From contig CAZXNA010000001.1 of assembly GCA_964641295.1 (NCBI GenBank), forward strand, positions 19,256 to 83,255: a DNA stretch of 64,000 nt, in the 5' to 3' direction. Below the pieces are notes generated by a model. It worked only from the letters and a program-made list of their open reading frames with translations. It had not been told where the DNA came from and did no database searches. Below are positions 1 through 64,000 of this stretch, in pieces. Position numbers and translations under genes: made by a program. How positions within the stretch are numbered: position 1 is the stretch's first letter; each line of letters opens with the position of its first letter. Source of the stretch: an uncultured Thermoanaerobaculia bacterium (GTDB taxonomy: Bacteria; Acidobacteriota; Thermoanaerobaculia; Thermoanaerobaculales; Sulfomarinibacteraceae).

Positions 1-1127
1 ATGCCCCCCTCCAGGTAGAGGGCCACCGCCAACGCCTGGGCCGGGAAGACCTCCTGCGGGAGGTGGGGGAGGAACCGTTTGGCGTCCAGGTAAACGGCGT
101 GGCCGCCGGCCGGCCGGATCATGGGAACGCCGGCGGCGTCCAGGCGCTCCCACAGGGCCTGGACCTGTCCGACCCGAAACTCCAGGTAGCGCTCGTCCAG
201 CACCTCCCGAAGCCCCCGTGCGACCGCCTCCAGGTCACGCCCCGCCAGGCCGCCGTAGGTCGGGAACCCCTCGATGACGATCAGCATGTTTCGAAGGGCG
301 TCGAAGAGGGCCTGATCCCGCATGGCGATGAAGCCGCCGATGTTGGCCAGCCCGTCCTTCTTGGCGCTCATGGTGCAACCGTCGGCCGCAGCGAACATGT
401 CCGCAGCGATATCCCGGACGCTGCGGTGCCCCTGCCCCGGTTCCCGTTGCTTGATGAACCACGCGTTCTCGGCGAAGCGGCAGGCGTCGAGGAAGAAGGG
501 AACACCGTGCCGGTGACAGATCTCCCCCATGGCCCGGATGTTCTCCAGGCTCACCGGCTGTCCGCCGCCGGAGTTGTTGGTCACCGTCAGCATGGCGACG
601 GGGACGTTCTCCCGGCCGTTGGCCGCCAGGAAGGCGTCCAGGGCCTCGAGATCGATGTTCCCCTTGAAGGGGTGCTCGGACGCGGGGTCCCGTCCCTCGG
701 CGATGACCAGGTCCACGGCCTCACCGCCGTTGACCTCGATGTTGGCACGGGTCGTGTCGAAGTGATTGTTGGAAGGGATCTTCATTCCCGGCTTGACCAG
801 CGTCGAAAAGAGGAGGTTTTCCGCCACCCGTCCCTGGTGGGTCGGGATGATGAAGGGGAGGCCCGTGATCTCCTGGACGGTTGCCCGGAAGTTGTAAAAG
901 TTGCGCGCGCCGGCATAGGACTCGTCCCCCAGCATCAGGCCGGCCCACTGGTCCTGGGACATGGCCGAGGTGCCGGAGTCCGTCAGGAGATCGATGAAGA
1001 CGTCCTCCGCGGGAATGGCAAAAACGTTGTAGCCGGCCTCTTCGAGCCGTCGCCGGCGCATATCCCGCTCGGGAAGGTGAATGGGCTCGACGACCTTGAC
1101 GCGCCACGGCTCCGGAACGTGCTGCAT
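1..1127 (-). CDS. beta-eliminating lyase (tryptophanase / tyrosine phenol-lyase family); C-terminus cut by window edge
   Basis: Absent from the ORF track because no stop lies inside the window. The reverse strand from ATG at 1127 (GGGAGG 7 nt upstream) reads MQHVPEPWRVKVVEPIHLPERDMRRRRLEEAGYNVFAIPAEDVFIDLLTDSGTSAMS...HFDTTRANIE...SAKKDGLANIGGF (PLP-lysine block). The listed + ORF 63..1178 is its antisense shadow. Confidence 0.8.
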   Translation of the reverse strand, partial: MQHVPEPWRVKVVEPIHLPERDMRRRRLEEAGYNVFAIPAEDVFIDLLTDSGTSAMSQDQWAGLMLGDESYAGARNFYNFRATVQEITGLPFIIPTHQGRVAENLLFSTLVKPGMKIPSNNHFDTTRANIEVNGGEAVDLVIAEGRDPASEHPFKGNIDLEALDAFLAANGRENVPVAMLTVTNNSGGGQPVSLENIRAMGEICHRHGVPFFLDACRFAENAWFIKQREPGQGHRSVRDIAADMFAAADGCTMSAKKDGLANIGGFIAMRDQALFDALRNMLIVIEGFPTYGGLAGRDLEAVARGLREVLDERYLEFRVGQVQALWERLDAAGVPMIRPAGGHAVYLDAKRFLPHLPQEVFPAQALAVALYLEGG

Positions 1128-1244
1128 GAAATGACCTCCCTGGGAACGGCCAACTCGGGCCGTACCGACCGATTGTAGCCGTGCCGCCGGTGCGAGGCCA
1201 GGGCTCCCCGACACACGACACCGGGCTCGTGTAGGATCTCCGGC

Positions 1245-1667
1245 ATGCACAGGCCGACTCTCCTCTTCATCTGCATCGGCAACACCTGCCGTTCGCCCAT
1301 GGCGGAGGCCATGGCGAAGGCCATGGGCGGGGATGCCATCCGGGTGCTCTCCGCCGGGCTCTCCGCCACGGGCCGGGTTGCCCCGGAAACCATCGCCACC
1401 CTGGAGTCCCTTGGCTACTCGGGCCAGGGGCTCTCCTCCAAGGGGCTCTCCGAGGTGCCACTGGACGAGATCGACGTGGTGGTCAGCCTGATCGGCCCCC
1501 CCGGTGTCCGGTGGATCCCCTTTGGGATGCCCGTGGAGACGGTCGTCTGGAACGTCCCCGACCCGTGGGGGGAGGATGAAACGACCTACCGGAACGTGGC
1601 GCGCCGGATCGAGGGCCTGGTCCGGGAGCTGCTTGACGAGCTGATCGGCAACGGGTCGCTCAGTTGA
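1245..1667 (+). CDS. low-molecular-weight protein-tyrosine phosphatase (ArsC/LMW-PTP fold)
   Basis: N-terminal P-loop LLFICIGNTCRSPMAEA (CX5R-S) and a downstream DPWG acid-loop motif; 140 aa. Confidence 0.85.
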   Translation: MHRPTLLFICIGNTCRSPMAEAMAKAMGGDAIRVLSAGLSATGRVAPETIATLESLGYSGQGLSSKGLSEVPLDEIDVVVSLIGPPGVRWIPFGMPVETVVWNVPDPWGEDETTYRNVARRIEGLVRELLDELIGNGSLS

Positions 1668-3342
1668 GGTAGCCCAGGCTCTTGAGGAGCTCCAGCTGCG
1701 CCGCCCCCTCGCCGGCGGCTGCCGCCCCGGCCAGCGGGGGCGGGGGCCCGTAGAGTGCCGGAGGCGGAACCGGTCCACCCCCAACACCCGAGAGGTCCCG
1801 GCGCACCCTCCCCTTCAGGCCCGCGGCCGGCGGCAGGCCCAGGGCGTCCAACCAGGTATCGACCAGATCGGCCGGCGACACCTCGCCGATCCCCGGGCCC
1901 TCGGAGGACCACAGGATCCAGCCACCGTCGGGCTTCATCCCGACGATGCAGACGGCGAACCCATGGGCCAGGACACGCTCCAGCACCCGCCCGAGCACCT
2001 CCAGGTGGGGCTCGAGGACACGGGCGGCCAGCAGGGGAGCACCCTCGCCCTCGACCCGCCTCCGTTCCAGCCACCAGCCGGGGAGGTAGACCATGAGCAG
2101 GGATGGATCGTCCAGGGTGACATCCGCCAGGGCGCCGAGGGCCCTCCGGTCCATGTCCAGGGGCTCCGTTCCGCTGGCCGACCCCAGAGCGGCAAGGCTA
2201 CCGTCCGGAAATACTGTTTCAGGCCCCTGAACGCCGGTCAGCAACCACCGCTCCGACGCGACCACACCCCGGACGCGGCGGGGTGGGAAGCTCCCCCACC
2301 AGCCCAACACCCGAACGGACAGGCCCGCCCGGGAGGCCATTTCCCAAACCGTCGGGACCCTCCTGTGGGCGGCCGGCACCGTCTGCTCCTCCACAACACC
2401 CAGGGGCGACCAGAAACCGACGACCACCCGCCGCAGCAAGGGGGGCAGGAGGAGAACGGGGCCGTCGGTACCCACGGCGACCTGGCGGAAGGTCGCCACC
2501 CCCCGCCGTCCGGGCGAGACCCCCGTGGCCACGGTGATCCATCGCACCGGCAGGGAGGCCTCGGGATCCGGCTCCCCCAACCCCGCCCACCGCCAGCTCG
2601 TCATCCCCGCCAGTCGCCCGATACGTCCAGCCAGGAGCTCCACCTCCTCCCGCGATGCTCCATCGACGGCGACGACCGCGAGCCGCGCCGTGCCCGGCCG
2701 CACGTGAAGAGCCTCCGCCCGGCTGTCCTCCTCCGGAATGGTCCGCCCAAGAAACGAGGCCAGGCCCACGGCCACGACCACCCCGGCCAAGGTGAGAACG
2801 GTGACCCGCCAGAGCCGGGGGAGGACCATGGACGTCGTCGGTGGACGGCGGAGGATCCTCAGCACCACGGCCCTGGCGAGGCCGCGCAGGATCAGGGCCG
2901 CTCCCAGCACTCCCAGAAGCGCCCCCGCCAGCACGCTGGCGCCCCAGGGAGGCGTCCAGGGCCGGCCGGTCAGATAGGCCAGGCCCAGGGCTGCCGTGGC
3001 GCCGGCGGCGCCGGTTCCTGCGGCCGCCAGACCCGCGGAAAGCCCCCGACGGTGGACGGCCTCGGCCACGGTTGCGGCCATCCAGGCGAGACCGACGCCC
3101 GTGAGAAACACCGGGGCGAGGAGACCCGTGGCGGCCAGCAACGCCGATGCTCCAAGGGGAAGCACCGCGGCCACATTGAGGCCCACCAGCACCAGTGCCA
3201 GGCCGGTGGCGGTCATGGCGTAGGCGCCAGCCACCGCGCGCCGGGGCACACCGGTGGCGTGCCGCCCCAGGTAGCCCCGCCGGCGCAGGGTCTCCAGGGC
3301 GTCGTCCAGGGCCCGGTCCCGGATGGATTCGTCAGCTGACAC
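1660..3342 (-). CDS. polytopic membrane protein with C-terminal alkaline-phosphatase/nucleotide-pyrophosphatase-like domain (possibly catalytically degenerate)
   Basis: The first ~200 aa hold several Ala/Leu/Gly-rich hydrophobic segments. The soluble part carries AP-superfamily-like blocks (LAVVAVDGASREEV, WITVATGVSPGRRGV, VPTVWEMASRAGLSVRVLGWWGSFP) and a C-terminal LKSLGYLN. The start overlaps the ispA stop by 11 nt. Family assignment is by eye only. Confidence 0.45.
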   Translation of the reverse strand: MSADESIRDRALDDALETLRRRGYLGRHATGVPRRAVAGAYAMTATGLALVLVGLNVAAVLPLGASALLAATGLLAPVFLTGVGLAWMAATVAEAVHRRGLSAGLAAAGTGAAGATAALGLAYLTGRPWTPPWGASVLAGALLGVLGAALILRGLARAVVLRILRRPPTTSMVLPRLWRVTVLTLAGVVVAVGLASFLGRTIPEEDSRAEALHVRPGTARLAVVAVDGASREEVELLAGRIGRLAGMTSWRWAGLGEPDPEASLPVRWITVATGVSPGRRGVATFRQVAVGTDGPVLLLPPLLRRVVVGFWSPLGVVEEQTVPAAHRRVPTVWEMASRAGLSVRVLGWWGSFPPRRVRGVVASERWLLTGVQGPETVFPDGSLAALGSASGTEPLDMDRRALGALADVTLDDPSLLMVYLPGWWLERRRVEGEGAPLLAARVLEPHLEVLGRVLERVLAHGFAVCIVGMKPDGGWILWSSEGPGIGEVSPADLVDTWLDALGLPPAAGLKGRVRRDLSGVGGGPVPPPALYGPPPPLAGAAAAGEGAAQLELLKSLGYLN

Positions 3343-4201
3343 GGTCGATGACCCCCCGGGCCAGAGTTCGCAGGGGCTGGCCGCGCCGGCCGAAAATCTC
3401 GAGCTCCGCCGCGGCGGTTTCCACGAGCTCCCCCGCTAGCCGGCGGGATCCCTCGATTCCCAGCAGGTCGACGAATGTCACCCGGCCCCGGTCCTGTCCA
3501 ACGGGTTTCCCCATGGTCTGGGGATCGCCCTCCGCGTCGAGGATGTCATCGACCACCTGGAAGGCCAGGCCGACGTTGCGGGCGAAGGCCTCGACGGCTT
3601 CCTGCTCCCCGGCGGAGGGGCGTCCTGCATAGGCGCCCCACCGGGCCGCCAGGACGAAGAGGGCGCCCGTTTTCCCGGCATGGACGGCCTCCAGGTCCTC
3701 CACGCTCGTGGCGTCACCCGCAAGATCGCGCACCTGACCCTCGCACAGCTCCTGGACCACGGCGGCCAGCTCCTCCTGAACGGCAATCCACCGCCGACGT
3801 GGCACCCGGGCCAGGGCCAGGCCGTGGGGAAGCTCCGCGTGGGCCCGGCTGAGGAGGTGGAAGGCCGCCAGGATGGCCACGGCCTCGCCGTAGACGCGAT
3901 GGAGGGACGGCTGGCCACGGCGAAGGTCGGCGTCGTCCATGGAGGGCAGGTCGTCGAGGACCAGGGAGGCGGCGTGAACGGTCTCGACGACGCACCCCAG
4001 CCGCAGCAACCGGGAGCCGGGAACACCGAAGAGTTGGCCGCTGAGGAGCATCAGGACCGGCCGGACCCGTTTCCCGGGGGACAGGAGGGCATCGGCACAC
4101 GCGTTCTCAAGCGGACCACCTCGACCGACCGCCAGGGAGCGAAGCTCCGCATCGACGGCCTGGCGCAAGGCATCCACGTCGGAAGCCTGATCCCCCATCA
4201 C
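3332..4201 (-). CDS. ispA: polyprenyl diphosphate synthase (FPP/GGPP synthase family)
   Basis: Both aspartate-rich motifs are present: LVLDDLPSMDDADLRRG and FQVVDDILD; 289 aa. Confidence 0.85.
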   Translation of the reverse strand: MMGDQASDVDALRQAVDAELRSLAVGRGGPLENACADALLSPGKRVRPVLMLLSGQLFGVPGSRLLRLGCVVETVHAASLVLDDLPSMDDADLRRGQPSLHRVYGEAVAILAAFHLLSRAHAELPHGLALARVPRRRWIAVQEELAAVVQELCEGQVRDLAGDATSVEDLEAVHAGKTGALFVLAARWGAYAGRPSAGEQEAVEAFARNVGLAFQVVDDILDAEGDPQTMGKPVGQDRGRVTFVDLLGIEGSRRLAGELVETAAAELEIFGRRGQPLRTLARGVIDRVS

Positions 4202-4250
4202 GGGGGCATCATACCGTTTCTCGCTGCCCTGCCGGCGGTTGACCTGAGGA

Positions 4251-4589
4251 TCAGGCGAAGGAGGCGATTGCCTCTTCTTCCGAATCGAGAACGTCGAAGA
4301 CCGTGATCAGCTGGGTGACCTGGAGGATGTCGTTGATCTTCGGGGGCAGATGGAGGAGCTTCAGCTGGCCGTCACGTTTGGCCACCGAAGTGTAGGCCGC
4401 GACCATCTCGCCGATCCCCGACGAATCCAGCGTGGAGACCTTTCCGAGGTCGAGGACTATCTTCGTCTTTCCTTCGTCCAGGGCCGTGTGGACCAGCTGG
4501 CGGAGCTCGACGTCGCCCGCACCGATGGTGATCTTCCCCGAAAGCTTGATGAATCGTACGTCGTCCCGGTCAACAATTTCACTCTTCAT
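4251..4589 (-). CDS. STAS-domain anti-sigma-factor antagonist (SpoIIAA/RsbV-like)
   Basis: 112 aa, with LDLGKVSTLDSSGIGEMV (phosphorylatable Ser context). It overlaps the upstream kinase gene by 11 nt. Confidence 0.8.
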   Translation of the reverse strand: MKSEIVDRDDVRFIKLSGKITIGAGDVELRQLVHTALDEGKTKIVLDLGKVSTLDSSGIGEMVAAYTSVAKRDGQLKLLHLPPKINDILQVTQLITVFDVLDSEEEAIASFA

Positions 4590-5052
4590 GAAGGGTCCCC
4601 CCGTCTTTCGTGTCGTTCAGCCGCCGAGTCATGACCACCAGCGTACCCCCCGAGGGCCGCCCTTCGATGATGACCCGGTCCATCAACTGTTTCATGAAAA
4701 AGATACCGCGTCCGCCCGGCCGTAACAAGTTTTCCGGTGCCGTTGGATCAGGAACGGTGGCAGGGTCGAAGCCCTCGCCCTCGTCGGTCACCCGAATGGT
4801 GGCCTCCCCATCCCCGACCTCGTACTCCACACCGACGCGGAGCGCCAGGTCCATCCGGTTGCCGTGGCGCACGGCGTTGGCGATGGCCTCGCGAAGGGAA
4901 CTGAGGATTGGTGTCCGGTCGCTTTCGCGGCAACCGGCTTCATCGCACAGCTCGCAGAAGACCCTCTCGGCCACCTCGATGTTCTCGAAGCGGCTCGACA
5001 GGCTCATCTTGGCACGGTAGACGCCATTATTCGCCACAATCCGGGGTATCAT
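4579..5052 (-). CDS. anti-sigma regulatory Ser/Thr kinase, HATPase_c (RsbW/SpoIIAB-like)
   Basis: N-box EAIANAVRHGN, G1 DEGEGFD, G2 GGRGIFFM. An alternative start is ATG 5007. Confidence 0.75.
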   Translation of the reverse strand: MIPRIVANNGVYRAKMSLSSRFENIEVAERVFCELCDEAGCRESDRTPILSSLREAIANAVRHGNRMDLALRVGVEYEVGDGEATIRVTDEGEGFDPATVPDPTAPENLLRPGGRGIFFMKQLMDRVIIEGRPSGGTLVVMTRRLNDTKDGGTLHEE

Positions 5053-5099
5053 ACCACCGGGCGGACCGGAGAACCGATCTCGATCCGCCGGAGGTGACC

Positions 5100-5696
5100 A
5101 TGGGTAAGAGAATCCTCGTCATGCTCCTCCTTGCCTGCGCGCCTCTCATGGCGTGGGCGGGAGAGAAGGGAAATCCCGTGAACCCCAAGAACCCGCGCGT
5201 TCGGCTGGAAACCAACAAGGGCGTCATCGTCCTGGAACTGGAGCCCGAAAAGGCCCCGATCACCGTCGAGAACTTCCTCAGGTACGTTCGCGAGGGATTC
5301 TACGACGGGACCATCTTCCACCGGGTCATTCCCAACTTCATGATCCAGGGAGGCGGCTTCACGGCGGCCATGGAGAAGAAAGGGACTCACCCCCCGATCA
5401 AGAACGAGGCGGGGAACGGTCTCCACAACCTCCGCGGGACCATCGCCATGGCCCGGACTTCCCAGGTGGACTCGGCCAACTCCCAGTTCTTCATCAACGT
5501 CGTGGACAACCCCTACCTGGACCACCGTGACAACTCTCCCCGCGGTTATGGCTACTGCGTGTTCGGCAAGGTCGTGGAAGGCATGGATGTCGTGGACGCC
5601 ATTGCCAAGGTCAAGACCGGTGTCGCCCACGGGATGCGGGATGTGCCGGTGGAGCCCGTGATCATCAAACACGCCACGGTGGTCGGCTCCAAGTAA
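5100..5696 (+). CDS. ppiA: periplasmic peptidyl-prolyl cis-trans isomerase, cyclophilin type
   Basis: ORF 4908..5696 trimmed to ATG 5100 (GGAGG 8 nt upstream). Signal-peptide-like MGKRILVMLLLACAPLMAWA, then cyclophilin blocks FHRVIPNFMIQGGG and NSQFFI. Confidence 0.9.
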   Translation: MGKRILVMLLLACAPLMAWAGEKGNPVNPKNPRVRLETNKGVIVLELEPEKAPITVENFLRYVREGFYDGTIFHRVIPNFMIQGGGFTAAMEKKGTHPPIKNEAGNGLHNLRGTIAMARTSQVDSANSQFFINVVDNPYLDHRDNSPRGYGYCVFGKVVEGMDVVDAIAKVKTGVAHGMRDVPVEPVIIKHATVVGSK

Positions 5697-5704
5697 CCCT
5701 GTGG

Positions 5705-5727
5705 GCCCTTCCGCGGAATGGAAGGGC
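5705..5727. terminator. GC-rich hairpin between convergent ppiA and cutA (possible bidirectional terminator, no U-tract)
   Basis: GCCCTTCC-GCGGAAT-GGAAGGGC gives a perfect 8-bp stem and 7-nt loop. No flanking T/A run on either strand. Confidence 0.3.
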
Positions 5728-5754
5728 TCCGCGGGCCGAAGGCGGGCGCGGCGG

Positions 5755-6093
5755 TTACTCCTCTTCGGGCGCTACGGAGTTCAGCACCCACTGGTGGAAG
5801 GCGGTCTCCGCCCGGTCCACTGGCAGGGCCATGATCTCCGGGAGCTCGTAGGAGTGGAGCTCGCGGATGGTCTCCGAAACGGCTTCGAAGAGGGAGGCCG
5901 GGGTCTTGATCAGCAGGAGGTACTCGGTGTCCTCGCACACCTTCCCCTTCCACCGGTAGATGGACCGGAGGCAGGGGACGATGTTGACGCAGGTGGCGTA
6001 ACGCCGGGTGATCAACTCCTCTGAGATCTCCACGGCCTGCTGTTCCGTCCCGACGGATGTCAAGATGACAGTGATCGGATCTTGTTCCGCCAT
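5755..6093 (-). CDS. cutA: divalent-cation tolerance protein CutA
   Basis: 112 aa; CVNIVPCLRSIYRWKGKVCEDTEYLLLIKT is typical of CutA1. Confidence 0.85.
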   Translation of the reverse strand: MAEQDPITVILTSVGTEQQAVEISEELITRRYATCVNIVPCLRSIYRWKGKVCEDTEYLLLIKTPASLFEAVSETIRELHSYELPEIMALPVDRAETAFHQWVLNSVAPEEE

Positions 6094-6124
6094 AACTCGA
6101 AGCTACCCAACCCGGTCGCGCGAG

Positions 6125-6748
6125 TCAAGCGTAGCGGCGCATGAGCCCGACGACAATTCCCTGGACCTGTACCCGTTGGGCGGGAAACCGAATCGGGGCC
6201 ATGGCGGCGTTGGCCGGCTGCAACCGAACGGTGCGGCGGTCCTCGAGAAAGAAGCGCTTCAGCGTCACCTCCCCGTCAACCAGAGCGATGACCATCTCTC
6301 CGGGCCGCGCCTCCTGGCGGGCCTGGACCACCACGAGGTCCCCGTCCAGGATGCCGTCTTCCACCATGGAATCGCCGCGCACCCGGAGAACGTAGTGCTC
6401 CCCTCCGTGGAGGAGGGTGCGGGGAACGGCCACACGGGCCGGGACATCCAGGGACTCGATGGGCTGTCCGGCGGCGACAAAGCCCAGGAGGGGCAGCTCT
6501 GCCATCTCGCCGCCCCCCGGATCACTCTCCAACGGAACCAGGCCCCTGCGGCGGTGCTTGCTCCGGAACAGCCAGCCCTTTTTCTGGAGCTCGTTGACGT
6601 GCTTCTGCGCAGAAGCCGTGCTTGAGAAGCCGAAGTGCTCGGCGATTTCGCGTAGGGTCGGTGCGACGCCACGTTCCTTGAGGCTCCAGCGGATGAAGTC
6701 GAGAACCTGGCGCTGGCGCTCCGTCAGCGGCAATGCGTGGGGTGTCAC
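6125..6748 (-). CDS. lexA: LexA repressor
   Basis: ORF 6125..7294 trimmed to GTG 6748, because the long version would run through tRNA-Pro. N-terminal HTH LTERQRQVLDFIRWSLKERGVAPTLREIA, cleavage-site region LGFVAAGQP, and S24 peptidase blocks VRGDSM and TLKRF. Confidence 0.9.
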   Translation of the reverse strand: MTPHALPLTERQRQVLDFIRWSLKERGVAPTLREIAEHFGFSSTASAQKHVNELQKKGWLFRSKHRRRGLVPLESDPGGGEMAELPLLGFVAAGQPIESLDVPARVAVPRTLLHGGEHYVLRVRGDSMVEDGILDGDLVVVQARQEARPGEMVIALVDGEVTLKRFFLEDRRTVRLQPANAAMAPIRFPAQRVQVQGIVVGLMRRYA

Positions 6749-6754
6749 GGCTTC

Positions 6755-6783
6755 ACAGTAAAGAAGGTGGCTGATTTCGTCAA
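6755..6783 (-). promoter_or_regulatory. sigma70-like promoter immediately upstream of lexA
   Basis: Minus strand reads TTGACG (6783..6778), 17 nt, TACTGT (6760..6755), then 6 nt to GTG 6748. No Shine-Dalgarno. Confidence 0.4.
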
Positions 6784-6790
6784 TGGGAAA

Positions 6791-6867
6791 TGGTCGGGGC
6801 GAGTGGATTTGAACCACCGGCCTCACGGTCCCGAACCGTGCGCTCTGCCAGGCTGAGCTACGCCCCG
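6791..6867 (-). tRNA. tRNA-Pro (anticodon CGG)
   Basis: 77-nt cloverleaf folded by hand: acceptor CGGGGCG/CGCCCCG, anticodon loop TTCGGGA, T-loop GGTTCAAATCC, encoded CCA. Confidence 0.9.
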
Positions 6868-6878
6868 ACGGGGGCGAC

Positions 6879-6907
6879 ATTCTAGACCACGCCCACCCGA
6901 AAGGCAA
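6879..6907 (-). promoter_or_regulatory. sigma70-like promoter for tRNA-Pro
   Basis: Minus strand reads TTGCCT (6907..6902), 17 nt, TAGAAT (6884..6879). The tRNA 5' end lies 11 nt further. Confidence 0.5.
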
Positions 6908-7032
6908 ACACCAGATTCCTTCATCCCTCCGCTCCGAGGAATCCCGGAGCATGGCCGGGCCAGCAAGCCGATGGACGGCGGTCGTCGCCCTCCCGGCGGC
7001 AATCCGGCACCGGCCGCTCCCGGAGCCTGATC

Positions 7033-8370
7033 CTAGAGGGGTACGAGGCGCGTGATGAGGATGACGGCGATGAAGAAGGGGCAGACGATGCGAATGAAGA
7101 AGCGCCATGTGGCGGCCATGGGCTCGAAGGCCGGCGCCGAAAGGCTGATCTCGTCGGAGGCGCGTTTGAGCCCCCAGACCAGGGCGGCGAAGACGCAGAG
7201 CAGGAGCCCGCCGAGGGGCAGGGAGATATTGACCCAGAGAAAGTCCATCAGGTCGAAGAACCCGTTGCGGCCCAGGATCTTCACCGAGGCCCACGGCTCG
7301 ACGCCCGACCAGGCCAGGGCGGAGGGAATGCCGATGAGGATGGTCACCAGGCCGATGGACCAGACGGCCTTACGGCGGCTCCACTTGCGCTCGTCGATGA
7401 AGTAAGCGGTCACCACCTCGAGGAGTGACACGGTCGAGGTCAGGGCCGCGACGCCGAGGAGGAAGAAGAAGACCGCACCGACGACGGCACCCCCGGGCAT
7501 CTTGTCGAAGACCGAGGGAAGCACTTCGAAGATCAGGGCCGGGCCGGCACCGGGTTTCTGGCCCAACGCGAAGACCGCCGGGAAGACCATGAAGCCTGCA
7601 AGGACGGCGATGAGCGTGTCCGCGGCAACGACCCAGGCGCCGCAGCGGAGGACGTTGTCCTTCTTGGAGAGGTAGGAGCCGTAGGTCAGCATGGCGCCCA
7701 TGCCGAGGGAGAGGGAGAAGAAGGCCTGGGCCATGGCATCGAGAACGACTTTGACGCCGATCTTCGAGAAGTCGGGCCGTACCAGCCACAACACGCCGTC
7801 CATGGCGCCGGGGAGAAACAGGCAGCGGACGATGATTCCCACCATGGTCAGCAGCAGGAGGGGCATGAGGATCCTGGCCCAGCGCTCGATCCCTCGTTGA
7901 ACTCCCCCGGCCACCACCAGGACCGTCAAGACGACGAAGAAAGCGAAGAAGAAGAGGGCCGGGGTCTCCGTGAAACCGTGGAGGAGGTTCTGGCCCGTGA
8001 ATATCTTCTGGCTGTAGTCGATGAACCAGGCGACGACCTCTCCCGCGATGACCGAGTAGAAGGAGAGGATACCCAGCCCCGTGGCGATGGCCAGGTAGCC
8101 GATACCCTTCCACAGGGAGTGGGGCGCGATGGATTTAATGGCTCCGACGGGGTCCCTCTGGGTCGCTCTTCCCAGGCTGATCTCAAGGAGCATGACCGGA
8201 AGGCCGATGGCGACGACACAGAGCAGGTAGACCAGGACGAAGGCCCCGCCGCCGTTCTCCCCGGCGCTGTAGGGGAAGCGCCAGATGTTCCCGAGCCCGA
8301 TGGCTGAGCCCGCCGCCGCCAGGATGAAACCCACCTGCGAGCTCCACTGGCCCCGTTGTGGTTCCGCCAT
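7033..8370 (-). CDS. sodium-dependent transporter, neurotransmitter:sodium symporter (NSS/SNF) family
   Basis: N-terminal signature GFILAAAGSAIGLGNIWRFPY; multi-TM; 445 aa; GGGGAGGAG upstream of the ATG. Confidence 0.9.
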   Translation of the reverse strand: MAEPQRGQWSSQVGFILAAAGSAIGLGNIWRFPYSAGENGGGAFVLVYLLCVVAIGLPVMLLEISLGRATQRDPVGAIKSIAPHSLWKGIGYLAIATGLGILSFYSVIAGEVVAWFIDYSQKIFTGQNLLHGFTETPALFFFAFFVVLTVLVVAGGVQRGIERWARILMPLLLLTMVGIIVRCLFLPGAMDGVLWLVRPDFSKIGVKVVLDAMAQAFFSLSLGMGAMLTYGSYLSKKDNVLRCGAWVVAADTLIAVLAGFMVFPAVFALGQKPGAGPALIFEVLPSVFDKMPGGAVVGAVFFFLLGVAALTSTVSLLEVVTAYFIDERKWSRRKAVWSIGLVTILIGIPSALAWSGVEPWASVKILGRNGFFDLMDFLWVNISLPLGGLLLCVFAALVWGLKRASDEISLSAPAFEPMAATWRFFIRIVCPFFIAVILITRLVPL

Positions 8371-8422
8371 CCGCGCTCCTCCCCGGCGGGTCGCGCCCGG
8401 CAGGGCCGGGCGTTCTCGAGCT

Positions 8423-8452
8423 ACGCTACCGGCCGATGACCGGTCATGTCAA
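8423..8452 (-). promoter_or_regulatory. sigma70-like promoter with embedded 12-bp palindrome upstream of the NSS transporter
   Basis: Minus strand reads TTGACA (8452..8447), 18 nt, TAGCGT (8428..8423). The perfect palindrome ATGACCGGTCAT (8436..8447) abuts the -35. Confidence 0.35.
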
Positions 8453-8616
8453 ATCCCGGCTCAAAAAACCCCTCGGCTTTCAAGTTCACGGGACCGATGA
8501 GACCCCCCATCCGGTGCATGGAATCCGGTCCGGCTGGAACTTTGCCCGGCGGGAGGGGATCTGACATCCCCCCTCGGCCGATGGCCGACGCCTCGGGCTG
8601 GGGACAGATCATCGGG

Positions 8617-9024
8617 TCACGAATGCCTTCGCCGGGCCACCTGGAGCCGCGTCACCGCCAGCTCGAGCTTGGCCCTCATCCGCTCGAGCTCCGTGGGACC
8701 AACGTTGGCCAGGGCTGCTTCGGCCTCGGCCCGTTCCCTTTCGGCCAGCTCGACGTCGATCTCCTCGGGCTCCTCGGCCACCGCGGCAAGGATCGTCACC
8801 CGGTCCGGCAACACCTCGGCGAAGCCCCATTGAATGGCCAGGTGGGATTCCCGATGGTCGGTCCGGTACATCAGCTCGCCGGTCCCCAGAGTCGTCAGAA
8901 GCGGCGTGTGCCCGGGGAGCACCCCCAGCATTCCCAGGGCGGCCGGAAGCTGGACCTCGTCGACGTCGGTATCGACAACCCGCCGGCTCTGGGTGACGAC
9001 CTCGAGATGAAGCTCTCCGGCCAC
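8617..9024 (-). CDS. atpC: F1 ATP synthase subunit epsilon
   Basis: 135 aa immediately downstream of atpD (1-nt gap); typical N-terminal beta-sandwich LEVVTQSRRVV...GVLPGHTPLLT. Confidence 0.9.
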   Translation of the reverse strand: MAGELHLEVVTQSRRVVDTDVDEVQLPAALGMLGVLPGHTPLLTTLGTGELMYRTDHRESHLAIQWGFAEVLPDRVTILAAVAEEPEEIDVELAERERAEAEAALANVGPTELERMRAKLELAVTRLQVARRRHS

Positions 9025-9025
9025 C

Positions 9026-11332
<2,307 letters not shown>

Positions 11333-11346
<14 letters not shown>

Positions 11347-12871
11347 CTGCCGCCTCCGGGTGATCCTTGAGGTAGAGTTCGACCGCCCGCTCGCACAGCT
11401 TGGTCAACTCCTCCTTGGTTTGATCCTCCAGCTTCCCCGTCGCCACCAGGCGCTCCAGGGTCTCGGCGCCGTTCTCCCGGACGTAGGTGTGAAGGCGTTC
11501 CTCGAAGACCCTGATGTGGGAAACCTTGAGCCCATCGAGGTGGCCCTGGGTGCCAGCGAAGATCGAGACGATCTGCAGCTCGACGGGCAGGGGCCGGTAC
11601 TGTCCCTGGCGAAGGATTTCCATCAGGCGCTCGCCGCGGGCCAGCTGCCGCTGGGTCGCCTTGTCCAGGTCGGAACCGAACTGGGCGAAGGCGGCCAGCT
11701 CTCGGTACTGGGCCAGGTCCAGGCGGAGTGAGCCCGCGATGGCCTTCATGGCCTTGATCTGCGCGTTGCCGCCCACACGGCTGACCGAGAGACCGACGTT
11801 GACGGCCGGACGCTGACCGGCGAAGAACAGGTCGGGCTCCAGGTAGATCTGGCCGTCGGTGATGGAGATGACGTTGGTGGGGATGTAGGCCGCCACGTCG
11901 CCCATCTGGGTCTCGATGACCGGGAGGGCCGTCAGGCTGCCGCCCCCGAGATCGTCCCGCAGCTTGGCCGCGCGCTCCAGAAGCCGGGAGTGGAGGTAGA
12001 AGACGTCGCCGGGGTAGGCCTCACGGCCCGGGGGACGCCGGAGCAGGAGCGAGATCTCGCGGTAGGCCTGGGCGTGCTTGGAAAGGTCATCGTAGAAGCA
12101 GATGGCATGCCCCCCGTTGTAGAGGAAGTACTCGCCCATGGCGCAACCGGCGTAGGGAGCGAGGTACTGGAGGGGGGCGGGCTCGGCCGCCGTCGACGAG
12201 ACGACGATGGTGTGGTCCATGGCGTCGTGCCGCTGGAGGGTCGCAACCACCTGGGCCACCGTCGACTGCTTCTGGCCGATGGCGACGTAGACACAGATGT
12301 TGCCCGTGCCCTTCTGGTTGATGATGGCGTCGAGGATGATGGCCGTCTTCCCGGTCTGCCGGTCACCGATGATCAGCTCGCGCTGGCCACGGCCGATGGG
12401 GATCATGGCGTCGATGGCCTTCAAGCCGGTCTGCATGGGTTCCTTGACGGGCTGACGGGCCACGACACCCGGGGCGATGCGCTCGACGGGGTAGTGGTCC
12501 TCGGCCTCGATGGGGCCCTTGCCGTCCAGCGGCCGGCCCAGGGGATCGACCACGCGGCCAACCAGGCCCGGGCCGACGGGGACCTCGATGATCCGCCGTG
12601 TGCGGCGGACCTCGTCCCCTTCCTTGACCAGGTTTGATTCGCCCATGAGAACGCAGCCGACGCTGTCCTCCTCCAGGTTCATGGCCAGGCCGTAGACCTC
12701 GTTGGGGAACTGAATCAGCTCGCCCGCCATGAGACCGTCCAGACCGTAGATCCTGGCGATGCCGTCGCCCACCGAGATGACGGTTCCCACCTCGGCCATG
12801 TCGATGGTCGTCTCGTAACCCTCGATCTGGCGCCGGATGACCTCGGCGATTTCAGACGCTTTGATCTGCAT
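11333..12871 (-). CDS. atpA: F1 ATP synthase subunit alpha
   Basis: Walker [11 protein letters not shown]; 512 aa. Confidence 0.97.
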
Positions 12872-12874
12872 ATG

Positions 12875-13441
12875 CTACCTCTCCACCGTGTGTTGCGACG
12901 CGATGGTCCGGCGCAGCTGCTCCAGCTGGCCCACGAGCGAACCATCGAAGATCTCTGAACCGATGCGAGCCTTGAAGCCGGCCAGGAGACCGGCGTTGCC
13001 GACGAAACGAGCGATCACCTGACCGCCAGTGTGTTGTTGGAGGGCCTCGACGATGGCACGCCGGGCCGTATCGTCCACCGGGCCGGCGACTTCCACCGTG
13101 GCACGGTAGCGCCCGTGCCGACGGTCGACCAGACCCCGGTAGGCCTCGGCTACCTGGGTCATGTGCTCGAGGCGGTAGTGTCTTTGCAGGACGTGAATGA
13201 AGCGCCTGGTGGGTTCCTCGATCCCGAGCTCGTCGAGGACGGAGTCGACCAGAGCCTCCTTGGTGTCCTGGGGCAGGGCCGGTGTCAACAGGGCTCGGAG
13301 AAAGTCCGGAATCTCCTGGACCACTTGGGCGACGGCCCAGAGCTCGGCCTCGGCTTTCTCTTCCCGCTCGGGATACTTGTCCAGGATGAGGCCAAGGAGC
13401 GCCTTTGCATAGGGGGCGGCATGGAATCGGCCCACGGTCAC
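12875..13441 (-). CDS. atpH: F1 ATP synthase subunit delta (OSCP)
   Basis: 188 aa lying between atpF and atpA; YAKALLGL start and a C-terminal ...GFKARIGSEIFDGSL block. Confidence 0.85.
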   Translation of the reverse strand: MTVGRFHAAPYAKALLGLILDKYPEREEKAEAELWAVAQVVQEIPDFLRALLTPALPQDTKEALVDSVLDELGIEEPTRRFIHVLQRHYRLEHMTQVAEAYRGLVDRRHGRYRATVEVAGPVDDTARRAIVEALQQHTGGQVIARFVGNAGLLAGFKARIGSEIFDGSLVGQLEQLRRTIASQHTVER

Positions 13442-14013
13442 TGCCTCCCTTCGAGCCCCTTGAGGGCCTTGAGATTCCTCGCGAGAATCCGTTTCCGGTC
13501 GGAATCCGTAACGTCACGCTCCAGGAGCTCACGGGCCATCTGCACGGTCAGCTCGGCAGTGTCCCGCGCCAGCTGGGCCCGGGTCTCGGCCGTCCTGCGG
13601 GTGATCTCCTCCTCGACACGCCTGAGGAAGCGCTCTTCCTCCTTGGAGGCCTCGGCCAGGATCCGATCGACCTCGGCCTTCCCCTCGCGCTCGGCACGTT
13701 CCTTGATCTCCTCGAGCTCGCGCTCCACGGCCGCCAGACGCTCCTCGACCTCTCCCTGAAGAGCCTGGGCCCGTTGCAGCTTCTCTCGGGCCTCGGCCAG
13801 ATCGCTCTGAATCTTCAGGCGGCGTTCCTCGAGGAATCGCGCCAACGGACGGCCGACCCACCACCCCAAAGCGGCCAGGAAGAGAATGAGATTGACGGCC
13901 TTCCACCAGACGTCGGGAATCCCGAAGGTCGTCCCTTCGGAAGCCCAGGCAGGGGCCGCAAGGACCACGGCGACCGCGGTGAGGGCGGCGGTCTTCAGGC
14001 GGGTGTGATTCAT
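13438..14013 (-). CDS. atpF: Fo ATP synthase subunit b
   Basis: One N-terminal TM helix followed by a long charged coiled coil (RRLKIQSDLAEAREKLQRAQ...). 4-nt overlaps with both neighbours. Confidence 0.85.
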   Translation of the reverse strand: MNHTRLKTAALTAVAVVLAAPAWASEGTTFGIPDVWWKAVNLILFLAALGWWVGRPLARFLEERRLKIQSDLAEAREKLQRAQALQGEVEERLAAVERELEEIKERAEREGKAEVDRILAEASKEEERFLRRVEEEITRRTAETRAQLARDTAELTVQMARELLERDVTDSDRKRILARNLKALKGLEGRQ

Positions 14014-14441
14014 GGGCTCACCTCGCGCTCCAGCAGGCGGGAGGCCAGCTCGCGGCCCAGGGTCTGAGCAGTGGCGCGCAGCTCGGCCCGTGCCGATTCG
14101 GCGGCCTCGCCCAGCTCCCTGAGGGCTGCATCGAGACGGCTCTCGGCCTCGGCGTGGGCCGCGTCCAGAATCTCCTGGCGCCGGCCCATGGCCCCCTCGC
14201 GGAGCTCGTTCCGCCGCTGGGAAGCCTGGCGGAGCGCATCGTCCACGCGGGCCTCGATCCTCTCGAGGGCCTGCTCGTACTCTTCATGGCGGGCCGCCCA
14301 CTCCTGGTCGGCCGTCTGGATACGCCGCTGGCGCTCCTCGGCCACCCCGCCCACCGCCTCGATCAGGTAACGCTTGACCAGCCAATACGCTACCCAAAAA
14401 CAGATCATGATGAGAAGTAGCGAGTAATTTGGTGGGCTCAT
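14010..14441 (-). CDS. Fo ATP synthase subunit b' (second b-type subunit)
   Basis: 143 aa with one N-terminal TM (LLLIMICFWVAYWLV) plus a charged helix. First gene of the atp cluster. Confidence 0.75.
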   Translation of the reverse strand: MSPPNYSLLLIMICFWVAYWLVKRYLIEAVGGVAEERQRRIQTADQEWAARHEEYEQALERIEARVDDALRQASQRRNELREGAMGRRQEILDAAHAEAESRLDAALRELGEAAESARAELRATAQTLGRELASRLLEREVSP

Positions 14442-14511
14442 GCACCACTCCGTGCCGGTTCCTCTCCTGCTGGTGCAGGGCGCCTCAAGCTACCAGAGAG
14501 CTCCGGTGTGG

Positions 14512-14904
14512 TCAAGACTTTGCCGCCTTTGAACTGTTGATTTCCCTCGGGCCTCCGCCGGATTTTCGCACCGGTTTTTCCATGGCCACCTGACCCTCCA
14601 GGAAGGCCCCCTCCTCCATGACCAGGGCCGGCGCATGGATGTCCGCCCAGACCTTGGCCGTGGAGAGGAGCTGGACCGCGCTGGAGGCTCGAATCGTCCC
14701 GCGGACCGTCCCGCCGACAACGCAGCGAGCGACCTCGATCTCACCCTCTACGATTCCGCTCTCCCCGATCAGGAGCTCGGCCGCCGACCGCACCACCCCT
14801 TCGATCTTCCCGTCCAGCCGGAAGGAGCTTTCGAACTCCAGATCGCCGCGGATGGTGCAACCGGGATCGAGGAATCCGTTGAGCGCATCACTGTTCCGAG
14901 CCAT
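14512..14904 (-). CDS. bactofilin (polymer-forming cytoskeletal protein)
   Basis: ORF 14512..14967 trimmed to ATG 14904. The repetitive beta-helix pattern IRGDLEFESSFRLDGKIEGVVRS...IVEGEIEVARCVVGGTVRGTI is characteristic of DUF583/bactofilin. The start overlaps the parB 3' end by 17 nt. Confidence 0.8.
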   Translation of the reverse strand: MARNSDALNGFLDPGCTIRGDLEFESSFRLDGKIEGVVRSAAELLIGESGIVEGEIEVARCVVGGTVRGTIRASSAVQLLSTAKVWADIHAPALVMEEGAFLEGQVAMEKPVRKSGGGPREINSSKAAKS

Positions 14905-15772
14905 GGGACGCCTCCCCCAGGAGGATGTCGAAGACCCGCATGAGCTCCTCGTCCTCCCTGCAGTCAATGGTGATCATACCGCCCCGCCGGCGTTGCCGGA
15001 TCCGTACCGGAGCACCAAGTCTGAGACTGAGTCGCTCTTCGGCGGCGCGAATGTTGGGATCCGGCGCGGCGGCAGGGCGTCGCCCGCCGCGCCGCTTCTC
15101 CGCCGGCGTCACGGTTCCCTCGGCCGCCGCCCGTTCGAGATCACGCACCGTGGCGCCACCCTCCGCCGCCCGGAGGGCCCAGCGCATCCGCTCCTCGTCG
15201 TCCTCCAGAGCCAGGAGGGCCCGGGCGTGCCCGGCCGTCAGACGGCCCTCGTCGACCATGGCCTGGATCTCGAGGGGCAGGCGGAGCAATCTCAGGGCGT
15301 TGGCCACGGTGGAGCGATCGCGGCCGACCTTGGCGGCGATCTCGGCCTGCGAAAGCCCGAAACGGGTCCGCATCTCCTCGAAGGCCTGGGCCTCCTCCAT
15401 CGGTGTAAGATCTTCCCTTTGAAGGTTTTCCACAAGAGCAAGCTCGAGCTCGGCCGCCTGGTCCACCCGTTCGCGGATAACGGCCGGCACGAGTGCCAGA
15501 CCGGCCAGGCGGGCCGCTCGCCACCGCCGCTCTCCGGCGATCAGGAGGTAGCCCCCCTGGCCGTCCTCACTGACGACCACCGGTTGCAGCATGCCGTGCT
15601 CCGCCAGGGATGAGGCCAGCTCGGCCAGGGCCGTCTCGTCGAAATGACGGCGCGGCTGGTGGGGGTTCGGGGCGATGCGATCCACGGGGATCTCGGTTAG
15701 CCCGGACCGCGCCCGGGGCGTGTCGGGAATCAGGGCCTTGAGGCCGCGCCCGAGGGCCGGCTTACGCGCCAC
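14888..15772 (-). CDS. parB: chromosome partitioning protein ParB
   Basis: ParB box LIAGERRWRAARLAG and HTH LSQAEIAAKVGRDRSTVANALRLLRLP. Confidence 0.95.
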   Translation of the reverse strand: MARKPALGRGLKALIPDTPRARSGLTEIPVDRIAPNPHQPRRHFDETALAELASSLAEHGMLQPVVVSEDGQGGYLLIAGERRWRAARLAGLALVPAVIRERVDQAAELELALVENLQREDLTPMEEAQAFEEMRTRFGLSQAEIAAKVGRDRSTVANALRLLRLPLEIQAMVDEGRLTAGHARALLALEDDEERMRWALRAAEGGATVRDLERAAAEGTVTPAEKRRGGRRPAAAPDPNIRAAEERLSLRLGAPVRIRQRRRGGMITIDCREDEELMRVFDILLGEASHGSEQ

Positions 15773-16550
15773 GGCGGGCCTCCAGACGCTCCAGGTACTC
15801 CCGGCCGAGGGTCAAGTACGCCTGGGAACCCCGGCTCCGCAGGTCGTAGGCGTGGATGGGCCGGCCGTGGGAGGGGGCCTCCGCCAGCCGCACGTTGCGC
15901 GGCACAATCGTGGAAAAGACAAGCTCCCCGAACACCTCGCGCACCTCCTCCGCCACCTGCTGGGCAAGGTTCGTCCGCTCATCGTACATGGTCAGCAGGA
16001 TCCCATCGAGCTCGAGCCGCGGGTTGAGGTAACGACGAACCTCCTCGACGGTCTTCATCAGGTCCGACACGCCCTCCAGGGCGAAGTATTCGCACTGGAT
16101 GGGAACGATCAGGGCGTCCGCAGCGGCCAGGGCGTTGATGGTCAGCAGGCCCAGAGAGGGGGGACAGTCGACGAAGACGAAGGGGTGATCGGGTCCATCT
16201 TCCAGGGCGTCCCGCAGGCGGAACTCCCGCCCCATCATCCCCACCAGCTCCACCTCGGCCCCTGCAAGATCCGCCGTCGACGGCACGATGTCCAGGTGGG
16301 GGAAGGAGGTCGGCACGATGGCCTCGGCCACCGTCGCCGAGCCGGAAAGAAGCTGGTAGCTCGTCGTCATGCCGTCCACAAGATCGATCCCGACGCCCGA
16401 GGTGCAGTTGGACTGGGGATCGAGGTCGATCATGAGGGTGCGGTGCTCGAACGCCGCCAGCGCCGCGGCCAGATTGATCGCGGTGGTGGTCTTGCCAACG
16501 CCACCCTTTTGGTTGGCGACGGCGACGAGGCGACGTTTCACGTGAAACAT
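15762..16550 (-). CDS. parA: chromosome partitioning ATPase ParA/Soj
   Basis: Deviant Walker A NQKGGVGKTTTAINLA; 262 aa. Confidence 0.95.
   Translation of the reverse strand: MFHVKRRLVAVANQKGGVGKTTTAINLAAALAAFEHRTLMIDLDPQSNCTSGVGIDLVDGMTTSYQLLSGSATVAEAIVPTSFPHLDIVPSTADLAGAEVELVGMMGREFRLRDALEDGPDHPFVFVDCPPSLGLLTINALAAADALIVPIQCEYFALEGVSDLMKTVEEVRRYLNPRLELDGILLTMYDERTNLAQQVAEEVREVFGELVFSTIVPRNVRLAEAPSHGRPIHAYDLRSRGSQAYLTLGREYLERLEARRGA
16534..16549. other. parS centromere-like site
   Basis: CGTTTCACGTGAAACA matches the canonical TGTTTCACGTGAAACA at 15/16 positions and has a perfect 14-bp palindromic core. It encodes the first codons of parA (MFHVKR). Confidence 0.8.
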
Positions 16551-17143
16551 GGTCTAAAGCGGGCCAGGCGGCCCCTTTCGAGGCCCGGCAGCGGCGAGGT
16601 TACCACATGCCAACCGTCCACCGACCGGAGTCTTTCCGCTTCCTCCAGACCCAGCCAGAGAAGCACCTTTCCACCGGGTGTCAGGCGGGGAAGCGCCCAT
16701 GTCAGCAGCGATTCGTAGCCACCCGTGGCCCGTGAGACCATGGCGTCCACCGATCCGGCCTCCACATCTGCCTCCTCGTACCGGCGATCGACCACCTCGG
16801 CGTCGAGGTCGAGCTCCCGGATGACGGTTCGCAGGAAAGCCCACCGCTTCCGCCGGGGCTCGATCAGCAAACCCCTCCACGACCTTGCCGCCGCCAGGAG
16901 TGGCACACCGGGAAGCCCGGCGCCGCTGCCAACGTCCACCAATACCCCCCCGTCTCCAAGCCACTCCAGCCCGGCCAGCGACTCCAGCACGTGGCGGACC
17001 ACCAGGTCCTGACGGTCCGTGAAACGGACGAGGTTGTGGGTGCGACTCCACCGCTCGAGGAGCTCCAGGTACACCGCCAGGCGCTCCGCCGTGGGCCCCG
17101 CCACGCCGTGGCGGCCCAGAATCTCCATGAAGCCCTCAGCCAC
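16538..17143 (-). CDS. rsmG: 16S rRNA (guanine527-N7)-methyltransferase RsmG (GidB)
   Basis: SAM motif VLVDVGSGAGLPGVPL; position between mnmG and parA. Confidence 0.9.
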   Translation of the reverse strand: MAEGFMEILGRHGVAGPTAERLAVYLELLERWSRTHNLVRFTDRQDLVVRHVLESLAGLEWLGDGGVLVDVGSGAGLPGVPLLAAARSWRGLLIEPRRKRWAFLRTVIRELDLDAEVVDRRYEEADVEAGSVDAMVSRATGGYESLLTWALPRLTPGGKVLLWLGLEEAERLRSVDGWHVVTSPLPGLERGRLARFRPCFT

Positions 17144-19013
17144 CGGGCTCCTCCCGGGTACCGCCGGAACGCCGCAACCGCCCGGCCAGAATCGCCAGGG
17201 CCGCCGGGGTCATTCCCGGCAGTCCCTCGGCCTCCTCGAGGTTCCTCGGGCGAAAGTGCACCAGAAGCTCCCGGACCTCCCGCGACAGGCCCGGCACGTC
17301 CGCCCCCAACAGCGATTCAGGGATCGGAACCGACCGGAGTCGCCGGAGTCTCTCGATCTCCCGCCGGTGCCGATCCACGTAGCCGGCGTACCGCAAGCGG
17401 GCCACCACGATCTCGCGATCCTCTGCAGACAGGTCCCGGAGCGCTTCCAGCCGCTGCGCCACCGTGTGGTGGTCCAGGTCCGTTCGGCGAAGGAGCTGCG
17501 CCCAGGTGGTCGGGCGGGTCAGCTCGACGCCGGCCATCTCCCGGACGAGGTGTCGCGTCTCCCGATCCGGCTTCAGCCGCGAGGCTTCCAGCCTCCGCCC
17601 TGCGGTGTTCCTCGCCTCCCAGCGCCGCTGTTCCACGTGAAACACCCCCTCGGCCACGAGACCCAGCGCCACCCCGCGTTCCATCAGGCGCTCCCGTGCC
17701 GAGTCGATCCCGAGGACCAGACGGTGTTCGGCCCGGGAGGTCAGCATCCGGTACGGTTCCCGTTGCTCGCGGGTGATCAGATCGTCCACGAGGACACCCA
17801 TGTACGCCTCGCCACGGCCAAGGACCAGCGGGGTCTCTCCACGAAGGGCACGGACGGCGTTGACACCCGCCAGAAAGCCAAGGGCCGCCGCCTCTTCGTA
17901 ACCCGAGGTGCCCAGGATCTGCCCGCAGAGGTAGAGACCGTCCACCCCGCGGACGGCCAGGCGCCGGTCGACCTGCGTGGCGGGTACGCCATCGTACTCC
18001 ACCGCATAGCCGTAGCGGAGGAAACGGGCGGACTCCAGCCCCGGAATCGACCGCACGACCATCTCCTGCACGTCCCGGGGCAGACTGGTGGCCAGACCGT
18101 TGAGGTAGATGCTCGGCGTATCCAACCCCTCGGGCTCCAGGAAGACCGTGTGCTCCCTGTGGTGCGGAAAGCGAACGACCTTGTCCTCGATGGAGGGGCA
18201 GTACCGGGGTCCCGTTCCCTCAATGACGCCGGAAAAGAGGGGGGAACGATCCAGGTTGTCGTTGATGATCTCCTGGACCACCGGGGGCGTTCGCGTCACC
18301 CAGCAAACCGCACGATTGACGACCCTCCGCGTTCTCCAGGAGAAGGGACGGGGTTGGGAATCTCCCTCCTGCACCTCCAACCGTTCGAAATCGATGGTAT
18401 CCCGGTGAAGGCGCGGCGGTGTACCCGTCTTCAGGCGTAGCAGGCGAAGGCCCAACCCCTCGAGGGCGCCACTGAGCCCGGCGCTGGGCTCCTCGCCGAA
18501 GCGCCCGCCGGGCCGGCGGTCCCCGCCCGTGTGGAGCACCCCGCTGAGGAACGTTCCCGTGCTCAGCACAACGCTCCTTCCCATGATCCGCCGCCCGTCC
18601 CCAAGGATGACGCCCTCGACGGCACGGTCACTGACCACGAGGCTGACGGCCTCCCCCTCCACCAGGCTGATCCCCGGCGTACCCAGCAGGAGCCGACGCA
18701 TCAGCTCCGTGTACCGCGCCTTGTCACACTGGGCCCTGGGCCCCCAAACCGCAGGGCCGCGCGACCGGTTGAGCACCTTGAACTGAAGCCCGGCCCGGTC
18801 CGCCGCCCACGCCTGGACGCCGCCGAGGGCATCCAGCTCGGCCATCAGGTGGCCCTTCCCGATGCCACCCATGGCCGGGTTGCACGGCATCTGGGCGACC
18901 GTGCCGGCGTGCAGGGTGACCACGGAGACCCGGGCCCCCATCCGCGCCGCCGCAAGGGCGGCCTCGCACCCGGCATGTCCGGCACCGACGACGATGAGAT
19001 CCGGCCGCCCCAT
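17136..19013 (-). CDS. mnmG: tRNA uridine 5-carboxymethylaminomethyl modification enzyme MnmG (GidA)
   Basis: FAD motif VVGAGHAGCEAALAAARMG; 625 aa. Confidence 0.97.
   Translation of the reverse strand: MGRPDLIVVGAGHAGCEAALAAARMGARVSVVTLHAGTVAQMPCNPAMGGIGKGHLMAELDALGGVQAWAADRAGLQFKVLNRSRGPAVWGPRAQCDKARYTELMRRLLLGTPGISLVEGEAVSLVVSDRAVEGVILGDGRRIMGRSVVLSTGTFLSGVLHTGGDRRPGGRFGEEPSAGLSGALEGLGLRLLRLKTGTPPRLHRDTIDFERLEVQEGDSQPRPFSWRTRRVVNRAVCWVTRTPPVVQEIINDNLDRSPLFSGVIEGTGPRYCPSIEDKVVRFPHHREHTVFLEPEGLDTPSIYLNGLATSLPRDVQEMVVRSIPGLESARFLRYGYAVEYDGVPATQVDRRLAVRGVDGLYLCGQILGTSGYEEAAALGFLAGVNAVRALRGETPLVLGRGEAYMGVLVDDLITREQREPYRMLTSRAEHRLVLGIDSARERLMERGVALGLVAEGVFHVEQRRWEARNTAGRRLEASRLKPDRETRHLVREMAGVELTRPTTWAQLLRRTDLDHHTVAQRLEALRDLSAEDREIVVARLRYAGYVDRHRREIERLRRLRSVPIPESLLGADVPGLSREVRELLVHFRPRNLEEAEGLPGMTPAALAILAGRLRRSGGTREEPGG
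17629..17644. other. parS centromere-like site (inside mnmG)
   Basis: TGTTCCACGTGAAACA matches the canonical parS at 15/16 positions. Confidence 0.75.
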
Positions 19014-19016
19014 GGT

Positions 19017-20366
19017 TTATTTCCCAAGGCAGAAGCTGGAGAAGATGGTGTCGAGAACCTCCTCCGGGCGAACCTCACCGAGGAGTTCCCCCAGGGTTTC
19101 CAGAGCCCCCCTCATCTCCTCGACCGCCAGCTCCGGCTCATCCATGGGTGCGCGATTGACCGATTCCAACGCTCCCTCCAGCGCCGCCGCCTGACGCACG
19201 TTGACCGCAATGCGTCCCTCGCCGGGCCCGGCGTCTTCTCGCAACATGGTTTCCAGGCGCCGCTCGAAGCGCTCCCATCCCTCCCCCGTCAACGCCGACA
19301 GGGCAAGCCGCCCCTGGCCATCCTCGGGGGGCGTCCCTTCCAGGAGATCGACCTTGGTCTCCAAGAAGAGCACTGGGATTTCGGCCGGCGGGTCGATGAC
19401 GGCCCCACCCTTCTCAACCACCGACTCCAGCACCAACAACAGGTCCGCATCCTTGGCAACGTCAAGGGAGCGCCGGATTCCCTCCCGTTCCACCGGATCG
19501 TTACCGGCTCCAACGCCCGCAGTGTCCACGAGAATCACCCGAAGTCCGGCAATCTCCACCTCGGCCTCGATGAAGTCCCGTGTCGTCCCGGGATGGGGCG
19601 TGACGATGGATCGTTCCGTGCGGAGAAGTCTGTTGAACAACGTGCTCTTGCCGGCGTTGGGGGCACCCAGCAGCACCACCCGCACTCCTTCGCGAACGCG
19701 CCGGCCCAACCGGCGGGTCGCCAGGAGCGACTCCAGGGACTCGACAACGCGCCGGCGCCGCTCCTCGAGATCGGTGTAATCCACCTCGACCCCCTGCGCG
19801 GCGAAGTCCAGACCGGCCTCCAGACGCGCCACCAGATCGATCAAGCGCGCCCGCAACTCCTCCACGCGATGGGAAAGCTCTCCCCTGAGATGCCGCCGTG
19901 CCAAGGCCAGCTGGACCTTGGTTTCCGCCGCCACGAGATCGGCGACCGCCTCCGCCTGGAGCAGGTCCATCTTTCCGTTGGCGACCGCCCGGCGGGTGAA
20001 CTCACCCGGCTGGGCGAGCCGGCAGCCCACCTGGACGAACAGCTCCATGACGCTTCTCGTCAGGGCCGGCGATCCGTGGATCATCAGCTCCAGCATGTCC
20101 TCGCCCGTGTAGCTCGACGGGGCGGCGTAGGGGATGACCACGGCGCGGTCCAGGGCGGCCCCGGACGGATCCCGAAGCGCGACCAGCTGCGCCCGCCGGG
20201 GCTGTCCAAGGTCCAGGCGCGGGCAGATCCTGGCGGCAGCCCTCTCCACGCCGCGGCCACTGACCCGAACCACCGCCAGCGCCCCCTGACCTGGTGGGGT
20301 CGCCCGGGCAACGATGGTGTCAGCGCCTCCGGCGAGGTCGAACGACGACGCGTTTGATGAATCCAC
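19017..20366 (-). CDS. mnmE: tRNA modification GTPase MnmE (TrmE)
   Basis: DTIVARATPPGQGALAVVRVSG, G1 GAPNAGKSTLFN and the C-terminal CLGK motif. Confidence 0.95.
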   Translation of the reverse strand: MDSSNASSFDLAGGADTIVARATPPGQGALAVVRVSGRGVERAAARICPRLDLGQPRRAQLVALRDPSGAALDRAVVIPYAAPSSYTGEDMLELMIHGSPALTRSVMELFVQVGCRLAQPGEFTRRAVANGKMDLLQAEAVADLVAAETKVQLALARRHLRGELSHRVEELRARLIDLVARLEAGLDFAAQGVEVDYTDLEERRRRVVESLESLLATRRLGRRVREGVRVVLLGAPNAGKSTLFNRLLRTERSIVTPHPGTTRDFIEAEVEIAGLRVILVDTAGVGAGNDPVEREGIRRSLDVAKDADLLLVLESVVEKGGAVIDPPAEIPVLFLETKVDLLEGTPPEDGQGRLALSALTGEGWERFERRLETMLREDAGPGEGRIAVNVRQAAALEGALESVNRAPMDEPELAVEEMRGALETLGELLGEVRPEEVLDTIFSSFCLGK

Positions 20367-20919
20367 GGCCCTCGGACTCCGTCTCGACCCGGTCGTCTTC
20401 CGCCAGGGCCATGTGGATCTCCCGGCGGGCGGCCGGGGTCATGGGTGGCAGGGTCTGGGACCGGCCCGTGCGAACAACGCTCTCCGCTGCCTCCTCGGCC
20501 TTTCTGTGGAGGCTCCCGGCCCGCTTTTCCTTGAAGCTTCCCACGTCCACGTGGACCGGCGGATGGTCCCGCAACCTCCCGTCGAGGACCCGGTTGCAGA
20601 GATACTGAAGGCCATCAAGACCTTCTCCGCCCCGGGCGGTCAATAGGGTCGTGTCCGGACCCTCGAGATCCACGGCAAGGGTCTCGTTGCTTTCCCTCAA
20701 GTGGGCGCGAAGCTCCAGGCCTCCAGCGCGAAACGCTTCGGAAAGGAAAAGGCCCAGCGCGGCCGCCGGATCGAGGGAGGCTTCGATGGAAACAACGCCG
20801 TCACCTTCCTCGACGACCTCGTAGTGGATCTCCCCGAGACGAGCGCCGAGCCCGCTGCACGCGGCGCTGAGCACCTCGTCCAGGGTCTTGCCGGTGAAGC
20901 GCTGGGTTGCCACCGTCAC
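20320..20919 (-). CDS. jag: RNA-binding protein Jag/KhpB (Jag_N-KH-R3H)
   Basis: N-terminus FTGKTLDEVLSAAC, C-terminal R3H block PMTPAARREIHMAL...ETESEGRGFIKRVVV. Lies downstream of yidC. Confidence 0.85.
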   Translation of the reverse strand: MTVATQRFTGKTLDEVLSAACSGLGARLGEIHYEVVEEGDGVVSIEASLDPAAALGLFLSEAFRAGGLELRAHLRESNETLAVDLEGPDTTLLTARGGEGLDGLQYLCNRVLDGRLRDHPPVHVDVGSFKEKRAGSLHRKAEEAAESVVRTGRSQTLPPMTPAARREIHMALAEDDRVETESEGRGFIKRVVVRPRRRR

Positions 20920-22646
20920 TTCCTCCCCTTCCCCTTCTTCTTCGCGGATCCCCCCTTGCGCGACCCGGGAAGCTGCCGCTCACCGATCAGGTGGAGCGTC
21001 ACCTCCTGCTGGATGATGGTCAGGACGTTATTGGTCAGCCAGTAAAGGACCAGGCCCGAGGGGAAGCCCAGGAACATGATGCCGAAGATCAGGGGCATCA
21101 TGCGGAACATCTTCTGCTGGCTGGGATCTCCCGCCTGGGGCGCCAGCTTCTGCTGGAGCCACATGGTGAAGGTCATCAGGATCGGCGTGATGTAGTAGGG
21201 GTCCTTGGCGGAAAGATCCGTGATCCAGAAGATGAACGGGGCGTGCCGCAGCTCGATGGCGTAGGCGAAGAGCGTGTAGAGCGCCCAAAGGATGGGAAGC
21301 TGGATCAACATGGGTAGGCAGCCACCCATCGGGTTGACCCCCTCCACCTTGTACAGCTCCATGACCTCCTGGTTCATCTTCGCCCGAACCTGGGGGTCGC
21401 TCTTGCTCTTCTTGTACTTCTCCTGGATCGCCTTCACCTTCGGCTGGATCTTCTGCATCTTCCGCATGGACACCGTGGAAGTGTGCATCAGCGGAAAGAG
21501 CAGCATCCGGATAGCGAGCGTCAGGAGGATAATCGCCAGGCCCCAGTTTCCCACGTAAACCTGAATCCAACGAAGGACCTTGAGGAAAACCACGGAGATC
21601 GGGTGGAAGATGCCAAAGTGCAGCGTCTTCTCCACACCGCGGTCCACCTTCTGCAGCAGGTCGTACTCCTTGGGAGCCGTCAGGAGCTCCCCATGAAAGG
21701 GGTAGGACCTCGGCTTCACAAGAACCTGGAGAACCCGCCGATCCTCCTTCTTCACCTTCTTCTTGCCCTTGCCCTTGACCCCATCCTGCTCGTACACCCT
21801 GGCCTCTGGCAGCTCGAGCGGCACGATCCGCACGGCCTCGATCGACCCGGAATCCCGCATGACATCGAGGAAGTACGTGTCCTGGAACCCGGCGAAGACC
21901 AACCCCTCTCCGGAACGTTCGATGGGCTCCTTGACCTTTTTTCTCCGGAGCTTCTCGAGCTTGTCACCACTGAGGATTACGGCGTCGCCCCAGGTGGCGA
22001 AGCGATTCTCCTTTTCCACCTTGCCGATGTTCCGCATCCCCGTTCCCACGGCGACCCACGGATAACTGTCGGCCCCGTGGACCTCCACCTCGACCCCGAT
22101 GGCGTAGCTGCCCTTCTCCAGATGAATGGTCTTCACAATCTCCGTGGACCGTCCATCGGAGTACCGAGCCCGAAGAGACAGTCCGTCCACTTCAAGCTCG
22201 TAGGGCCTCGTATCAGGCCCCGCGTCCCCGACCAGCTGGAACGGCAGAGCCCGCCGAGCGAGCTTCACGTCCTGGATCAGCTCCAGCGGCCTTCCCTCAT
22301 CGTCATCGTAACGATCCAAAACCAAAGATGTTATGGCACCACCGCGACTCCCGATGACCAGGTGGACCAGTCCATTGTCCAACTCCAGACTGGACCTTCC
22401 GGTGGCGTCGGTAGCGGTTCCGATCTCTCCGCCGGTCCCGACTGCCAGCGTCTCTTCCTGCGGTCGATCTTCAGCCGCTGGACCGGCGGTTGCCTCCGAT
22501 GGGGCCGTCGGGGAAGGAGGCAACTGGGACGCCGTCGGTGTGAGGCCCGAATCCACAGGAGCCTTGGTCGGCGGGGGAAAGAGAACCGACCACACCATGA
22601 AGATCACGGCGGACAGTACGAATGCGAGGAGAAGTCTCTTTTCCAT
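20916..22646 (-). CDS. yidC: membrane protein insertase YidC (long form with periplasmic P1 domain)
   Basis: 576 aa; C-terminal 5-TM core with GNWGLAIILLTLAIRMLLFPL and GCLPMLIQLPILWALY. Confidence 0.95.
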   Translation of the reverse strand: MEKRLLLAFVLSAVIFMVWSVLFPPPTKAPVDSGLTPTASQLPPSPTAPSEATAGPAAEDRPQEETLAVGTGGEIGTATDATGRSSLELDNGLVHLVIGSRGGAITSLVLDRYDDDEGRPLELIQDVKLARRALPFQLVGDAGPDTRPYELEVDGLSLRARYSDGRSTEIVKTIHLEKGSYAIGVEVEVHGADSYPWVAVGTGMRNIGKVEKENRFATWGDAVILSGDKLEKLRRKKVKEPIERSGEGLVFAGFQDTYFLDVMRDSGSIEAVRIVPLELPEARVYEQDGVKGKGKKKVKKEDRRVLQVLVKPRSYPFHGELLTAPKEYDLLQKVDRGVEKTLHFGIFHPISVVFLKVLRWIQVYVGNWGLAIILLTLAIRMLLFPLMHTSTVSMRKMQKIQPKVKAIQEKYKKSKSDPQVRAKMNQEVMELYKVEGVNPMGGCLPMLIQLPILWALYTLFAYAIELRHAPFIFWITDLSAKDPYYITPILMTFTMWLQQKLAPQAGDPSQQKMFRMMPLIFGIMFLGFPSGLVLYWLTNNVLTIIQQEVTLHLIGERQLPGSRKGGSAKKKGKGRK

Positions 22647-22655
22647 TCTCTGGCG

Positions 22656-23360
22656 CTACTTCCTTTCACGGTACGGGATCGTGGCCCCCGGGGTGGAAGG
22701 GGTGGCAGCGTAGCACGCGCTTAAGACCCATCCACCCGCCCCGGAAGAACCCGTACTTCCCAATGGCCTCCGCAGTGTACTCCGAGCAGGTCGGCTGGTA
22801 CCGGCACGCCGGCGGAAGCGCCGGCGAGATCCACCGCTTGTAGAACCGGAGGAGCCAGACGGCTGCCCGAGCTCCAGCTCCAACTCCCTCAGACACCGAA
22901 GATACTCCGCCACAAGCTCGGCCCACGGCACGCGGTCGAGCCCCTTCCTGGCGTTGACGACCAGGTCGATTCCCGTTCCCTCCACACCTCCGTATAGCCG
23001 CTGAAGCTCCCGCAGACGCCGCTTGCACCGTGACCGGCGCACAGCTCCACCGACCTTCCGAGAGGCGGTGATACCGAAACGGTTTTCACGGGATTCATCC
23101 TCCCGCCGGCATGCGAAGACAACCATCCACCGGCCGTGCACACGCCGACCCCGCCGGTAGACCTTTTGGAAATCCCGGCTTTGCCGAAGGCGCGCCGTAC
23201 CGCTGAAGCTCCGCCGGCTCAGGCGGCCAGGCGCCGACGCCCCTTGCGGCGCCGTGCGGCCAGGATCTTCCGCCCGTTGCGGGTGCGCATCCGCGCACGA
23301 AAGCCGTGTTTCTTGCTCCGGCGCCTGTTGTTTGGTTGAAACGTCCTCTTCATGGTTCAT
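22656..23360 (-). CDS. rnpA: RNase P protein component (boundaries unusual: the frame is open across rpmH upstream and yidD downstream)
   Basis: Core [28 protein letters not shown]...[22 protein letters not shown] (RNR-type basic motif). There is no ATG/GTG/TTG in frame between ATG 23360 and the conserved N-terminal block (only a CTG at ~23219). The first in-frame stop is at 22656. Confidence 0.6.
22666..22896 (-). CDS. yidD: membrane protein insertion efficiency factor YidD
   Basis: ORF 22666..23028 trimmed to GTG 22896. Signature [35 protein letters not shown]. Lies entirely inside the still-open rnpA frame. Confidence 0.8.
23219..23353 (-). CDS. rpmH: 50S ribosomal protein L34
   Basis: Too short for the ORF track. 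Minus strand from ATG 23353 reads [44 protein letters not shown] then TGA. Confidence 0.95.
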
Positions 23361-23385
23361 CACTCTCCAAAAACTCGGGCGGGTC

Positions 23386-23414
23386 ACCTTACCCGAAGGG
23401 GTGTCGCGTGTCAA
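23386..23414 (-). promoter_or_regulatory. sigma70-like promoter for rpmH-rnpA
   Basis: Minus strand reads TTGACA (23414..23409), 17 nt, TAAGGT (23391..23386). Confidence 0.5.
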
Positions 23415-23477
23415 CCTCCCCTTGGTGCCGCTGGAAGACCCTCCCCGAAAAAAAACATGATAACCTTCTACGTTGTC

Positions 23478-24770
23478 ATGGACCAGTGGAGCTCACTTCA
23501 ACCTCATCTGCGGCAAATGCTCGGCGACGACGAGTACGCGACCTGGATTGCCCCCCTCGAGGTCATCGCCATCAACGAGGACTCCATCGTCCTTGGAAGC
23601 TCTAACAAGATCGTCGCCGACTGGGTCCGCGACCATCTCCTCCGGGATATCCAAACGGTCGCCAGAAGCCAGTTCGGGTCCTCCTTCAACATTCGCTTCG
23701 TCACCGATGGCTCACCAAGCCAGCCCGCCAAGCGAAGCGCGGCGACGTCCAGCATCCCTAACCTCAATCCCAACTTCACTTTTGAACGCTTTGTCATCGG
23801 CCCTTCCAACCAGTTCGCTGCTGCTGCAGCCGAGGCCGTCGCGGACAAACCAGGTGAGGCCTACAACCCGCTTTTCATTTACGGCGGGGCGGGCCTGGGA
23901 AAGACCCACCTTCTCCACGCCATCGCCCATCGCATCGCCGAAAAGCATCACGACCTCAACCACATCGTCTACATGACGACCGAACATTTCGTCAACGACC
24001 TGATCAACTGCATCCGTCATAAGCGCATGGATGAGTTTCGATCCAAGCTCAGGGCCTGTGACGTACTTCTCCTGGACGATATCCAGTTCATCGCGGGAAA
24101 GGAAAGAACCCAGGAGGAGTTCTTTCACACCTTCAACACGCTTCAATCGGCGGGACGTCAGGTGGTCTTCACCTCCGACTCCAGGCCCGCCAACATTCCG
24201 GGCCTCGAGGATCGTCTCCGTTCCCGTTTCCTCCAGGGTCTCCTCGCCGACATCCAGCCGCCCGATCTCGAGACTCGCTGCGCCATCCTACGGGAGAAGG
24301 CGCGGGCCGCCGGTTGGCAACTCCCCGAAGACGTCGTTCTTTTCATCTCCCGCCGCGTTCAGAAGAACGTTCGTGAGCTCGAAGGCTGCCTCAACCGCAC
24401 CATCGCCTACGCCCAGCTGACAACCAACCCCATCACCGTCGACCTGGTTCGGACCGCCCTCGCCGAACTGATGCCGGAGGAGAGAAGAACCTCGCCCGCC
24501 GACATCATCCGCTTCGTCGCCCACCACTACGGCGTTCGCGTCGCCGACCTCAAGGGACGCTCCAACCGCCGTTCCATCGCCCTGCCCCGCCAGGTCGCCA
24601 TGTACCTCATCCGGACCATCCTCCACCTGAGCTTTCCGGAGATCGGCAAGATCTTCTCCAAGCACCACTCCACCGTCATTTACGCCGTGGACTCCGTTCA
24701 AAAGGCCCGTCAGTCCAACCCTGATTTTGACGCGACCCTGACCTCCTTCCAGGACCATTTCGCCGCCTGA
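23478..24770 (+). CDS. dnaA: chromosomal replication initiator DnaA
   Basis: ORF 23352..24770 trimmed to MDQWSSLQPHLRQMLGDDEYATWIAPL (alternative ATG at 23457). AAA+ Walker A GGAGLGKTHLLHAI; C-terminal DNA-binding helix KHHSTVIYAV. Confidence 0.95.
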   Translation: MDQWSSLQPHLRQMLGDDEYATWIAPLEVIAINEDSIVLGSSNKIVADWVRDHLLRDIQTVARSQFGSSFNIRFVTDGSPSQPAKRSAATSSIPNLNPNFTFERFVIGPSNQFAAAAAEAVADKPGEAYNPLFIYGGAGLGKTHLLHAIAHRIAEKHHDLNHIVYMTTEHFVNDLINCIRHKRMDEFRSKLRACDVLLLDDIQFIAGKERTQEEFFHTFNTLQSAGRQVVFTSDSRPANIPGLEDRLRSRFLQGLLADIQPPDLETRCAILREKARAAGWQLPEDVVLFISRRVQKNVRELEGCLNRTIAYAQLTTNPITVDLVRTALAELMPEERRTSPADIIRFVAHHYGVRVADLKGRSNRRSIALPRQVAMYLIRTILHLSFPEIGKIFSKHHSTVIYAVDSVQKARQSNPDFDATLTSFQDHFAA

Positions 24771-25007
24771 GCCCTCGGTTTTCCACAACCAGGCTGTGGA
24801 AAACGACTGTCCACCTGTGCATCATTCAGTTTTCCACACCTTTGCACAGGTCATCCGAAGGAATCTCGACAGGTCCACTCCGCCTTAAGATCCCCCATGG
24901 ACATTAGATGGGAGAATCACCGAGATATCCACACCCTCGACGACGACGATGATCTATGCTATTTTTATGAATGTGAGAGACTTAGTCATCATCATAGGGA
25001 GTCGCCC
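24771..25007. other. oriC candidate: DnaA-box cluster plus AT-rich unwinding element
   Basis: DnaA boxes: TTTTCCACA at 24779..24787; TGTGGAAAA (reverse orientation) at 24795..24803; TTTTCCACA at 24830..24838; ATATCCACA at 24925..24933. Weaker TGTCCAC and GGTCCAC variants also occur. The AT-rich stretch gatctatgctatttttatgaatgtgagagacttagtcatcatcata lies at 24951..24996. Confidence 0.75.
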
Positions 25008-26111
25008 ATGGAGTTGAAACTGGAAAAAACCCACGTGTTGCAAGAGCTTTCCGTGCTCCAAGGGGTTGTGGAACGCCGTACGACCATCCCAATCCTCTCC
25101 AAGGTGCTGGCGGAGGCGGCCGATGGGCGTCTCAAGATGACGGCGACCGACCTGGACATGACCATCATGACCAGCTGCCCGGCCGTGGTGGAGGGTGAGG
25201 GCCGGATGGCCCTGGAGAGCCGCGTTTTCCAGGATCTTGTGCGGAATCTGCCCGAGGAATCGTTCACCATGCGTCAGAAAGGGGATACGGTCCACATCAG
25301 CAGTGGACGTTTCCGTTCGCACATGCCCGTGGCCGATGCGGCGGAGTACCCCACGGTGCCGGCACCTCCAGAGGCCGGTTCGTACGCCCTGCCCCTCGAT
25401 CTCTTTCAGCTCATGGTTCAGCGGGTTGCCTTCGCCATCACCAAGGATGATCCGAAGTTCCAGCTCAACGGGGCGCTGGTCAAACTCCTTCCGGGAGAAA
25501 TCGAAATCGCCGCGACCGACGGTCATCGCCTGGCGGTCGTGCGGTCCAAGGCGCCGGAGATGGACGTGCCCTTCGAGCAGCAGCTCTTTCCACGGAAGCT
25601 TCTCGACGAATTGTCGCGCTTCACGGATGAAACGGTTGTTCTGGCGGCGGCGGAAAACCACCTTGGATTCAAGATCGGTGATCGCAACGTCGTTTCCCGA
25701 GTCGTCGAGCTTCGCTTTCCTCAGTACGAGAGGGTGATCGTCCGGGACAATCCCAACCGCGTCCGGATCGGCCGCAACGAGCTTCTTGCCTCCCTGCGTC
25801 GGGTCAGCCTCATGGCCCACGAAAAGGCGCGCGGCGTCCGATTCAAGCTCGACGCCGGAGGTGAGCTGACCCTGGTCAGCATCGGCTATGACCGGGGCGG
25901 CGCCGAGGAAACCCTCATGGTGGCCTATCAGGGGGAGAGTCTCGACATCGCCCTGAACGCCGCGTACATGATGGACGTTCTCAAGGTTCTCGACTGCGAG
26001 CAGGTTGAGCTTCAACTCCGGGATTCGGGTACCCAGTGCGTCGTCGTCCCCGTTGACGACGATCAGCGCTTGGAGGAGTACATCTATGTCCTCATGCCCA
26101 TGAGGATCTGA
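25008..26111 (+). CDS. dnaN: DNA polymerase III beta sliding clamp
   Basis: ORF 24897..26111 trimmed to ATG 25008 (GGGAG upstream). MELKLEKTHVLQELSVLQGVVERRTTIPILSKVL is a typical DnaN start; 367 aa. Confidence 0.95.
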   Translation: MELKLEKTHVLQELSVLQGVVERRTTIPILSKVLAEAADGRLKMTATDLDMTIMTSCPAVVEGEGRMALESRVFQDLVRNLPEESFTMRQKGDTVHISSGRFRSHMPVADAAEYPTVPAPPEAGSYALPLDLFQLMVQRVAFAITKDDPKFQLNGALVKLLPGEIEIAATDGHRLAVVRSKAPEMDVPFEQQLFPRKLLDELSRFTDETVVLAAAENHLGFKIGDRNVVSRVVELRFPQYERVIVRDNPNRVRIGRNELLASLRRVSLMAHEKARGVRFKLDAGGELTLVSIGYDRGGAEETLMVAYQGESLDIALNAAYMMDVLKVLDCEQVELQLRDSGTQCVVVPVDDDQRLEEYIYVLMPMRI

Positions 26112-26116
26112 ACCGG

Positions 26117-29661
<3,545 letters not shown>

Positions 29662-29663
29662 GT

Positions 29664-32180
29664 ATGAACGAACATCGAATCCAGACTGCCGGCGACCAGA
29701 GGCCGGTCGCCATCGAGGAGGAGCTCAAGCGCTCCTACCTCGACTACGCCATGTCCGTCATCATCGGCCGCGCGCTCCCCGATGTGCGCGACGGTCTCAA
29801 GCCGGTCCACCGGCGGATCCTCTACGGAATGTGGGAGGGAGGCAACACTGCCTCCAGGCCCTACAAGAAGTCCGCCCGGATCGTCGGCGACGTCATGGGT
29901 AAGTACCACCCCCACGGCGACTCGGCCATTTACGACACCATCGTCCGCATGGCTCAGGATTTTTCCATGCGCCACCCCCTGATCGACGGTCAAGGGAACT
30001 TCGGCTCCGTCGACGGCGACGCGGCGGCCGCCATGCGCTACACGGAGGTGCGACTGACCCGCCTGGCCGAGGAGATGCTCGGCGACGACATCGGCAAGGA
30101 GACCGTCGACTGGCTGCCCAACTACGACGGCTCCCTCAAGGAGCCGGTCGTTCTGCCGGCCCGCTTCCCCAACCTCCTGGTCAACGGCTCCTCGGGTATC
30201 GCCGTCGGCATGGCGACCAACATCCCGCCCCACAACCTCGGGGAGATCGTGGACGCCTGCATCGCCCTGATCCGGAACCCCGAGCTCAGCGCGGAGGAGC
30301 TGCGGCGCATCGTGCCTGGACCGGACTTCCCAACGGCGGCGTTCATCCATGGTCACAAGGGGATCGTCGACGCCTATGCCACGGGCCGCGGGGTCATCAA
30401 GATGCGCGCGCGGGCGGTCATTGAACATCGGGAGAAGGGCAACCGAACGGCCATCGTCGTCCGGGAGCTCCCCTACCAGGTCAACAAGGCGCGGCTCGTG
30501 GAGCAGATCGCCAACCTGGTGCAATCGAAGAAGCTGGAAGGCATCTCCGACCTCCGGGACGAGTCGGACCGGGAGGGGATCCGCGTCGTCATCGAGCTCA
30601 AGCGCGACGCCGTGCCCGAGATCGTCCTCAACAACCTCTACAAGCACACCCAGATGCAGACGACCTTCGGGATCATCCTTCTCGGCGTCATCAACAATGA
30701 GCCCAGGGTCTTCACCCTCCGGCAGCTGCTCGAGCACTTCATCGACCACCGCAAGGAGGTCGTCGTCCGGAGAACCAGGTTCGATCTCGATCGTGCCCGG
30801 GAGCGGGCGCACATTCTCGAAGGCCTCGTCATCGCTCTGGACAACCTCGACGAGGTCATCGCCCTGATCCGTGCGGCGGCCGATCCTCCGACCGCCAAGA
30901 CCGGGCTGATGGAGCGCTTCGGCCTTTCCGCCATCCAGGCCCAGGCGATCCTCGACATGCGGCTCCAGCGTCTGACCGGCCTCGAACGGGACAAGATCGT
31001 TGCGGAATACAAGGAGTTGCTGGCCCTCATCGAGTATCTGGAGAAGATCCTCCAGACGGAGAGGATGGTTCTCGACATCATCGTCGAGGAGCTCGGGGAG
31101 ATCCGGAAGAAGTACGCCGACGAGCGGCGTACGGAAATCATCGCCGACACGGCGGACTTTTCCATCGAGGATCTGATCGCCGAGGAGGAAATGGTCATCA
31201 CCGTCAGCCGAGGAGGCTACATCAAGCGTTCGGCTCTTTCGGTCTACCGTTCCCAACGCCGCGGTGGGCGGGGACGCCGGGGTATGGGCACCAAGGAGGA
31301 GGATGTCGTCGAGCACCTCTTCGTCGCATCCACCCATGCCACGGTGCTGTTTTTTACGTCCACCGGCCGGGTTTTCGCCAAGAAGATCCACGAGCTTCCC
31401 GCCGTCGGTCCAGCCTCCAAGGGGCGGTACCTGCGGAACTTCCTCCAACTCACTTCGGACGAGAAGGTCGCCGCGTTGCTGGCCATCCGGGATTTTACGG
31501 AGTTGGAGGACGCCTACCTGATTTTCGCAACCCGGCTGGGCAAGGTGAAGCGGACCCGCCTGACGGAGTACGCCAACATTCGCTCCACCGGGATCCGGGC
31601 CGTCGCCATCAACGAGGGGGACGACCTGCTGACCGTCCACCTGACCAACGGCACCCACCACGTCTTCATGGGCACCCACCACGGGTTCGGGATCCGCTTC
31701 GTCGAGACCGATGCCCGTCCCATGGGCCGCGTTTCAGCGGGCGTCAAGGGCATCAACCTCCGCGAAGGGGACTGGGTCGAGGAGGTCGCGACCTTCGAGC
31801 CCGAGGACAAGGGCGACATCCTCGTGGTGACCAGCCTGGGTTACGGCAAGCGAACGCCGGTCTCCGAGTTCCGGCTCCAGGGCCGTGGCGGGTACGGCAT
31901 CACCCTGGTTCGCCTTACGGAGAAGAACGGCACCGTCGCCGGGATCCGCTTCGTCCATGACGACGATCAGATCCTCCTGGTGACGGAGCAGGGCATGCTG
32001 ATCCGCATGGACGTCGCGGAGGTGCGGCGCATCGGGCGGGCGACCCAGGGCGTGCGCTTGATTCGCGTGGAGCCCCCAGACCAGGTGGTCGCCGTCGCCA
32101 AGTTGGCCGAGCGTGAGGAGGAGAACGGACCCGACGACGGTGACGCGTCGGAAGAGCCCCAGGTGGACCCTGGCGCCTGA
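29664..32180 (+). CDS. gyrA: DNA gyrase subunit A
   Basis: [31 protein letters not shown]; active-site region [11 protein letters not shown]; 838 aa. Confidence 0.97.
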
Positions 32181-32257
32181 GGGCGCGGATCGCACGATGA
32201 TCGTGGGCCGCCATCGCCCCAACATACCTCGGCGTGGAGCGGGCGGGATCGTGAGCC

Positions 32258-32800
32258 GTGGAAGGTAGCGTCCCTGCCCGCGCCATCGTCCACCAGGAGG
32301 GCGTGCTGGCCCTTCTGACGCTGATCGGACTGGGCCTGCGCGATGGATCTCCCCTCCCGGGCCTCCTGCCCCGCGGTTCCCTCTGGATCAGTATCGGCGT
32401 GGGGGTTGGGGCGGGGGTCGTCCTGGCGGTTCTGGGCCTTGCCGCGAGGTGGACCGGTCCCGGCCGGCACCTGGAGGAACTCCAGCGGCGTCTCGTGGGC
32501 GCCTGGTCACCCGCCGACGCTGTGGCGGTGGCCCTGCTGTCGGGCCTGGCCGAGGAAGCGCTGGTCCGGGCCCTCCTTCAGCCCTTCCTCGGCCTTCTGC
32601 CGGCGGCCCTCCTCTTCGCCCTGCTCCATATCGTTCCCGACCGGCGGGCCTGGATGTGGCCTCTGGTGGCCTTGGGTTTCGGGATCGTGCTGGGCCTCCT
32701 CTTCGATCGCTGGGGTTACCCGGCGGCAGCCGCCGCACACCTCACAGTCAACGTCATTGGGCTGCTTCGCCTCATCGGACGGGAAGAGGATGAGGGCTGA
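32258..32800 (+). CDS. CPBP family intramembrane glutamic endopeptidase (CAAX protease/Abi)
   Basis: Motifs LAEEALVRALL (EExxxR) and LFALLHIV (FxxxH); several TM segments; GTG start. Confidence 0.75.
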   Translation: MEGSVPARAIVHQEGVLALLTLIGLGLRDGSPLPGLLPRGSLWISIGVGVGAGVVLAVLGLAARWTGPGRHLEELQRRLVGAWSPADAVAVALLSGLAEEALVRALLQPFLGLLPAALLFALLHIVPDRRAWMWPLVALGFGIVLGLLFDRWGYPAAAAAHLTVNVIGLLRLIGREEDEG

Positions 32801-33025
32801 GGAAGCGAAGATGTGACGATCCGAAGAGGGGGTGGAACTCCTCGGTGGTGTGAAGGTCGGCCGTCCGTTGGATGACGACTCCGGGCCGGTTGGGCCCTGC
32901 GTTGGGCCGTGGTCCGATGGACAGTTCCCGGCGGGGGCAGGTCCGGGCCGCGGGAGGCGTCGCCACAGGGTCGCCAACTGTGTACAATACGGGCTGGTCC
33001 GCGCGCGCGGATCGTGGAGGTGGCC

Positions 33026-33913
33026 ATGGGTTTCGATGATCCACAGTTTCGTGTAAAGGTTGGGCTTGCCGAGATGCTCAAGGGCGGCGTCATCATGGAC
33101 GTCACCAACGCCGAGCAGGCCCGCATCGCCGAGGAAGCCGGCGCGGTGGCCGTCATGGCCCTGGAGCGCGTACCGGCGGACATCCGCGCCGAGGGCGGCG
33201 TCGCGCGCATGTCCCCCGTCTCCAAGATCCGTGAGATCCAGGAGACGGTCTCCATCCCCGTCATGGCCAAGTGCCGTATCGGTCACGTGGCAGAGGCGAA
33301 GATTCTTGAGGCCATGGAGGTCGATTTCATCGACGAGAGCGAGGTCCTGACCCCGGCGGACGAGGAGAACCACGTTTACAAGCACCCCTTCAAGGTCCCC
33401 TTCGTTTGCGGGTGCCGCAACCTGGGGGAGGCGCTTCGCCGGATCGGCGAGGGCGCCGCCATGATCCGCACCAAGGGGGAGGCCGGCTCGGGGAACATCG
33501 TCGAGGCCGTGCGTCACCTGCGGACGGTCCAGCGCCAGATCCGCACCCTGAGCATCCTGGACGAACACGAGCTGATGGCCCAGGCCAAGGAGCTCGGGGC
33601 GCCGTTCGAGCTGGTGCAGTACGTGGCCGAAAACGGCAAGCTGCCGGTGCCCAACTTCGCCGCCGGCGGCGTCGCAACCCCGGCGGACGCCGCCCTGTGC
33701 ATGATGCTGGGCGCCGAGTCGGTCTTCGTCGGCTCCGGGATCTTCAAGTCCTCCGATCCCGCCAACCGGGCGCGGGCCATCGTCGCCGCCGTCACCCACT
33801 GGCAGGACCCGGCCAAGCTCGTGGAGATTTCCGCGGGGCTTGGGGAGCCCATGTCGGGGCTGGATATCGCCAAGCTGACGCCCGAGGAGATGCTGTCCCG
33901 CCGGGGCTGGTAA
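33026..33913 (+). CDS. pdxS: pyridoxal 5'-phosphate synthase lyase subunit PdxS
   Basis: ORF 32909..33913 trimmed to ATG 33026 (GGAGG 6 nt upstream). [45 protein letters not shown]. Confidence 0.96.
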
Positions 33914-34479
33914 TGCCGGCGGGAGTGCTGGCCCTCCAGGGGGATTTCGACGCCCACGCCAGGACCCTCGAGCGTCTCGGGGTTCACGCGGTCCCGGTTC
34001 GAACCGTGGCGGAGCTCGAGACCATCGACGGTCTGATCCTGCCCGGCGGCGAGTCCACCACCATGCTCAAGCTGGCCATGGAGGATGGGCTTTTGGAGCC
34101 CCTTCGCCAGAGGATCGCCTCCGGCATGCCGGTGCTCGCCACCTGCGCCGGCGTCGTGCTCCTGGCCAGGGATGTCGAGCCGGAGCAGCGATCCCTGGGG
34201 CTCTTGCACGTCTCCCTGGTGCGCAACGCCTACGGCCGGCAGATCGCGTCGGCCATCGTTCCGCTCCGGACGGTGGAGGCCCTGGGCGAACCGCGCACCA
34301 TGGAGGGGGTCTTCATCCGCGCCCCCCGGATCACGGCGACCGACCCAGACGTCGAGGTTCTCGCCTGGCGCGACGACGATCCCGTGCTCGTCCGCCAGGG
34401 AAAGATCCTCGCGGCGACCTTTCACCCGGAACTGACGGACGATCTCCGGGTTCATGGGCTGTTCGCCAAGTCCATGTGA
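33913..34479 (+). CDS. pdxT: pyridoxal 5'-phosphate synthase glutaminase subunit PdxT
   Basis: ATG 33913 shares its A with the pdxS TAA stop. GVLALQGDFDAHARTLERLG...LILPGGESTTM...TCAG (catalytic Cys)...FHPELT. Confidence 0.93.
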   Translation: MPAGVLALQGDFDAHARTLERLGVHAVPVRTVAELETIDGLILPGGESTTMLKLAMEDGLLEPLRQRIASGMPVLATCAGVVLLARDVEPEQRSLGLLHVSLVRNAYGRQIASAIVPLRTVEALGEPRTMEGVFIRAPRITATDPDVEVLAWRDDDPVLVRQGKILAATFHPELTDDLRVHGLFAKSM

Positions 34480-34602
34480 AACGGCGCGGGCCCTGCCGCA
34501 GGGTCTCCGGGTGGAATGGAGGTCCCTATCGCTGGGGCACTTGACCGGCGGGGGGGCTGACGTAGTAGATTCTCCGGGAGGGATGGTGACGGGAGGCCGG
34601 GC

Positions 34603-35361
34603 ATGAGCGAGCAAGCCGTCAGGGTGACGAAGGAACAGGGCGTCGTGCATCTGGTCCTTGACCGCGGGGCCAACGTCATGGACGAGGAGATGCTTCTGGC
34701 GTTCCGGGGAGCCGTGACGGAGGCGAAGGAGGCCGGCGCGCCCCCACTGCTGATTTCCTCGGCAAACCCGCGGATCTTCTGTCCCGGCTGGGACCTCAAG
34801 CGTCTCAGCCGCGCAGGACGGGAGGACGTGGCTCGTTTCCTCAGACTCTTCGAAGCCACGATCCTGGAGCTCTTTTCCTACGCGGGGCCGACGGTGGTCG
34901 CCATCGGCGGTCACGCCATAGCCGGCGGCTGCCTGTTGACGCTGGCCGCCGACCGGAGGGTCGTCGGCCGCGGGGCCCGCATGGGGCTTTCGGAGATCAA
35001 CCTCGGCGTGCCCGTCCCGGCCGGCTGCGTGCGCATGCTGCGATCGCGACTGGCGCCGCACGCCGTGGAAGAGCTGGTTCTCCAGGGTGACGGCTGCACG
35101 CCCCACCGGGCCCTGGAGCTTGGCGCCGTCCAGCGGATTGTTGAGTCCAACGAGGTCGTCGTGGCGGCGGCCCAGGACCTGGCAACCCTCCAGTCCAAGT
35201 CCTCCTGCGCCTATGCCGAGGCCAAGCGCCTCCTCCACGGCCAGGCGTGGCAGGAGGCCCGCCGGGAGGCGGAGGCCGGGGTCGAGGGCTTCCTCACCTG
35301 CTGGTTCCACCCGGACACCCAGGCCCGGATCTCCCGGCTCGTCGAACGCCTGGAGCGCTGA
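34603..35361 (+). CDS. enoyl-CoA hydratase/isomerase (crotonase) family protein
   Basis: Crotonase-fold blocks IFCPGWDLKRL and AIGGHAIAGGCLLTLAADRRVV; 252 aa. Confidence 0.75.
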   Translation: MSEQAVRVTKEQGVVHLVLDRGANVMDEEMLLAFRGAVTEAKEAGAPPLLISSANPRIFCPGWDLKRLSRAGREDVARFLRLFEATILELFSYAGPTVVAIGGHAIAGGCLLTLAADRRVVGRGARMGLSEINLGVPVPAGCVRMLRSRLAPHAVEELVLQGDGCTPHRALELGAVQRIVESNEVVVAAAQDLATLQSKSSCAYAEAKRLLHGQAWQEARREAEAGVEGFLTCWFHPDTQARISRLVERLER

Positions 35362-35364
35362 GGC

Positions 35365-36288
35365 GTGAACGCCCCGCCGGGCCTTGCCGAAATTGCCGCA
35401 GCCCGCCTGGCCCGCCTGCCCTGGCGGCGTCTGCCCCCGCCGGAGGGGGCTCCACCCCCACGCCAGCGCGGCTGGATCGGAGGTCTCGACGAGGCCGCCA
35501 CGCTTCTGGAGGAGTTGACGGGCATCACTCCTCGGCGTGGAGGCGGACTCGGCGGCAACCTCCCCTGGGTGCCGGCCGGAGGGGCCGTCATCGGCTGCGG
35601 CCTCCCCCTCGCCGTTGGTCCCAAAGAGGTCCAGGGCCCGGACGGCACCTACCGCCTGGCCGACGCCACGGTGCTTCGTGAAGCCGGGGGGCGAACCGAG
35701 GAGCTTCTCCATCTCGAGGACCCGCCTCCGGCAAGGGGTGCCTTGGGCTTCGATCTCCTGTGGTTTGGAACGGCCGAACGCTACCTGGTCCGCCGTGGGC
35801 GGGTGGAGATCGAGGATCTCTTCGCCCGGGTCGTGGGACCGGTGGATCGGACGTGGCTGGAGAGGACCCTCCTCCGTCGGCAGCGGGTCGACCCCGCTTT
35901 TCTCCATGGCGTCGAGGTGGCGCCATCCCGCGGGGCGGCGACCGTCGAGGTACGCCGCGCAGCGGATCTGACGGGCCCGGGCTGGGATGATCCGCAACGC
36001 CTGATCGGTGCGCGGGAGTCCGTGGAAAACGTCAAGAGCGAGGGGGAGTGGCTCCGGGTGCGGCTGAAGGGGGGCGAGGAAATCCAAGCCGCCGTCTCGA
36101 CGGTTTCCGGGGGCTGGGTGGCGCATTTCGAGGGGGAGGCGCTTGCCTGGAGGCGGCTGTGGGCCCGGCGCGATGAAGGGTCGATCGTCTACGGCGCCGA
36201 GCCGGTGGCCGATCCTCGGGACCCGGGTGTGAGGACCCGGTGGGCCTTCGATCTGATGACAGATCTCCTCGAGCTGGAACGCTCGTGA
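35365..36288 (+). CDS. hypothetical protein (no family recognised)
   Basis: GTG start 3 nt after the crotonase stop. GC-rich third codon positions by eye. 307 aa with no motif I recognise. Confidence 0.5.
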   Translation: MNAPPGLAEIAAARLARLPWRRLPPPEGAPPPRQRGWIGGLDEAATLLEELTGITPRRGGGLGGNLPWVPAGGAVIGCGLPLAVGPKEVQGPDGTYRLADATVLREAGGRTEELLHLEDPPPARGALGFDLLWFGTAERYLVRRGRVEIEDLFARVVGPVDRTWLERTLLRRQRVDPAFLHGVEVAPSRGAATVEVRRAADLTGPGWDDPQRLIGARESVENVKSEGEWLRVRLKGGEEIQAAVSTVSGGWVAHFEGEALAWRRLWARRDEGSIVYGAEPVADPRDPGVRTRWAFDLMTDLLELERS

Positions 36289-36292
36289 ATCT

Positions 36293-37072
36293 TTACAGGT
36301 TGTAGACGGCGTCCTGCTCGAGCTCGTGAATCTCGTGGTCGAACTTCATGGCCGCCAGCTCGGCACGGAGCTGCTCCACGTAGGCCGGCTTGAAGTGATA
36401 CAGGTAAACGGGGATACGCGGGTCGACCTTGGCCAGCTCGGAGGCCAGTGTGGTCGGCGTCAGGTGGAGGCTGACGTCAGCGATCCGCTGGAGTTCCGAG
36501 GGGAAGGAACACTCGGTTATCAGCATCCCCAGCTCTTCCTGGGCGTTGGCCACCTCCCAGACGCGCTCCGTCGGGCCCGTGTCCGAGGTGTACAGGAAGG
36601 ACGCGGCGCCGCGGCGCACGAGAAAGCCGACCGTCGGCACGATGTGACGGACGGGGATCGGCGTGATTTCCACGGGACCGCCGGGGAGGCCCTCGATGAC
36701 GAAGGGTGTTTCCGCCTCGATCTCGACGAAGCGGACCGAGGGGTAGAGGTGGTTGGGAATCCGTGAGAAGTCCGGCCAGGTGTCATTGTTGAACAGGTGC
36801 CGGCGGACGTTGGCCAGGACCCGGGTGGTGCAGTAGATGTCCACGGCCCGTTCGCCGTTGGAGAAGCTGTTCTCGATGAGAAAGGGAAGGGAGGCGGTGT
36901 GGTCAATGTGAGAATGGGAGAGGAGGATGTGGTGGACCCCGGCCTGCTCCTCGATGGACAGACTCCGTGTCAGCGCCCCGGCGTCGATGGCCAGCGTTCC
37001 CTCCACGAGAAAGGAGGTCATGCGACAGCCGGGTGCATCGCCCCCATAGCTTCCGAGGATTCGAAGCTCCAT
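36293..37072 (-). CDS. MBL-fold metallo-hydrolase, class-II cyclic-nucleotide phosphodiesterase-like
   Basis: ORF 36293..37156 trimmed to ATG 37072 (MELRILGSYGG). Metal motif ILLSHSHIDHTASLPFL. Confidence 0.7.
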   Translation of the reverse strand: MELRILGSYGGDAPGCRMTSFLVEGTLAIDAGALTRSLSIEEQAGVHHILLSHSHIDHTASLPFLIENSFSNGERAVDIYCTTRVLANVRRHLFNNDTWPDFSRIPNHLYPSVRFVEIEAETPFVIEGLPGGPVEITPIPVRHIVPTVGFLVRRGAASFLYTSDTGPTERVWEVANAQEELGMLITECSFPSELQRIADVSLHLTPTTLASELAKVDPRIPVYLYHFKPAYVEQLRAELAAMKFDHEIHELEQDAVYNL

Positions 37073-37162
37073 GGATCGAGTATACCCCAGTGATGGGTTT
37101 CGCCTGCCGGACCGGGAGGACTGTTCTTGTGCGCTCCGGCAGGCCCCCGGTACCATGGGTCG

Positions 37163-38242
37163 ATGGACCGGATTCCAAGGGGAGCAGCCCAGAGACTGGC
37201 CCTTCTTCTCGGGGGGGCGGGTCGGCGGGTGCGGCGGGTCGTCGGCGCCGGAGGTGGGGAGCCCTTCGAATCCCTGCTGGACAGCGGCGTACCCCCCGCC
37301 TCACTGGCCGCCGCCCGGCGGGCCCTCGACGGCGAGGTGGCGTCGGTGCTCGATCGGGCCGCCGCCCTGGGCTGGAGGTGGGTGACCCCGGAAACGGGGG
37401 GGTACCCCGAGCTCCTGGCGGCGACGGCAGATCCCCCCCTGGGGCTGTTCGTCGCGGGGACGCTCCCCGTGGGCCCCGCCGTAGCCATCGTCGGTTCCCG
37501 CCGGGCGACGGCCTACGGACGGCAGGTGGCGGGCCTGCTGGGCCGCGAGGCGGCCGCGGCCGGGGCCGCCGTCATCTCCGGCATGGCCCGTGGAATCGAC
37601 GCCTCGGCCCACCGCGGCGCGCTGGAGGCCGGGGGGCCGACGGTGGCCGTGTGGGGCACCGGCCCCGACCGCGTGTACCCCACCGAGCACCGGCGCCTTG
37701 CGGAGGAGATCCGCGCTTCGGGTGCCCTGGTCAGCGAGTACCTGCCCGGGACGCCACCCCGGCGCCACCACTTTCCCGAGCGGAACCGGATCATCGCCGG
37801 GATGGTCCGGGTCCTGGTTGTGGTGGAGGCGGCGGCCCGGTCCGGTGCGCTGGTGACGGCCCGCCTGGCCCTGGACGAGGGCCGGGAGGTCTTCGCGGTG
37901 CCCGGTTCCATCCTTTCCGAATCCTCCGTCGGTCCCAATACCCTCCTGCGCCTCGGCGCCAAGCCGTTGCTCGGTCCCCGGGACCTACTGGAAGAGCTCG
38001 GCCTGGACGGGGCCGGTTCGGGAGCCTCCGGTGCCGGGGATCCCCTGGGAGAGGCCCTGCCGGCCGGGGAGAGCCGCTCGGTGGAGGAGCTGGCCGCGGC
38101 CCTGGGTCGTCCCATTCCCGACGTCCTCAACCTCCTGCTGGAGCAGGAGATGGCCGGCACCGTCGAGCGGGCGGCCGACGGCCGCTACAGCCGCAGGGCC
38201 GGGTCCATCCGGGTGGTGCCCTCCGAAAACGGCGGGCCCTAG
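37163..38242 (+). CDS. dprA: DNA processing/protecting protein DprA (Smf)
   Basis: In ORF 37127..38242. Rossmann-like core VAIVGSRRATAYGRQVA...ISGMARGIDASAHRGAL...FPERNRIIAG. The start is uncertain (37127 or 37163). Confidence 0.88.
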   Translation: MDRIPRGAAQRLALLLGGAGRRVRRVVGAGGGEPFESLLDSGVPPASLAAARRALDGEVASVLDRAAALGWRWVTPETGGYPELLAATADPPLGLFVAGTLPVGPAVAIVGSRRATAYGRQVAGLLGREAAAAGAAVISGMARGIDASAHRGALEAGGPTVAVWGTGPDRVYPTEHRRLAEEIRASGALVSEYLPGTPPRRHHFPERNRIIAGMVRVLVVVEAAARSGALVTARLALDEGREVFAVPGSILSESSVGPNTLLRLGAKPLLGPRDLLEELGLDGAGSGASGAGDPLGEALPAGESRSVEELAAALGRPIPDVLNLLLEQEMAGTVERAADGRYSRRAGSIRVVPSENGGP

Positions 38243-38355
38243 CCCCCCGTGACCCTCCCCGGCGATCCGGGTCGCCTCCCGGGCTTCACCAACCCGCCAT
38301 GACGTCAGGCCCCTTGACGTGGTGTGGTACCGTGACCGGCCTGGAGGATCTGGAG

Positions 38356-40665
38356 ATGGCGTCCAAGCTGCTCATCGTCGAGTCGCCAGCCAAGGCGCGC
38401 ACCATCGGCAACTACCTGGGAGGCGAGTTCGAGGTCAAGGCCTCGGTCGGTCACGTGCGGGACCTCCCCAAGTCCAAGCTGGGTGTCGACGAGGAAAACG
38501 ATTTCGAACCCGAATACCTGGTGCTTCCCGAAAAGAAGAAGGTCGTGGAGGAGTTGCGCCGGGCCGCGAAGAACGCCGAAGAGGTCTACCTCGCCACCGA
38601 CCCCGACCGTGAGGGGGAGGCCATCTCCTGGCACATCGCCGAACTCCTCAAGGACCTCGGCCGCCCCATTCACCGGGTGGAGTTTCACCAGATCACCAGG
38701 AACGCCGTCCGGGACGCCATCGCCGAGCCGCGGGAGCTGGACCTCGCCCGGGTGGACGCCCAGCAGGCCCGCCGGGTCGTCGACCGCCTGATGGGGTACA
38801 AGATTTCTCCGCTCCTGTGGCGTTCGGTGCGTCGTGGACTGTCGGCGGGGCGGGTCCAGTCGGTCGCCCTGAAGATGATCTGCGACCGCGAGGACGAGAT
38901 CGAGGCCTTCGTTCCGGAGGAATACTGGCTCGTGGACGCCACGGTCCTGGCGCCGGAGCCGCCCCCCTTCGTCGTACGGCTGGCCAAACGGGACGGCAAG
39001 AAATGGCGGCCGTCCACGGCGGAAGAGGCCCAGGAGGTCAAGGCGGCCCTCGAGGCCGGTTCCATCCGGATCACCTCCGTCAAGCGGCGCAAGGGGCGGC
39101 AGCGGCCCCGGGCACCCTTCATCACATCGAGCCTCCAGCAGGAGGCCGCGCGCCGGTTGGGCCTGCCCGTCCGGCGGACCATGCAGCTCGCCCAGCGCCT
39201 CTACGAGGGGGTCGAGCTTGGCGACCGCGGCCGTCAGGGGCTGATCACCTACATGAGAACGGACTCCGTCCGCTCGGCACCCGAGGCGGTGGAGGCCGCC
39301 CGGCAGGTCATCTCTGCGCGCTTCGGTGAGGAGGCGGTACCCGAGAAGCCCAACTACTTCAAGAACCGGAACACGGCCCAGGATGCCCATGAGGCCATCC
39401 GTCCGGTGGATCCCGGTCTGGTACCGGAGAAGGTCAAGGACCATCTCGGACGGGACGAGCTCCGCCTCTACCGGCTGATCTGGGAACGCTTCGTGGCCTC
39501 GCAGATGAAGCCCGCCGTCTTCGACGTCACCAAGGTCGAGGTCAGCTGCGGTCCCTTCACCTTTGCCGTCGAGGGAAAGATCCTGCTCGATCCCGGCTTT
39601 CTCCGCCTGTGGAAGGAGAACGGTGAGGCGAAGGAAGGCGAGCAGCAGAAGCTCCCGGCCGGCCTGGAAGAGGGCCAGAGCCTCGAGCTTCAGGGTGTCA
39701 AAGTGGAGCAGAAGTTCACCCAACCCCCGCCACGCTACACGGAGGCGACCCTGGTCAAGGCCCTGGAGGAAAAGGGTATTGGCCGGCCCTCGACCTACGC
39801 GGCAATCATCGCCACAATCTCCGGGCGCGACTACGTCCTCCGGGAGAAGCGGACCTTCCGACCCACCGAGCTGGGGCGTCTGGTCAACCGCCTCCTGACG
39901 GCCACCTTCAGCGATCTGATCGACGAGGGGTACACGGCCCGCCTGGAGGAGGAGCTGGACCGGGTCGCCGCGGGGAAGGAGGGGTGGCACGATCTGGTCC
40001 GGCGCTTCGCCGAGAGCTTCGCCCGGGACCTGGAGGGTGCCGTGGAATCCATGCGGGAGCTTCGCCGGAAGCTGGCGACGACCGACGAGAAATGTCCCGA
40101 GTGCGGCAAACCCCTGGTCCTGCGATTCGGCTCCAACGGCGCCTTCCTGGGGTGCAGCGGATACCCGGAATGCCGCTACACCCGAAACGTCGGGGAGGCC
40201 GAGGCCGAAGGGGAGGGGACGGAGGACGGCCCCGCCGGGGGCGATGTGGAAGTCCCCAGCTGCCCCAAGTGCGGTGCGCCCATGGTGCAACGGCGCTCGC
40301 GGCGCGGCCCCTTCTGGGGTTGCTCCAAATACCCCGAGTGCAAGGGAACCCGCTCCCTCGACGGGAAGACCCGCCAGGAGCCCAAGGGCACCGGCGTCCC
40401 CTGCCCCCTCGAAGGGTGTGAGGGTGAGCTGACGGGCAGAAAGTCCAGGTACGGCAAGATCTTCTACAGCTGCAGCCGATACCCGAAGTGCAAGTTCGCC
40501 ATGAACGACTGGCCCGTGCCGATCCCCTGTCCCCAGTGCGGCTGGCCGGTCATGGGTCTGCGGGTGACCAAGCGCTTCGGCCGCCAGCTGGTCTGCCCCG
40601 TCAAGGAGTGCGGGCACCGGATCCCGGCTCCGGACGAGGTCACCGGACCGGAACAGGAAGGGTGA
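38356..40665 (+). CDS. topA: DNA topoisomerase I with four C-terminal Cys4 zinc-ribbon repeats
   Basis: ORF 36967..40665 trimmed to ATG 38356 (GGAGG...GGAG upstream). Toprim [23 protein letters not shown]-terminal zinc ribbons [37 protein letters not shown] and CPQCG..CPVKEC. Confidence 0.96.
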
Positions 40666-41987
40666 GCCCGGAGGTCCTCGTCGCCGGGGCGGGGCTGGCC
40701 GGCAGCGAGGCCGCCTGGCAGCTGGCCCAGACGGGTGTAGCCGTCCGGCTCGTTGAGATGCGGCCCGTACGAAGCACTCCGGTCCACGCCACGGATCGTT
40801 TCGCCGAGCTGGTCTGCTCCAACTCCCTCCGGGGCGACGCCCCCTCCAACGCCGTCGGCCTGCTCAAGCGGGAGATGGAGGCGCTGGGGTCCATCATCGT
40901 CCGGGCGGCCCGCGCCGCGGCCCTGCCGGCGGGGGGCGCCCTGGCCGTGGACCGGGACCGCTTCACCGAGGAGGTGACGGCGGCCGTCTCCGGCCACCCG
41001 CGGATCACCGTCGAGCGCCGCGAGGTGACGTCCCTGCCCCATGGGCCCGCCATCATCGCCACCGGGCCCCTGACCTCGCCCCCACTCCACGAGGCCCTGG
41101 AGGAGCTCCTGGGCGAGGGCGCCCTGGCCTTCTTCGACGCCGTGGCGCCCATCGTCGCGGCGGACTCCCTGGACATGGACCGGCTCTTCCGCGCCTCCCG
41201 CTACGGCAAGGGGGAGGCCGACTATGTCAATGCCCCCATGACCCGGGAGGAGTACGAGGCCTTCGTCGACGAGCTTCTTGCCGCCGAAAAAGTGGCCTTC
41301 AAGGATTTCGAGACCGGGGACGCCGCCTATTTCGAGGGGTGTCTCCCCATCGAGGTCATGGCCGAACGGGGCCGGGACACCCTGCGCTTCGGGCCCATGA
41401 AACCCGTTGGCCTCGAGGATCCGCGAACCGGGCGCCGTCCCTGGGCCGTGGTGCAGCTGCGCCAGGACGACCTGGCCGCCGAGCACTGGAACCTCGTGGG
41501 CTTCCAGACCAAGTTGACCCGCCCCGAGCAGAAGCGGGTCTTCCGCATGATTCCCGGCCTCGAGGAGGCGCGCTTCGTCCGCTACGGCATGATCCACCGG
41601 AACACCTTCGTCAACGCGCCGGCCCACCTGGACCCCTACCTTCGGCTCAGGGCGCGCCCCGATCTGCGGTTGGCCGGCCAGATGACGGGCGTCGAGGGCT
41701 ACGTCGAATCGGCCGCCACGGGCCTGCTGGCAGGGCGGTTCCTGGCCGCCGAGCTCGCCGGCCGCGTCCTCGCGCCCCCGCCTCCGGACACGGCCCTCGG
41801 CGGCCTCGTCCGCCACCTGACCGCCCGGCGTCCCGAGGGCTTTCAGCCCGCCAACATCTCCTGGGGCCTCATCCGCTGCCCCCTGGAGCTGACCTCCATC
41901 CGCGACCGCCGCCGCCGCCGGGAGGCCCAGGCCGCCCACGCCCTGGAGTCCATCCGGGGGTGGGCTCGCCGGCTCGGCGGAGGGTGA
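40662..41987 (+). CDS. trmFO: methylenetetrahydrofolate--tRNA-(uracil54-C5)-methyltransferase TrmFO (Gid)
   Basis: ORF 40488..41987 trimmed to GTG 40662 (GTGA overlap with the topA stop). FAD motif VAGAGLAGSEAAWQLA, LVCSNSLR and GQMTGVEGYVES. Confidence 0.9.
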   Translation: MSPEVLVAGAGLAGSEAAWQLAQTGVAVRLVEMRPVRSTPVHATDRFAELVCSNSLRGDAPSNAVGLLKREMEALGSIIVRAARAAALPAGGALAVDRDRFTEEVTAAVSGHPRITVERREVTSLPHGPAIIATGPLTSPPLHEALEELLGEGALAFFDAVAPIVAADSLDMDRLFRASRYGKGEADYVNAPMTREEYEAFVDELLAAEKVAFKDFETGDAAYFEGCLPIEVMAERGRDTLRFGPMKPVGLEDPRTGRRPWAVVQLRQDDLAAEHWNLVGFQTKLTRPEQKRVFRMIPGLEEARFVRYGMIHRNTFVNAPAHLDPYLRLRARPDLRLAGQMTGVEGYVESAATGLLAGRFLAAELAGRVLAPPPPDTALGGLVRHLTARRPEGFQPANISWGLIRCPLELTSIRDRRRRREAQAAHALESIRGWARRLGGG

Positions 41988-42093
41988 TCGTTCAAAAGGC
42001 TTTCCAGGTCAGGGATTCCGATCCGCCAATGGTAAGGATGATCGGGGGTCGCTCGGGCCCATCCCGCCATGGGGGGCGAAACTTGCGAGGGAC

Positions 42094-43002
42094 CTACGCC
42101 TTGGGGTGCGCCGAGCGATAGACCTCCATCAGGTGCGCCAGGTCCACGTGGGTGTAGATCTGGGTGGTGGCCAGGGAGGTGTGGCCCAGGAGCTCCTGGA
42201 TGGCGCGCAGGTCCATGCCGGCCTCCAGGAGGTGGGTGGCGAAGGCGTGGCGGAGGGCGTGGGGGTGGAGCTCGTAGAGCTCGGCCGTACGGGTGACGGC
42301 GGCGTTGAGGATGCGGCGGACGGAGCGGTCGCTGAGGCGGGAGCCCCGCTGGTTGACGAAGAGGGGGTCGCCCTCCTCCCGTGATGGCCCGGAACGCCAG
42401 CGGGCACGCTCGGGCAGGTAGGCCTCGATGGCCGCCAGGGCCTTCCGGCCGAAGGGGACGATCCGCTCCTTGCGGCCCTTGCCCGAAACACGGACCAGAC
42501 GGCGGCCGCGGTCCAGGTCGTCCAGGTCCAGGGTCACGAGCTCGCCGACCCGGAGCCCGGCGCCGTAGAGGAGCTCGAGGATGGCCCGGTCGCGGCGGCC
42601 GGCGGGCGTGTCCGGCAGGCCGTCGAGCATGCGACCGATGGCCTCCGCCGGCACCGTGGGCGGTAGACGCCGCTCCACCCGCGGGTGGGGAACGAGCTCC
42701 GCAGGGTTGGTCCCGACCAGCCCTTCGGTGTTCAGGAATCGGAACCACGCCCTGAGGGATGCCAGGGCACGTTGCACGGAGCGCGGTGCCAGACCGCGGG
42801 ACCTCAGGTGGGCCAGGTAGGCCCGCACATCGACAGCCTCCACTGCTCCCGGCCCGACCCGGCTTAGCTCCTCCTCCGCGAACTCCGCGAAGCTCCGGAC
42901 CTCACGCCGGTAGGCCCTCAGGGTCCGCGGCGACAGGTTCCGCTCCCACTCCAGATGTTCCAGAAAGCGCTCCAGGAACCAGGGATCGTCTGGCCGGTTC
43001 AT
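42094..43002 (-). CDS. xerC: tyrosine recombinase XerC/XerD family
   Basis: N-terminal SAM-like domain FLEHLEWERNLSPRTLRAYRREV. Catalytic C-terminus HALRHAFATHLLEAGMDLRAIQELLGHTSLATTQIYTHV. Confidence 0.88.
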   Translation of the reverse strand: MNRPDDPWFLERFLEHLEWERNLSPRTLRAYRREVRSFAEFAEEELSRVGPGAVEAVDVRAYLAHLRSRGLAPRSVQRALASLRAWFRFLNTEGLVGTNPAELVPHPRVERRLPPTVPAEAIGRMLDGLPDTPAGRRDRAILELLYGAGLRVGELVTLDLDDLDRGRRLVRVSGKGRKERIVPFGRKALAAIEAYLPERARWRSGPSREEGDPLFVNQRGSRLSDRSVRRILNAAVTRTAELYELHPHALRHAFATHLLEAGMDLRAIQELLGHTSLATTQIYTHVDLAHLMEVYRSAHPKA

Positions 43003-43109
43003 GGCACCAGTGTACTCCGTGTCACCCCGGCGTCGGGCTGCGCGCCCAGGTGCGCTGCCCTCGGCCGAGGTCTCTCAAATGGAAAGCGCGTACCGCGGCC
43101 GGCAGAACC

Positions 43110-43997
43110 TCATCCCCGGCGGGAGCTGGCCACCTCCAACACCGCCCGGGCGGCGGCGCGGTAGGCGACGGCCCGCGAGGGACGGAGGAGGGCCCGCGCC
43201 AGGAGGCTGGCCCGGAGTGTGCGGAGGATGGTCCTGGACTCGTTCGGGTGGTGGCGAAGGATGTAACGGCCCATGTTGCGGTGGTAGGCCTCGAGGAAGG
43301 CCCGGTCGCCGAGGGTTGCAGCAGAAACGCCCCCCTCGTGGACGACCGTCGCCCCGGGGACGACCGTGAAGGCGCCAGCGCCGGCGGTCCTCAGGCGGGC
43401 GCAGAAGTCCACGTCCTCCCACCAGGCGGGCTGGTACCGGGGATCGAGACCGTCGAAACCCTCCCACACCCGGCGGCGCAGCAGCCAGCAGGCGGCGGCG
43501 GGCTGCTCGACGGAAACGGGCCGTTTCGGAGGCTGGAGGAATGCGGGGCGACCGGGGCGTCCCAGGGCAAGGTCCACGGGCCGGGGCAGCCGGCGAAGCT
43601 GCCAGCGGTGCTGGGAGCGCCCGTCCTGACCCACCAGGAGAGGGACGACTCCGGGACAGTGGGGGTGCTCGTCCAGGTGCCGCGCCATGGTATCCAGTGC
43701 GCCGGCGGTCAGGCGGGCGTCGGGGTTGAGGAGAAGGATCAACTCCCCGGGTGCGACCTCGGCACCGCGGTCCGCTGCAAAGGCGAAGGAACGGTTTTTC
43801 TCCAGGAGGATGGTGTGGACCTGGGGAAAACGGCGGCCCAGCTTCTCTCCGCCGCCGTCCTTCGATCCGGAGTCCACGAGGACGATCCCCGCCAGGCGCG
43901 CTCCCCCGTGATCCAGCAGCGATTCCAGGCAACGGGCCACCTCCTCGCCGCCGCGGTAGCGAACGACGACGGTGCCGACGTCGGGGGAGTTCACCAC
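43110..43997 (-). CDS. glycosyltransferase family 2
   Basis: ORF 43110..44159 trimmed to GTG 43997/43994 (GAGGAG upstream; GTGGTGA overlap with the upstream stop). VVVRYRGGEEVARCLESLL...LVDSGSKDGG...LLLNPDARL (DxD-like). Confidence 0.75.
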   Translation of the reverse strand: MVNSPDVGTVVVRYRGGEEVARCLESLLDHGGARLAGIVLVDSGSKDGGGEKLGRRFPQVHTILLEKNRSFAFAADRGAEVAPGELILLLNPDARLTAGALDTMARHLDEHPHCPGVVPLLVGQDGRSQHRWQLRRLPRPVDLALGRPGRPAFLQPPKRPVSVEQPAAACWLLRRRVWEGFDGLDPRYQPAWWEDVDFCARLRTAGAGAFTVVPGATVVHEGGVSAATLGDRAFLEAYHRNMGRYILRHHPNESRTILRTLRASLLARALLRPSRAVAYRAAARAVLEVASSRRG

Positions 43998-45169
43998 CGC
44001 CGGCTCCTCAGACCGGCCAGCTCCAAGCCGGCCGCCAGGGACGGCAGGGCCAGGCGGCGGCGCGGGACCAGGGGCAGCCTGGGCAGGGTGCGGACGAGGG
44101 GCTCGGCCACGCGGGGCCAGCGCCAGTCGTCCCGGCTCGCGGCGATGGCCTTCCGGCAACGCAGCTGCTCCCGTTCCGAGGCCATCAGCTCCATGGCGGC
44201 GGCCACGGCCTTGGGACGGTGGACGGGCACCACGGCGCCCCAGCCGAGCTCTCGGGTCAGCTCGGCGACCGCGCCCCCCTCGCTGAGCAGGAGCGGGACC
44301 CCGGCCCAGACGCCGTCAAGGGCCCGGGTCCGGAAGGCCAGCTTCGCCTCTTCCCCCGGATGGTGGAGGACCGCCAGAAGGGTTGCCCGGTTGAGGAGGC
44401 GGTGGCGCTGGGCGTAGGGGAGCCAGGTCTCCAGCGGCAGCACCTGGGGCGGCTTCAGGCCATGGCGTTGGGCCATGTGCAGCAGGGTCTCCCGGTCCAT
44501 GGCCGGCGCGAAACCCCCGGGACGCGCCGTGGCCGGCACGACGAGGGCGAGGGGGGCGTCGCCCAGTCGGGCCCGGGCCGCCAGGAGCGTCTCCAGGTCC
44601 AGCCAGGGCCAGACCCCGCCCCACCACAGGACCATGGCCCAGTCGTCGGGCAGGTCCGGTGGGGACCAGACCTCCTGCGGTGGGTCGTCCTCGGGGATCC
44701 CGAAGGGCACGTCGAGCACGGGAACCCCGGGACGGCCGGCTCGCTCGAGAACATCATGCCACCAGGCGGCCTGGGCCTCACCGGCGGCCAGCACGGCGTC
44801 GGCCCGCGCCAGGACGAGGGGCAGGCGGGCCCGTGCGGTGGCCCGGCGCCGCCGGATCTCCGGCGTGTCCAGTGTGGCGTTGAGCTCCGCCAACAGGGGG
44901 GTCACGCCGTCGACGATCAGGATCCGTTTGCCGAGGAATGCCAGGGGCGGCAGGTTCCACGGTGGGCTGAGGATCGCCTCGGCATGACGGAGCGGGGCGC
45001 CCACTGTAACGGTCGGGCCGCCGGGCCCCGGAGCCTCGGAACCCCGGCCTCCGCCAACCCTCACCCGGTGCCCGGCGGCGGCCAGGACCCGGCCCAGCTC
45101 CCAGGCGCGGAGGGCCGACCCGGCCATGGCCGGTCCGACGCGGTCGTCGGTCAGAACGGTGATCCTCAT
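43991..45169 (-). CDS. glycosyltransferase, GT1/GT4-like (GT-B fold)
   Basis: ORF 43991..45820 trimmed to ATG 45169 (GGAGG upstream; ATGA overlap with the upstream stop). MRITVLTDDRVGPAMAGSALRAWELGRVLAAAGHRVRV, and a C-terminal ...LDGVWAGVPLLLSEGGAVAEL block. Confidence 0.6.
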   Translation of the reverse strand: MRITVLTDDRVGPAMAGSALRAWELGRVLAAAGHRVRVGGGRGSEAPGPGGPTVTVGAPLRHAEAILSPPWNLPPLAFLGKRILIVDGVTPLLAELNATLDTPEIRRRRATARARLPLVLARADAVLAAGEAQAAWWHDVLERAGRPGVPVLDVPFGIPEDDPPQEVWSPPDLPDDWAMVLWWGGVWPWLDLETLLAARARLGDAPLALVVPATARPGGFAPAMDRETLLHMAQRHGLKPPQVLPLETWLPYAQRHRLLNRATLLAVLHHPGEEAKLAFRTRALDGVWAGVPLLLSEGGAVAELTRELGWGAVVPVHRPKAVAAAMELMASEREQLRCRKAIAASRDDWRWPRVAEPLVRTLPRLPLVPRRRLALPSLAAGLELAGLRSRRW

Positions 45170-46089
45170 GGGGCCTCCAGGGGCAACCCGTCGAGACGGG
45201 GGCCGGGTGTCCTCCGGGACAAGCTCGTACCGACCAGCCAGGGCCACGCAGCCGCCACGGCCACGCCCACGACCGGGGCCCGCCAGTTGTCGCGACTGAT
45301 GGTGCGGAGGGCCCGGAGCTCCCCACGGAGCAGCCGGGGAAGGCTCCGGAGGAAGGCCCGGGCACCGAGATTCCCCGCCAGGGTCCGCCAGCGGTTGGCC
45401 AGGAGCCACCACGGGTGGCGCCAGGCGAGGCGCGATCCCGAGGCCGAACCCAAGTGGCGACAGGGCGCGCCGGGAACCCAGAGGGCGTTCCATCCCAGCC
45501 GCCCGAGGCGCAGGCCCAGGTCCAGATCCTCGTGGTAGGCCCCGAAGGATTCGTCGAGGACCTTTCCCGAGGGGAGGGCGGCAGCATGGAGCGCCTCCCG
45601 GCGGAAAAGGACAGCCGTGCCCGAGACGGCCAGGCGGAGGACCGGCGCATCCGGCTCGGGTCCCGCGGGCTCGCCCCGATCCACCTGGACGGGCAGGCCG
45701 AACCGGTCCAGGGCGATACCGCGCCCGTCGACGGTGGTGCCGGCGGCATCGGTGACGGTGCCCTGGATGGCGGCGGCGCGGGGCTGCCTCCTCATTGCCG
45801 CCTCCAGGGTGCCGAGCCACGCCGGCGCAGGAAGGGCGTCGTCGTTGAGCACGGCCACCGTTGGCGCGTCCCCGGCCGCTTCGAGGCCCCGGTTGACGGC
45901 GGCGGCGAACCCCAGGCGACGGGGGGAGCTGAGGACCTCCACGGGAGCCGGCAGCTCGATCCCGGCCGCGGCTCCCGAGGCCACCACGAGTATCCGCTCC
46001 ACGGGGGGGGTCTGGGCCTCCAGGGCCTCGAGGCAGGCGGTCAGCGTGGGTGCACCCACGGTGGGGACAACTACGGGAGGCGGGCTCAC
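45166..46089 (-). CDS. glycosyltransferase family 2
   Basis: ORF 45166..48423 trimmed to GTG 46089 (GGAGG upstream; GTGA overlap with the upstream stop). VVVPTVGAPTLTACLEALEAQT...AAAVNRGLE...VAVLNDDALP...YHEDLDLGLRL. Confidence 0.75.
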   Translation of the reverse strand: MSPPPVVVPTVGAPTLTACLEALEAQTPPVERILVVASGAAAGIELPAPVEVLSSPRRLGFAAAVNRGLEAAGDAPTVAVLNDDALPAPAWLGTLEAAMRRQPRAAAIQGTVTDAAGTTVDGRGIALDRFGLPVQVDRGEPAGPEPDAPVLRLAVSGTAVLFRREALHAAALPSGKVLDESFGAYHEDLDLGLRLGRLGWNALWVPGAPCRHLGSASGSRLAWRHPWWLLANRWRTLAGNLGARAFLRSLPRLLRGELRALRTISRDNWRAPVVGVAVAAAWPWLVGTSLSRRTPGPRLDGLPLEAP

Positions 46090-49000
46090 CGGGAGGCCTC
46101 CACGCGGTCGATCAGCACGGCTGTCCCCGGTGGACCATCCCACCGGAGGCGGAGGGAAGCCCTTCCGGGGACCGGTACCGGTGGCAGGGGAAGGCGACGC
46201 CAGCCCTCCCCGGCCCAGCGGAGGGCCGAGAGGGAGCCGGAGCCCCAGTCCGCCAACAGGCGTCCGCCGCCTGGAGCCTTCATGCTTCCCCGTACGCGGA
46301 CGAACAGACGGGCGTGCCGCGGCGGCCGCCAGGGGATGGCCAGGGATTGGCCGGGCTCCAGGCGCCAGGAGATGGCGTGGGCCGCCCGGAAGAAGGCGCC
46401 GGGCGGTGGGTCGGCATGCCCGCCGTGGTGAACCACCTGGGGATCCTCGGCATGAACGCGCCACTCGGGCAGCTCCACGGCGGCCGCCAGGCCTCCGGCC
46501 AGGGCGGCGATGGTGAGAGCCGCCGCGGCCACCCGGTGGGTGGGACGGCGCGACCACGCCCACGCCAGGGCGACGAAGAGCGCCGGGAAGGCCAGGGCTG
46601 CAACGTTGGGCCGGATGAGGGAGGGGAAGAGGCGGCGTCCGCCGACGGTCAGGGCCCGGGAAAGGGAATCGGCCAGCCACCACCCGCCGTCCCCGGGGTT
46701 GAACCACCACAGTGGCCGGGTAACGGCCACCCAGGCGGCCAGAGCACCGAGGGGGAGCACGAGCCGGACCAGACGCCGTCCCCGGGCCGAGCCCATGGTC
46801 TCGACCAGGGCGAGAAGGGCCAGGGGCAGAACGGGCGCCAGGTAGCGCACGGGCGGCGAGCCGCCCCCGTACCACTCTCCGCGGGGCGCCAAGGCAAAGA
46901 CCGTCAGGGCGGCCCCGGCGATCAATGCCCGTTCGCCCGGGCCTCCGCGCCGCCAGACCGACGGCAGAAAGGCCAGGGCCACCAGCCAAAGGGGGGCGGC
47001 GAAGGCCAGGCCGGCCGAGGCGTCCCACAGAAGTCCCCACAGACCGCGGCCGAAGGCCACGGGGTCCGATGGAACCAGCTCGCCCAGGGAGTGTCGGCCC
47101 AGTGGACCGCCCAGGAGCAGGGCGACGCCGGTCAGGGCCAGCATGGCCGCCGCTGCGGTGACGAGGACGGCACGGCGGCTCCGGCCCCGGAAGCCGGCGA
47201 CGGCCGCGAGGGGCAAGGTCAACAGTCCCAGGCGGACCTTGACCAGGAGGGAGAGGCCGGCGGCGGCGGCGGCGGTGAGAGGCGCAGGCCGCGCGGCCGC
47301 CAGGAGGAGCAGGGCGGCCGCCGCGGCCCCGAAGGCCGCGGGCCACAGTTGGGTGCCATAAATCAGGGCGGGACATCCGAGCAGCACGAGCCCCCAGGCC
47401 GTGTCCACGGAGAGCCGTGAGGCTCCCAGCTCCGCCGCTCGTCGGGCGGCCGCCCACGCCGCCAGGGCCATGAGGAAGGCCACGGTCAGCAGGGCGCCGC
47501 CCATGCCCAGGGTGATGTAACCGGGCAGGGCGACCAGGGCGGGCAGTGGGGAGTGGATCAGCTGGCTTCCGTGGGGGCTGTAGATGACCTCGGAGGGCTT
47601 GGTGGGGTCGATGTTGTTGGAGATGTCCAGGTCGTGATCGGCCACGAGGCTGCGGTCGATCAGGAGCTGGTAGACCTCGTCGCCCGCGGGGTGGCGCAGC
47701 AGGGGCTGGGCAAGGGCCAGGGGCGCCAGAATGAGGAAGCCAGCCAGGAGCTTCCGGTTCCGCAGGTGGCGGAGGGCGAGGAGGCCGGCGAGGAAGGCCA
47801 CGACGGCCAGGTCGGCCACATCCCGGAAGGCGGGGCGTGCGAGGGGCGCGAAGCCCGATCCGGCGGCAAAAAGTCCCGCGAGCACGACGGTCAGCCCGAG
47901 GGTCGCGGGGAGCGTCGCGCTCCGGGGAACCAGGAGGGCCGCCAGGAGGAGCAGGAGGACACCGCCCATCAGTGCGGCCAGGCGTCTGCGCCGGTGCTTC
48001 CACCGCTCCAAGGGTTCCATGCGAACGACGGTGGATCGCCGGGCCTCGAGGATCGTCTGGCCGGGGACCTTCCGCGTGGACACCCCACGGAGAACGATCC
48101 CGGCGCGGCGGCCCCGGCCGGAAGCCAACATCAGAGGGTGGCGAGGCTGCGACCCGGGAACCGGAAGGTCCCGGCCCAGGCGGAGCGCTCCGGAAGTCCC
48201 GTCCACGAAGGCCAGCGCCTCGGTGCCGGCTTTCTCCGGGGAACCCACGGCCTGGGCCAGGAATACGGCGCCCCCGGCGGGCACGGTGATCCCCTGTCCT
48301 GGTTCCAGGTGCCGGTCTCCACCCTCGACGGGGGTGGTCCAGATGAGCCCTGCCACCGCCAGGACCCAGGCCAGCCGGGCGGCCCGGTGGGGAATGAGCG
48401 ACAGGAGCAACGCCGCCGTCCATCCCGCCGCCAGGAGGGCCGTCGACGCAACCAGGGGAGGGGGCGAGCCCCAGAGGGCCCCGAGGATGACCACTGTCGA
48501 GGCACCAAAGGACCAGGGGAGGGATCGCTGCACGGCCCCGTTTCCGGAAATCCGGACGCCTGGCAACGCGGCCAGCCAGAGGGCCGCGGCCGCCGCGCCG
48601 AGCCAGGGCCCACCACCGAGGAAGGGCAGCGCCAGGAGCCCCACACCCAGGACGTCACGGGCGTCACCCTCGGAAGAGCGGCGGGATGCCAGACCGAGCA
48701 CGGCGGCCGGCAGAAGAAAGGGCAGCGCCACGGCCGAGAGGGGCAGGATGGAGGCCATGACGGCCGGCGAGGGCCAGGAGAGCAGGGAGACGCCGGGTGG
48801 CAGCCGCCAGAGCGCCAGGCCGGCGGCCGGCAGGAGCAAGAGCAACGGCCATGGACTGCGTCGCCTGCGGGCGAGACCGGTCAGGAGCCCGGCGCCCAGG
48901 GCGAGGCCCGCTGGGGGCAGGAGGGAGGCCACCATGGCCAGTACGGCGGCCTCGCGAACCCGGCCATGCCGCAGGGAGAGCAGACCACCGGCCAGGATGG

Positions 49001-49556
49001 GCGGCAACAGCCAGGCCAGGGCATGGGCCGGCCCAACGGCGGCGGCCGCGGCCACGGCGCCGGCCAGGGCCAGGAGAGGTCCTGTCATGGGGACGAGAAG
49101 GGCGGCGGTCAGGGGCGGTCCCGCCAGGACCATGGCCGCCTTGAGGGGCCAGAGGGGCGCTCCGAAGGTGCCCGTGGCCAGGATCACGCCGGCCACGGCA
49201 GCCCCCAGGACGGCCAGGCGGGTCCGTGTGGCGTGGTCTGCCCTGGGCCACGCCCCGGCCAGGGAGAGGCCCGTGGCGGCCACGGCGCCGGCCAGGGCGA
49301 TCAGGTCCCGGTGGGCGGCGGGCTCGGCAATGGTCCAGGCGACGGCCACGCCGCTCAGCGTCAGGCCGGCGAGAAGTCCGCCGAAGGCGCCGCGGCCGCG
49401 GGCCAGCCGCTGGACGAAGCCGACTCCCAGCACCACGGCCAGCACGGCGGCGCCGGCCACGAGGGGATCGGCCCGGCCGGTGCGGACCAGGAGGGCTGCG
49501 AAGACTGCGAAGGCCGCGGGGAGGCCCCAGCTACCGGCGGATCGGCTTGGATCCAT
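46086..49556 (-). CDS. very large polytopic membrane protein; the C-terminal half resembles GT-C (ArnT/PMT-like) glycosyltransferases, the N-terminal half is an uncharacterised multi-TM module
   Basis: ORF 46086..49715; the likely start is ATG 49556 (MDPSRSAGSWGLPAAFAVFAALLV), since 49715 would overlap the divergent gene. It has many Ala/Leu/Gly-rich hydrophobic segments in two blocks separated by a soluble ~120-aa segment. The second block opens with LRHPAGDEVYQLLIDRSL (acidic loop motif) and ends in a ~200-aa soluble domain. Confidence 0.55.
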   Translation of the reverse strand: MDPSRSAGSWGLPAAFAVFAALLVRTGRADPLVAGAAVLAVVLGVGFVQRLARGRGAFGGLLAGLTLSGVAVAWTIAEPAAHRDLIALAGAVAATGLSLAGAWPRADHATRTRLAVLGAAVAGVILATGTFGAPLWPLKAAMVLAGPPLTAALLVPMTGPLLALAGAVAAAAAVGPAHALAWLLPPILAGGLLSLRHGRVREAAVLAMVASLLPPAGLALGAGLLTGLARRRRSPWPLLLLLPAAGLALWRLPPGVSLLSWPSPAVMASILPLSAVALPFLLPAAVLGLASRRSSEGDARDVLGVGLLALPFLGGGPWLGAAAAALWLAALPGVRISGNGAVQRSLPWSFGASTVVILGALWGSPPPLVASTALLAAGWTAALLLSLIPHRAARLAWVLAVAGLIWTTPVEGGDRHLEPGQGITVPAGGAVFLAQAVGSPEKAGTEALAFVDGTSGALRLGRDLPVPGSQPRHPLMLASGRGRRAGIVLRGVSTRKVPGQTILEARRSTVVRMEPLERWKHRRRRLAALMGGVLLLLLAALLVPRSATLPATLGLTVVLAGLFAAGSGFAPLARPAFRDVADLAVVAFLAGLLALRHLRNRKLLAGFLILAPLALAQPLLRHPAGDEVYQLLIDRSLVADHDLDISNNIDPTKPSEVIYSPHGSQLIHSPLPALVALPGYITLGMGGALLTVAFLMALAAWAAARRAAELGASRLSVDTAWGLVLLGCPALIYGTQLWPAAFGAAAAALLLLAAARPAPLTAAAAAGLSLLVKVRLGLLTLPLAAVAGFRGRSRRAVLVTAAAAMLALTGVALLLGGPLGRHSLGELVPSDPVAFGRGLWGLLWDASAGLAFAAPLWLVALAFLPSVWRRGGPGERALIAGAALTVFALAPRGEWYGGGSPPVRYLAPVLPLALLALVETMGSARGRRLVRLVLPLGALAAWVAVTRPLWWFNPGDGGWWLADSLSRALTVGGRRLFPSLIRPNVAALAFPALFVALAWAWSRRPTHRVAAAALTIAALAGGLAAAVELPEWRVHAEDPQVVHHGGHADPPPGAFFRAAHAISWRLEPGQSLAIPWRPPRHARLFVRVRGSMKAPGGGRLLADWGSGSLSALRWAGEGWRRLPLPPVPVPGRASLRLRWDGPPGTAVLIDRVEASR

Positions 49557-49683
49557 GGGGTGCCAGTATATCCCGCCTGGCCCGAGACCTTGACGGAGAA
49601 GGGAACGTCGTTTGGATCGAGGTATTACATGGTCCCGGCCGGCGGCACCGTGGGGAAGGGTCTGCGGCCGGTAGAATGCATCC

Positions 49684-50865
49684 ATGTCCAGCGGAGCCCG
49701 CGTCGCCCTCTTCATCGCCCTTGTCCTGGGGGTTTGGAGCCTGGAACATCTTTACGTCGGGTGGAGGTTGCTCAACCTGCCGTGGCTCGCCCGGTGTGGG
49801 GGCGGCCGTGGCGTGCTCCTGCTTCTGATCACCGGCTTCTTGGCGTACCCCCTGGGGCGCATCCTCTGGCACGCATGGCGGGTGCCGCTGGCGCCGACCC
49901 TCGAGTGGATCGGGGCCGTGTGGATGGGGGTGCTCTTCCTGCTGCTGGCCTTCTTGCTGCTGGCAGAGCTGCTGAGCCTCGGCGGCCTGGTGGGGGCATC
50001 CCTGACCACGGCGATCCGCTCGGGAGCCGTCGTGGCGGCACTGTTGGCCTCCGCCGTGGGCCTTCACGGGGGTCTCCGCCGCCCGCGCGTGGTGCGCGTC
50101 GAGGTTGCGTTGCCCGGTCTACCCGGGGCGCTCGATGGGCTGAGGCTCCTCCAGCTCTCCGACCTTCACCTGGGCACCCTCACGGGCCGGCGTTTCGTCG
50201 ATTCCCTGGTGGATCTTGCCCACGGCCTCGACCCCGACCTCATCGCCGTCAGCGGCGACCTCTTCGACAGCGATGCGGAAACCGTCGAGGAGCTGGTGCC
50301 GCACCTCAAGCGCCTGCAGGCGCGGCGTGGCGTCTTCGCCGTCCTGGGTAACCACGAGTACTATGCGGGCGCCGAGCGGTGCACACGGCTCATGGAGGCG
50401 GCCGGTCTGGTCGTCCTCGACAACGAGGCCCGGCAGGTGGCGCCGGGCCTGTGGTTGGCGGGGATTCCCTACCGTCGAGGGGCGGGGCAGGCCGGTCGGC
50501 CGGGAGCCGATCTCCGGGCCGCTCTTGCGGTGGTCCCCGAGGAATCGGCGGTCGTGTTGCTCCAGCACGCGCCCGAGCGGGAGGAGGAAGCGGCCGCGGC
50601 AGGGGTTGGCCTGATGCTCTGCGGCCACACCCACGGCGGCCAGATCTGGCCGTTCCACCTGCTGGTGCGAAGGAGGTACCCCCATCTGGCCGGCATCTAC
50701 AAGGTCGGCGCCATGACCGAGATTGTCAGCCGTGGAGCCGGCCGCTGGGGCCCCCCCATGCGCCTTCTGGCGCCGGCCGACGTGGTGCTCGTCACCCTCC
50801 GTCAGCCGCGGGGCATGGGGAGAAGCGCGCCGCCGGACACCGGCAGGTCGACACCGGTCAGGTGA
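49684..50865 (+). CDS. membrane-anchored metallophosphoesterase (calcineurin-like)
   Basis: N-terminal TM helices, then the motifs LSDLHLG, SGDLFDS, LGNHEYY and CGHTHGGQ. The 3' end overlaps the convergent SDR gene by 64 nt. Confidence 0.85.
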   Translation: MSSGARVALFIALVLGVWSLEHLYVGWRLLNLPWLARCGGGRGVLLLLITGFLAYPLGRILWHAWRVPLAPTLEWIGAVWMGVLFLLLAFLLLAELLSLGGLVGASLTTAIRSGAVVAALLASAVGLHGGLRRPRVVRVEVALPGLPGALDGLRLLQLSDLHLGTLTGRRFVDSLVDLAHGLDPDLIAVSGDLFDSDAETVEELVPHLKRLQARRGVFAVLGNHEYYAGAERCTRLMEAAGLVVLDNEARQVAPGLWLAGIPYRRGAGQAGRPGADLRAALAVVPEESAVVLLQHAPEREEEAAAAGVGLMLCGHTHGGQIWPFHLLVRRRYPHLAGIYKVGAMTEIVSRGAGRWGPPMRLLAPADVVLVTLRQPRGMGRSAPPDTGRSTPVR

Positions 50866-51572
50866 CGGCCCGCCCGGTCGTCGGCCAGGAAGGCGACGGC
50901 CTCGGCCACATCCTCGGGTTCGGCGATCCTCCGCAGCGGAACGCCGCGGACGATCCGCTCCTCCCTTCCCTCCTGGGCCAGTGCCGGCTCGGCCATGGCG
51001 GTCCGGACCCAGCCGGGTGAGACCAGGTTGACGCGGAAGGCGGGCGCCAGCTCCTGGGCCAGGGACTGGACCAGTCCCCAGAGGGCGGCCTTGGAGCCGG
51101 CGTAGTGGGAGTGTCCCGGCTCACCCCGTTCACCGGCCGTGGAGCCGATGAAGATCATCGCTCCACGGTCCACGCCGCGGCACATCTCGCGCGCCAGGAA
51201 GTAGGCGGAGAAGGTATTGGTCCGGAACATCTCCTCGAGGGTCGCCTCTGTGAGGGTCGCGATGGCACCGTCGTTCCAGATCCCGGCCGAGTGGACGAGA
51301 ACCTCGAAGGGACCGGCCGCCCGAACGGCCCGGATGCATCCCTCCTCGGTCGCCAGGTCGGCCTGGACGGGCACGACGCGATCCTCGCCGTGCTCCCGGG
51401 CCAACTCCTCCACCGGCATCGGCTGGCGGTGGTACTGGGCGACGACCCGGGCGCCCCGGTCGAGGAAGAGCCGTGCGCAGGCCAGGCCGATCCCCGAGGA
51501 GGCGCCGGTGACGAGGACGGTCCGTGGGGCGGTGGAATCAACGGGCCGGGGGACGGGTTTCGAGGTCTTCAT
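50802..51572 (-). CDS. short-chain dehydrogenase/reductase (classical SDR)
   Basis: VLVTGASSGIGLACA (TGxxxGxG), catalytic YAGSKAAL. The ATG lies 5 nt after the GAPDH-like stop, with GGAG upstream. Confidence 0.88.
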   Translation of the reverse strand: MKTSKPVPRPVDSTAPRTVLVTGASSGIGLACARLFLDRGARVVAQYHRQPMPVEELAREHGEDRVVPVQADLATEEGCIRAVRAAGPFEVLVHSAGIWNDGAIATLTEATLEEMFRTNTFSAYFLAREMCRGVDRGAMIFIGSTAGERGEPGHSHYAGSKAALWGLVQSLAQELAPAFRVNLVSPGWVRTAMAEPALAQEGREERIVRGVPLRRIAEPEDVAEAVAFLADDRAGRHLTGVDLPVSGGALLPMPRG

Positions 51573-51577
51573 GGGGT

Positions 51578-52816
51578 CTACTCCAAGCTGTCGGCGATGT
51601 GGTGGCAGAGCTTGGACATCCTCCGGCTGTAGGAGCCCAGCTCGTTGTCGTACCAGCCGGCGATCTTGGCGTGAGTGACGGGGATTTCCGCCGAGGGCGG
51701 CGTGCCCTCGAGGCCCGGGAGGCGGAGCTTGCCCAGGTCGATCCGCAGCATCCCCGTGCGCGTGTGGGTCTCGACGGCCTCGATGGTTACGGCGGCCTCG
51801 TGGCCGATCATGTCGGTGGAGACGTTCTGGCGCTCGCTGTAGACGACGCCGCTGTCAGGGAGCTCGGCGTACTGCCGGTAGATCTCGTTCAGGGTCTCCC
51901 GCCGGATGACGCTGTCGCCGCGCTCGTCCAGCTCCGTCTGGAAGGTGCAGTTGAGGATGATGAGGGAGGCCGTCTGGATGGGGACACGGACCGAGTCGGC
52001 GATGAAACCGACGTCCCGGATGGTGGGGATGACGTGCTCCAGGGCCCGGGCGGCCCCCGTGGAAGTCAAGATGATGTTGTTGAGGGCCGAACGGGTCTTC
52101 CGAAGATCCTTGGCGCCGGCCTTGGGCACACTGTCGAGCACGCTCTGGCTGTTGGTGGCGGCGTGGATGGTCGACATGGCCGCCGTCAGCATGTTCCGGG
52201 TCAGCTCGTGGTTGAGCAGGGGGAGCATCATGTGGGCCAGGGCCGTGGTCGTGCAGGAGGCCGCGGAGACCATGCTGTGGACGCCGGGATCGAAGGCGTG
52301 GTGGTTGATGCCGTAGATGAACATGGCGGCGTCTTCGGGCCACCGCCCCTCAAGGCCCTTGACCTTGAAGGCGGCGCTGACGACCACCGCCCGCGCCCCG
52401 GCCTCCAGGTGGCCGCGCAGGCTTCCCTTGGGATCGTCGGAGGGGGCGTTGGGGTCGAGGAAGGCGCCGGTGGTGTCGACCACCAGGTCGACCCCGTGGG
52501 TACCCCAGCCGATCTCCCGCGGGTTGCGGTGCTCCGTCAGGATCTCCACCCGGATCCCCTCGACGTCCAGGACCGGCGGCGAGGACTGGACAACGCGGAT
52601 GCAGCGTGTCGAGCCCTTGTTGCCGTGGAGAAAGACCCCCAGGCTGCCGTAGGTGCTGTCGTTCTCCAGGTACTGGACCACGTCATCGACGCTCCGGCCC
52701 ACCGGCCGCCCCACATTGACCACGAGCCGGCCGAAACGCCTCTCCGAGATCTCGTTCCATACGGTCAGCTTGCCGATGCGTCCCAGTCCGTTGATTCCAA
52801 GAGTCTTCTCGCTCAC
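51578..52816 (-). CDS. glyceraldehyde-3-phosphate dehydrogenase family protein, long form (412 aa)
   Basis: NAD motif GINGLGRIGKL, catalytic Cys block SAASCTTTAL, TIHAATNSQ, LTSTGAARAL and WYDNE, with several insertions relative to ~335-aa GapA. GTG start (GGGGAGG upstream) overlaps the upstream stop as GTGA. Confidence 0.8.
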   Translation of the reverse strand: MSEKTLGINGLGRIGKLTVWNEISERRFGRLVVNVGRPVGRSVDDVVQYLENDSTYGSLGVFLHGNKGSTRCIRVVQSSPPVLDVEGIRVEILTEHRNPREIGWGTHGVDLVVDTTGAFLDPNAPSDDPKGSLRGHLEAGARAVVVSAAFKVKGLEGRWPEDAAMFIYGINHHAFDPGVHSMVSAASCTTTALAHMMLPLLNHELTRNMLTAAMSTIHAATNSQSVLDSVPKAGAKDLRKTRSALNNIILTSTGAARALEHVIPTIRDVGFIADSVRVPIQTASLIILNCTFQTELDERGDSVIRRETLNEIYRQYAELPDSGVVYSERQNVSTDMIGHEAAVTIEAVETHTRTGMLRIDLGKLRLPGLEGTPPSAEIPVTHAKIAGWYDNELGSYSRRMSKLCHHIADSLE

Positions 52817-55800
52817 GTGATGCCTCCCCTGATGCTCGCCCGGTGGGCCGCCGTCGTCAGGACCTCGTGACGGCCCTCGTACACGTTCCCCAAAACCCCG
52901 TCGATGGACACCATATCACCGGTCTCGAAGCGGCGATTTCCGATTTTCGCGCCGTGCTCTCCCTCGACCACGACGAGGTCGTGGCAGTTGACCACGCAGA
53001 CCTTCCCGAGTCGCTTGGCCGTGATGGCCGCGTGGGAGGTGGCCCCGCCGCGGGATGTCAGGAGACCGTCCGCCTGGAGGAGGAGCGGGATGTCCTCGGG
53101 CACCGTGTCGGGGCGCACCAGGATCACCGGGAGCTTTGGATCCTCGTCCTTGAGGCGGCGGATATCGTCCATGGTGAAGGCGATGGCGCCGCTGATGGCA
53201 CCTCCCGAGACGCCGGTCCCACGGGTCAGCAGGCTCTTCATCAAACTCTCGGTATGGGCAAATACGACGGTCTTCTCCTGGCGCAGCAGCCGGAGGGGCC
53301 GCGTCTGGAGCAGGTAGAGGTCCCCGGCCCGTTCCGATTCGAAGGTAAACTCGATCTCCTGGTGCTCGAAGCCCTCCTCGAGGATCAACCGCTCGGCGAT
53401 CTCCCGGAGGCGGGTGTAGACCTCCGGGAAGGCGGTCTCCATGGACATGGGCTCCTTGCTCTCCCGGGTCAGCCGCTGCTTCTCGCTGATGGGCAGGGGG
53501 TGGACCAGGCCGGCCACCACGTCCTCGCCCTGGGAGCACCTGGTGAAGTCGCCGTAAAGCTCGACGCCCGTATGGGACGACCACGGGTCACGGGTGAACA
53601 CGACGCCCGATCCCGAGTTGGCCCCCAGGTTGCCGAAGACCATCCGCTGCACGATGACCGCCGTCCCCCACTCCTCGGCCAAACCGAGCCGCTGACGGAA
53701 CAGGCGCGCGCCCTCGGAGCCCCACGAACGCAGCACGAGAAAGACCGCCTGGAGCAGCTGTTCGAAGGGGTCGTCTTCGGGCAATGCCCCCCGTTCCCCG
53801 GCAAGCTCCCGGTAGCTCAGGGCCAGGGTTTTCATCTGCTCCGCCGAGAACTCCATCTTCCGGGCGATGTTGTGGCGCTCCTTGAACTCCAGCATGATGG
53901 CGTCGAAGGCGTCTCGGTCGACACCCTGGGACATGGCGACGTTCTGGATGAATCGGCGGTAGGAATCCCACGCCGTCCACGCCGAGAGCTCGTCGTGGGC
54001 CATGGCCTCGACGATCTCGTCGTTGAGCCCGACGTTGAGGATCGTGTCCATCATCCCCGGCATGGAGAAGGCCGCACCGCTGCGAACGCTGAGCAGGAGC
54101 GGCCGGTCGGGGTCACCCAGACGGCGGCCCGTGGCGGCCTCCATTTCGTCCAGGGCCCGGCGGATCCGCCGCCGCGTATCCTCCATCAGGGCGCCGTGGC
54201 CCAGGGCCGGGAGGATCCGGAACAGCTCCGTGGAGAGGATGAAGCCCGGTGGGATCGGCAGCCCGAGGCTGGCGAGACGCTGCAGCCCGGCGCCCTTGGC
54301 CCCGACGAAAAGCGGGTCGGGGTGCACGTCGCCCTCACCCTGGATCGGACGGACCAGCCGATCGGCGCGGTAGGCCAGGACGGCGACGCAGGCGTTCCGG
54401 CTGAGGGTGTCCGTCATGATCCGGAGTCCCTCGCGGACGCGGTTGACGAAGAGGTCCAGCTCCTGGACGCCGTAGATCGAGGCCACGGTCGACCGGAGGA
54501 ACTCCTCGGCCAGCGCACCCTTGGCCTCCAGGAGCTCCTGCTCGTCCAGATCCCGGTCCGCCAGGAGGTCGGGAAGGATCCGCTCCAGGTTGCGTTCGTG
54601 GGGCGCGATGAAGTTGACCTCCACGGAGTTCCCCAGGGCCTCGGATATCATCTCCAGGAGGTTGAGGTACTGCCCGACCGTCAGGTTGCCCCAGTCCAGG
54701 ACCTCCTTGAGGAGCCCGACCTGTTCCGAGAGGTTCTTGACCCTGAGGCCGGCGACGCCCAGGGCTCGCAGGATCTCGTGCATCAGCGACGCCGCCCGCA
54801 GCAGGGTGTCCCGCGTCATGAACCCCGTGGGGAACTCGGCGATGCACGCTTCAAGGTGAACCGTCAGGAAGCGCATCAGGCGCAGCATCAGGCCGAGGGC
54901 ATCGAACTTGGGCTCGTGGTAGGTACCGTACACCGAGGGGATGCCGACGGCGATGTGGCGCTTGTAGTAGAGGTTCTCGAACGGCTCGGTCTTGCTCGGG
55001 TCCGTGACGACGGCCTTGAGGTCCTCCAGGAGGGTGTGGCCGTGGTGGAGGATCTCCAGGTGGTCGCCGCCGGCAACGGCAGCCTCGAAGAGCTTGCGGT
55101 GCTCGTGGGGGACGAGGTTGGAACCCTCCAGGGCGTCCAGGGTCTCCCCCGGGTCGTAGTCGTACTTGGCCTTGAGCAGACGGTAGAGGCGGACCAGGAG
55201 GAGGGCACGCTCCCGGTGGACCGGATCGACGGAACCCACGGACTGAAGCCCCTCGGCGAAAGCGTCCACCGGCAGCTCGTCCAGGTCCTTCTCCGTCAGT
55301 CCCGTCGTGTTCTCGAGGCCGGAGAGGGCATCGTGGGCCCCCTGGAACCACGGATCGTCCGGCGAGAGGCTCCGGCGCAGGGACTCGGGGATGAAGGGGT
55401 CGAGGTGGGTGGCATCACCCGTCCGCCACCAGGTGTAGACGGCCCGGGTGAACTCCACGAGGCGGCTGTTGCTCTCGGCGTGGGCCTGCTTGCGCAGGAA
55501 GTGGATGACGGCGTCCTGGCGATAGGAGATCTGGTCGATCCGCGTCGAGACCTCCCGGAGCTCTCCCTCGGAGCCGACGGCGCTGAAGAAAACGGGCAAA
55601 TGCCGCACCAGCTGGAGCACCAGGCTGAACGACTTGGCCACGCCCCCGTTGAGGAGCTGGGAGATGTCCCGCTGGAACAGGTCCGTATCGTTGACGAAGA
55701 CCCCGCGGAAGTGGAGCTGGATGGCCAGGGCCGAGAGCAGCCGTTCAAAGCGCCGGGGATCGCTGCGGATGACCGCCAGCCAGGTCCGCAGACAGACCAG

Positions 55801-56940
55801 GTGGTAGGGGTTGACCTCGACCTCCCACTCCTCGGTGGTGCCCTTGATGCCGGGGGGCTCGAATCCGGTGGCGATAAAGCGGTCGATGAAATGTTCGATC
55901 AGCTGGAAGTCCCCGCGCCGGGCGATCTCTTCCCCCAGGCGGGTGATCCCCTCGAAGAGCCACTGCTTCTCGCGCTGGTCGTCGGCCTTGAGGCAGCCGG
56001 TGATCAGGTCGACGGCCCGGGAGACCTCGTGGGAGTCGCCCGAGGCGCAGAGCTGCTGCAGGGCGAAGTAGAGGCGACGCAGGACCTCCCGGCTGCGGTA
56101 CTGGAACTCCGGCTCGCCCAGCAGGTCCACCAGGATGGTGACGCGGTCGATCAGGCTGGGCACGGTATCGACGGCGGTGAAGAAGGCGTTGAGGAGCTCC
56201 TGGGGGCTGGGGAGCTCAAGCCGGGTGGCCGGCTCCACGTTTGAAGCCGCCACGGCCATGGCCCGCTCGATGGTCGTTCGGAAGGGGGCGAAGGCCTCCA
56301 GGGCGCCCAGGGGGTCCGTCCCCCAGGTGACACCCGAGATGGGGCGCTCGAGGATCCGCACCCAGTCGGCCATGGCGTCGGAGCACAGGGTGCCGTAGAG
56401 GACGGCGGTGCGGGCCCCGGCCGGTGTGTCGTGGCCCAGCTTGCCCGCCAGGCGGCGTACCAGCCCGCCGTGGACCAGGAGCGCCGAAGGGTGCAGGGCG
56501 CAGACCTTTTCCAGGGCTGCCACACCCTCCTGGAGGGGGTCGGAATATTCCTCCCGGTAGGGCGAGTTCGCCAGGCGTTCGAGGAACTGCAGGTGGGTCC
56601 GGGCCAGGGTCTGGACCTCCGCCTCGTCCTCCAGTGAGGGGTAGAGCTCGGCGAAGATCCCCTCCAGGCGCATCATGCAGAGCCTTCGTTGCTCGCTGCC
56701 CTCGTAGTAGTGGAGCATGCCCCCGGTCAGGTCCCGGAGCTCCTGGGAAACGACGCGGGGATTGCGCAGGGGGTGGTGGAGCTCCTTGAGCATCCGCTCG
56801 GCCAGCTGTCGCACGCCGAAGTGGGCGGTCACCGTGTCGAGCAGAACCTTCTCCTCGCCGGGGATGACCACATCGGCCCGGGTCAGGGCCAGATTGGCGT
56901 CGAGCGCCGTGGAGACGAAGGGCTTCCCGGTCGGATGCAT
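52813..56940 (-). CDS. PPDK-like dikinase: ~770-aa uncharacterised helical N-terminal region, ATP-grasp nucleotide-binding domain and phosphohistidine swivel domain; no PEP/pyruvate TIM-barrel
   Basis: ORF 52813..57393 trimmed to ATG 56940 (the promoter lies just upstream). PPDK_N blocks GAKGAGLQRLASLGLPIPPGF, LLSVRSGAAFSMPGMMDTILNVGLN and GTAVIVQRMVFGN. Swivel motif RGGATSHAAITAKRLGKVCV (His codon 53032..53034). The protein ends ~70 aa after that His. Confidence 0.8.
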   Translation of the reverse strand: MHPTGKPFVSTALDANLALTRADVVIPGEEKVLLDTVTAHFGVRQLAERMLKELHHPLRNPRVVSQELRDLTGGMLHYYEGSEQRRLCMMRLEGIFAELYPSLEDEAEVQTLARTHLQFLERLANSPYREEYSDPLQEGVAALEKVCALHPSALLVHGGLVRRLAGKLGHDTPAGARTAVLYGTLCSDAMADWVRILERPISGVTWGTDPLGALEAFAPFRTTIERAMAVAASNVEPATRLELPSPQELLNAFFTAVDTVPSLIDRVTILVDLLGEPEFQYRSREVLRRLYFALQQLCASGDSHEVSRAVDLITGCLKADDQREKQWLFEGITRLGEEIARRGDFQLIEHFIDRFIATGFEPPGIKGTTEEWEVEVNPYHLVCLRTWLAVIRSDPRRFERLLSALAIQLHFRGVFVNDTDLFQRDISQLLNGGVAKSFSLVLQLVRHLPVFFSAVGSEGELREVSTRIDQISYRQDAVIHFLRKQAHAESNSRLVEFTRAVYTWWRTGDATHLDPFIPESLRRSLSPDDPWFQGAHDALSGLENTTGLTEKDLDELPVDAFAEGLQSVGSVDPVHRERALLLVRLYRLLKAKYDYDPGETLDALEGSNLVPHEHRKLFEAAVAGGDHLEILHHGHTLLEDLKAVVTDPSKTEPFENLYYKRHIAVGIPSVYGTYHEPKFDALGLMLRLMRFLTVHLEACIAEFPTGFMTRDTLLRAASLMHEILRALGVAGLRVKNLSEQVGLLKEVLDWGNLTVGQYLNLLEMISEALGNSVEVNFIAPHERNLERILPDLLADRDLDEQELLEAKGALAEEFLRSTVASIYGVQELDLFVNRVREGLRIMTDTLSRNACVAVLAYRADRLVRPIQGEGDVHPDPLFVGAKGAGLQRLASLGLPIPPGFILSTELFRILPALGHGALMEDTRRRIRRALDEMEAATGRRLGDPDRPLLLSVRSGAAFSMPGMMDTILNVGLNDEIVEAMAHDELSAWTAWDSYRRFIQNVAMSQGVDRDAFDAIMLEFKERHNIARKMEFSAEQMKTLALSYRELAGERGALPEDDPFEQLLQAVFLVLRSWGSEGARLFRQRLGLAEEWGTAVIVQRMVFGNLGANSGSGVVFTRDPWSSHTGVELYGDFTRCSQGEDVVAGLVHPLPISEKQRLTRESKEPMSMETAFPEVYTRLREIAERLILEEGFEHQEIEFTFESERAGDLYLLQTRPLRLLRQEKTVVFAHTESLMKSLLTRGTGVSGGAISGAIAFTMDDIRRLKDEDPKLPVILVRPDTVPEDIPLLLQADGLLTSRGGATSHAAITAKRLGKVCVVNCHDLVVVEGEHGAKIGNRRFETGDMVSIDGVLGNVYEGRHEVLTTAAHRASIRGGIT

Positions 56941-56973
56941 GGCTTCCCGTTTCCCGGTCCGGGCCGGGCCCCA

Positions 56974-57002
56974 CTTATACGACTCCCGAGAACGGGTGTC
57001 AA
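56974..57002 (-). promoter_or_regulatory. strong sigma70-like promoter for the dikinase operon
   Basis: Minus strand reads TTGACA (57002..56997), 17 nt, TATAAG (56979..56974), ~33 nt upstream of ATG 56940. Confidence 0.55.
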
Positions 57003-57244
57003 AAACGCCCGGCGGTGGATTGGCCTCGGGGCAGGGGGTTCTGGCGGGCCGGGATCCGGCCGCCGGGATGTTCGGGAGGCTCGGGGAGGCTCCGGTGGGG
57101 CTGGTGGTCGCGGTTTGTGCCCGTGGGGAGGGCGAGTCGCCAGACGGGCGTCCTGAAGCGCCGGTGGACCGAGGCGGGAAGTTCCATTTCCCTTTTCGGG
57201 AACGACCCACGGCTGCCGGTGGTCCAACTGAACAGGAGGTCGCC

Positions 57245-57958
57245 ATGAACCAGCAGAGCCCATCGTCCCGATCGCAGCCGGCCGGTCCGGCCGGGACCTT
57301 CCCCTGGCTGGCGCCGGAAACCGACGGCCGCAGGCTGCTCCCCGTCGCCGCGCTCCTGGCCGCGGCCGTCCATCTCTCGCTGTTCGCCGTCACCTGGCCC
57401 CGGCCGATGCGGACAGGTGCGTCCCGCGATTCCCCGGACCAGCTCCATGTGCTCCGGCTCCAGAACGTCCGCTTCGAGCTACCGAGGCCGAGGGAGGGGA
57501 TTCAGAGGCCCCCAACACGGGTTCCCGTTCCGGACCTCACCCCGGAGGGTCCAGAAATCGTTGAAAGGAGCGCCCGGGAAGAGGAGATCCATGTGGACTG
57601 GGACGCCTGGACGGTGCCGGGATCCATGATCAACGTGCCGCCGCCGCCCGCCGTCGGGGCCGAAACCCCGCGGATCGTCGATGTCGGCGAGATCGAGGCC
57701 CCCCAGGTCCTCGAGCGCGTGCAGCCGGTCTACACCCGGGCCGCCATCGCGGCGCGGCTCGAAGGCGCCGTCATCGTGGAGCTGGTCATCGGTGAGGACG
57801 GACGGGTGGAGAGCGTCCGCGTGCTCCGGGGCCTTCCCCTGGGGTTGATCCGGAGCGCCGTGGAGGCCGTGCGCCGCTGGCGCTTCGAGCCCTCCACCCT
57901 GGACGGGCGTCCCATCAAGGTCCGCTTCCGCCTGACCGTGCACTTTCAGCTCCGGTAA
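57245..57958 (+). CDS. energy transducer TonB family protein
   Basis: ORF 56717..57958 trimmed to ATG 57245 (AGGAGG upstream). One TM helix (LLPVAALLAAAVHLSLFAV), a Pro-rich spacer, and a TonB C-terminal domain PVYTRAAIAARLEGAVIVELVIGEDGRVESVRVLRG...AVRRWRFEP. Confidence 0.85.
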   Translation: MNQQSPSSRSQPAGPAGTFPWLAPETDGRRLLPVAALLAAAVHLSLFAVTWPRPMRTGASRDSPDQLHVLRLQNVRFELPRPREGIQRPPTRVPVPDLTPEGPEIVERSAREEEIHVDWDAWTVPGSMINVPPPPAVGAETPRIVDVGEIEAPQVLERVQPVYTRAAIAARLEGAVIVELVIGEDGRVESVRVLRGLPLGLIRSAVEAVRRWRFEPSTLDGRPIKVRFRLTVHFQLR

Positions 57959-58134
57959 GGCGTGCCCGGCCGCCCGCCGCGGGAGGGGAGGCCCAGGGGT
58001 CCCCGTCCGCTCACCCCGGCCCGCAGGTTGCCGCAATGCGGCGAAACGCGGTAGACTGGGGGGGTCCCGCCCGGTACGGTTCCGTGATGGCGACCCTGGA
58101 CGGCCCGGAGCGGGACCGAAAGGCAGGTTCGGCC

Positions 58135-59754
58135 ATGTTCTCTCCCGGCTGGCGTGAAGAAGCGCTCTCGGCCCTGGACGGCGGATTCGACATGATCGTC
58201 ATCGGTGGCGGGATCTCGGGGTGCGGCATCGCCCTGGATGCTGCCCAGCGGGGTCTCGACGTGCTGCTGATCGAGCAGGGGGACATTGCCTCGGGCACCT
58301 CCTCCCGCTCCACCAAGCTGGTCCACGGCGGGCTGCGTTACCTCAAGCAGATGCAGTTCCGGATCACGCGAATGGCGTGCCGCGAGCGGGACCGCATGCT
58401 CCAGCTGGACCCCCACCTGGTGCGTCCCGTGCAGTTTCTCTACCCGGCCTACGAGGGCGATCGGACGCCGGGGTGGAAGATCGACCTGGGCCTGTGGATG
58501 TACGACAAGCTCTCCCAGGGCCAGGACAGGCACCACCGCCTGGAGCCCGACGAGGTTTCCTCACTGGCGCCGGGCCTGCTGACAGAGGATCTGGACCGGG
58601 CTCTCCTCTACCGGGACGCCATGGCGGACGACGCCCGCCTGACCCTGGCCGTGGCCTCGACCGCCGCCGCCTTCGGGGCCAGCGTTCTCAGCCGCTTCGA
58701 GGTGGAGGAGGCCATGCGGGCCCCCGGCGGCCGGATCTGCGGCGTCTTCGCCCGCGACCTGGAGACGGGGCAGGTTCACGGCATCGAAGCCGGCGTCGTC
58801 GTCAACGCCACGGGGGTCTGGGTCGATGAGCTCCGGGCCCGCATGGGCTTCGAGGAACGTCACCTGCGCCCCTCCCGCGGCAGTCACATCATCCTGCGGC
58901 GCGACCGGCTGTCCCTCGAGGTGGCCGTGGCCGTGCCGGCCCCCGACGATGGCCGTCCCGTCTGCTTCATTCCCCACCCCGAGGGCGTTCTCGTGGGCAC
59001 GACGGACCTCTACCACGAGGGGCCCCTCGGGGACCCGCGACCGACGAAGGAGGAGATCGACTACCTGCTCCGGACCATCGCGTCGGTGTACCCGGACAAT
59101 CCCCCCGTGGAGGCCGACATCGTCGGCGCTTTCGCCGGGCTGCGGCCCATCCTCGACACCCACGCGGAGGATCCCTCGGAGGCCAGCCGGGAGGAGGCCA
59201 TCTGGGAGGAGGAGGGCCTAGTGTCGGCGGCGGGCGGCAAGCTGACCACATGGCGCGTCATGGCCGAGGAGGCCGTCGATCGCGCCCTCGAGCTCCTATC
59301 CGAAGAGCGGGCGCGCCGGGCGGCCCCCGTGGCCACCGACGGGACAGCTCTCCACGGCCTGGCCCCGGCCAGCTACGCGGTCCGGCTACAGGAGTTTTTC
59401 GGCATGCCCACCGCCGTGGCGGAGGCCATGGTCCGGCGCCTCGGCGCCCTGGCGTGGACGGCCGCCGCTGCGGTGCGTCGCGAGAAGGAGCTGACGCCTC
59501 TGGCGCCGGGCCTCGATCTCAGCATCGCCGAGGCCCGGGCCTGGATCCGCCACGGGGCCGTCCTCCACGTGGAAGATCTTCTCCTGCGGCGGGTACGGAT
59601 CGGCATGTGGGATCCGGAGGCGGCCCGGGGCGTGGCCTGGCGGCTGCGCATGGTCTTCCAGCGGGAGCTGGGCTGGAGCTTCGGCCGCTGGGGCGAGGAG
59701 CTCGAGCAGTTCGAGGAGGCCCTCGAGGCCTGGACCCCCCAAGGCGTCGTATGA
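58135..59754 (+). CDS. glpD: FAD-dependent glycerol-3-phosphate dehydrogenase/oxidase
   Basis: In ORF 58036..59754 (alternative starts 58036 and 58087). FDMIVIGGGISGCGIALDAAQRGLDVLLIEQGDIASGTSSRSTKLVHGGLRYL. Confidence 0.88.
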   Translation: MFSPGWREEALSALDGGFDMIVIGGGISGCGIALDAAQRGLDVLLIEQGDIASGTSSRSTKLVHGGLRYLKQMQFRITRMACRERDRMLQLDPHLVRPVQFLYPAYEGDRTPGWKIDLGLWMYDKLSQGQDRHHRLEPDEVSSLAPGLLTEDLDRALLYRDAMADDARLTLAVASTAAAFGASVLSRFEVEEAMRAPGGRICGVFARDLETGQVHGIEAGVVVNATGVWVDELRARMGFEERHLRPSRGSHIILRRDRLSLEVAVAVPAPDDGRPVCFIPHPEGVLVGTTDLYHEGPLGDPRPTKEEIDYLLRTIASVYPDNPPVEADIVGAFAGLRPILDTHAEDPSEASREEAIWEEEGLVSAAGGKLTTWRVMAEEAVDRALELLSEERARRAAPVATDGTALHGLAPASYAVRLQEFFGMPTAVAEAMVRRLGALAWTAAAAVRREKELTPLAPGLDLSIAEARAWIRHGAVLHVEDLLLRRVRIGMWDPEAARGVAWRLRMVFQRELGWSFGRWGEELEQFEEALEAWTPQGVV

Positions 59755-61475
59755 GACTCGTCCTGGGCGGGCGCTCGGCCGGAGGGCTCGGTGGGCGCCT
59801 GGCCGGAACCCTGTTCGGGGCGGTGTTCCTGATCATCGGCCTGGTGTTCACGGCGTTCATCGGCCGGGAGTCCGTCCATGTGGTTCGTGTGTGGACGACC
59901 TGGGTCCGGGTTCCCTGTGCCATCGTCGACTCTGGGGCCTCCCTCGACGGTGACGACGAGCGTCCCTACCGGTTCGAGGTGCGATACCGGTACCGGTGGA
60001 AGGATGAGCCCCACGAGGCGACGACCTTCCGGAAGGGTTACCGGGGCAGCCAGAGCTTCCGGCCGGTGCAGCGGCTGCTGCTGAGCTATCCGCCGGGGGG
60101 TGCCGCCCATTGCTACGTCGATCCCACCGATCCGGCCAGGGCCGTTCTCCAGAGACGTTCCCCGGCCTTCGTTCTGTTGATCCTCTTCCCGCTGGTCTTC
60201 GTTGTCGTTGGCGTCGTGACCCTCGTCGCCACGTGGTCCAGATCTGCCAAGCCGGAGGGGGCGGCATCCCTGGCGGGAAACGGCAAGGCGGCGGCACGGG
60301 TCCGGAAGATCTCGCAGTTCGTCTCTGGCATCTTCCTGGCCGCGGGACTCTGCGGCGCGGCGGCCATGGCGCCGTGGATGGCGGGCCCGATCCGGGCGCG
60401 ATCGTGGGAGGTCGTCCCGGCACGGGTCCTCTCGTCCACGGTGCGGCGCCACGAGAGCCGGAACGACGACGGGGAAACCAGCGTCACCTGGAAGCTGGAC
60501 ATCCTTTACACCTACCGCTACCGCGGAGTGACCTACCGGAGCAACCGGTACGGCTTCGTCGACGTGGGGTCCAGCGGTCGGGCCTCCAAGGCGGCCGTGG
60601 CCCGGCGCTACCCCCCGGGGACGAGCCTGGAGGTCCGCGTCAATCCCCGGGATCCGACCATGGCCGTCGTGGAGCCCGGGTACACCCTTGGACATCTTCT
60701 CTTCCTGATCCCCCTGGCGGCCGTGGCCCTGGGCGCCGCGGGCCTCCAATGGGCCCGCCGGAAGCCGGGCACCCTCCGGCGCGGGATGACCGCCCCCTCC
60801 GAGCAGGAAGTGCCCGGTGTTCCCGCGGGACCCGACGGACCGGGGCCGTTGGAGCTGGCCCCCCAGGGGCGGCGCCTCCGGAAGGTGGCCATGATCCTGA
60901 TGGTGGCCGTCGTGTGGAACGGCCTGATCTCCGTCTTCCTGTGGCGGGCGGCCGAGGGCCTTTCCCGCGGGCGGCCCGACTGGTTCCTGACGGCGTTCAT
61001 GGTCCCCTTCGTGCTGGTGGGTCTGCTCCTGATCGGAGCCTCCCTCCACGCCCTTCTGGCGCTGGCCAATCCCAGGACGACCCTGATCGTGGAACCGTCG
61101 GCCCCTCGTCTCGGGGGCAGGCTCCAACTCCAGTGGCGAACGACGGGCGCAGTGGGTCGGGTCAGGGACTTCCGCATCGTCCTCGAGGGGCGCGAGGAGG
61201 CGACCTACAGGAGGGGGAAGAATACGACCACCGACCGGGAGGTTTTCGCGCGCTTCGTGCTGGCGCGGGTACGGGATTCCCTGGGGGTCCGGCAGGGGCG
61301 GGGGGAGCTGGAGATTCCAGGCTCGACCATGCACAGCTTCGACGGTGGGAACAACAGGATCGTCTGGGAGCTCAGGGTCGAGGCCGACATTCCCCACTGG
61401 CCCGACGTGGACGACAGCTGGCAGCTGGTGGTTCTCCCACCGGAATCGGGAGGGGGGATGTCGTGGAGCGGCTGA
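59751..61475 (+). CDS. six-TM membrane protein with two DUF3592-like domains and a C-terminal beta-rich (arrestin/Spo0M-like) domain
   Basis: ORF 59250..61475 trimmed to ATG 59751 (ATGA overlap with the glpD stop). Two repeats follow the DUF3592 pattern (YRFEVRYRYRWKDEPHE...CYVDPTDPARAVL and WKLDILYTYRYRGVTYRS...VRVNPRDPTMAVV), each flanked by TM helices. The tail carries ELEIPGSTMHSFDGGNNRIVWELRVEADIP. Confidence 0.65.
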   Translation: MRLVLGGRSAGGLGGRLAGTLFGAVFLIIGLVFTAFIGRESVHVVRVWTTWVRVPCAIVDSGASLDGDDERPYRFEVRYRYRWKDEPHEATTFRKGYRGSQSFRPVQRLLLSYPPGGAAHCYVDPTDPARAVLQRRSPAFVLLILFPLVFVVVGVVTLVATWSRSAKPEGAASLAGNGKAAARVRKISQFVSGIFLAAGLCGAAAMAPWMAGPIRARSWEVVPARVLSSTVRRHESRNDDGETSVTWKLDILYTYRYRGVTYRSNRYGFVDVGSSGRASKAAVARRYPPGTSLEVRVNPRDPTMAVVEPGYTLGHLLFLIPLAAVALGAAGLQWARRKPGTLRRGMTAPSEQEVPGVPAGPDGPGPLELAPQGRRLRKVAMILMVAVVWNGLISVFLWRAAEGLSRGRPDWFLTAFMVPFVLVGLLLIGASLHALLALANPRTTLIVEPSAPRLGGRLQLQWRTTGAVGRVRDFRIVLEGREEATYRRGKNTTTDREVFARFVLARVRDSLGVRQGRGELEIPGSTMHSFDGGNNRIVWELRVEADIPHWPDVDDSWQLVVLPPESGGGMSWSG

Positions 61476-61858
61476 GAATCGATCTGGAGGGGGGCCGTTC
61501 CTGGGCCGCGCCGGGAAGCGAGGTCGGTGGACGGATCGTGTGGGTGCTGGACGAGCCGGCGGAGAGTCTGGAGATCCGCTTTCTCTGGTACACGGAGGGC
61601 CGGGGAACCCGGGACGTGGGCGTCGTCGAGCGGCGGAACCTGCAGGGGACCGGCCGGGAGGGGGAGAGGAGCTTCCGCTTCGTGATCCCGCCTGGCCCTT
61701 ACAGTTTCCAGGGCCGGTTGATCACCCTCCGGTGGGTCGTCGAGGCCGAGGCCCGGCCGGGCGGTGCCGTTGTTGCGGAACCCCTGATCGTCGCCCCGAC
61801 CCCCGTGCCCGTCGACATTCGGTCCGGCGTGGCCCAAGGGGACCGGGATCTCCCATGA
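61463..61858 (+). CDS. small beta-rich protein, arrestin/Spo0M-like; paralogous to the C-terminal domain of the preceding gene
   Basis: C-terminal part of ORF 60110..61858. GTG 61463 is preceded by GGGAGGGGGG and overlaps the previous gene by 13 nt. FRFVIPPGPYSFQGRLITLRWVVEAEARP parallels IPGSTMHSFDGGNNRIVWELRVEADIP. Confidence 0.5.
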   Translation: MERLRIDLEGGRSWAAPGSEVGGRIVWVLDEPAESLEIRFLWYTEGRGTRDVGVVERRNLQGTGREGERSFRFVIPPGPYSFQGRLITLRWVVEAEARPGGAVVAEPLIVAPTPVPVDIRSGVAQGDRDLP

Positions 61859-61897
61859 AGTTCACGGTCCGGCGCCGTTCGCCCGGGGGGCGGCGGT

Positions 61898-63715
61898 ATG
61901 ATGGACGGGATGAGCTGCGCCAGGATCACAGTGGTGCTCCTTCTGAGCCTGGTGGTCGTCGTGCCCTCGTGGGCCGGCGATCCGGCCCGCCACGAACCGG
62001 GAGAAACCATCGGCGTCCTGCTCGAGCGCGCGCGAGACCGCAAGCTGACACCCCGGCAACGGCGGGATGCGGCCGAGAGGGCCCTCGAACTGGCCAGGAT
62101 CCGCGGTGACACCAAGGCCAAGGCCGAGGCCAACTATGCCCTGGCCCAGGCGGAGTGGGATGCCGAGGATTTGGGTCCCGCACTGGAGCATTGCAGTGTC
62201 GCCAGGAGGCTCTACAAGGTGACGGGCGATTCCGACGGGGCCCTCTCGGCTCTCCGGCGAAGCGGCGACATCCTGTACCGGCTGGGCGATTACGGCGGCG
62301 CCATGGAGCGGTACGTCACCGTCCTCCAGGAGGCCGAGGAGCTCGCCGCAACCGACCCCGGGCCGGTCCACCGGCTGGCGGTGGGCCACGTCCACGTCAC
62401 CATGGGAAACGTGCTCCGCCGTACCGGGGACGAGGACCAGGCCCTGGCCGAGTATCAGAGCGCCCTGAAGATCTACGAAGGGGAGGGGTATGAGCTGGGG
62501 CAGGCCGGCCTGGAGCTCAACATGGGTAATCTCCTCTTCGATACGGGCCGTAACGAGGAGGCGCTGCACTACTACGAGCGGGCCGTCGACCTGGCCCGGA
62601 AGGTCGGGAACGATCCCCTTCTCTCCATGGCGCTGACCAATCTGGGCGCCACCGAGGTGCGGCTTGGAAAGCTCGATTCGGCCCGCGCCGCCATCCATGA
62701 GTCGGTCGCCATCTGCCAGCGGATTGGCCGGACGCGGGGCCAGTTGCACAACCACACGGCCCTGGGTGATCTCCTGGCCGCCGAGGGCCACCCACGCCGG
62801 GCGCTGGGTCAGTACGAGACGGCGCTCGACCTGGCCAAGGAGCTCGAAGATCTGAATCAGGTGGCGGCGATCCACGGGAGGATGGCCGACCTCCTTCACG
62901 CCATGGGGCGCGACGGTGCTGCCTTCGACCACCTCAAGAAGGAGCGGGAGATCTCCCGGAAGATCCTTGACGCCGAGGAGGCAGCCCGTATCTCGGGCCT
63001 GCGGACGGCCACGGAGGCCGAGCGGCGCGAAGCCCAGTTGGCCCTGCTGCAACAACGCGAGGCCGCCGAGCGCTCCAAGAACCGCCTCCTGGGCCTTAGC
63101 CTCGGTGTCGTCTCCCTGCTCTTGATCGTGACCGTCGGCGGGCTGCTGTCCCGGGCCCGGGTCCACCGGCAGATGCTCCGCGAGAGAGTCGAGCTCGAGC
63201 AGGCCTTCGAGAGAATGAAGGAGCTGTCCCGCACGGACGAGCTGACGGGCCTCCCAAACCGGCGGGACGCTCTCCTGCGGCTGGCCGACGACGTTCAGCG
63301 CTCGGCCCGGAATGGCGAGACCTTCGGACTGGGGATCGCCGACGTCGACGGGCTCAAGGCCGTCAACGACCGCTTCGGCCATCAGGTCGGAGACCGCCTC
63401 CTCATGGGCGTCTCCCAGGCCATCGTCAGCTGCCTGAGAGAACCCGACTACGTTGCCCGTTGGGGAGGAGACGAGTTCCTCCTGATCTTCGCTGCGGTGG
63501 ATACGCCCGGCCTGCGGACCGCCATGGAAAGGGTGATGGCCGCCGTGCGGAGGACGCGAATAACCCACGAGGTCGGCACCCTTAACCCGACCCTCTCCTG
63601 CGGCCTCGTGCTCTGCAGCGGCGGAGACCTGGAGCGTTGGCTCCAGAAGGCGTACGCCGCCCTCTATCGTTCCAAGTCCAAGGGCCGCAACGGCTACGAG
63701 ATCCACGAGGGATAA
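61898..63715 (+). CDS. TPR-repeat sensor diguanylate cyclase (signal peptide, TPRs, coiled coil, TM, GGDEF)
   Basis: N-terminal ITVVLLLSLVVVVPSWA, several TPR-like repeats (ALELARIRGD..., LGDYGGAMERY..., ALHYYERAVDLA...), TM LLGLSLGVVSLLLIVTVGGLL, and a GGDEF domain with an RxxD I-site (LREPDYVARWGGDEFLLIF). Confidence 0.9.
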   Translation: MMDGMSCARITVVLLLSLVVVVPSWAGDPARHEPGETIGVLLERARDRKLTPRQRRDAAERALELARIRGDTKAKAEANYALAQAEWDAEDLGPALEHCSVARRLYKVTGDSDGALSALRRSGDILYRLGDYGGAMERYVTVLQEAEELAATDPGPVHRLAVGHVHVTMGNVLRRTGDEDQALAEYQSALKIYEGEGYELGQAGLELNMGNLLFDTGRNEEALHYYERAVDLARKVGNDPLLSMALTNLGATEVRLGKLDSARAAIHESVAICQRIGRTRGQLHNHTALGDLLAAEGHPRRALGQYETALDLAKELEDLNQVAAIHGRMADLLHAMGRDGAAFDHLKKEREISRKILDAEEAARISGLRTATEAERREAQLALLQQREAAERSKNRLLGLSLGVVSLLLIVTVGGLLSRARVHRQMLRERVELEQAFERMKELSRTDELTGLPNRRDALLRLADDVQRSARNGETFGLGIADVDGLKAVNDRFGHQVGDRLLMGVSQAIVSCLREPDYVARWGGDEFLLIFAAVDTPGLRTAMERVMAAVRRTRITHEVGTLNPTLSCGLVLCSGGDLERWLQKAYAALYRSKSKGRNGYEIHEG

Positions 63716-63824
63716 AGGCCGGGTGGCGGTGCCGTCGAGCGCGGCCTTTGCCACGGAACGCCCCGCGGGGCTGGAGATCGGCCGAGACCAGGAATCCGTG
63801 GGAAGGCCGGTGCCCTGATGACTC

Positions 63825-63851
63825 AAAAAAACACCACCCGCGGGGGTGGTG
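63825..63851 (-). terminator. rho-independent terminator downstream of tRNA-Arg
   Basis: Minus strand reads CACCACCC-CCGC-GGGTGGTG followed by TTTTTTT. This is an 8-bp GC-rich stem (63832..63839 pairing with 63844..63851) plus a T7 run (63825..63831). Confidence 0.8.
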
Positions 63852-63868
63852 GGACTCTGTGACTGAAG

Positions 63869-63945
63869 TGGCGCGCCGGAAGGGACTCGAACCCCTAACC
63901 TTCTGATCCGTAGTCAGATGCTCTATCCAGTTGAGCTACCGGCGC
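63869..63945 (-). tRNA. tRNA-Arg (anticodon ACG)
   Basis: 77-nt cloverleaf folded by hand: acceptor GCGCCGG/CCGGCGC, anticodon loop CTACGGA, T-loop GGTTCGAGTCC, encoded CCA. Confidence 0.9.
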
Positions 63946-64000
63946 AGCCCAGGAACGAAATGATGCCACAAGAGCCTCCGGGATGCAAGATTCGCCGCGG

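Follow-up and report, generated by a model that had tools for sequence, protein, structure and literature searches.

Probable nesting of rpmH within an extended rnpA frame, with loss of the rnpA stop, in Thermoanaerobaculia-like Acidobacteriota

Known shared start sites and the anatomy of the locus

In Thermus, according to the part of a 2022 study that deals with this genus (PMC9841429, citing Feltens et al. 2003), rpmH lies wholly inside rnpA, the two genes start at AUGGAUG behind one Shine–Dalgarno sequence, and expression of both proteins has been demonstrated. The study presents Thermus rnpA–rpmH as the only described bacterial initiation site shared by two genes (PMC9841429). In Escherichia coli, close starts in different frames that are served by one Shine–Dalgarno sequence compete for the same initiation complexes; examples are pqiA, tamA and narQ with their AUGUG/GUGUG sites, where the starts overlap and the alternative ORFs either are short or have no known function (PMC9841429). 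The locus described here, located in a stretch of 64,000 nucleotides (the window) from an uncultured Thermoanaerobaculia bacterium, resembles the E. coli sites in having close starts in different frames but differs from them in that both frames encode essential, conserved proteins. On the sequence comparisons given below, rpmH in the window is probably nested in rnpA in the Thermus manner, which would extend this arrangement to a second phylum.

A long ORF occupies 22656..23414 of the minus strand (252 aa from its TTG). Counted from an internal ATG, which gene callers take as the rnpA start (P0001), the rnpA ORF spans 22656..23360 on the minus strand (234 codons plus TAG) and is made up of an N-terminal extension (residues 1–46), the RnpA core (about 47–165) and a C-terminal tail (166–234). 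[quoted passage not shown] Its ATG lies 7 nt downstream of ATG 23360 (ATGAACCATGAAG), a spacing that places rnpA in the −1 frame of rpmH. Also nested whole, in the rnpA-frame tail, is yidD (22666..22896, minus strand), which encodes a membrane protein insertion efficiency factor of 76 aa when read from its GTG; relative to yidD, rnpA is read in the +1 frame. The tail itself covers 22656..22865 (minus strand; 69 aa and TAG 22658..22656). This TAG is the first stop in the rnpA frame and lies 9 nt before the ATG of yidC, the next gene of the operon (20916..22646, minus strand; PF02096 and PF14849). The divergent neighbor is dnaA (23457..24770, plus strand), whose ORF translates to 437 aa from the probable start ATG 23457; dnaA of the relatives is called at 430–437 aa, matching this length. 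The coordinates, frames, starts and stops of the preliminary description all hold, as does its promoter-like motif. Read literally from ATG 23360, RnpA would be extended at both ends, by 46 aa over rpmH and by a 69-aa tail over yidD.

The three proteins were assigned by profile matches, all of them above the cut-offs. L34 scored 74.9 bits against PF00468 and 73.3 bits against TIGR01030 (profile coverage 1–44 of 44) and has its own ATG; YidD, with its own start codon and Shine–Dalgarno sequence, scored 108 bits against PF01809 and 92.8 bits against TIGR00278. RnpA matched PF00825 with 87.2 bits (cut-off 22.3; profile positions 2–108 of 109) and TIGR00188 with 59.6 bits (cut-off 38.35), the PF00825 match covering residues 71–178 of the 252-aa ORF (22881..23204, minus strand). 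The AF2 model has pLDDT values of 88–98 in the core and 40–53 in both extensions, which are predicted to be disordered. In Foldseek comparisons, the core, modelled with the alpha/beta fold of RnpA, matched the solved RNase P proteins of Staphylococcus aureus, Thermotoga maritima, Bacillus subtilis and E. coli with E-values of 9e-10 to 2e-5 and TM scores of 0.72–0.81 (target TM scores 0.63–0.81). The size of the protein is atypical, at 234 aa from the ATG or 188 aa from a CTG discussed below, versus 107–123 aa in the solved homologues (≈ 110–125 aa was taken as typical); the excess consists of the extension over rpmH and the tail over yidD. Gene callers report only the long ORF at these loci and drop rpmH and yidD, so that L34 and YidD would be missing from the MAG annotations of the clade.

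Set against what PMC9841429 relates of Thermus, the window shares the position of rpmH inside an N-terminally extended rnpA in the −1 frame, the two AUGs a few nucleotides apart behind a single Shine–Dalgarno sequence, and an extension that results when the gene of a very basic protein is read out of frame. It differs in phylum (Acidobacteriota here, Deinococcota there), in the distance between the starts (7 nt here, ATGNNNNATG; 4 nt there, AUGGAUG) and in the Shine–Dalgarno sequence (GGAGAG here, GGAGG there). It also keeps a CTG at the ancestral coupled start site, and its rnpA, with the stop gone, continues through yidD. Expression is proven in Thermus, whereas nested translation in the window is predicted from the sequence.

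Two further kinds of locus were compared. The canonical bacterial rpmH–rnpA–yidD–yidC operon with brief overlaps of start and stop codons, represented by other Acidobacteria (L014, L016, L018, L019 and L021), has the same gene order with divergent dnaA, the same distance from the rpmH stop to the RnpA core, and a yidD start within the 3′ end of rnpA in the same frame relation. At these loci a GTG of rnpA overlaps the rpmH stop, whereas the clade of the window has CTG there; likewise, canonical same-frame controls have the rnpA stop near YidD position 1, whereas the frame remains stop-free for 106–208 nt in the clade. Sulfomarinibacteraceae-like loci (such as L004, L007, L010 and L012; group B) belong to close relatives and have the same leader style and a tight rpmH–rnpA linkage. 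In contrast to the window, their rnpA is in the +1 frame of rpmH and starts at a TTG that is conserved 8 nt ahead of the rpmH stop, which gives an 11-nt overlap; they have no adjacent yidD and no long extension.

Start codons and the open frame over rpmH

A promoter-like motif for an rpmH–rnpA–yidD–yidC transcript, TTGACA (23414..23409) followed by a 17-nt spacer and TAAGGT (23391..23386), is present at 23386..23414 on the minus strand. L161–L167 and L001 keep the −35 hexamer and a −10 of the form TAnnnT while the spacer varies, and it is this conservation that argues for the assignment. A scan for consensus promoters did not call TTGACA-17-TAAGGT because its −10 matches only 3/6. With the putative promoter at this position, the in-frame TTG 23414 falls outside the mRNA. 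A scan of 22300..23800 against Rfam gave no match, and the predicted fold of the leader RNA did not differ from that of shuffled sequences (z = −0.53).

The leader contains a single Shine–Dalgarno-like GGAGAG (23363..23368, minus strand), which ends 2 nt before ATG 23360 and 9 nt before the rpmH ATG 23353; for its GGAG core the distances are 4 and 11 nt. The region thus reads GGAGAGTG-ATG-AACC-ATG at 23368..23351, with both ATGs behind one Shine–Dalgarno sequence. The candidate rnpA start (23358..23360, minus strand), at −7 from the rpmH ATG, follows an in-frame GTG (23363..23361), and the leader GGAG(A/T/C)GTGATG is kept in lineages with a −7 start. From 23360 to the core, the rnpA frame contains no ATG, GTG or TTG; its sole NTG codon is CTG 23222..23220. 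Most members of the clade likewise have no ATG, GTG or TTG between the −7 start and the core. We propose that one promoter yields an mRNA with a short leader and this single GGAGAG, and that bound ribosomes choose between ATG 23360, which sets the rnpA frame, and ATG 23353, 7 nt further on, which sets that of rpmH. Ribosomes starting at 23360 would read rpmH in the −1 frame, giving a 46-aa, mildly acidic and disordered leader, and then the RnpA core; L34 would be made from its own start codon. On the level of expression, a well-placed ATG on the Shine–Dalgarno sequence of L34 might over-produce RnpA, a protein that in E. coli is ≈ 130-fold rarer than L34 (PMC9945441).

Permutation of synonymous codons in the window genome alone gave a probability of 0.38 that the frame is open over rpmH, and of 0.31–0.64 that it is open over yidD. 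The caution in the preliminary description that open frames arise by chance was therefore right for a single genome. We rejected single-genome openness as evidence, and the weight rests on comparative data. An ATG (GTG in L092) is found at exactly −7 in 16 non-redundant Thermoanaerobaculia-like lineages, whose RnpA-core scores range from 246 down to 66, and the 4 nt between the two starts vary (aacc, aacg, gaca, catt, gatc, tatt, tgtt and cacc). The frame is open from −7 to the core in 16/16 of these lineages, against a per-lineage permutation expectation of 0.04–0.90 (median ≈ 0.4). Lineages with rnpA outside the −1 frame served as unbiased controls: their rpmH −1 frame is stop-free in 9/24 of the nearest relatives and in 16/36 overall (Fisher p = 3.6e-5). 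The same avoidance is seen at rpmH third positions where a T would create a stop. Here T was found 0 times in 117 in the −7 group, versus 73/407 at its non-risk sites, 21/162 in group B and 12/330 in same-frame controls; A, G and C all occur in the risk columns of the −7 group and T never does, whereas group B has T there. When the comparison was made with same-frame controls, a set in which open frames are favored, the test for stop avoidance gave only p = 0.007–0.04. All of these p-values are optimistic because the lineages are phylogenetically related, and an NJ tree of L34 and the RnpA core was too poorly resolved to distinguish one from several origins of the −7 ATG.

We rejected conservation of the N-terminal extension as a protein. 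Fourfold sites of rpmH differ by 0.596 per pair, which is 0.91 of the RnpA-core rate, a ratio no lower than that of group B (0.77). Since the synonymous sites of rpmH otherwise vary freely, the extension is held open and not conserved as protein; selection would keep the N-terminal frame free of stops without conserving its amino acids. Judged across relatives, the rpmH part of the open frame is beyond chance, and the N-terminal side of the nested arrangement is probably functional. The Thermus-like arrangement envisaged in the preliminary description is supported by a −7 start that is conserved across a deep clade and by a frame that is stop-free more often than in relatives with rnpA in another frame. 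In some lineages the −7 ATG is not the sole candidate, a canonical start being present shortly behind rpmH as well (TGATG of the L083 type, or GTG at +5 of the L002 type).

These comparisons also bear on the view that both extensions are pure accidents of high GC content, that the long ORF is an artefact of gene calling, and that RnpA is a normal protein of ≈ 120 aa. The openness of the frame in this one genome is probable enough on both sides, Brevundimonas and many other unrelated bacteria of high GC content combine an open rpmH −1 frame with an ordinary ATG behind rpmH, and the extensions are neither conserved as protein nor predicted to be ordered. However, a normal-length RnpA would have no canonical start, its normal C-terminus would have no stop, so that reading must go on to 22656, and the conserved −7 ATG and the avoidance of stops across lineages oppose pure chance on the N-terminal side. 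We consider this account very improbable. A second independent clade, comprising at least 16 diverged lineages, would allow the dual-start linkage between the ribosome and RNase P to be tested, and would inform how overprinted frames stay open without conservation.

The CTG at the rpmH stop

The window has no canonical start (ATG, GTG or TTG) at the end of rpmH or directly behind it; instead, a CTG overlaps the TGA of rpmH (CTGA; 23220..23222, minus strand) at the ancestral start position of rnpA. The corresponding junction is GTGA in group C and TGATG in loci of the L083 type, and group B has the internal TTG described above. It is conceivable that RnpA starts only at CTG 23222..23220, by low-efficiency reinitiation after L34, which would fit a protein of low abundance. 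The −7 ATG would then be unproductive for rnpA, serving for example as a decoy or as a conserved element in the initiation of rpmH, and RnpA would have 188 aa with the C-terminal tail still attached. We regard exclusive use of the CTG as unlikely but as an alternative to be taken seriously.

The position of the CTG is homologous to that of the GTG in the GTGA overlaps of other Acidobacteria, and the N-terminal length obtained from it is typical for RnpA. Two sister lineages, L090 and L093, have an intact RnpA core with no ATG, GTG or TTG before it and only the CTG (CTGA). In L090, position −7 is AGG and a stop occurs within rpmH; L093 carries TAG at −10. Only a CTG, preceded by a Shine–Dalgarno-like run, is available in L029, L031, L153 and L159, and L037 also has only a CTG. 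In four Thermoanaerobaculaceae loci the sole candidate is GGGGG-N4-CTG. An essential gene, rnpA, lacks any canonical start codon in several lineages. Weak start codons are common in RnpA genes, and E. coli RnpA is far rarer than L34 (PMC9945441).

Exclusive use of the CTG leaves unexplained, however, why the −7 ATG/GTG is retained while the neighboring nucleotides vary, and why −1-frame stops are avoided in all 16 lineages and at all 117 risk sites. Moreover, the window has no purine-rich Shine–Dalgarno sequence 5–10 nt ahead of this CTG, and in L008 the rpmH stop is TAA, so that the junction codon is CTA. CUG initiation in E. coli has roughly 1% or less of the efficiency of AUG. The CUG of Caulobacter dnaA is not used in vivo and so offers no relevant parallel (PMC8443254). 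The conserved C of the CTG was rejected as evidence for a start, since it is equally conserved in group B, where rnpA is in a different frame and the codon cannot serve as a start; a preference for GCC/GTC codons explains it.

Judging by the sequences of these relatives, rnpA translation in this class can apparently begin at the CTG. The preliminary description named it as the only alternative, and it is not a minor one: given its ancestral position and the sisters that have no other start, it is a serious rival or a second route. In the nested arrangement that we favor, with initiation at ATG 23360, the CTG may give a second, shorter RnpA through termination–reinitiation. The clade would also inform the migration of start sites among the GTGA form, the CTGA form with its upstream ATG and the internal TTG.

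Loss of the rnpA stop and the tail over yidD

The preliminary description raised an indel near 22890–22900 as a possible source of the long frame, and none is indicated. Two other assemblies (Logan SRR5189949 and JGI 3300023507) are 100% identical to the window over 1705 nt, which makes an indel unlikely. A sequencing or assembly error that erased the true rnpA stop would have a TGA in the third frame to draw on (ggtgtcTGAgg), and nothing was found in its support. The two matching assemblies speak against it, 17 non-redundant lineages have the same frame relation and no stop, and the C-terminal helix of the AF2 model passes through the region in the rnpA frame. The chance of such an error is negligible.

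The position of the rnpA stop varies among these lineages. In the 17 non-redundant lineages it lies 106–208 nt past YidD alignment position 1 (at +106, +118, +121, +142 or +208), giving tails of ≈ 35–69 aa. In contrast, the stop lies between −95 and +16 in 51/51 same-frame controls, and between −47 and +16 in all of these except L035. Stops in the tail occur at the same hot spots as in the control lineages, with a similar mean density of 1.0 versus 1.5; we therefore rejected selection holding the yidD overlap open. Clade members with no adjacent yidD (P0012 and P0013) end RnpA a few residues past the core. The tail is probably a by-product of the loss of the rnpA stop, its length being set by the YidD sequence. 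As to stops and protein-level conservation in relatives, both raised in the preliminary description, its extended frame fared differently on the two sides: over rpmH there are no stops in 16/16 lineages and the extension is kept open although not conserved, whereas over yidD the stops vary and the tail has no sign of selection.

An Arg-rich tail that is itself selected, as an extra RNA-binding arm or for coupling of rnpA to yidC by the stop 9 nt before yidC, is quite improbable. The loss of the stop does appear old and stable, as in all 17 lineages the variable linker ahead of +106 has stayed without a new stop. The proximal part is strongly basic (13 K/R versus 1 D/E in the window), and five non-redundant full-length tails (seven loci) share one common stop just before yidC. 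Against this, tail length varies from +106 to +208, the stops fall at YidD-determined hot spots as in controls, P0012 and P0013 do without the tail, no structure is predicted for it by AF2, and the proximal conservation is fully accounted for by the conserved N-terminal half of YidD.

We consider it fairly probable, on the sequences compared, that Thermoanaerobaculia-like Acidobacteriota have a Thermus-type nested rpmH/rnpA in which the rnpA stop has also been lost. An ancestral rnpA stop near the yidD start would have disappeared, so that ribosomes read the whole of yidD in the +1 frame and add a 69-aa Arg-rich disordered tail. These ribosomes would end at TAG 22656, 9 nt before yidC; with no stop for a normal C-terminus, they would do so whatever start they had used. 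The tail would be tolerated as a by-product, with a length dictated by the YidD sequence. A more far-reaching version, in which the 705 nt encode three proteins, partition between the AUGs sets the L34:RnpA ratio, the CUG gives an isoform, and leader and tail function in RNase P, seems improbable. In that version, the acidic leader and the Arg-rich tail might work together in autoinhibition or RNA binding, or might couple rnpA to yidC; if true, the Thermus system would have a counterpart here that arose independently and is more extreme.

In the favored nested arrangement, YidD would be made from its own start codon. The coding sequence of rnpA contains a GGAG Shine–Dalgarno sequence for yidD (22905..22908, minus strand), 8 nt ahead of GTG 22896; the relatives have GGAG or GGAGGA 8–10 nt upstream of a conserved yidD GTG/ATG start.

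Anatomy of the locus

A single reading frame on the minus strand of the window runs from TTG 23414 to 22656, encoding 252 aa from the TTG and 234 aa from ATG 23360. Within it lie rpmH (23353..23219, minus), encoding a full-length 44-aa L34 (PF00468, 74.9 bits; TIGR01030), and yidD (22896..22666, minus), encoding a full-length YidD from a GTG (PF01809, 108 bits; TIGR00278). The RnpA domain (PF00825, 87.2 bits; TIGR00188) is confined to nt 23204..22881 (minus). The rnpA frame is the −1 frame of rpmH (ATGAACCATGAAG) and the +1 frame of yidD. From 23360 to the RnpA core it lacks ATG, GTG and TTG; its sole NTG codon there is a CTG (23222..23220, minus) that overlaps the rpmH TGA. The first stop, TAG at 22658..22656 (minus), is reached 10 nt beyond the yidD stop and 9 nt short of the yidC ATG (22646). 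A promoter-like TTGACA-17-TAAGGT motif is located at 23414..23386 (minus). In close relatives its hexamers are conserved and its spacer is variable; a consensus promoter scanner did not call it because the −10 element matches at only 3/6 positions. What the preliminary description had stated about rpmH, the rnpA frame and its starts, the stop at 22656, yidD and the promoter-like motif was all correct on re-reading.

The claim that one frame stays open across all three genes was confirmed by this anatomy, by identical assemblies and by relatives. Over 1705 nt, Logan SRR5189949 and JGI 3300023507 matched the window at 100% identity, and in 17 non-redundant relatives the frame relations are the same and the rnpA stop is likewise missing. 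The indel near 22890-22900 that had been considered is effectively excluded by these data. The 234-aa protein is itself already present in public collections (P0001).

The earlier caution that open frames arise by chance at such GC was justified. When synonymous codons were permuted with the L34 and YidD proteins held fixed, the rnpA frame was open over rpmH with P = 0.38; over yidD, P was 0.31 under genome codon usage and 0.64 under within-gene permutation. Unrelated high-GC bacteria with an ordinary ATG after rpmH, Brevundimonas among them, likewise have an open rpmH −1 frame. Therefore, openness in a single genome proves nothing.

AlphaFold2 predicted a folded RnpA at residues ~55-165 (pLDDT 88-98), with a TM score (target) of 0.63-0.81 against solved RNase P proteins of 107-123 aa. 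Residues 1-51 and 166-234 were predicted without secondary structure (pLDDT 40-53). The N-extension (the part over rpmH) has a net charge of −3 and the tail (the part over yidD) of +12.

Three further ORFs lie close by. The mechanical dnaA ORF (23352..24770, plus) begins at ATG 23352, within the opposite-strand rpmH region; the true start is likely either ATG 23457 (MITFYVV...), which gives 437 aa as in relatives, or the next ATG (MDQW...), which gives 430 aa; a divergent promoter region of ~100 bp would then separate dnaA from rpmH. A 199-aa ORF (20320..20919, minus) follows yidC with a 4-nt overlap at the yidC stop; judged from this position, it is a putative Jag/KhpB-like gene, as is usual at such loci. 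The 413-aa ORF antisense to yidC and yidD (21483..22724, plus) is probably not a gene, long antisense frames being expected at GC3 ~0.83.

Start codons of rnpA in relatives

By its genome matches, the window groups with uncultured Thermoanaerobaculia-type Acidobacteriota. We located rpmH, the RnpA core and yidD by phmmer in 169 fetched loci and compared their frames, which revealed four rpmH-rnpA arrangements. Group A comprises 16 non-redundant lineages, the window included; their rnpA is in the rpmH −1 frame, and an ATG (in L092 a GTG) precedes the rpmH ATG by exactly 7 nt. The leader GGAG(A/T/C)GTG-ATG-NNNN-ATG is conserved, the four bases between the start codons are variable, and a canonical start after rpmH is usually absent. 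Five metagenome loci (L083, L087, L088, L089 and L091) keep the −7 ATG and the open frame alongside a classical TGATG junction, whose ATG lies 2 nt beyond the rpmH stop; this pattern suggests that RnpA could exist there in both a long and a short isoform. In group B (Sulfomarinibacteraceae-like, including L004, L007, L010, L012 and L099), rnpA is in the rpmH +1 frame with a conserved TTG start 8 nt before the rpmH stop. Some group B loci have an in-frame ATG at +46 inside rpmH, and the group has no adjacent yidD. In group C (other Acidobacteria), the codon that overlaps the rpmH stop, at the same position as the window's CTG, is a GTG (GTGA).

The fourth arrangement has no canonical rnpA start. 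Several Acidobacteriota lineages (L090, L093, L029, L031, L153, L159 and L037:2543-3022) contain no ATG, GTG or TTG from the last in-frame stop to the RnpA core, which is intact in all of them; each offers a CTG as its sole option. In L090 (859-1266) the −7 codon is AGG and a stop lies within rpmH, in L093 (318-929) TAG occupies −10, and both have the CTGA codon only. GGGGG-N4-CTG is the only start option in four Thermoanaerobaculaceae loci: L029 (2471-2836), L031, L153 and L159. CUG seems to serve as the start codon of the essential rnpA gene in this class. The ancestral start position is that of the CTG at the rpmH stop, a codon that appears to suffice as rnpA start in sister lineages. Three loci of Geminicoccaceae and Caulobacteraceae (Alphaproteobacteria; L047, L061 and L080) have only CTG or ATC codons, and no canonical start, from rpmH to the RnpA core; start-less rnpA may be wider than Acidobacteriota.

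Tests for selection on the two overlaps

The frame is open from the −7 start to the RnpA core in 16/16 lineages, the permutation expectation per lineage being 0.04-0.90. Lineages with rnpA in another frame served as unbiased controls: their rpmH −1 frame is stop-free in 9/24 nearest relatives and 16/36 overall, in agreement with the simulated 0.38. The Fisher p of 3.6e-5 for this difference, like the other p-values, is optimistic because the lineages are related. At risk sites (rpmH third positions where T would make a −1-frame stop), T occurs at 0/117 in group A, versus 73/407 at non-risk sites, 21/162 at risk sites in group B and 12/330 in same-frame controls. Against the latter, a set biased towards open frames, stop avoidance reached only p = 0.007-0.04. 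A, G and C all occur in the group A risk columns and T never does; T is present there in group B. Fourfold-degenerate rpmH sites of group A show 0.596 differences per pair, or 0.91 of the RnpA core rate, which is not below group B (0.77). Of the two possibilities raised previously, stop avoidance with freely varying fourfold sites therefore indicates that the N-extension is kept open, not conserved as protein.

In 51/51 non-redundant same-frame controls, the rnpA stop falls within a range of −95 to +16 nt relative to YidD alignment position 1 (−47 to +16 except in L035); in the 17 lineages of the window's clade it lies at +106, +118, +121, +142 or +208. These tail stops arise where YidD L, M or V precedes a codon beginning with A, and they coincide with hot spots of +1-frame stops in control lineages. 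The mean stop number is 1.0 in the clade versus 1.5 in controls, with zero stops in 5/17 versus 7/51. Conservation of the proximal tail is imposed by YidD, and yidD retains its own GTG/ATG start with GGAG 8-10 nt upstream. In two clade members without adjacent yidD (P0012 and P0013), RnpA extends only a few residues beyond the core. A single ancestral loss of the stop would seem to have produced the tail as a by-product; it is a real ORF feature, yet probably one that is only tolerated.

Proposed expression scheme and comparison with Thermus

In the best-supported scheme, a single mRNA has two AUGs, spaced 7 nt apart, downstream of one Shine-Dalgarno. Initiation at 23360 would yield extended RnpA and initiation at 23353 L34; rnpA ribosomes would read through yidD until TAG 22656, and yidD would be translated from a ribosome-binding site of its own. 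The CTG at the rpmH stop may give a second, shorter RnpA isoform, and we infer that RnpA initiates at ATG 23360 or at this CTG. The main rival, which is live, holds that CTG reinitiation at the rpmH stop is the only productive rnpA start. It fits the scarcity of RnpA, which L34 outnumbers ~130-fold in E. coli, and the frequent weak start codons of rnpA (PMC9945441); this scarcity raises the question of how a shared Shine-Dalgarno would avoid RnpA over-production. The 16/16 open frames and 0/117 T lend comparative support to the two-AUG scheme on the N-terminal side.

In Thermus, as summarized in PMC9841429 from Feltens et al. (2003), rnpA encloses all of rpmH, a single GGAGG Shine-Dalgarno serves the start codons AUGGAUG, and the two genes are both expressed as protein; according to PMC9841429, this is the only described bacterial case. 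The logic here would be the same, with rpmH nested in rnpA and two start codons on one Shine-Dalgarno. However, the window locus belongs to a different phylum, its starts are spaced 7 nt apart instead of 4 nt, it retains a CTG at the old start site, and it has a second fully nested gene, yidD, via stop loss. The suggested likeness to Thermus is supported comparatively on the N-terminal side. An arrangement otherwise known only from Thermus probably occurs in a second phylum.

Public gene calls at homologous loci (L161-L169) contain the long rnpA ORF only and omit rpmH and yidD, except for a 31-aa YidD fragment called in L166; annotations of the clade would therefore lack L34 and YidD.

Follow-up and report, generated by a model that had tools for sequence, protein, structure and literature searches.

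What does a protein of 1156 residues, with about 30 helices in one chain, do at the head of an operon with three glycosyltransferase genes in an uncultured member of the Acidobacteriota (Thermoanaerobaculia), when Pfam recognizes no family in any of 42 members of its own family and a sequence search of the PDB returns no match? An earlier note, made from the letters of this locus alone, had read the operon as a glycosylation pathway. The analysis below addresses in turn the gene calls, the modules of the large protein (here called the giant), the company it keeps in other genomes, and its possible function; the giant is found to be an unannotated GT-C-type glycosyltransferase fused with a membrane partner that is normally separate.

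Gene structure of the operon

All four genes lie on the minus strand of the window, the whole stretch of 64,000 nucleotides that was analysed. Gene 1 (46086..49556), taken from its open reading frame and translation, encodes the fused polytopic membrane protein of 1156 aa; gene 2 (45166..46089) encodes a GT2 glycosyltransferase of 307 aa, whose GTG start overlaps the TGA of the giant (GTGA); gene 3 (43991..45169) encodes a divergent GT4-like (GT-B) glycosyltransferase of 392 aa, entered through an ATGA overlap; and gene 4 (43110..43997) encodes a second GT2 enzyme of 295 aa, counted from the GTG at 43997 within a GTGGTGA overlap, with the GTG at 43994 as alternative start. The order of giant, GT2, GT1/GT4-like and GT2 enzymes proposed earlier is borne out by Pfam for genes 2 and 4, and for gene 3 at family level, as GT4-like. 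The minus-strand frames listed by the ORF program are 46086..49715 (1209 aa), 45166..48423 (1085 aa), 43991..45820 (609 aa) and 43110..44159 (349 aa), and the latter three are indeed longer, spurious frames that mask the true starts.

Read from the sequence, the junction of genes 1 and 2 consists of GGAGG, 7 nt and GTGA (46089-46086), that of genes 2 and 3 of GGAGG, 4 nt and ATGA (45169-45166), and that of genes 3 and 4 of GAGGAG, 6 nt and GTGGTGA (43997-43991). Motifs of the GGAGG/GAGGAG type at -18 to -4 are found for 3% of positions in the operon region, and the probability of meeting one by chance at all three junctions is about 3e-5. The chain of stop/start overlaps recurs in two orthologous loci (L001 and L084), in which identical 4-nt overlaps and the same gene order were called independently. 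The claim that every gene is preceded by such a motif stands for the three downstream junctions, but not for the giant itself, which has no Shine-Dalgarno motif; a TATACT box resembling a -10 element (49565..49570, minus strand; read from the sequence) ends 8 nt upstream of its ATG and could be the promoter from which the operon is transcribed with a short leader or none. A consensus promoter scan found no promoter. The start at 49556, which yields the 1156 aa, is identical to an independent JGI call (P0001) and agrees with where 41 homologues begin. All genes and both halves of the giant share a uniform GC3 of 0.85-0.90, and the giant thus carries no sign of a frameshift.

Modules of the giant and their fusion

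The AlphaFold (AF2) model of the giant is confident along the whole chain (pLDDT 90.2, pTM 0.91) and shows, in order, a partner module, a β-sandwich, a GT-C module and a second β-sandwich; going by the pTM, the two membrane modules may form a single packed unit. Two hydrophobic blocks with a soluble region between them had been noticed before, and correspond to residues 1-408 and 516-1030, separated by residues 409-515; the acidic loop HPAGDEVYQLL, said to open the second block, is located at residues 622-632. The C-terminal soluble domain, previously put at ~200 aa, is in fact about 125 aa long (1031-1156).

The GT-C transmembrane catalytic module (residues 521-1030; 46467..47996, minus strand), recognized by Foldseek and conservation, holds most of the invariant residues of the family. 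The best PDB match of the giant in Foldseek is EmbB (7bvf_B, E 2.5e-5), and ArnT (5ezm/5f15), AftB (9dlh) and ALG9 (9s6s) are matched with probability 1.0, at modest TM-scores of 0.37-0.41 on the target and 0.21-0.25 on the query. Within this module, conservation marks an acidic extracytoplasmic loop as the candidate catalytic loop (residues 621-670; 47547..47696, minus strand), with the residues G625-D626-E627..Y629, D640 and D642; across the giant and its 41 full-length homologues (1040-1180 aa), G625, D626, D640 and D642 never vary, and E627 is kept in at least 90%. Unfused homologues keep the motif as GDEP[FYW]Y..L..SL..D.D.D..NNY. The loop resembles that of E. coli ArnT (PDETRYAEISREMLASGDW), which follows TM1; in both, a transmembrane helix leads directly into an outer-face loop that carries the motif DE..Y...(S/L)...D. 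The ArnT/PMT-like layout suggested for the second block thus holds, on the strength of the EmbB match, the invariant acidic residues and the ArnT-like motif; similarity to GT-C enzymes is found by structure, but neither by Pfam, in all 42 members, nor by hhalign against E. coli ArnT (probability 0.4%), where there is no sequence-level link.

Along the giant, short loops rich in K and R alternate with long conserved ones; because they are K/R-rich, the short loops flanking the acidic loop are probably cytoplasmic, which would leave the acidic loop itself outside the cytoplasm, together with the C-terminal domain. One feature is anomalous: this topology would put the patch RWKHRRRR, located ahead of the first GT-C helix, on the periplasmic side, which contradicts the positive-inside rule.

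The polytopic N-terminal module (residues 1-408, about 17 helices predicted in the models; 48333..49556, minus strand) belongs to no known family and is the least conserved part of the giant: in the family alignment it has no invariant column, almost no conserved polar residues and no conserved acidic loop, and its identity to a distant subgroup is 24%, versus 38% for the GT-C module. Its G-R-x-A-E motif, kept in about 90% of the family, is lost in the window protein. The guess that this block acts as a Wzy polymerase or a ligase is backed neither by Pfam nor by fold comparison. The β-sandwich that follows (residues 409-520, with strands at 415-515 in the model; 47997..48332, minus strand) would be periplasmic, judging from loop K/R counts. 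In split loci, its homologue is the soluble domain at the C-terminal end of the separate partner encoded upstream (blastp with at least 10 members, E 1e-5 to 1e-3; hhalign probability 83%, E 9e-6). The C-terminal β-sandwich (residues 1031-1156, with strands at 1033-1155; 46089..46466, minus strand) is CBM-like by model and Foldseek; the β-domain matches are CBM36, CBM6, CBM61 and CBM16 modules, with probability 1.0 and target TM-scores of 0.4-0.67 over about 110-160 aligned columns, where either of the two β-domains could be the one matched.

The joining of two polytopic modules in one chain is real and conserved in the 41 full-length homologues. Among 83 loci examined (79 of them from a scan of GTDB species representatives), every non-truncated one has a full-length giant, and about 70 species-level genomes, almost all of Thermoanaerobaculia, have the fusion intact. 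A profile search also finds hundreds of proteins of 640-780 aa that match the GT-C half alone; directly upstream of these, in all four split loci examined, lies a gene for a 433-589-aa protein without Pfam family, with a 4-nt overlap. More distant relatives within the Acidobacteriota have two coupled genes, for a polytopic partner ending in a β-sandwich and then for a GT-C protein of ~720 aa with an outer-face DE..Y acidic loop and a C-terminal CBM-like β-sandwich. The earlier note had held that two genes in relatives would speak against the fusion; they do occur in distant relatives, but the reading as an artefact fails, since halves encoded as two coupled genes mark the giant as a real gene fusion, and since the intact fused form in about 70 genomes makes the split version the way in which the fusion arose.

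Among known enzymes, those of the ArnT/PMT type (CAZy GT83, GT39) are likewise polytopic membrane proteins. The giant differs from them in matching neither PMT nor PMT_2 in Pfam, in having four helices, not one, before the acidic loop, and in adding the C-terminal CBM-like domain as well as the fused N-terminal partner of ~400 aa and its β-sandwich. The mycobacterial arabinosyltransferases EmbA/B/C (GT53), with EmbB as the top solved-structure match, are closer in size (about 1050-1150 aa) and also combine a GT-C core with β-sandwich domains of carbohydrate-binding type, Emb proteins being known to carry CBMs (PMC11127046); however, the global TM-score is only 0.23-0.25, the giant family lacks an Arabinose_trans match in Pfam, the catalytic loop of the giant sits in its C-terminal half, and phylum and gene context are different. 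The sole curated sequence family with detectable similarity is NCBIfam NF047440 (LA_3751/LA_3752 family putative glycosyltransferase, Leptospira), an uncharacterised family on which a literature search found no paper. It matches the giant weakly (E 0.018, residues 673-925) and unfused homologues at E 1e-5 to 1e-12 along a GT-C core stretch of about 300 residues, but the scores, 14-47 bits, stay below the cut-off of 200, and its model of 460 positions leaves out the β-sandwich domains and the partner module.

Cytoplasmic enzymes and genomic context

Gene 2 matches PF00535 (45.2 bits, cut-off 23.3), PF13641 and PF13632, with an invariant N82-D83-D84 and an E187/D188/D190 block; gene 4 matches PF00535 (45.4 bits), with an invariant N91-P92-D93 and a W192-W193-E194-D195-x-D197 block. 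Against solved structures, the profile of gene 2-type enzymes (GT2a) matches only a chondroitin synthase and an unnamed glycosyltransferase, both weakly, whereas that of gene 4-type enzymes (GT2b) matches many GT-A structures of family GT2 without specificity. Extension of a lipid-linked glycan and synthesis of a polyprenyl-P-sugar donor are both candidate roles for the two GT2 enzymes. The product of gene 3 has no Pfam match in the window, but its homologues match PF13692 in 26 and PF13439 in 21 of 35 cases, are named 'glycosyltransferase family 4 protein' in some database sources, and give a family profile with weak PDB matches to BshA, PimA, PimB' and MshA; going by sequence, the enzyme is a divergent GT4-like one, at family level.

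A WbaP-like priming phosphoglycosyltransferase is encoded within 10 kb in 56 of the 83 loci, and inside the same coupled operon in L085 and L090, which points to a polyprenyl-PP carrier and backs the lipid-linked glycan pathway proposed earlier. The further claim that this pathway is self-contained falls, because the window contains no priming transferase and no recognizable flippase; neither does it contain a recognizable polymerase or exporter. In fused and split loci alike, a GT2 gene directly follows the GT-C gene, usually overlapping it. Relatives also bring together a priming transferase, several GT2 and GT4 enzymes and polytopic membrane proteins, as Wzx/Wzy-dependent loci do, but the giant and its annotated neighbours lack the Pfam families Polysacc_synt (Wzx) and Wzy_C, and the fold of the giant is of the ArnT/Emb type, not the WaaL/RodA type. 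In some relatives, a sulfatase-fold protein directly follows the giant; in one locus (L004) the two genes overlap.

Proposed function and competing explanations

GT-C enzymes act on the outer face with lipid-linked donors, and in some of them CBMs serve to bind the glycan acceptor (PMC11127046). The operon is probably the conserved core of a locus that assembles a surface glycan, in which the GT-C module transfers from a polyprenyl-linked donor to a glycan outside the cytoplasm. A phosphoglycosyltransferase encoded elsewhere in this genome would prime a polyprenyl-phosphate carrier, and the three cytoplasmic enzymes would add sugars from nucleotide-sugar donors at the inner face of the membrane; the lipid-linked product would then cross the membrane, and the GT-C module, by means of D626/E627 and D640/D642, would move a sugar or glycan from its polyprenyl-linked donor to a glycan acceptor, which the two β-sandwich domains may hold.

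The principal competitor, a plausible minority reading, follows the logic of Gtr or ArnC-ArnT systems: the GT2 enzyme coupled to gene 1 would make a polyprenyl-monophosphate sugar, which is flipped, perhaps with the fused N-terminal module as flippase, and added as single sugars by the GT-C module to an acceptor glycan that is the work of other enzymes, among them the GT4-like one and the second GT2. The position of the GT2 gene immediately after the GT-C gene agrees with this, as do the likeness of the DE..Y loop to that of ArnT, a user of undecaprenyl-P-Ara4N, and the lack of a separate small flippase gene in the operon. Emb proteins and AftD use monophosphate-linked donors. So does GT136 ORF12, and, in further agreement with this reading, all these CBM-bearing GT-C enzymes act on glycan acceptors (PMC11127046). 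In three-component systems (GtrA/B/C; GT136 ORF12, with its CBM), the GT-C enzyme is encoded beside the enzyme making its lipid-linked donor, inside glycan loci (PMC11127046); the giant, in contrast, has no GtrA, SMR or MATE flippase gene at its operon, has a large polytopic partner, fused or coupled, that is absent from those systems, and is accompanied by a GT2 that is not demonstrably a polyprenyl-P-sugar synthase. The GT2a profile finds no such synthase among the solved structures it matches, hhalign against E. coli ArnC gives a probability of 0.06%, and near its C-terminus GT2a shows no more than a single weak hydrophobic helix; the GT2b profile matches ArnC, DPMS and GtrB weakly, ranked behind several other GT2 structures; and in fold comparison the N-terminal module shows no likeness to MOP, MATE, SMR or GtrA flippases.

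This last result, with the near absence of conserved polar residues, also counts against the improbable case that the giant replaces both Wzx and Wzy, its partner module translocating an undecaprenyl-PP-linked repeat unit and its GT-C module polymerising or ligating it en bloc. The two operons that couple priming transferase, GT4, GT2, partner and GT-C genes would suit such a role, as would the packing suggested by the pTM and the absence of Wzx, Wzy and ABC-transporter Pfam families from the flanking 8-10 kb of ten annotated loci; but the view covers only those 8-10 kb per side, several neighbours without Pfam match could be divergent Wzx or Wzy, and the GT-C module resembles ArnT, Emb and AftB, not WaaL or RodA-type folds. 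It is slightly more doubtful still that the giant has a degenerate second copy of GT-C as its N-terminal module, which would make it a single-chain pseudo-heterodimer with only its C-terminal half catalytic, comparable to the EmbA-EmbB or Pmt1-Pmt2 pairs. The isolated module does find GT-C proteins again as its best PDB matches (EmbC with probability 0.93, E 0.1 and query TM-score 0.38; EmbB with probability 0.60; ArnT with 0.47), but none reaches E 0.001, hhalign between the two modules gives a probability of 0.35%, without profile similarity, and the conserved acidic loop is missing. Least probable is a glycolipid or lipoglycan pathway (PIM/LM-like or LTA-like), in which the GT4-like enzyme would glycosylate a membrane glycerolipid that the GT-C module extends on the outer face. 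The PimA and PimB' matches of gene 3, a weak NCBIfam match to N-acetylglucosaminyl phosphatidylglycerol synthase (E 1.9e-4), the lack of a priming transferase in the window and the sulfatase-fold neighbour in some relatives lean this way; all those matches, however, are far below family thresholds, and the priming transferase near most relatives speaks for the polyprenyl-PP carrier of the preferred surface-glycan pathway.

Gene structure and setting of the operon

The four genes of the operon lie on the minus strand and are chained by stop/start overlaps: gene 1 (46086-49556), which encodes the giant membrane protein of 1156 aa, is followed by gene 2 (45166-46089; 307 aa), gene 3 (43991-45169; 392 aa) and gene 4 (43110-43997; 295 aa). 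The junctions read exactly as in the earlier note that proposed this operon, each with an upstream GGAGG or GAGGAG motif: GGAGG and GTGA, 7 nt apart, between genes 1 and 2; GGAGG and ATGA, 4 nt apart, between genes 2 and 3; and GAGGAG and GTGGTGA, 6 nt apart, between genes 3 and 4. Such a motif occurs at -18 to -4 for 3% of the positions in the region, and the probability of meeting one by chance at all three junctions is about 3e-5. Independent gene calls on two orthologous contigs (L001 and L084) give a gene order and 4-nt overlaps identical to those of the window.

Because the G+C content of the window is about 70%, the real genes are all embedded in longer spurious ORFs. The start of the giant at 49556 is the one chosen in an independent JGI call of the identical protein and is compatible with 41 homologues. 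Across the four genes GC3 stays within 0.85-0.90, also when the two halves of the giant are taken separately; this uniformity gives no indication of a frameshift and, together with the intact ORF and full-length conservation in about 70 genomes, rules out that the giant is a frameshift artefact.

Directly downstream of the operon lie xerC, trmFO and topA, and further away yidC, mnmE, mnmG, parAB, gyrBA and ATP synthase genes. The latter form a set of replication-origin type at 7000-32200 (yidC, mnmE, mnmG, parA, parB, gyrB, gyrA and F-type ATP synthase subunits), which places the operon in a housekeeping region close to the replication origin and not in a polysaccharide island; other glycan genes are absent from the window. 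A horizontally acquired island was considered as an alternative; the GC3 of the operon is the same as that of the neighbouring genes. The xerC gene (42094-43002, minus strand), which directly follows gene 4 and adjoins trmFO and topA, encodes a XerC/D-type tyrosine recombinase with Phage_integrase and SAM-like domains, and the arrangement of operon and xerC recurs at a 53%-identical locus (L084, with the recombinase at 16572-17480).

The start codon of the giant has no Shine-Dalgarno motif, and a TATACT box ends 8 nt upstream of it. The ATG of xerC likewise has none; the box of the giant (49565-49570) and a similar one before xerC (43009-43014), both on the minus strand, read TATACTGGCACCCC-ATG and TACACTGGTGCC-ATG, respectively. 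Both look like candidate -10 elements positioned for leaderless or very short-leader transcripts; a scan for consensus promoters and terminators gave no signal above chance.

Fold and family of the giant protein

An alignment of 42 sequences gave an AlphaFold2 model of the giant with high confidence along the whole chain (pLDDT 90.2, pTM 0.91). Two helical bundles, an N-terminal one of about 17 helices (residues 1-408) and a second of about 13-15 (516-1030), alternate with two β-sandwiches (415-515 and 1033-1155); the C-terminal soluble domain, put at about 200 aa in the earlier note, thus comprises about 125. In a Foldseek search of this model against the PDB, EmbB is the sole match below E 0.001 (E 2.5e-5); ArnT, AftB and ALG9 are matched at probability 1.0, with TM-scores on the target of 0.37-0.41, and many carbohydrate-binding modules (CBM36, CBM6, CBM61, CBM16) are matched by a β-domain.

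The GT-C superfamily is defined by polytopic membrane proteins with a core of 7-13 helices (PMC11127046). The giant has such a polytopic helical core in residues 516-1030, confidently modelled; it resembles solved GT-C enzymes in structure, and early in its catalytic core a putatively extracytoplasmic loop holds conserved acidic residues. Nearly all invariant residues of the family fall in this second bundle, and the acidic loop, which had been flagged from the sequence, contains the invariant G625, D626, D640 and D642 as well as E627, conserved in at least 90% of members. In unfused homologues the loop follows the motif GDEP[FYW]Y..L..SL..D.D.D..NNY; in E. coli ArnT, PDETRYAEISREMLASGDW comes directly after the first helix. 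Since short K/R-rich loops alternate with long conserved ones along the module, the acidic loop and the C-terminal domain are assigned, from K/R loop counts, to a probable outer-face location; the positive patch RWKHRRRR ahead of the module's first helix is an anomaly in this topology.

On this evidence the second block is assigned to the GT-C-type enzymes, in the structural class of ArnT and Emb. The GT-C reading of the earlier note is supported by structure, through the Foldseek matches; in Pfam, neither the giant nor any of its 41 homologues matches a family. The same is true of 10 unfused representatives, and the family profile retrieves chance matches only among PDB sequences, with no solved structure matched by sequence. 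Assignment by sequence to GT83 or GT39 (ArnT, PMT) is rejected, with no PMT/PMT_2 match in Pfam and an hhalign probability of 0.4% against E. coli ArnT, to which (GT83) the likeness is at motif level only, in the acidic loop; GT53 (Emb) is rejected by sequence as well, there being no arabinosyltransferase match in Pfam and no match among PDB sequences. Among curated families, similarity to the giant is confined to NCBIfam NF047440, a 'putative glycosyltransferase' family (LA_3751/LA_3752 of Leptospira) that is itself uncharacterised. The window protein scores 13.9 bits and unfused homologues 19-47 bits against a curated cut-off of 200 bits; by these scores the giant appears to be a distant relative of that family and not a member.

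The polytopic partner in fused and split form

Conservation within the giant is lowest in the N-terminal module, which has 24% identity to a distant subgroup as against 38% for the GT-C core and no invariant column in its alignment. A model of this module by itself retains fair confidence (pLDDT 83). None of its fold matches in the PDB reaches E 0.001; GT-C enzymes lead them (EmbC at probability 0.93, ArnT at 0.47), and the transporters listed among them (MFS, ABC, SLC26, ferroportin) have probabilities of at most 0.02. The guess of a Wzy or O-antigen ligase role for this first block finds no counterpart in either search: there is no Wzy_C or other Pfam match, and WaaL, RodA and FtsW are absent among the PDB fold matches. 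A flippase of Wzx/MOP or GtrA type similarly finds no counterpart, with no Polysacc_synt, MATE or GtrA match in Pfam and no fold match of Wzx/MurJ, MATE or GtrA type. A G-R-x-A-E motif, present in about 90% of family members, is lost in the window protein (window 49364-49388, giant residues 57-64), where the R and E of the motif are replaced by L61 and G64; these substitutions recur in the sequences of its two closest relatives.

The fusion itself is conserved. Among 83 loci (79 from a scan of species-representative genomes), all non-truncated ones encode a full-length giant of 1040-1170 aa, and their hosts are nearly all Thermoanaerobaculia (Thermoanaerobaculales, Sulfomarinibacteraceae, and MAGs labelled Holophagae or Acidobacteriota). 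Two subfamilies occur, one of about 1150 aa, to which the window protein belongs, and one of about 1070 aa, whose N-terminal module is shorter by an insert of about 100 aa, or roughly four helices. In several relatives the giant is duplicated, the paralogues being arranged in tandem or separated by about 17 kb on one contig (L003, 7319-13222; L030, L035 and L070; L027 with L043, on the same contig).

A search for free-standing N-terminal modules returned contig-end fragments only, whereas in an exhaustive profile search hundreds of proteins, 640-780 aa long, matched the GT-C half only. At all four split loci examined (L087, L089, L090 and L091), a protein of 433-589 aa without a Pfam family is encoded directly upstream, with a 4-nt overlap; it is polytopic, with a soluble domain at its end. 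This domain resembles the first β-sandwich of the giant (blastp E 1e-5 to 1e-3 against at least 10 members; hhalign probability 83%), and is the only part of the upstream partners to match the fused protein, the membrane part being without a match. The giant is therefore a fusion of two genes that are separate yet coupled in more distant relatives. Of the two doubts raised in the earlier note, that the giant might be two genes in relatives holds to the letter at the split loci, and that it might be an artefact is contradicted. The two forms are also linked by conserved synteny: fused and split loci alike have a divergent seryl-tRNA synthetase gene close upstream of the partner/GT-C genes (L003, L085, L087, L090, L091).

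Pathway type and alternative readings

Genes 2 and 4 encode GT2 enzymes, as had been proposed: they match PF00535 at 45.2 and 45.4 bits, respectively (gathering cut-off 23.3), and orthologue alignments show invariant DxD-type motifs (D83-D84 in gene 2, D93 in gene 4). Against solved structures, their profiles give many GT-A matches with no substrate class singled out; single-sequence PDB searches with the three cytoplasmic enzymes were uninformative. Gene 3, for which the window protein has no match in a Pfam scan, belongs to a strongly conserved family (more than 320 clusters, 57-85% identity). Pfam matches among its homologues (E up to 0.1) are to PF13692 (Glyco_trans_1_4) in 26 of 35 and to PF13439 (Glyco_transf_4) in 21 of 35, the family profile weakly matches BshA, PimA, PimB' and MshA in the PDB, and some homologues, from Thermoanaerobaculales, are named 'glycosyltransferase family 4 protein'. 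In the ExxxxxxxE motif of GT4, the second Glu is expected eight residues after the first; here E274 is invariant, and the residue eight positions further is R282. The protein is treated as a putative, divergent GT4-like GT-B enzyme.

The GT2-GT4-GT2 trio is kept at 50-65% identity, even when on the other strand. In 56 of the 83 loci a WbaP-like priming phosphoglycosyltransferase is encoded no more than 10 kb away, and in two coupled operons of relatives it is part of the operon itself, the order being giant, GT2, GT4, priming transferase in L085 and partner, GT-C, three GT2, GT4, priming transferase in L090. This proximity and the conserved trio argue for a glycan on a polyprenyl-diphosphate carrier, on which the GT-C enzyme would act at the outer face. 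LPS modification, protein glycosylation and cell-wall glycan synthesis all have outer-face steps that GT-C enzymes catalyse. In the best-supported reading, which we consider probable, the cytoplasmic enzymes would build a lipid-linked glycan, and the GT-C module would then transfer a sugar or glycan from a polyprenyl-linked donor to a glycan acceptor outside the cytoplasm, assisted by the fused partner and the two β-sandwich domains.

The alternatives differ over the donor and the role of the partner, and some are compatible with this reading. It is possible, though improbable, that the GT2 next to the giant makes a monophosphate-linked donor in a three-component scheme of Gtr/Arn type: the GT-C enzyme is present, a flippase gene is absent from the operon, hhalign of gene 2 with E. 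coli ArnC gives no match, and profile searches against solved structures do not discriminate between a polyprenyl-phosphate sugar synthase and a chain-extending enzyme for either GT2. A glycolipid or lipoglycan route is very improbable.

Other alternatives concern the partner. Its GT-C fold matches make it possible that the N-terminal module is a degenerate GT-C copy, but the profile comparison of the two modules by hhalign is negative, with no internal duplication detected, and a pseudo-dimeric chain of this kind is quite improbable. At ten annotated loci no Wzx, Wzy or ABC-transporter family is recorded within about 10 kb per side, several neighbours being unannotated; that the giant replaces Wzx and Wzy is rather improbable. 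If the loci truly lack Wzx and Wzy, the pair could define a new route of surface-glycan assembly. The fullest version of this idea, that partner and GT-C enzyme are the translocation and polymerisation/ligation machinery of a distinct phosphoglycosyltransferase-primed route without Wzx/Wzy, ABC transporter or synthase, with the partner acting as a novel lipid-linked-sugar translocase or donor-delivery subunit, is unlikely.

That a GT-C enzyme stands within a glycan locus is already known. New are an unannotated GT-C family, found in species-level reference genomes almost only of one acidobacterial class; the constant pairing of the GT-C enzyme with a large polytopic partner bearing its own β-sandwich; and the fusion of both into one chain of about 30 helices. 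The list of GT-C families is still growing (GT136 was added in 2024, for example); Thermoanaerobaculia, an acidobacterial class that is for the most part uncultured, are common in soils and sediments. The giant's family reaches no Pfam model and no NCBIfam cut-off, its named copies are all 'hypothetical protein', and none of the cluster-member names is informative; a literature search found no paper describing the giant or its family, and nothing relevant on LA_3751/LA_3752 or on Thermoanaerobaculia glycan loci. The GT-C enzyme is always encoded with its partner, coupled or fused, and the fusion testifies directly, at the genomic level, to their joint action; the pair offers a concrete case in which to study the delivery of lipid-linked donors to a GT-C active site.

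In one subgroup, a sulfatase-fold protein of 725 aa directly follows the giant (L004, 13213-15390; L057, L066, L071, L080), its gene overlapping the giant's stop codon in L004; this hints at a possible further modification, for example by phospho- or sulfo-transfer. Elsewhere in the window, a 1526-aa ORF (52813-57393, minus strand) carries PPDK_N and PEP-utilizer domains, both confined to its last 450 or so residues, the first 1000 or so matching no Pfam family, and a 591-aa ORF (1660-3435, minus strand), also without a Pfam family, has a coding-like GC3 of 0.85 and adjoins a polyprenyl synthetase gene (3332-4306).
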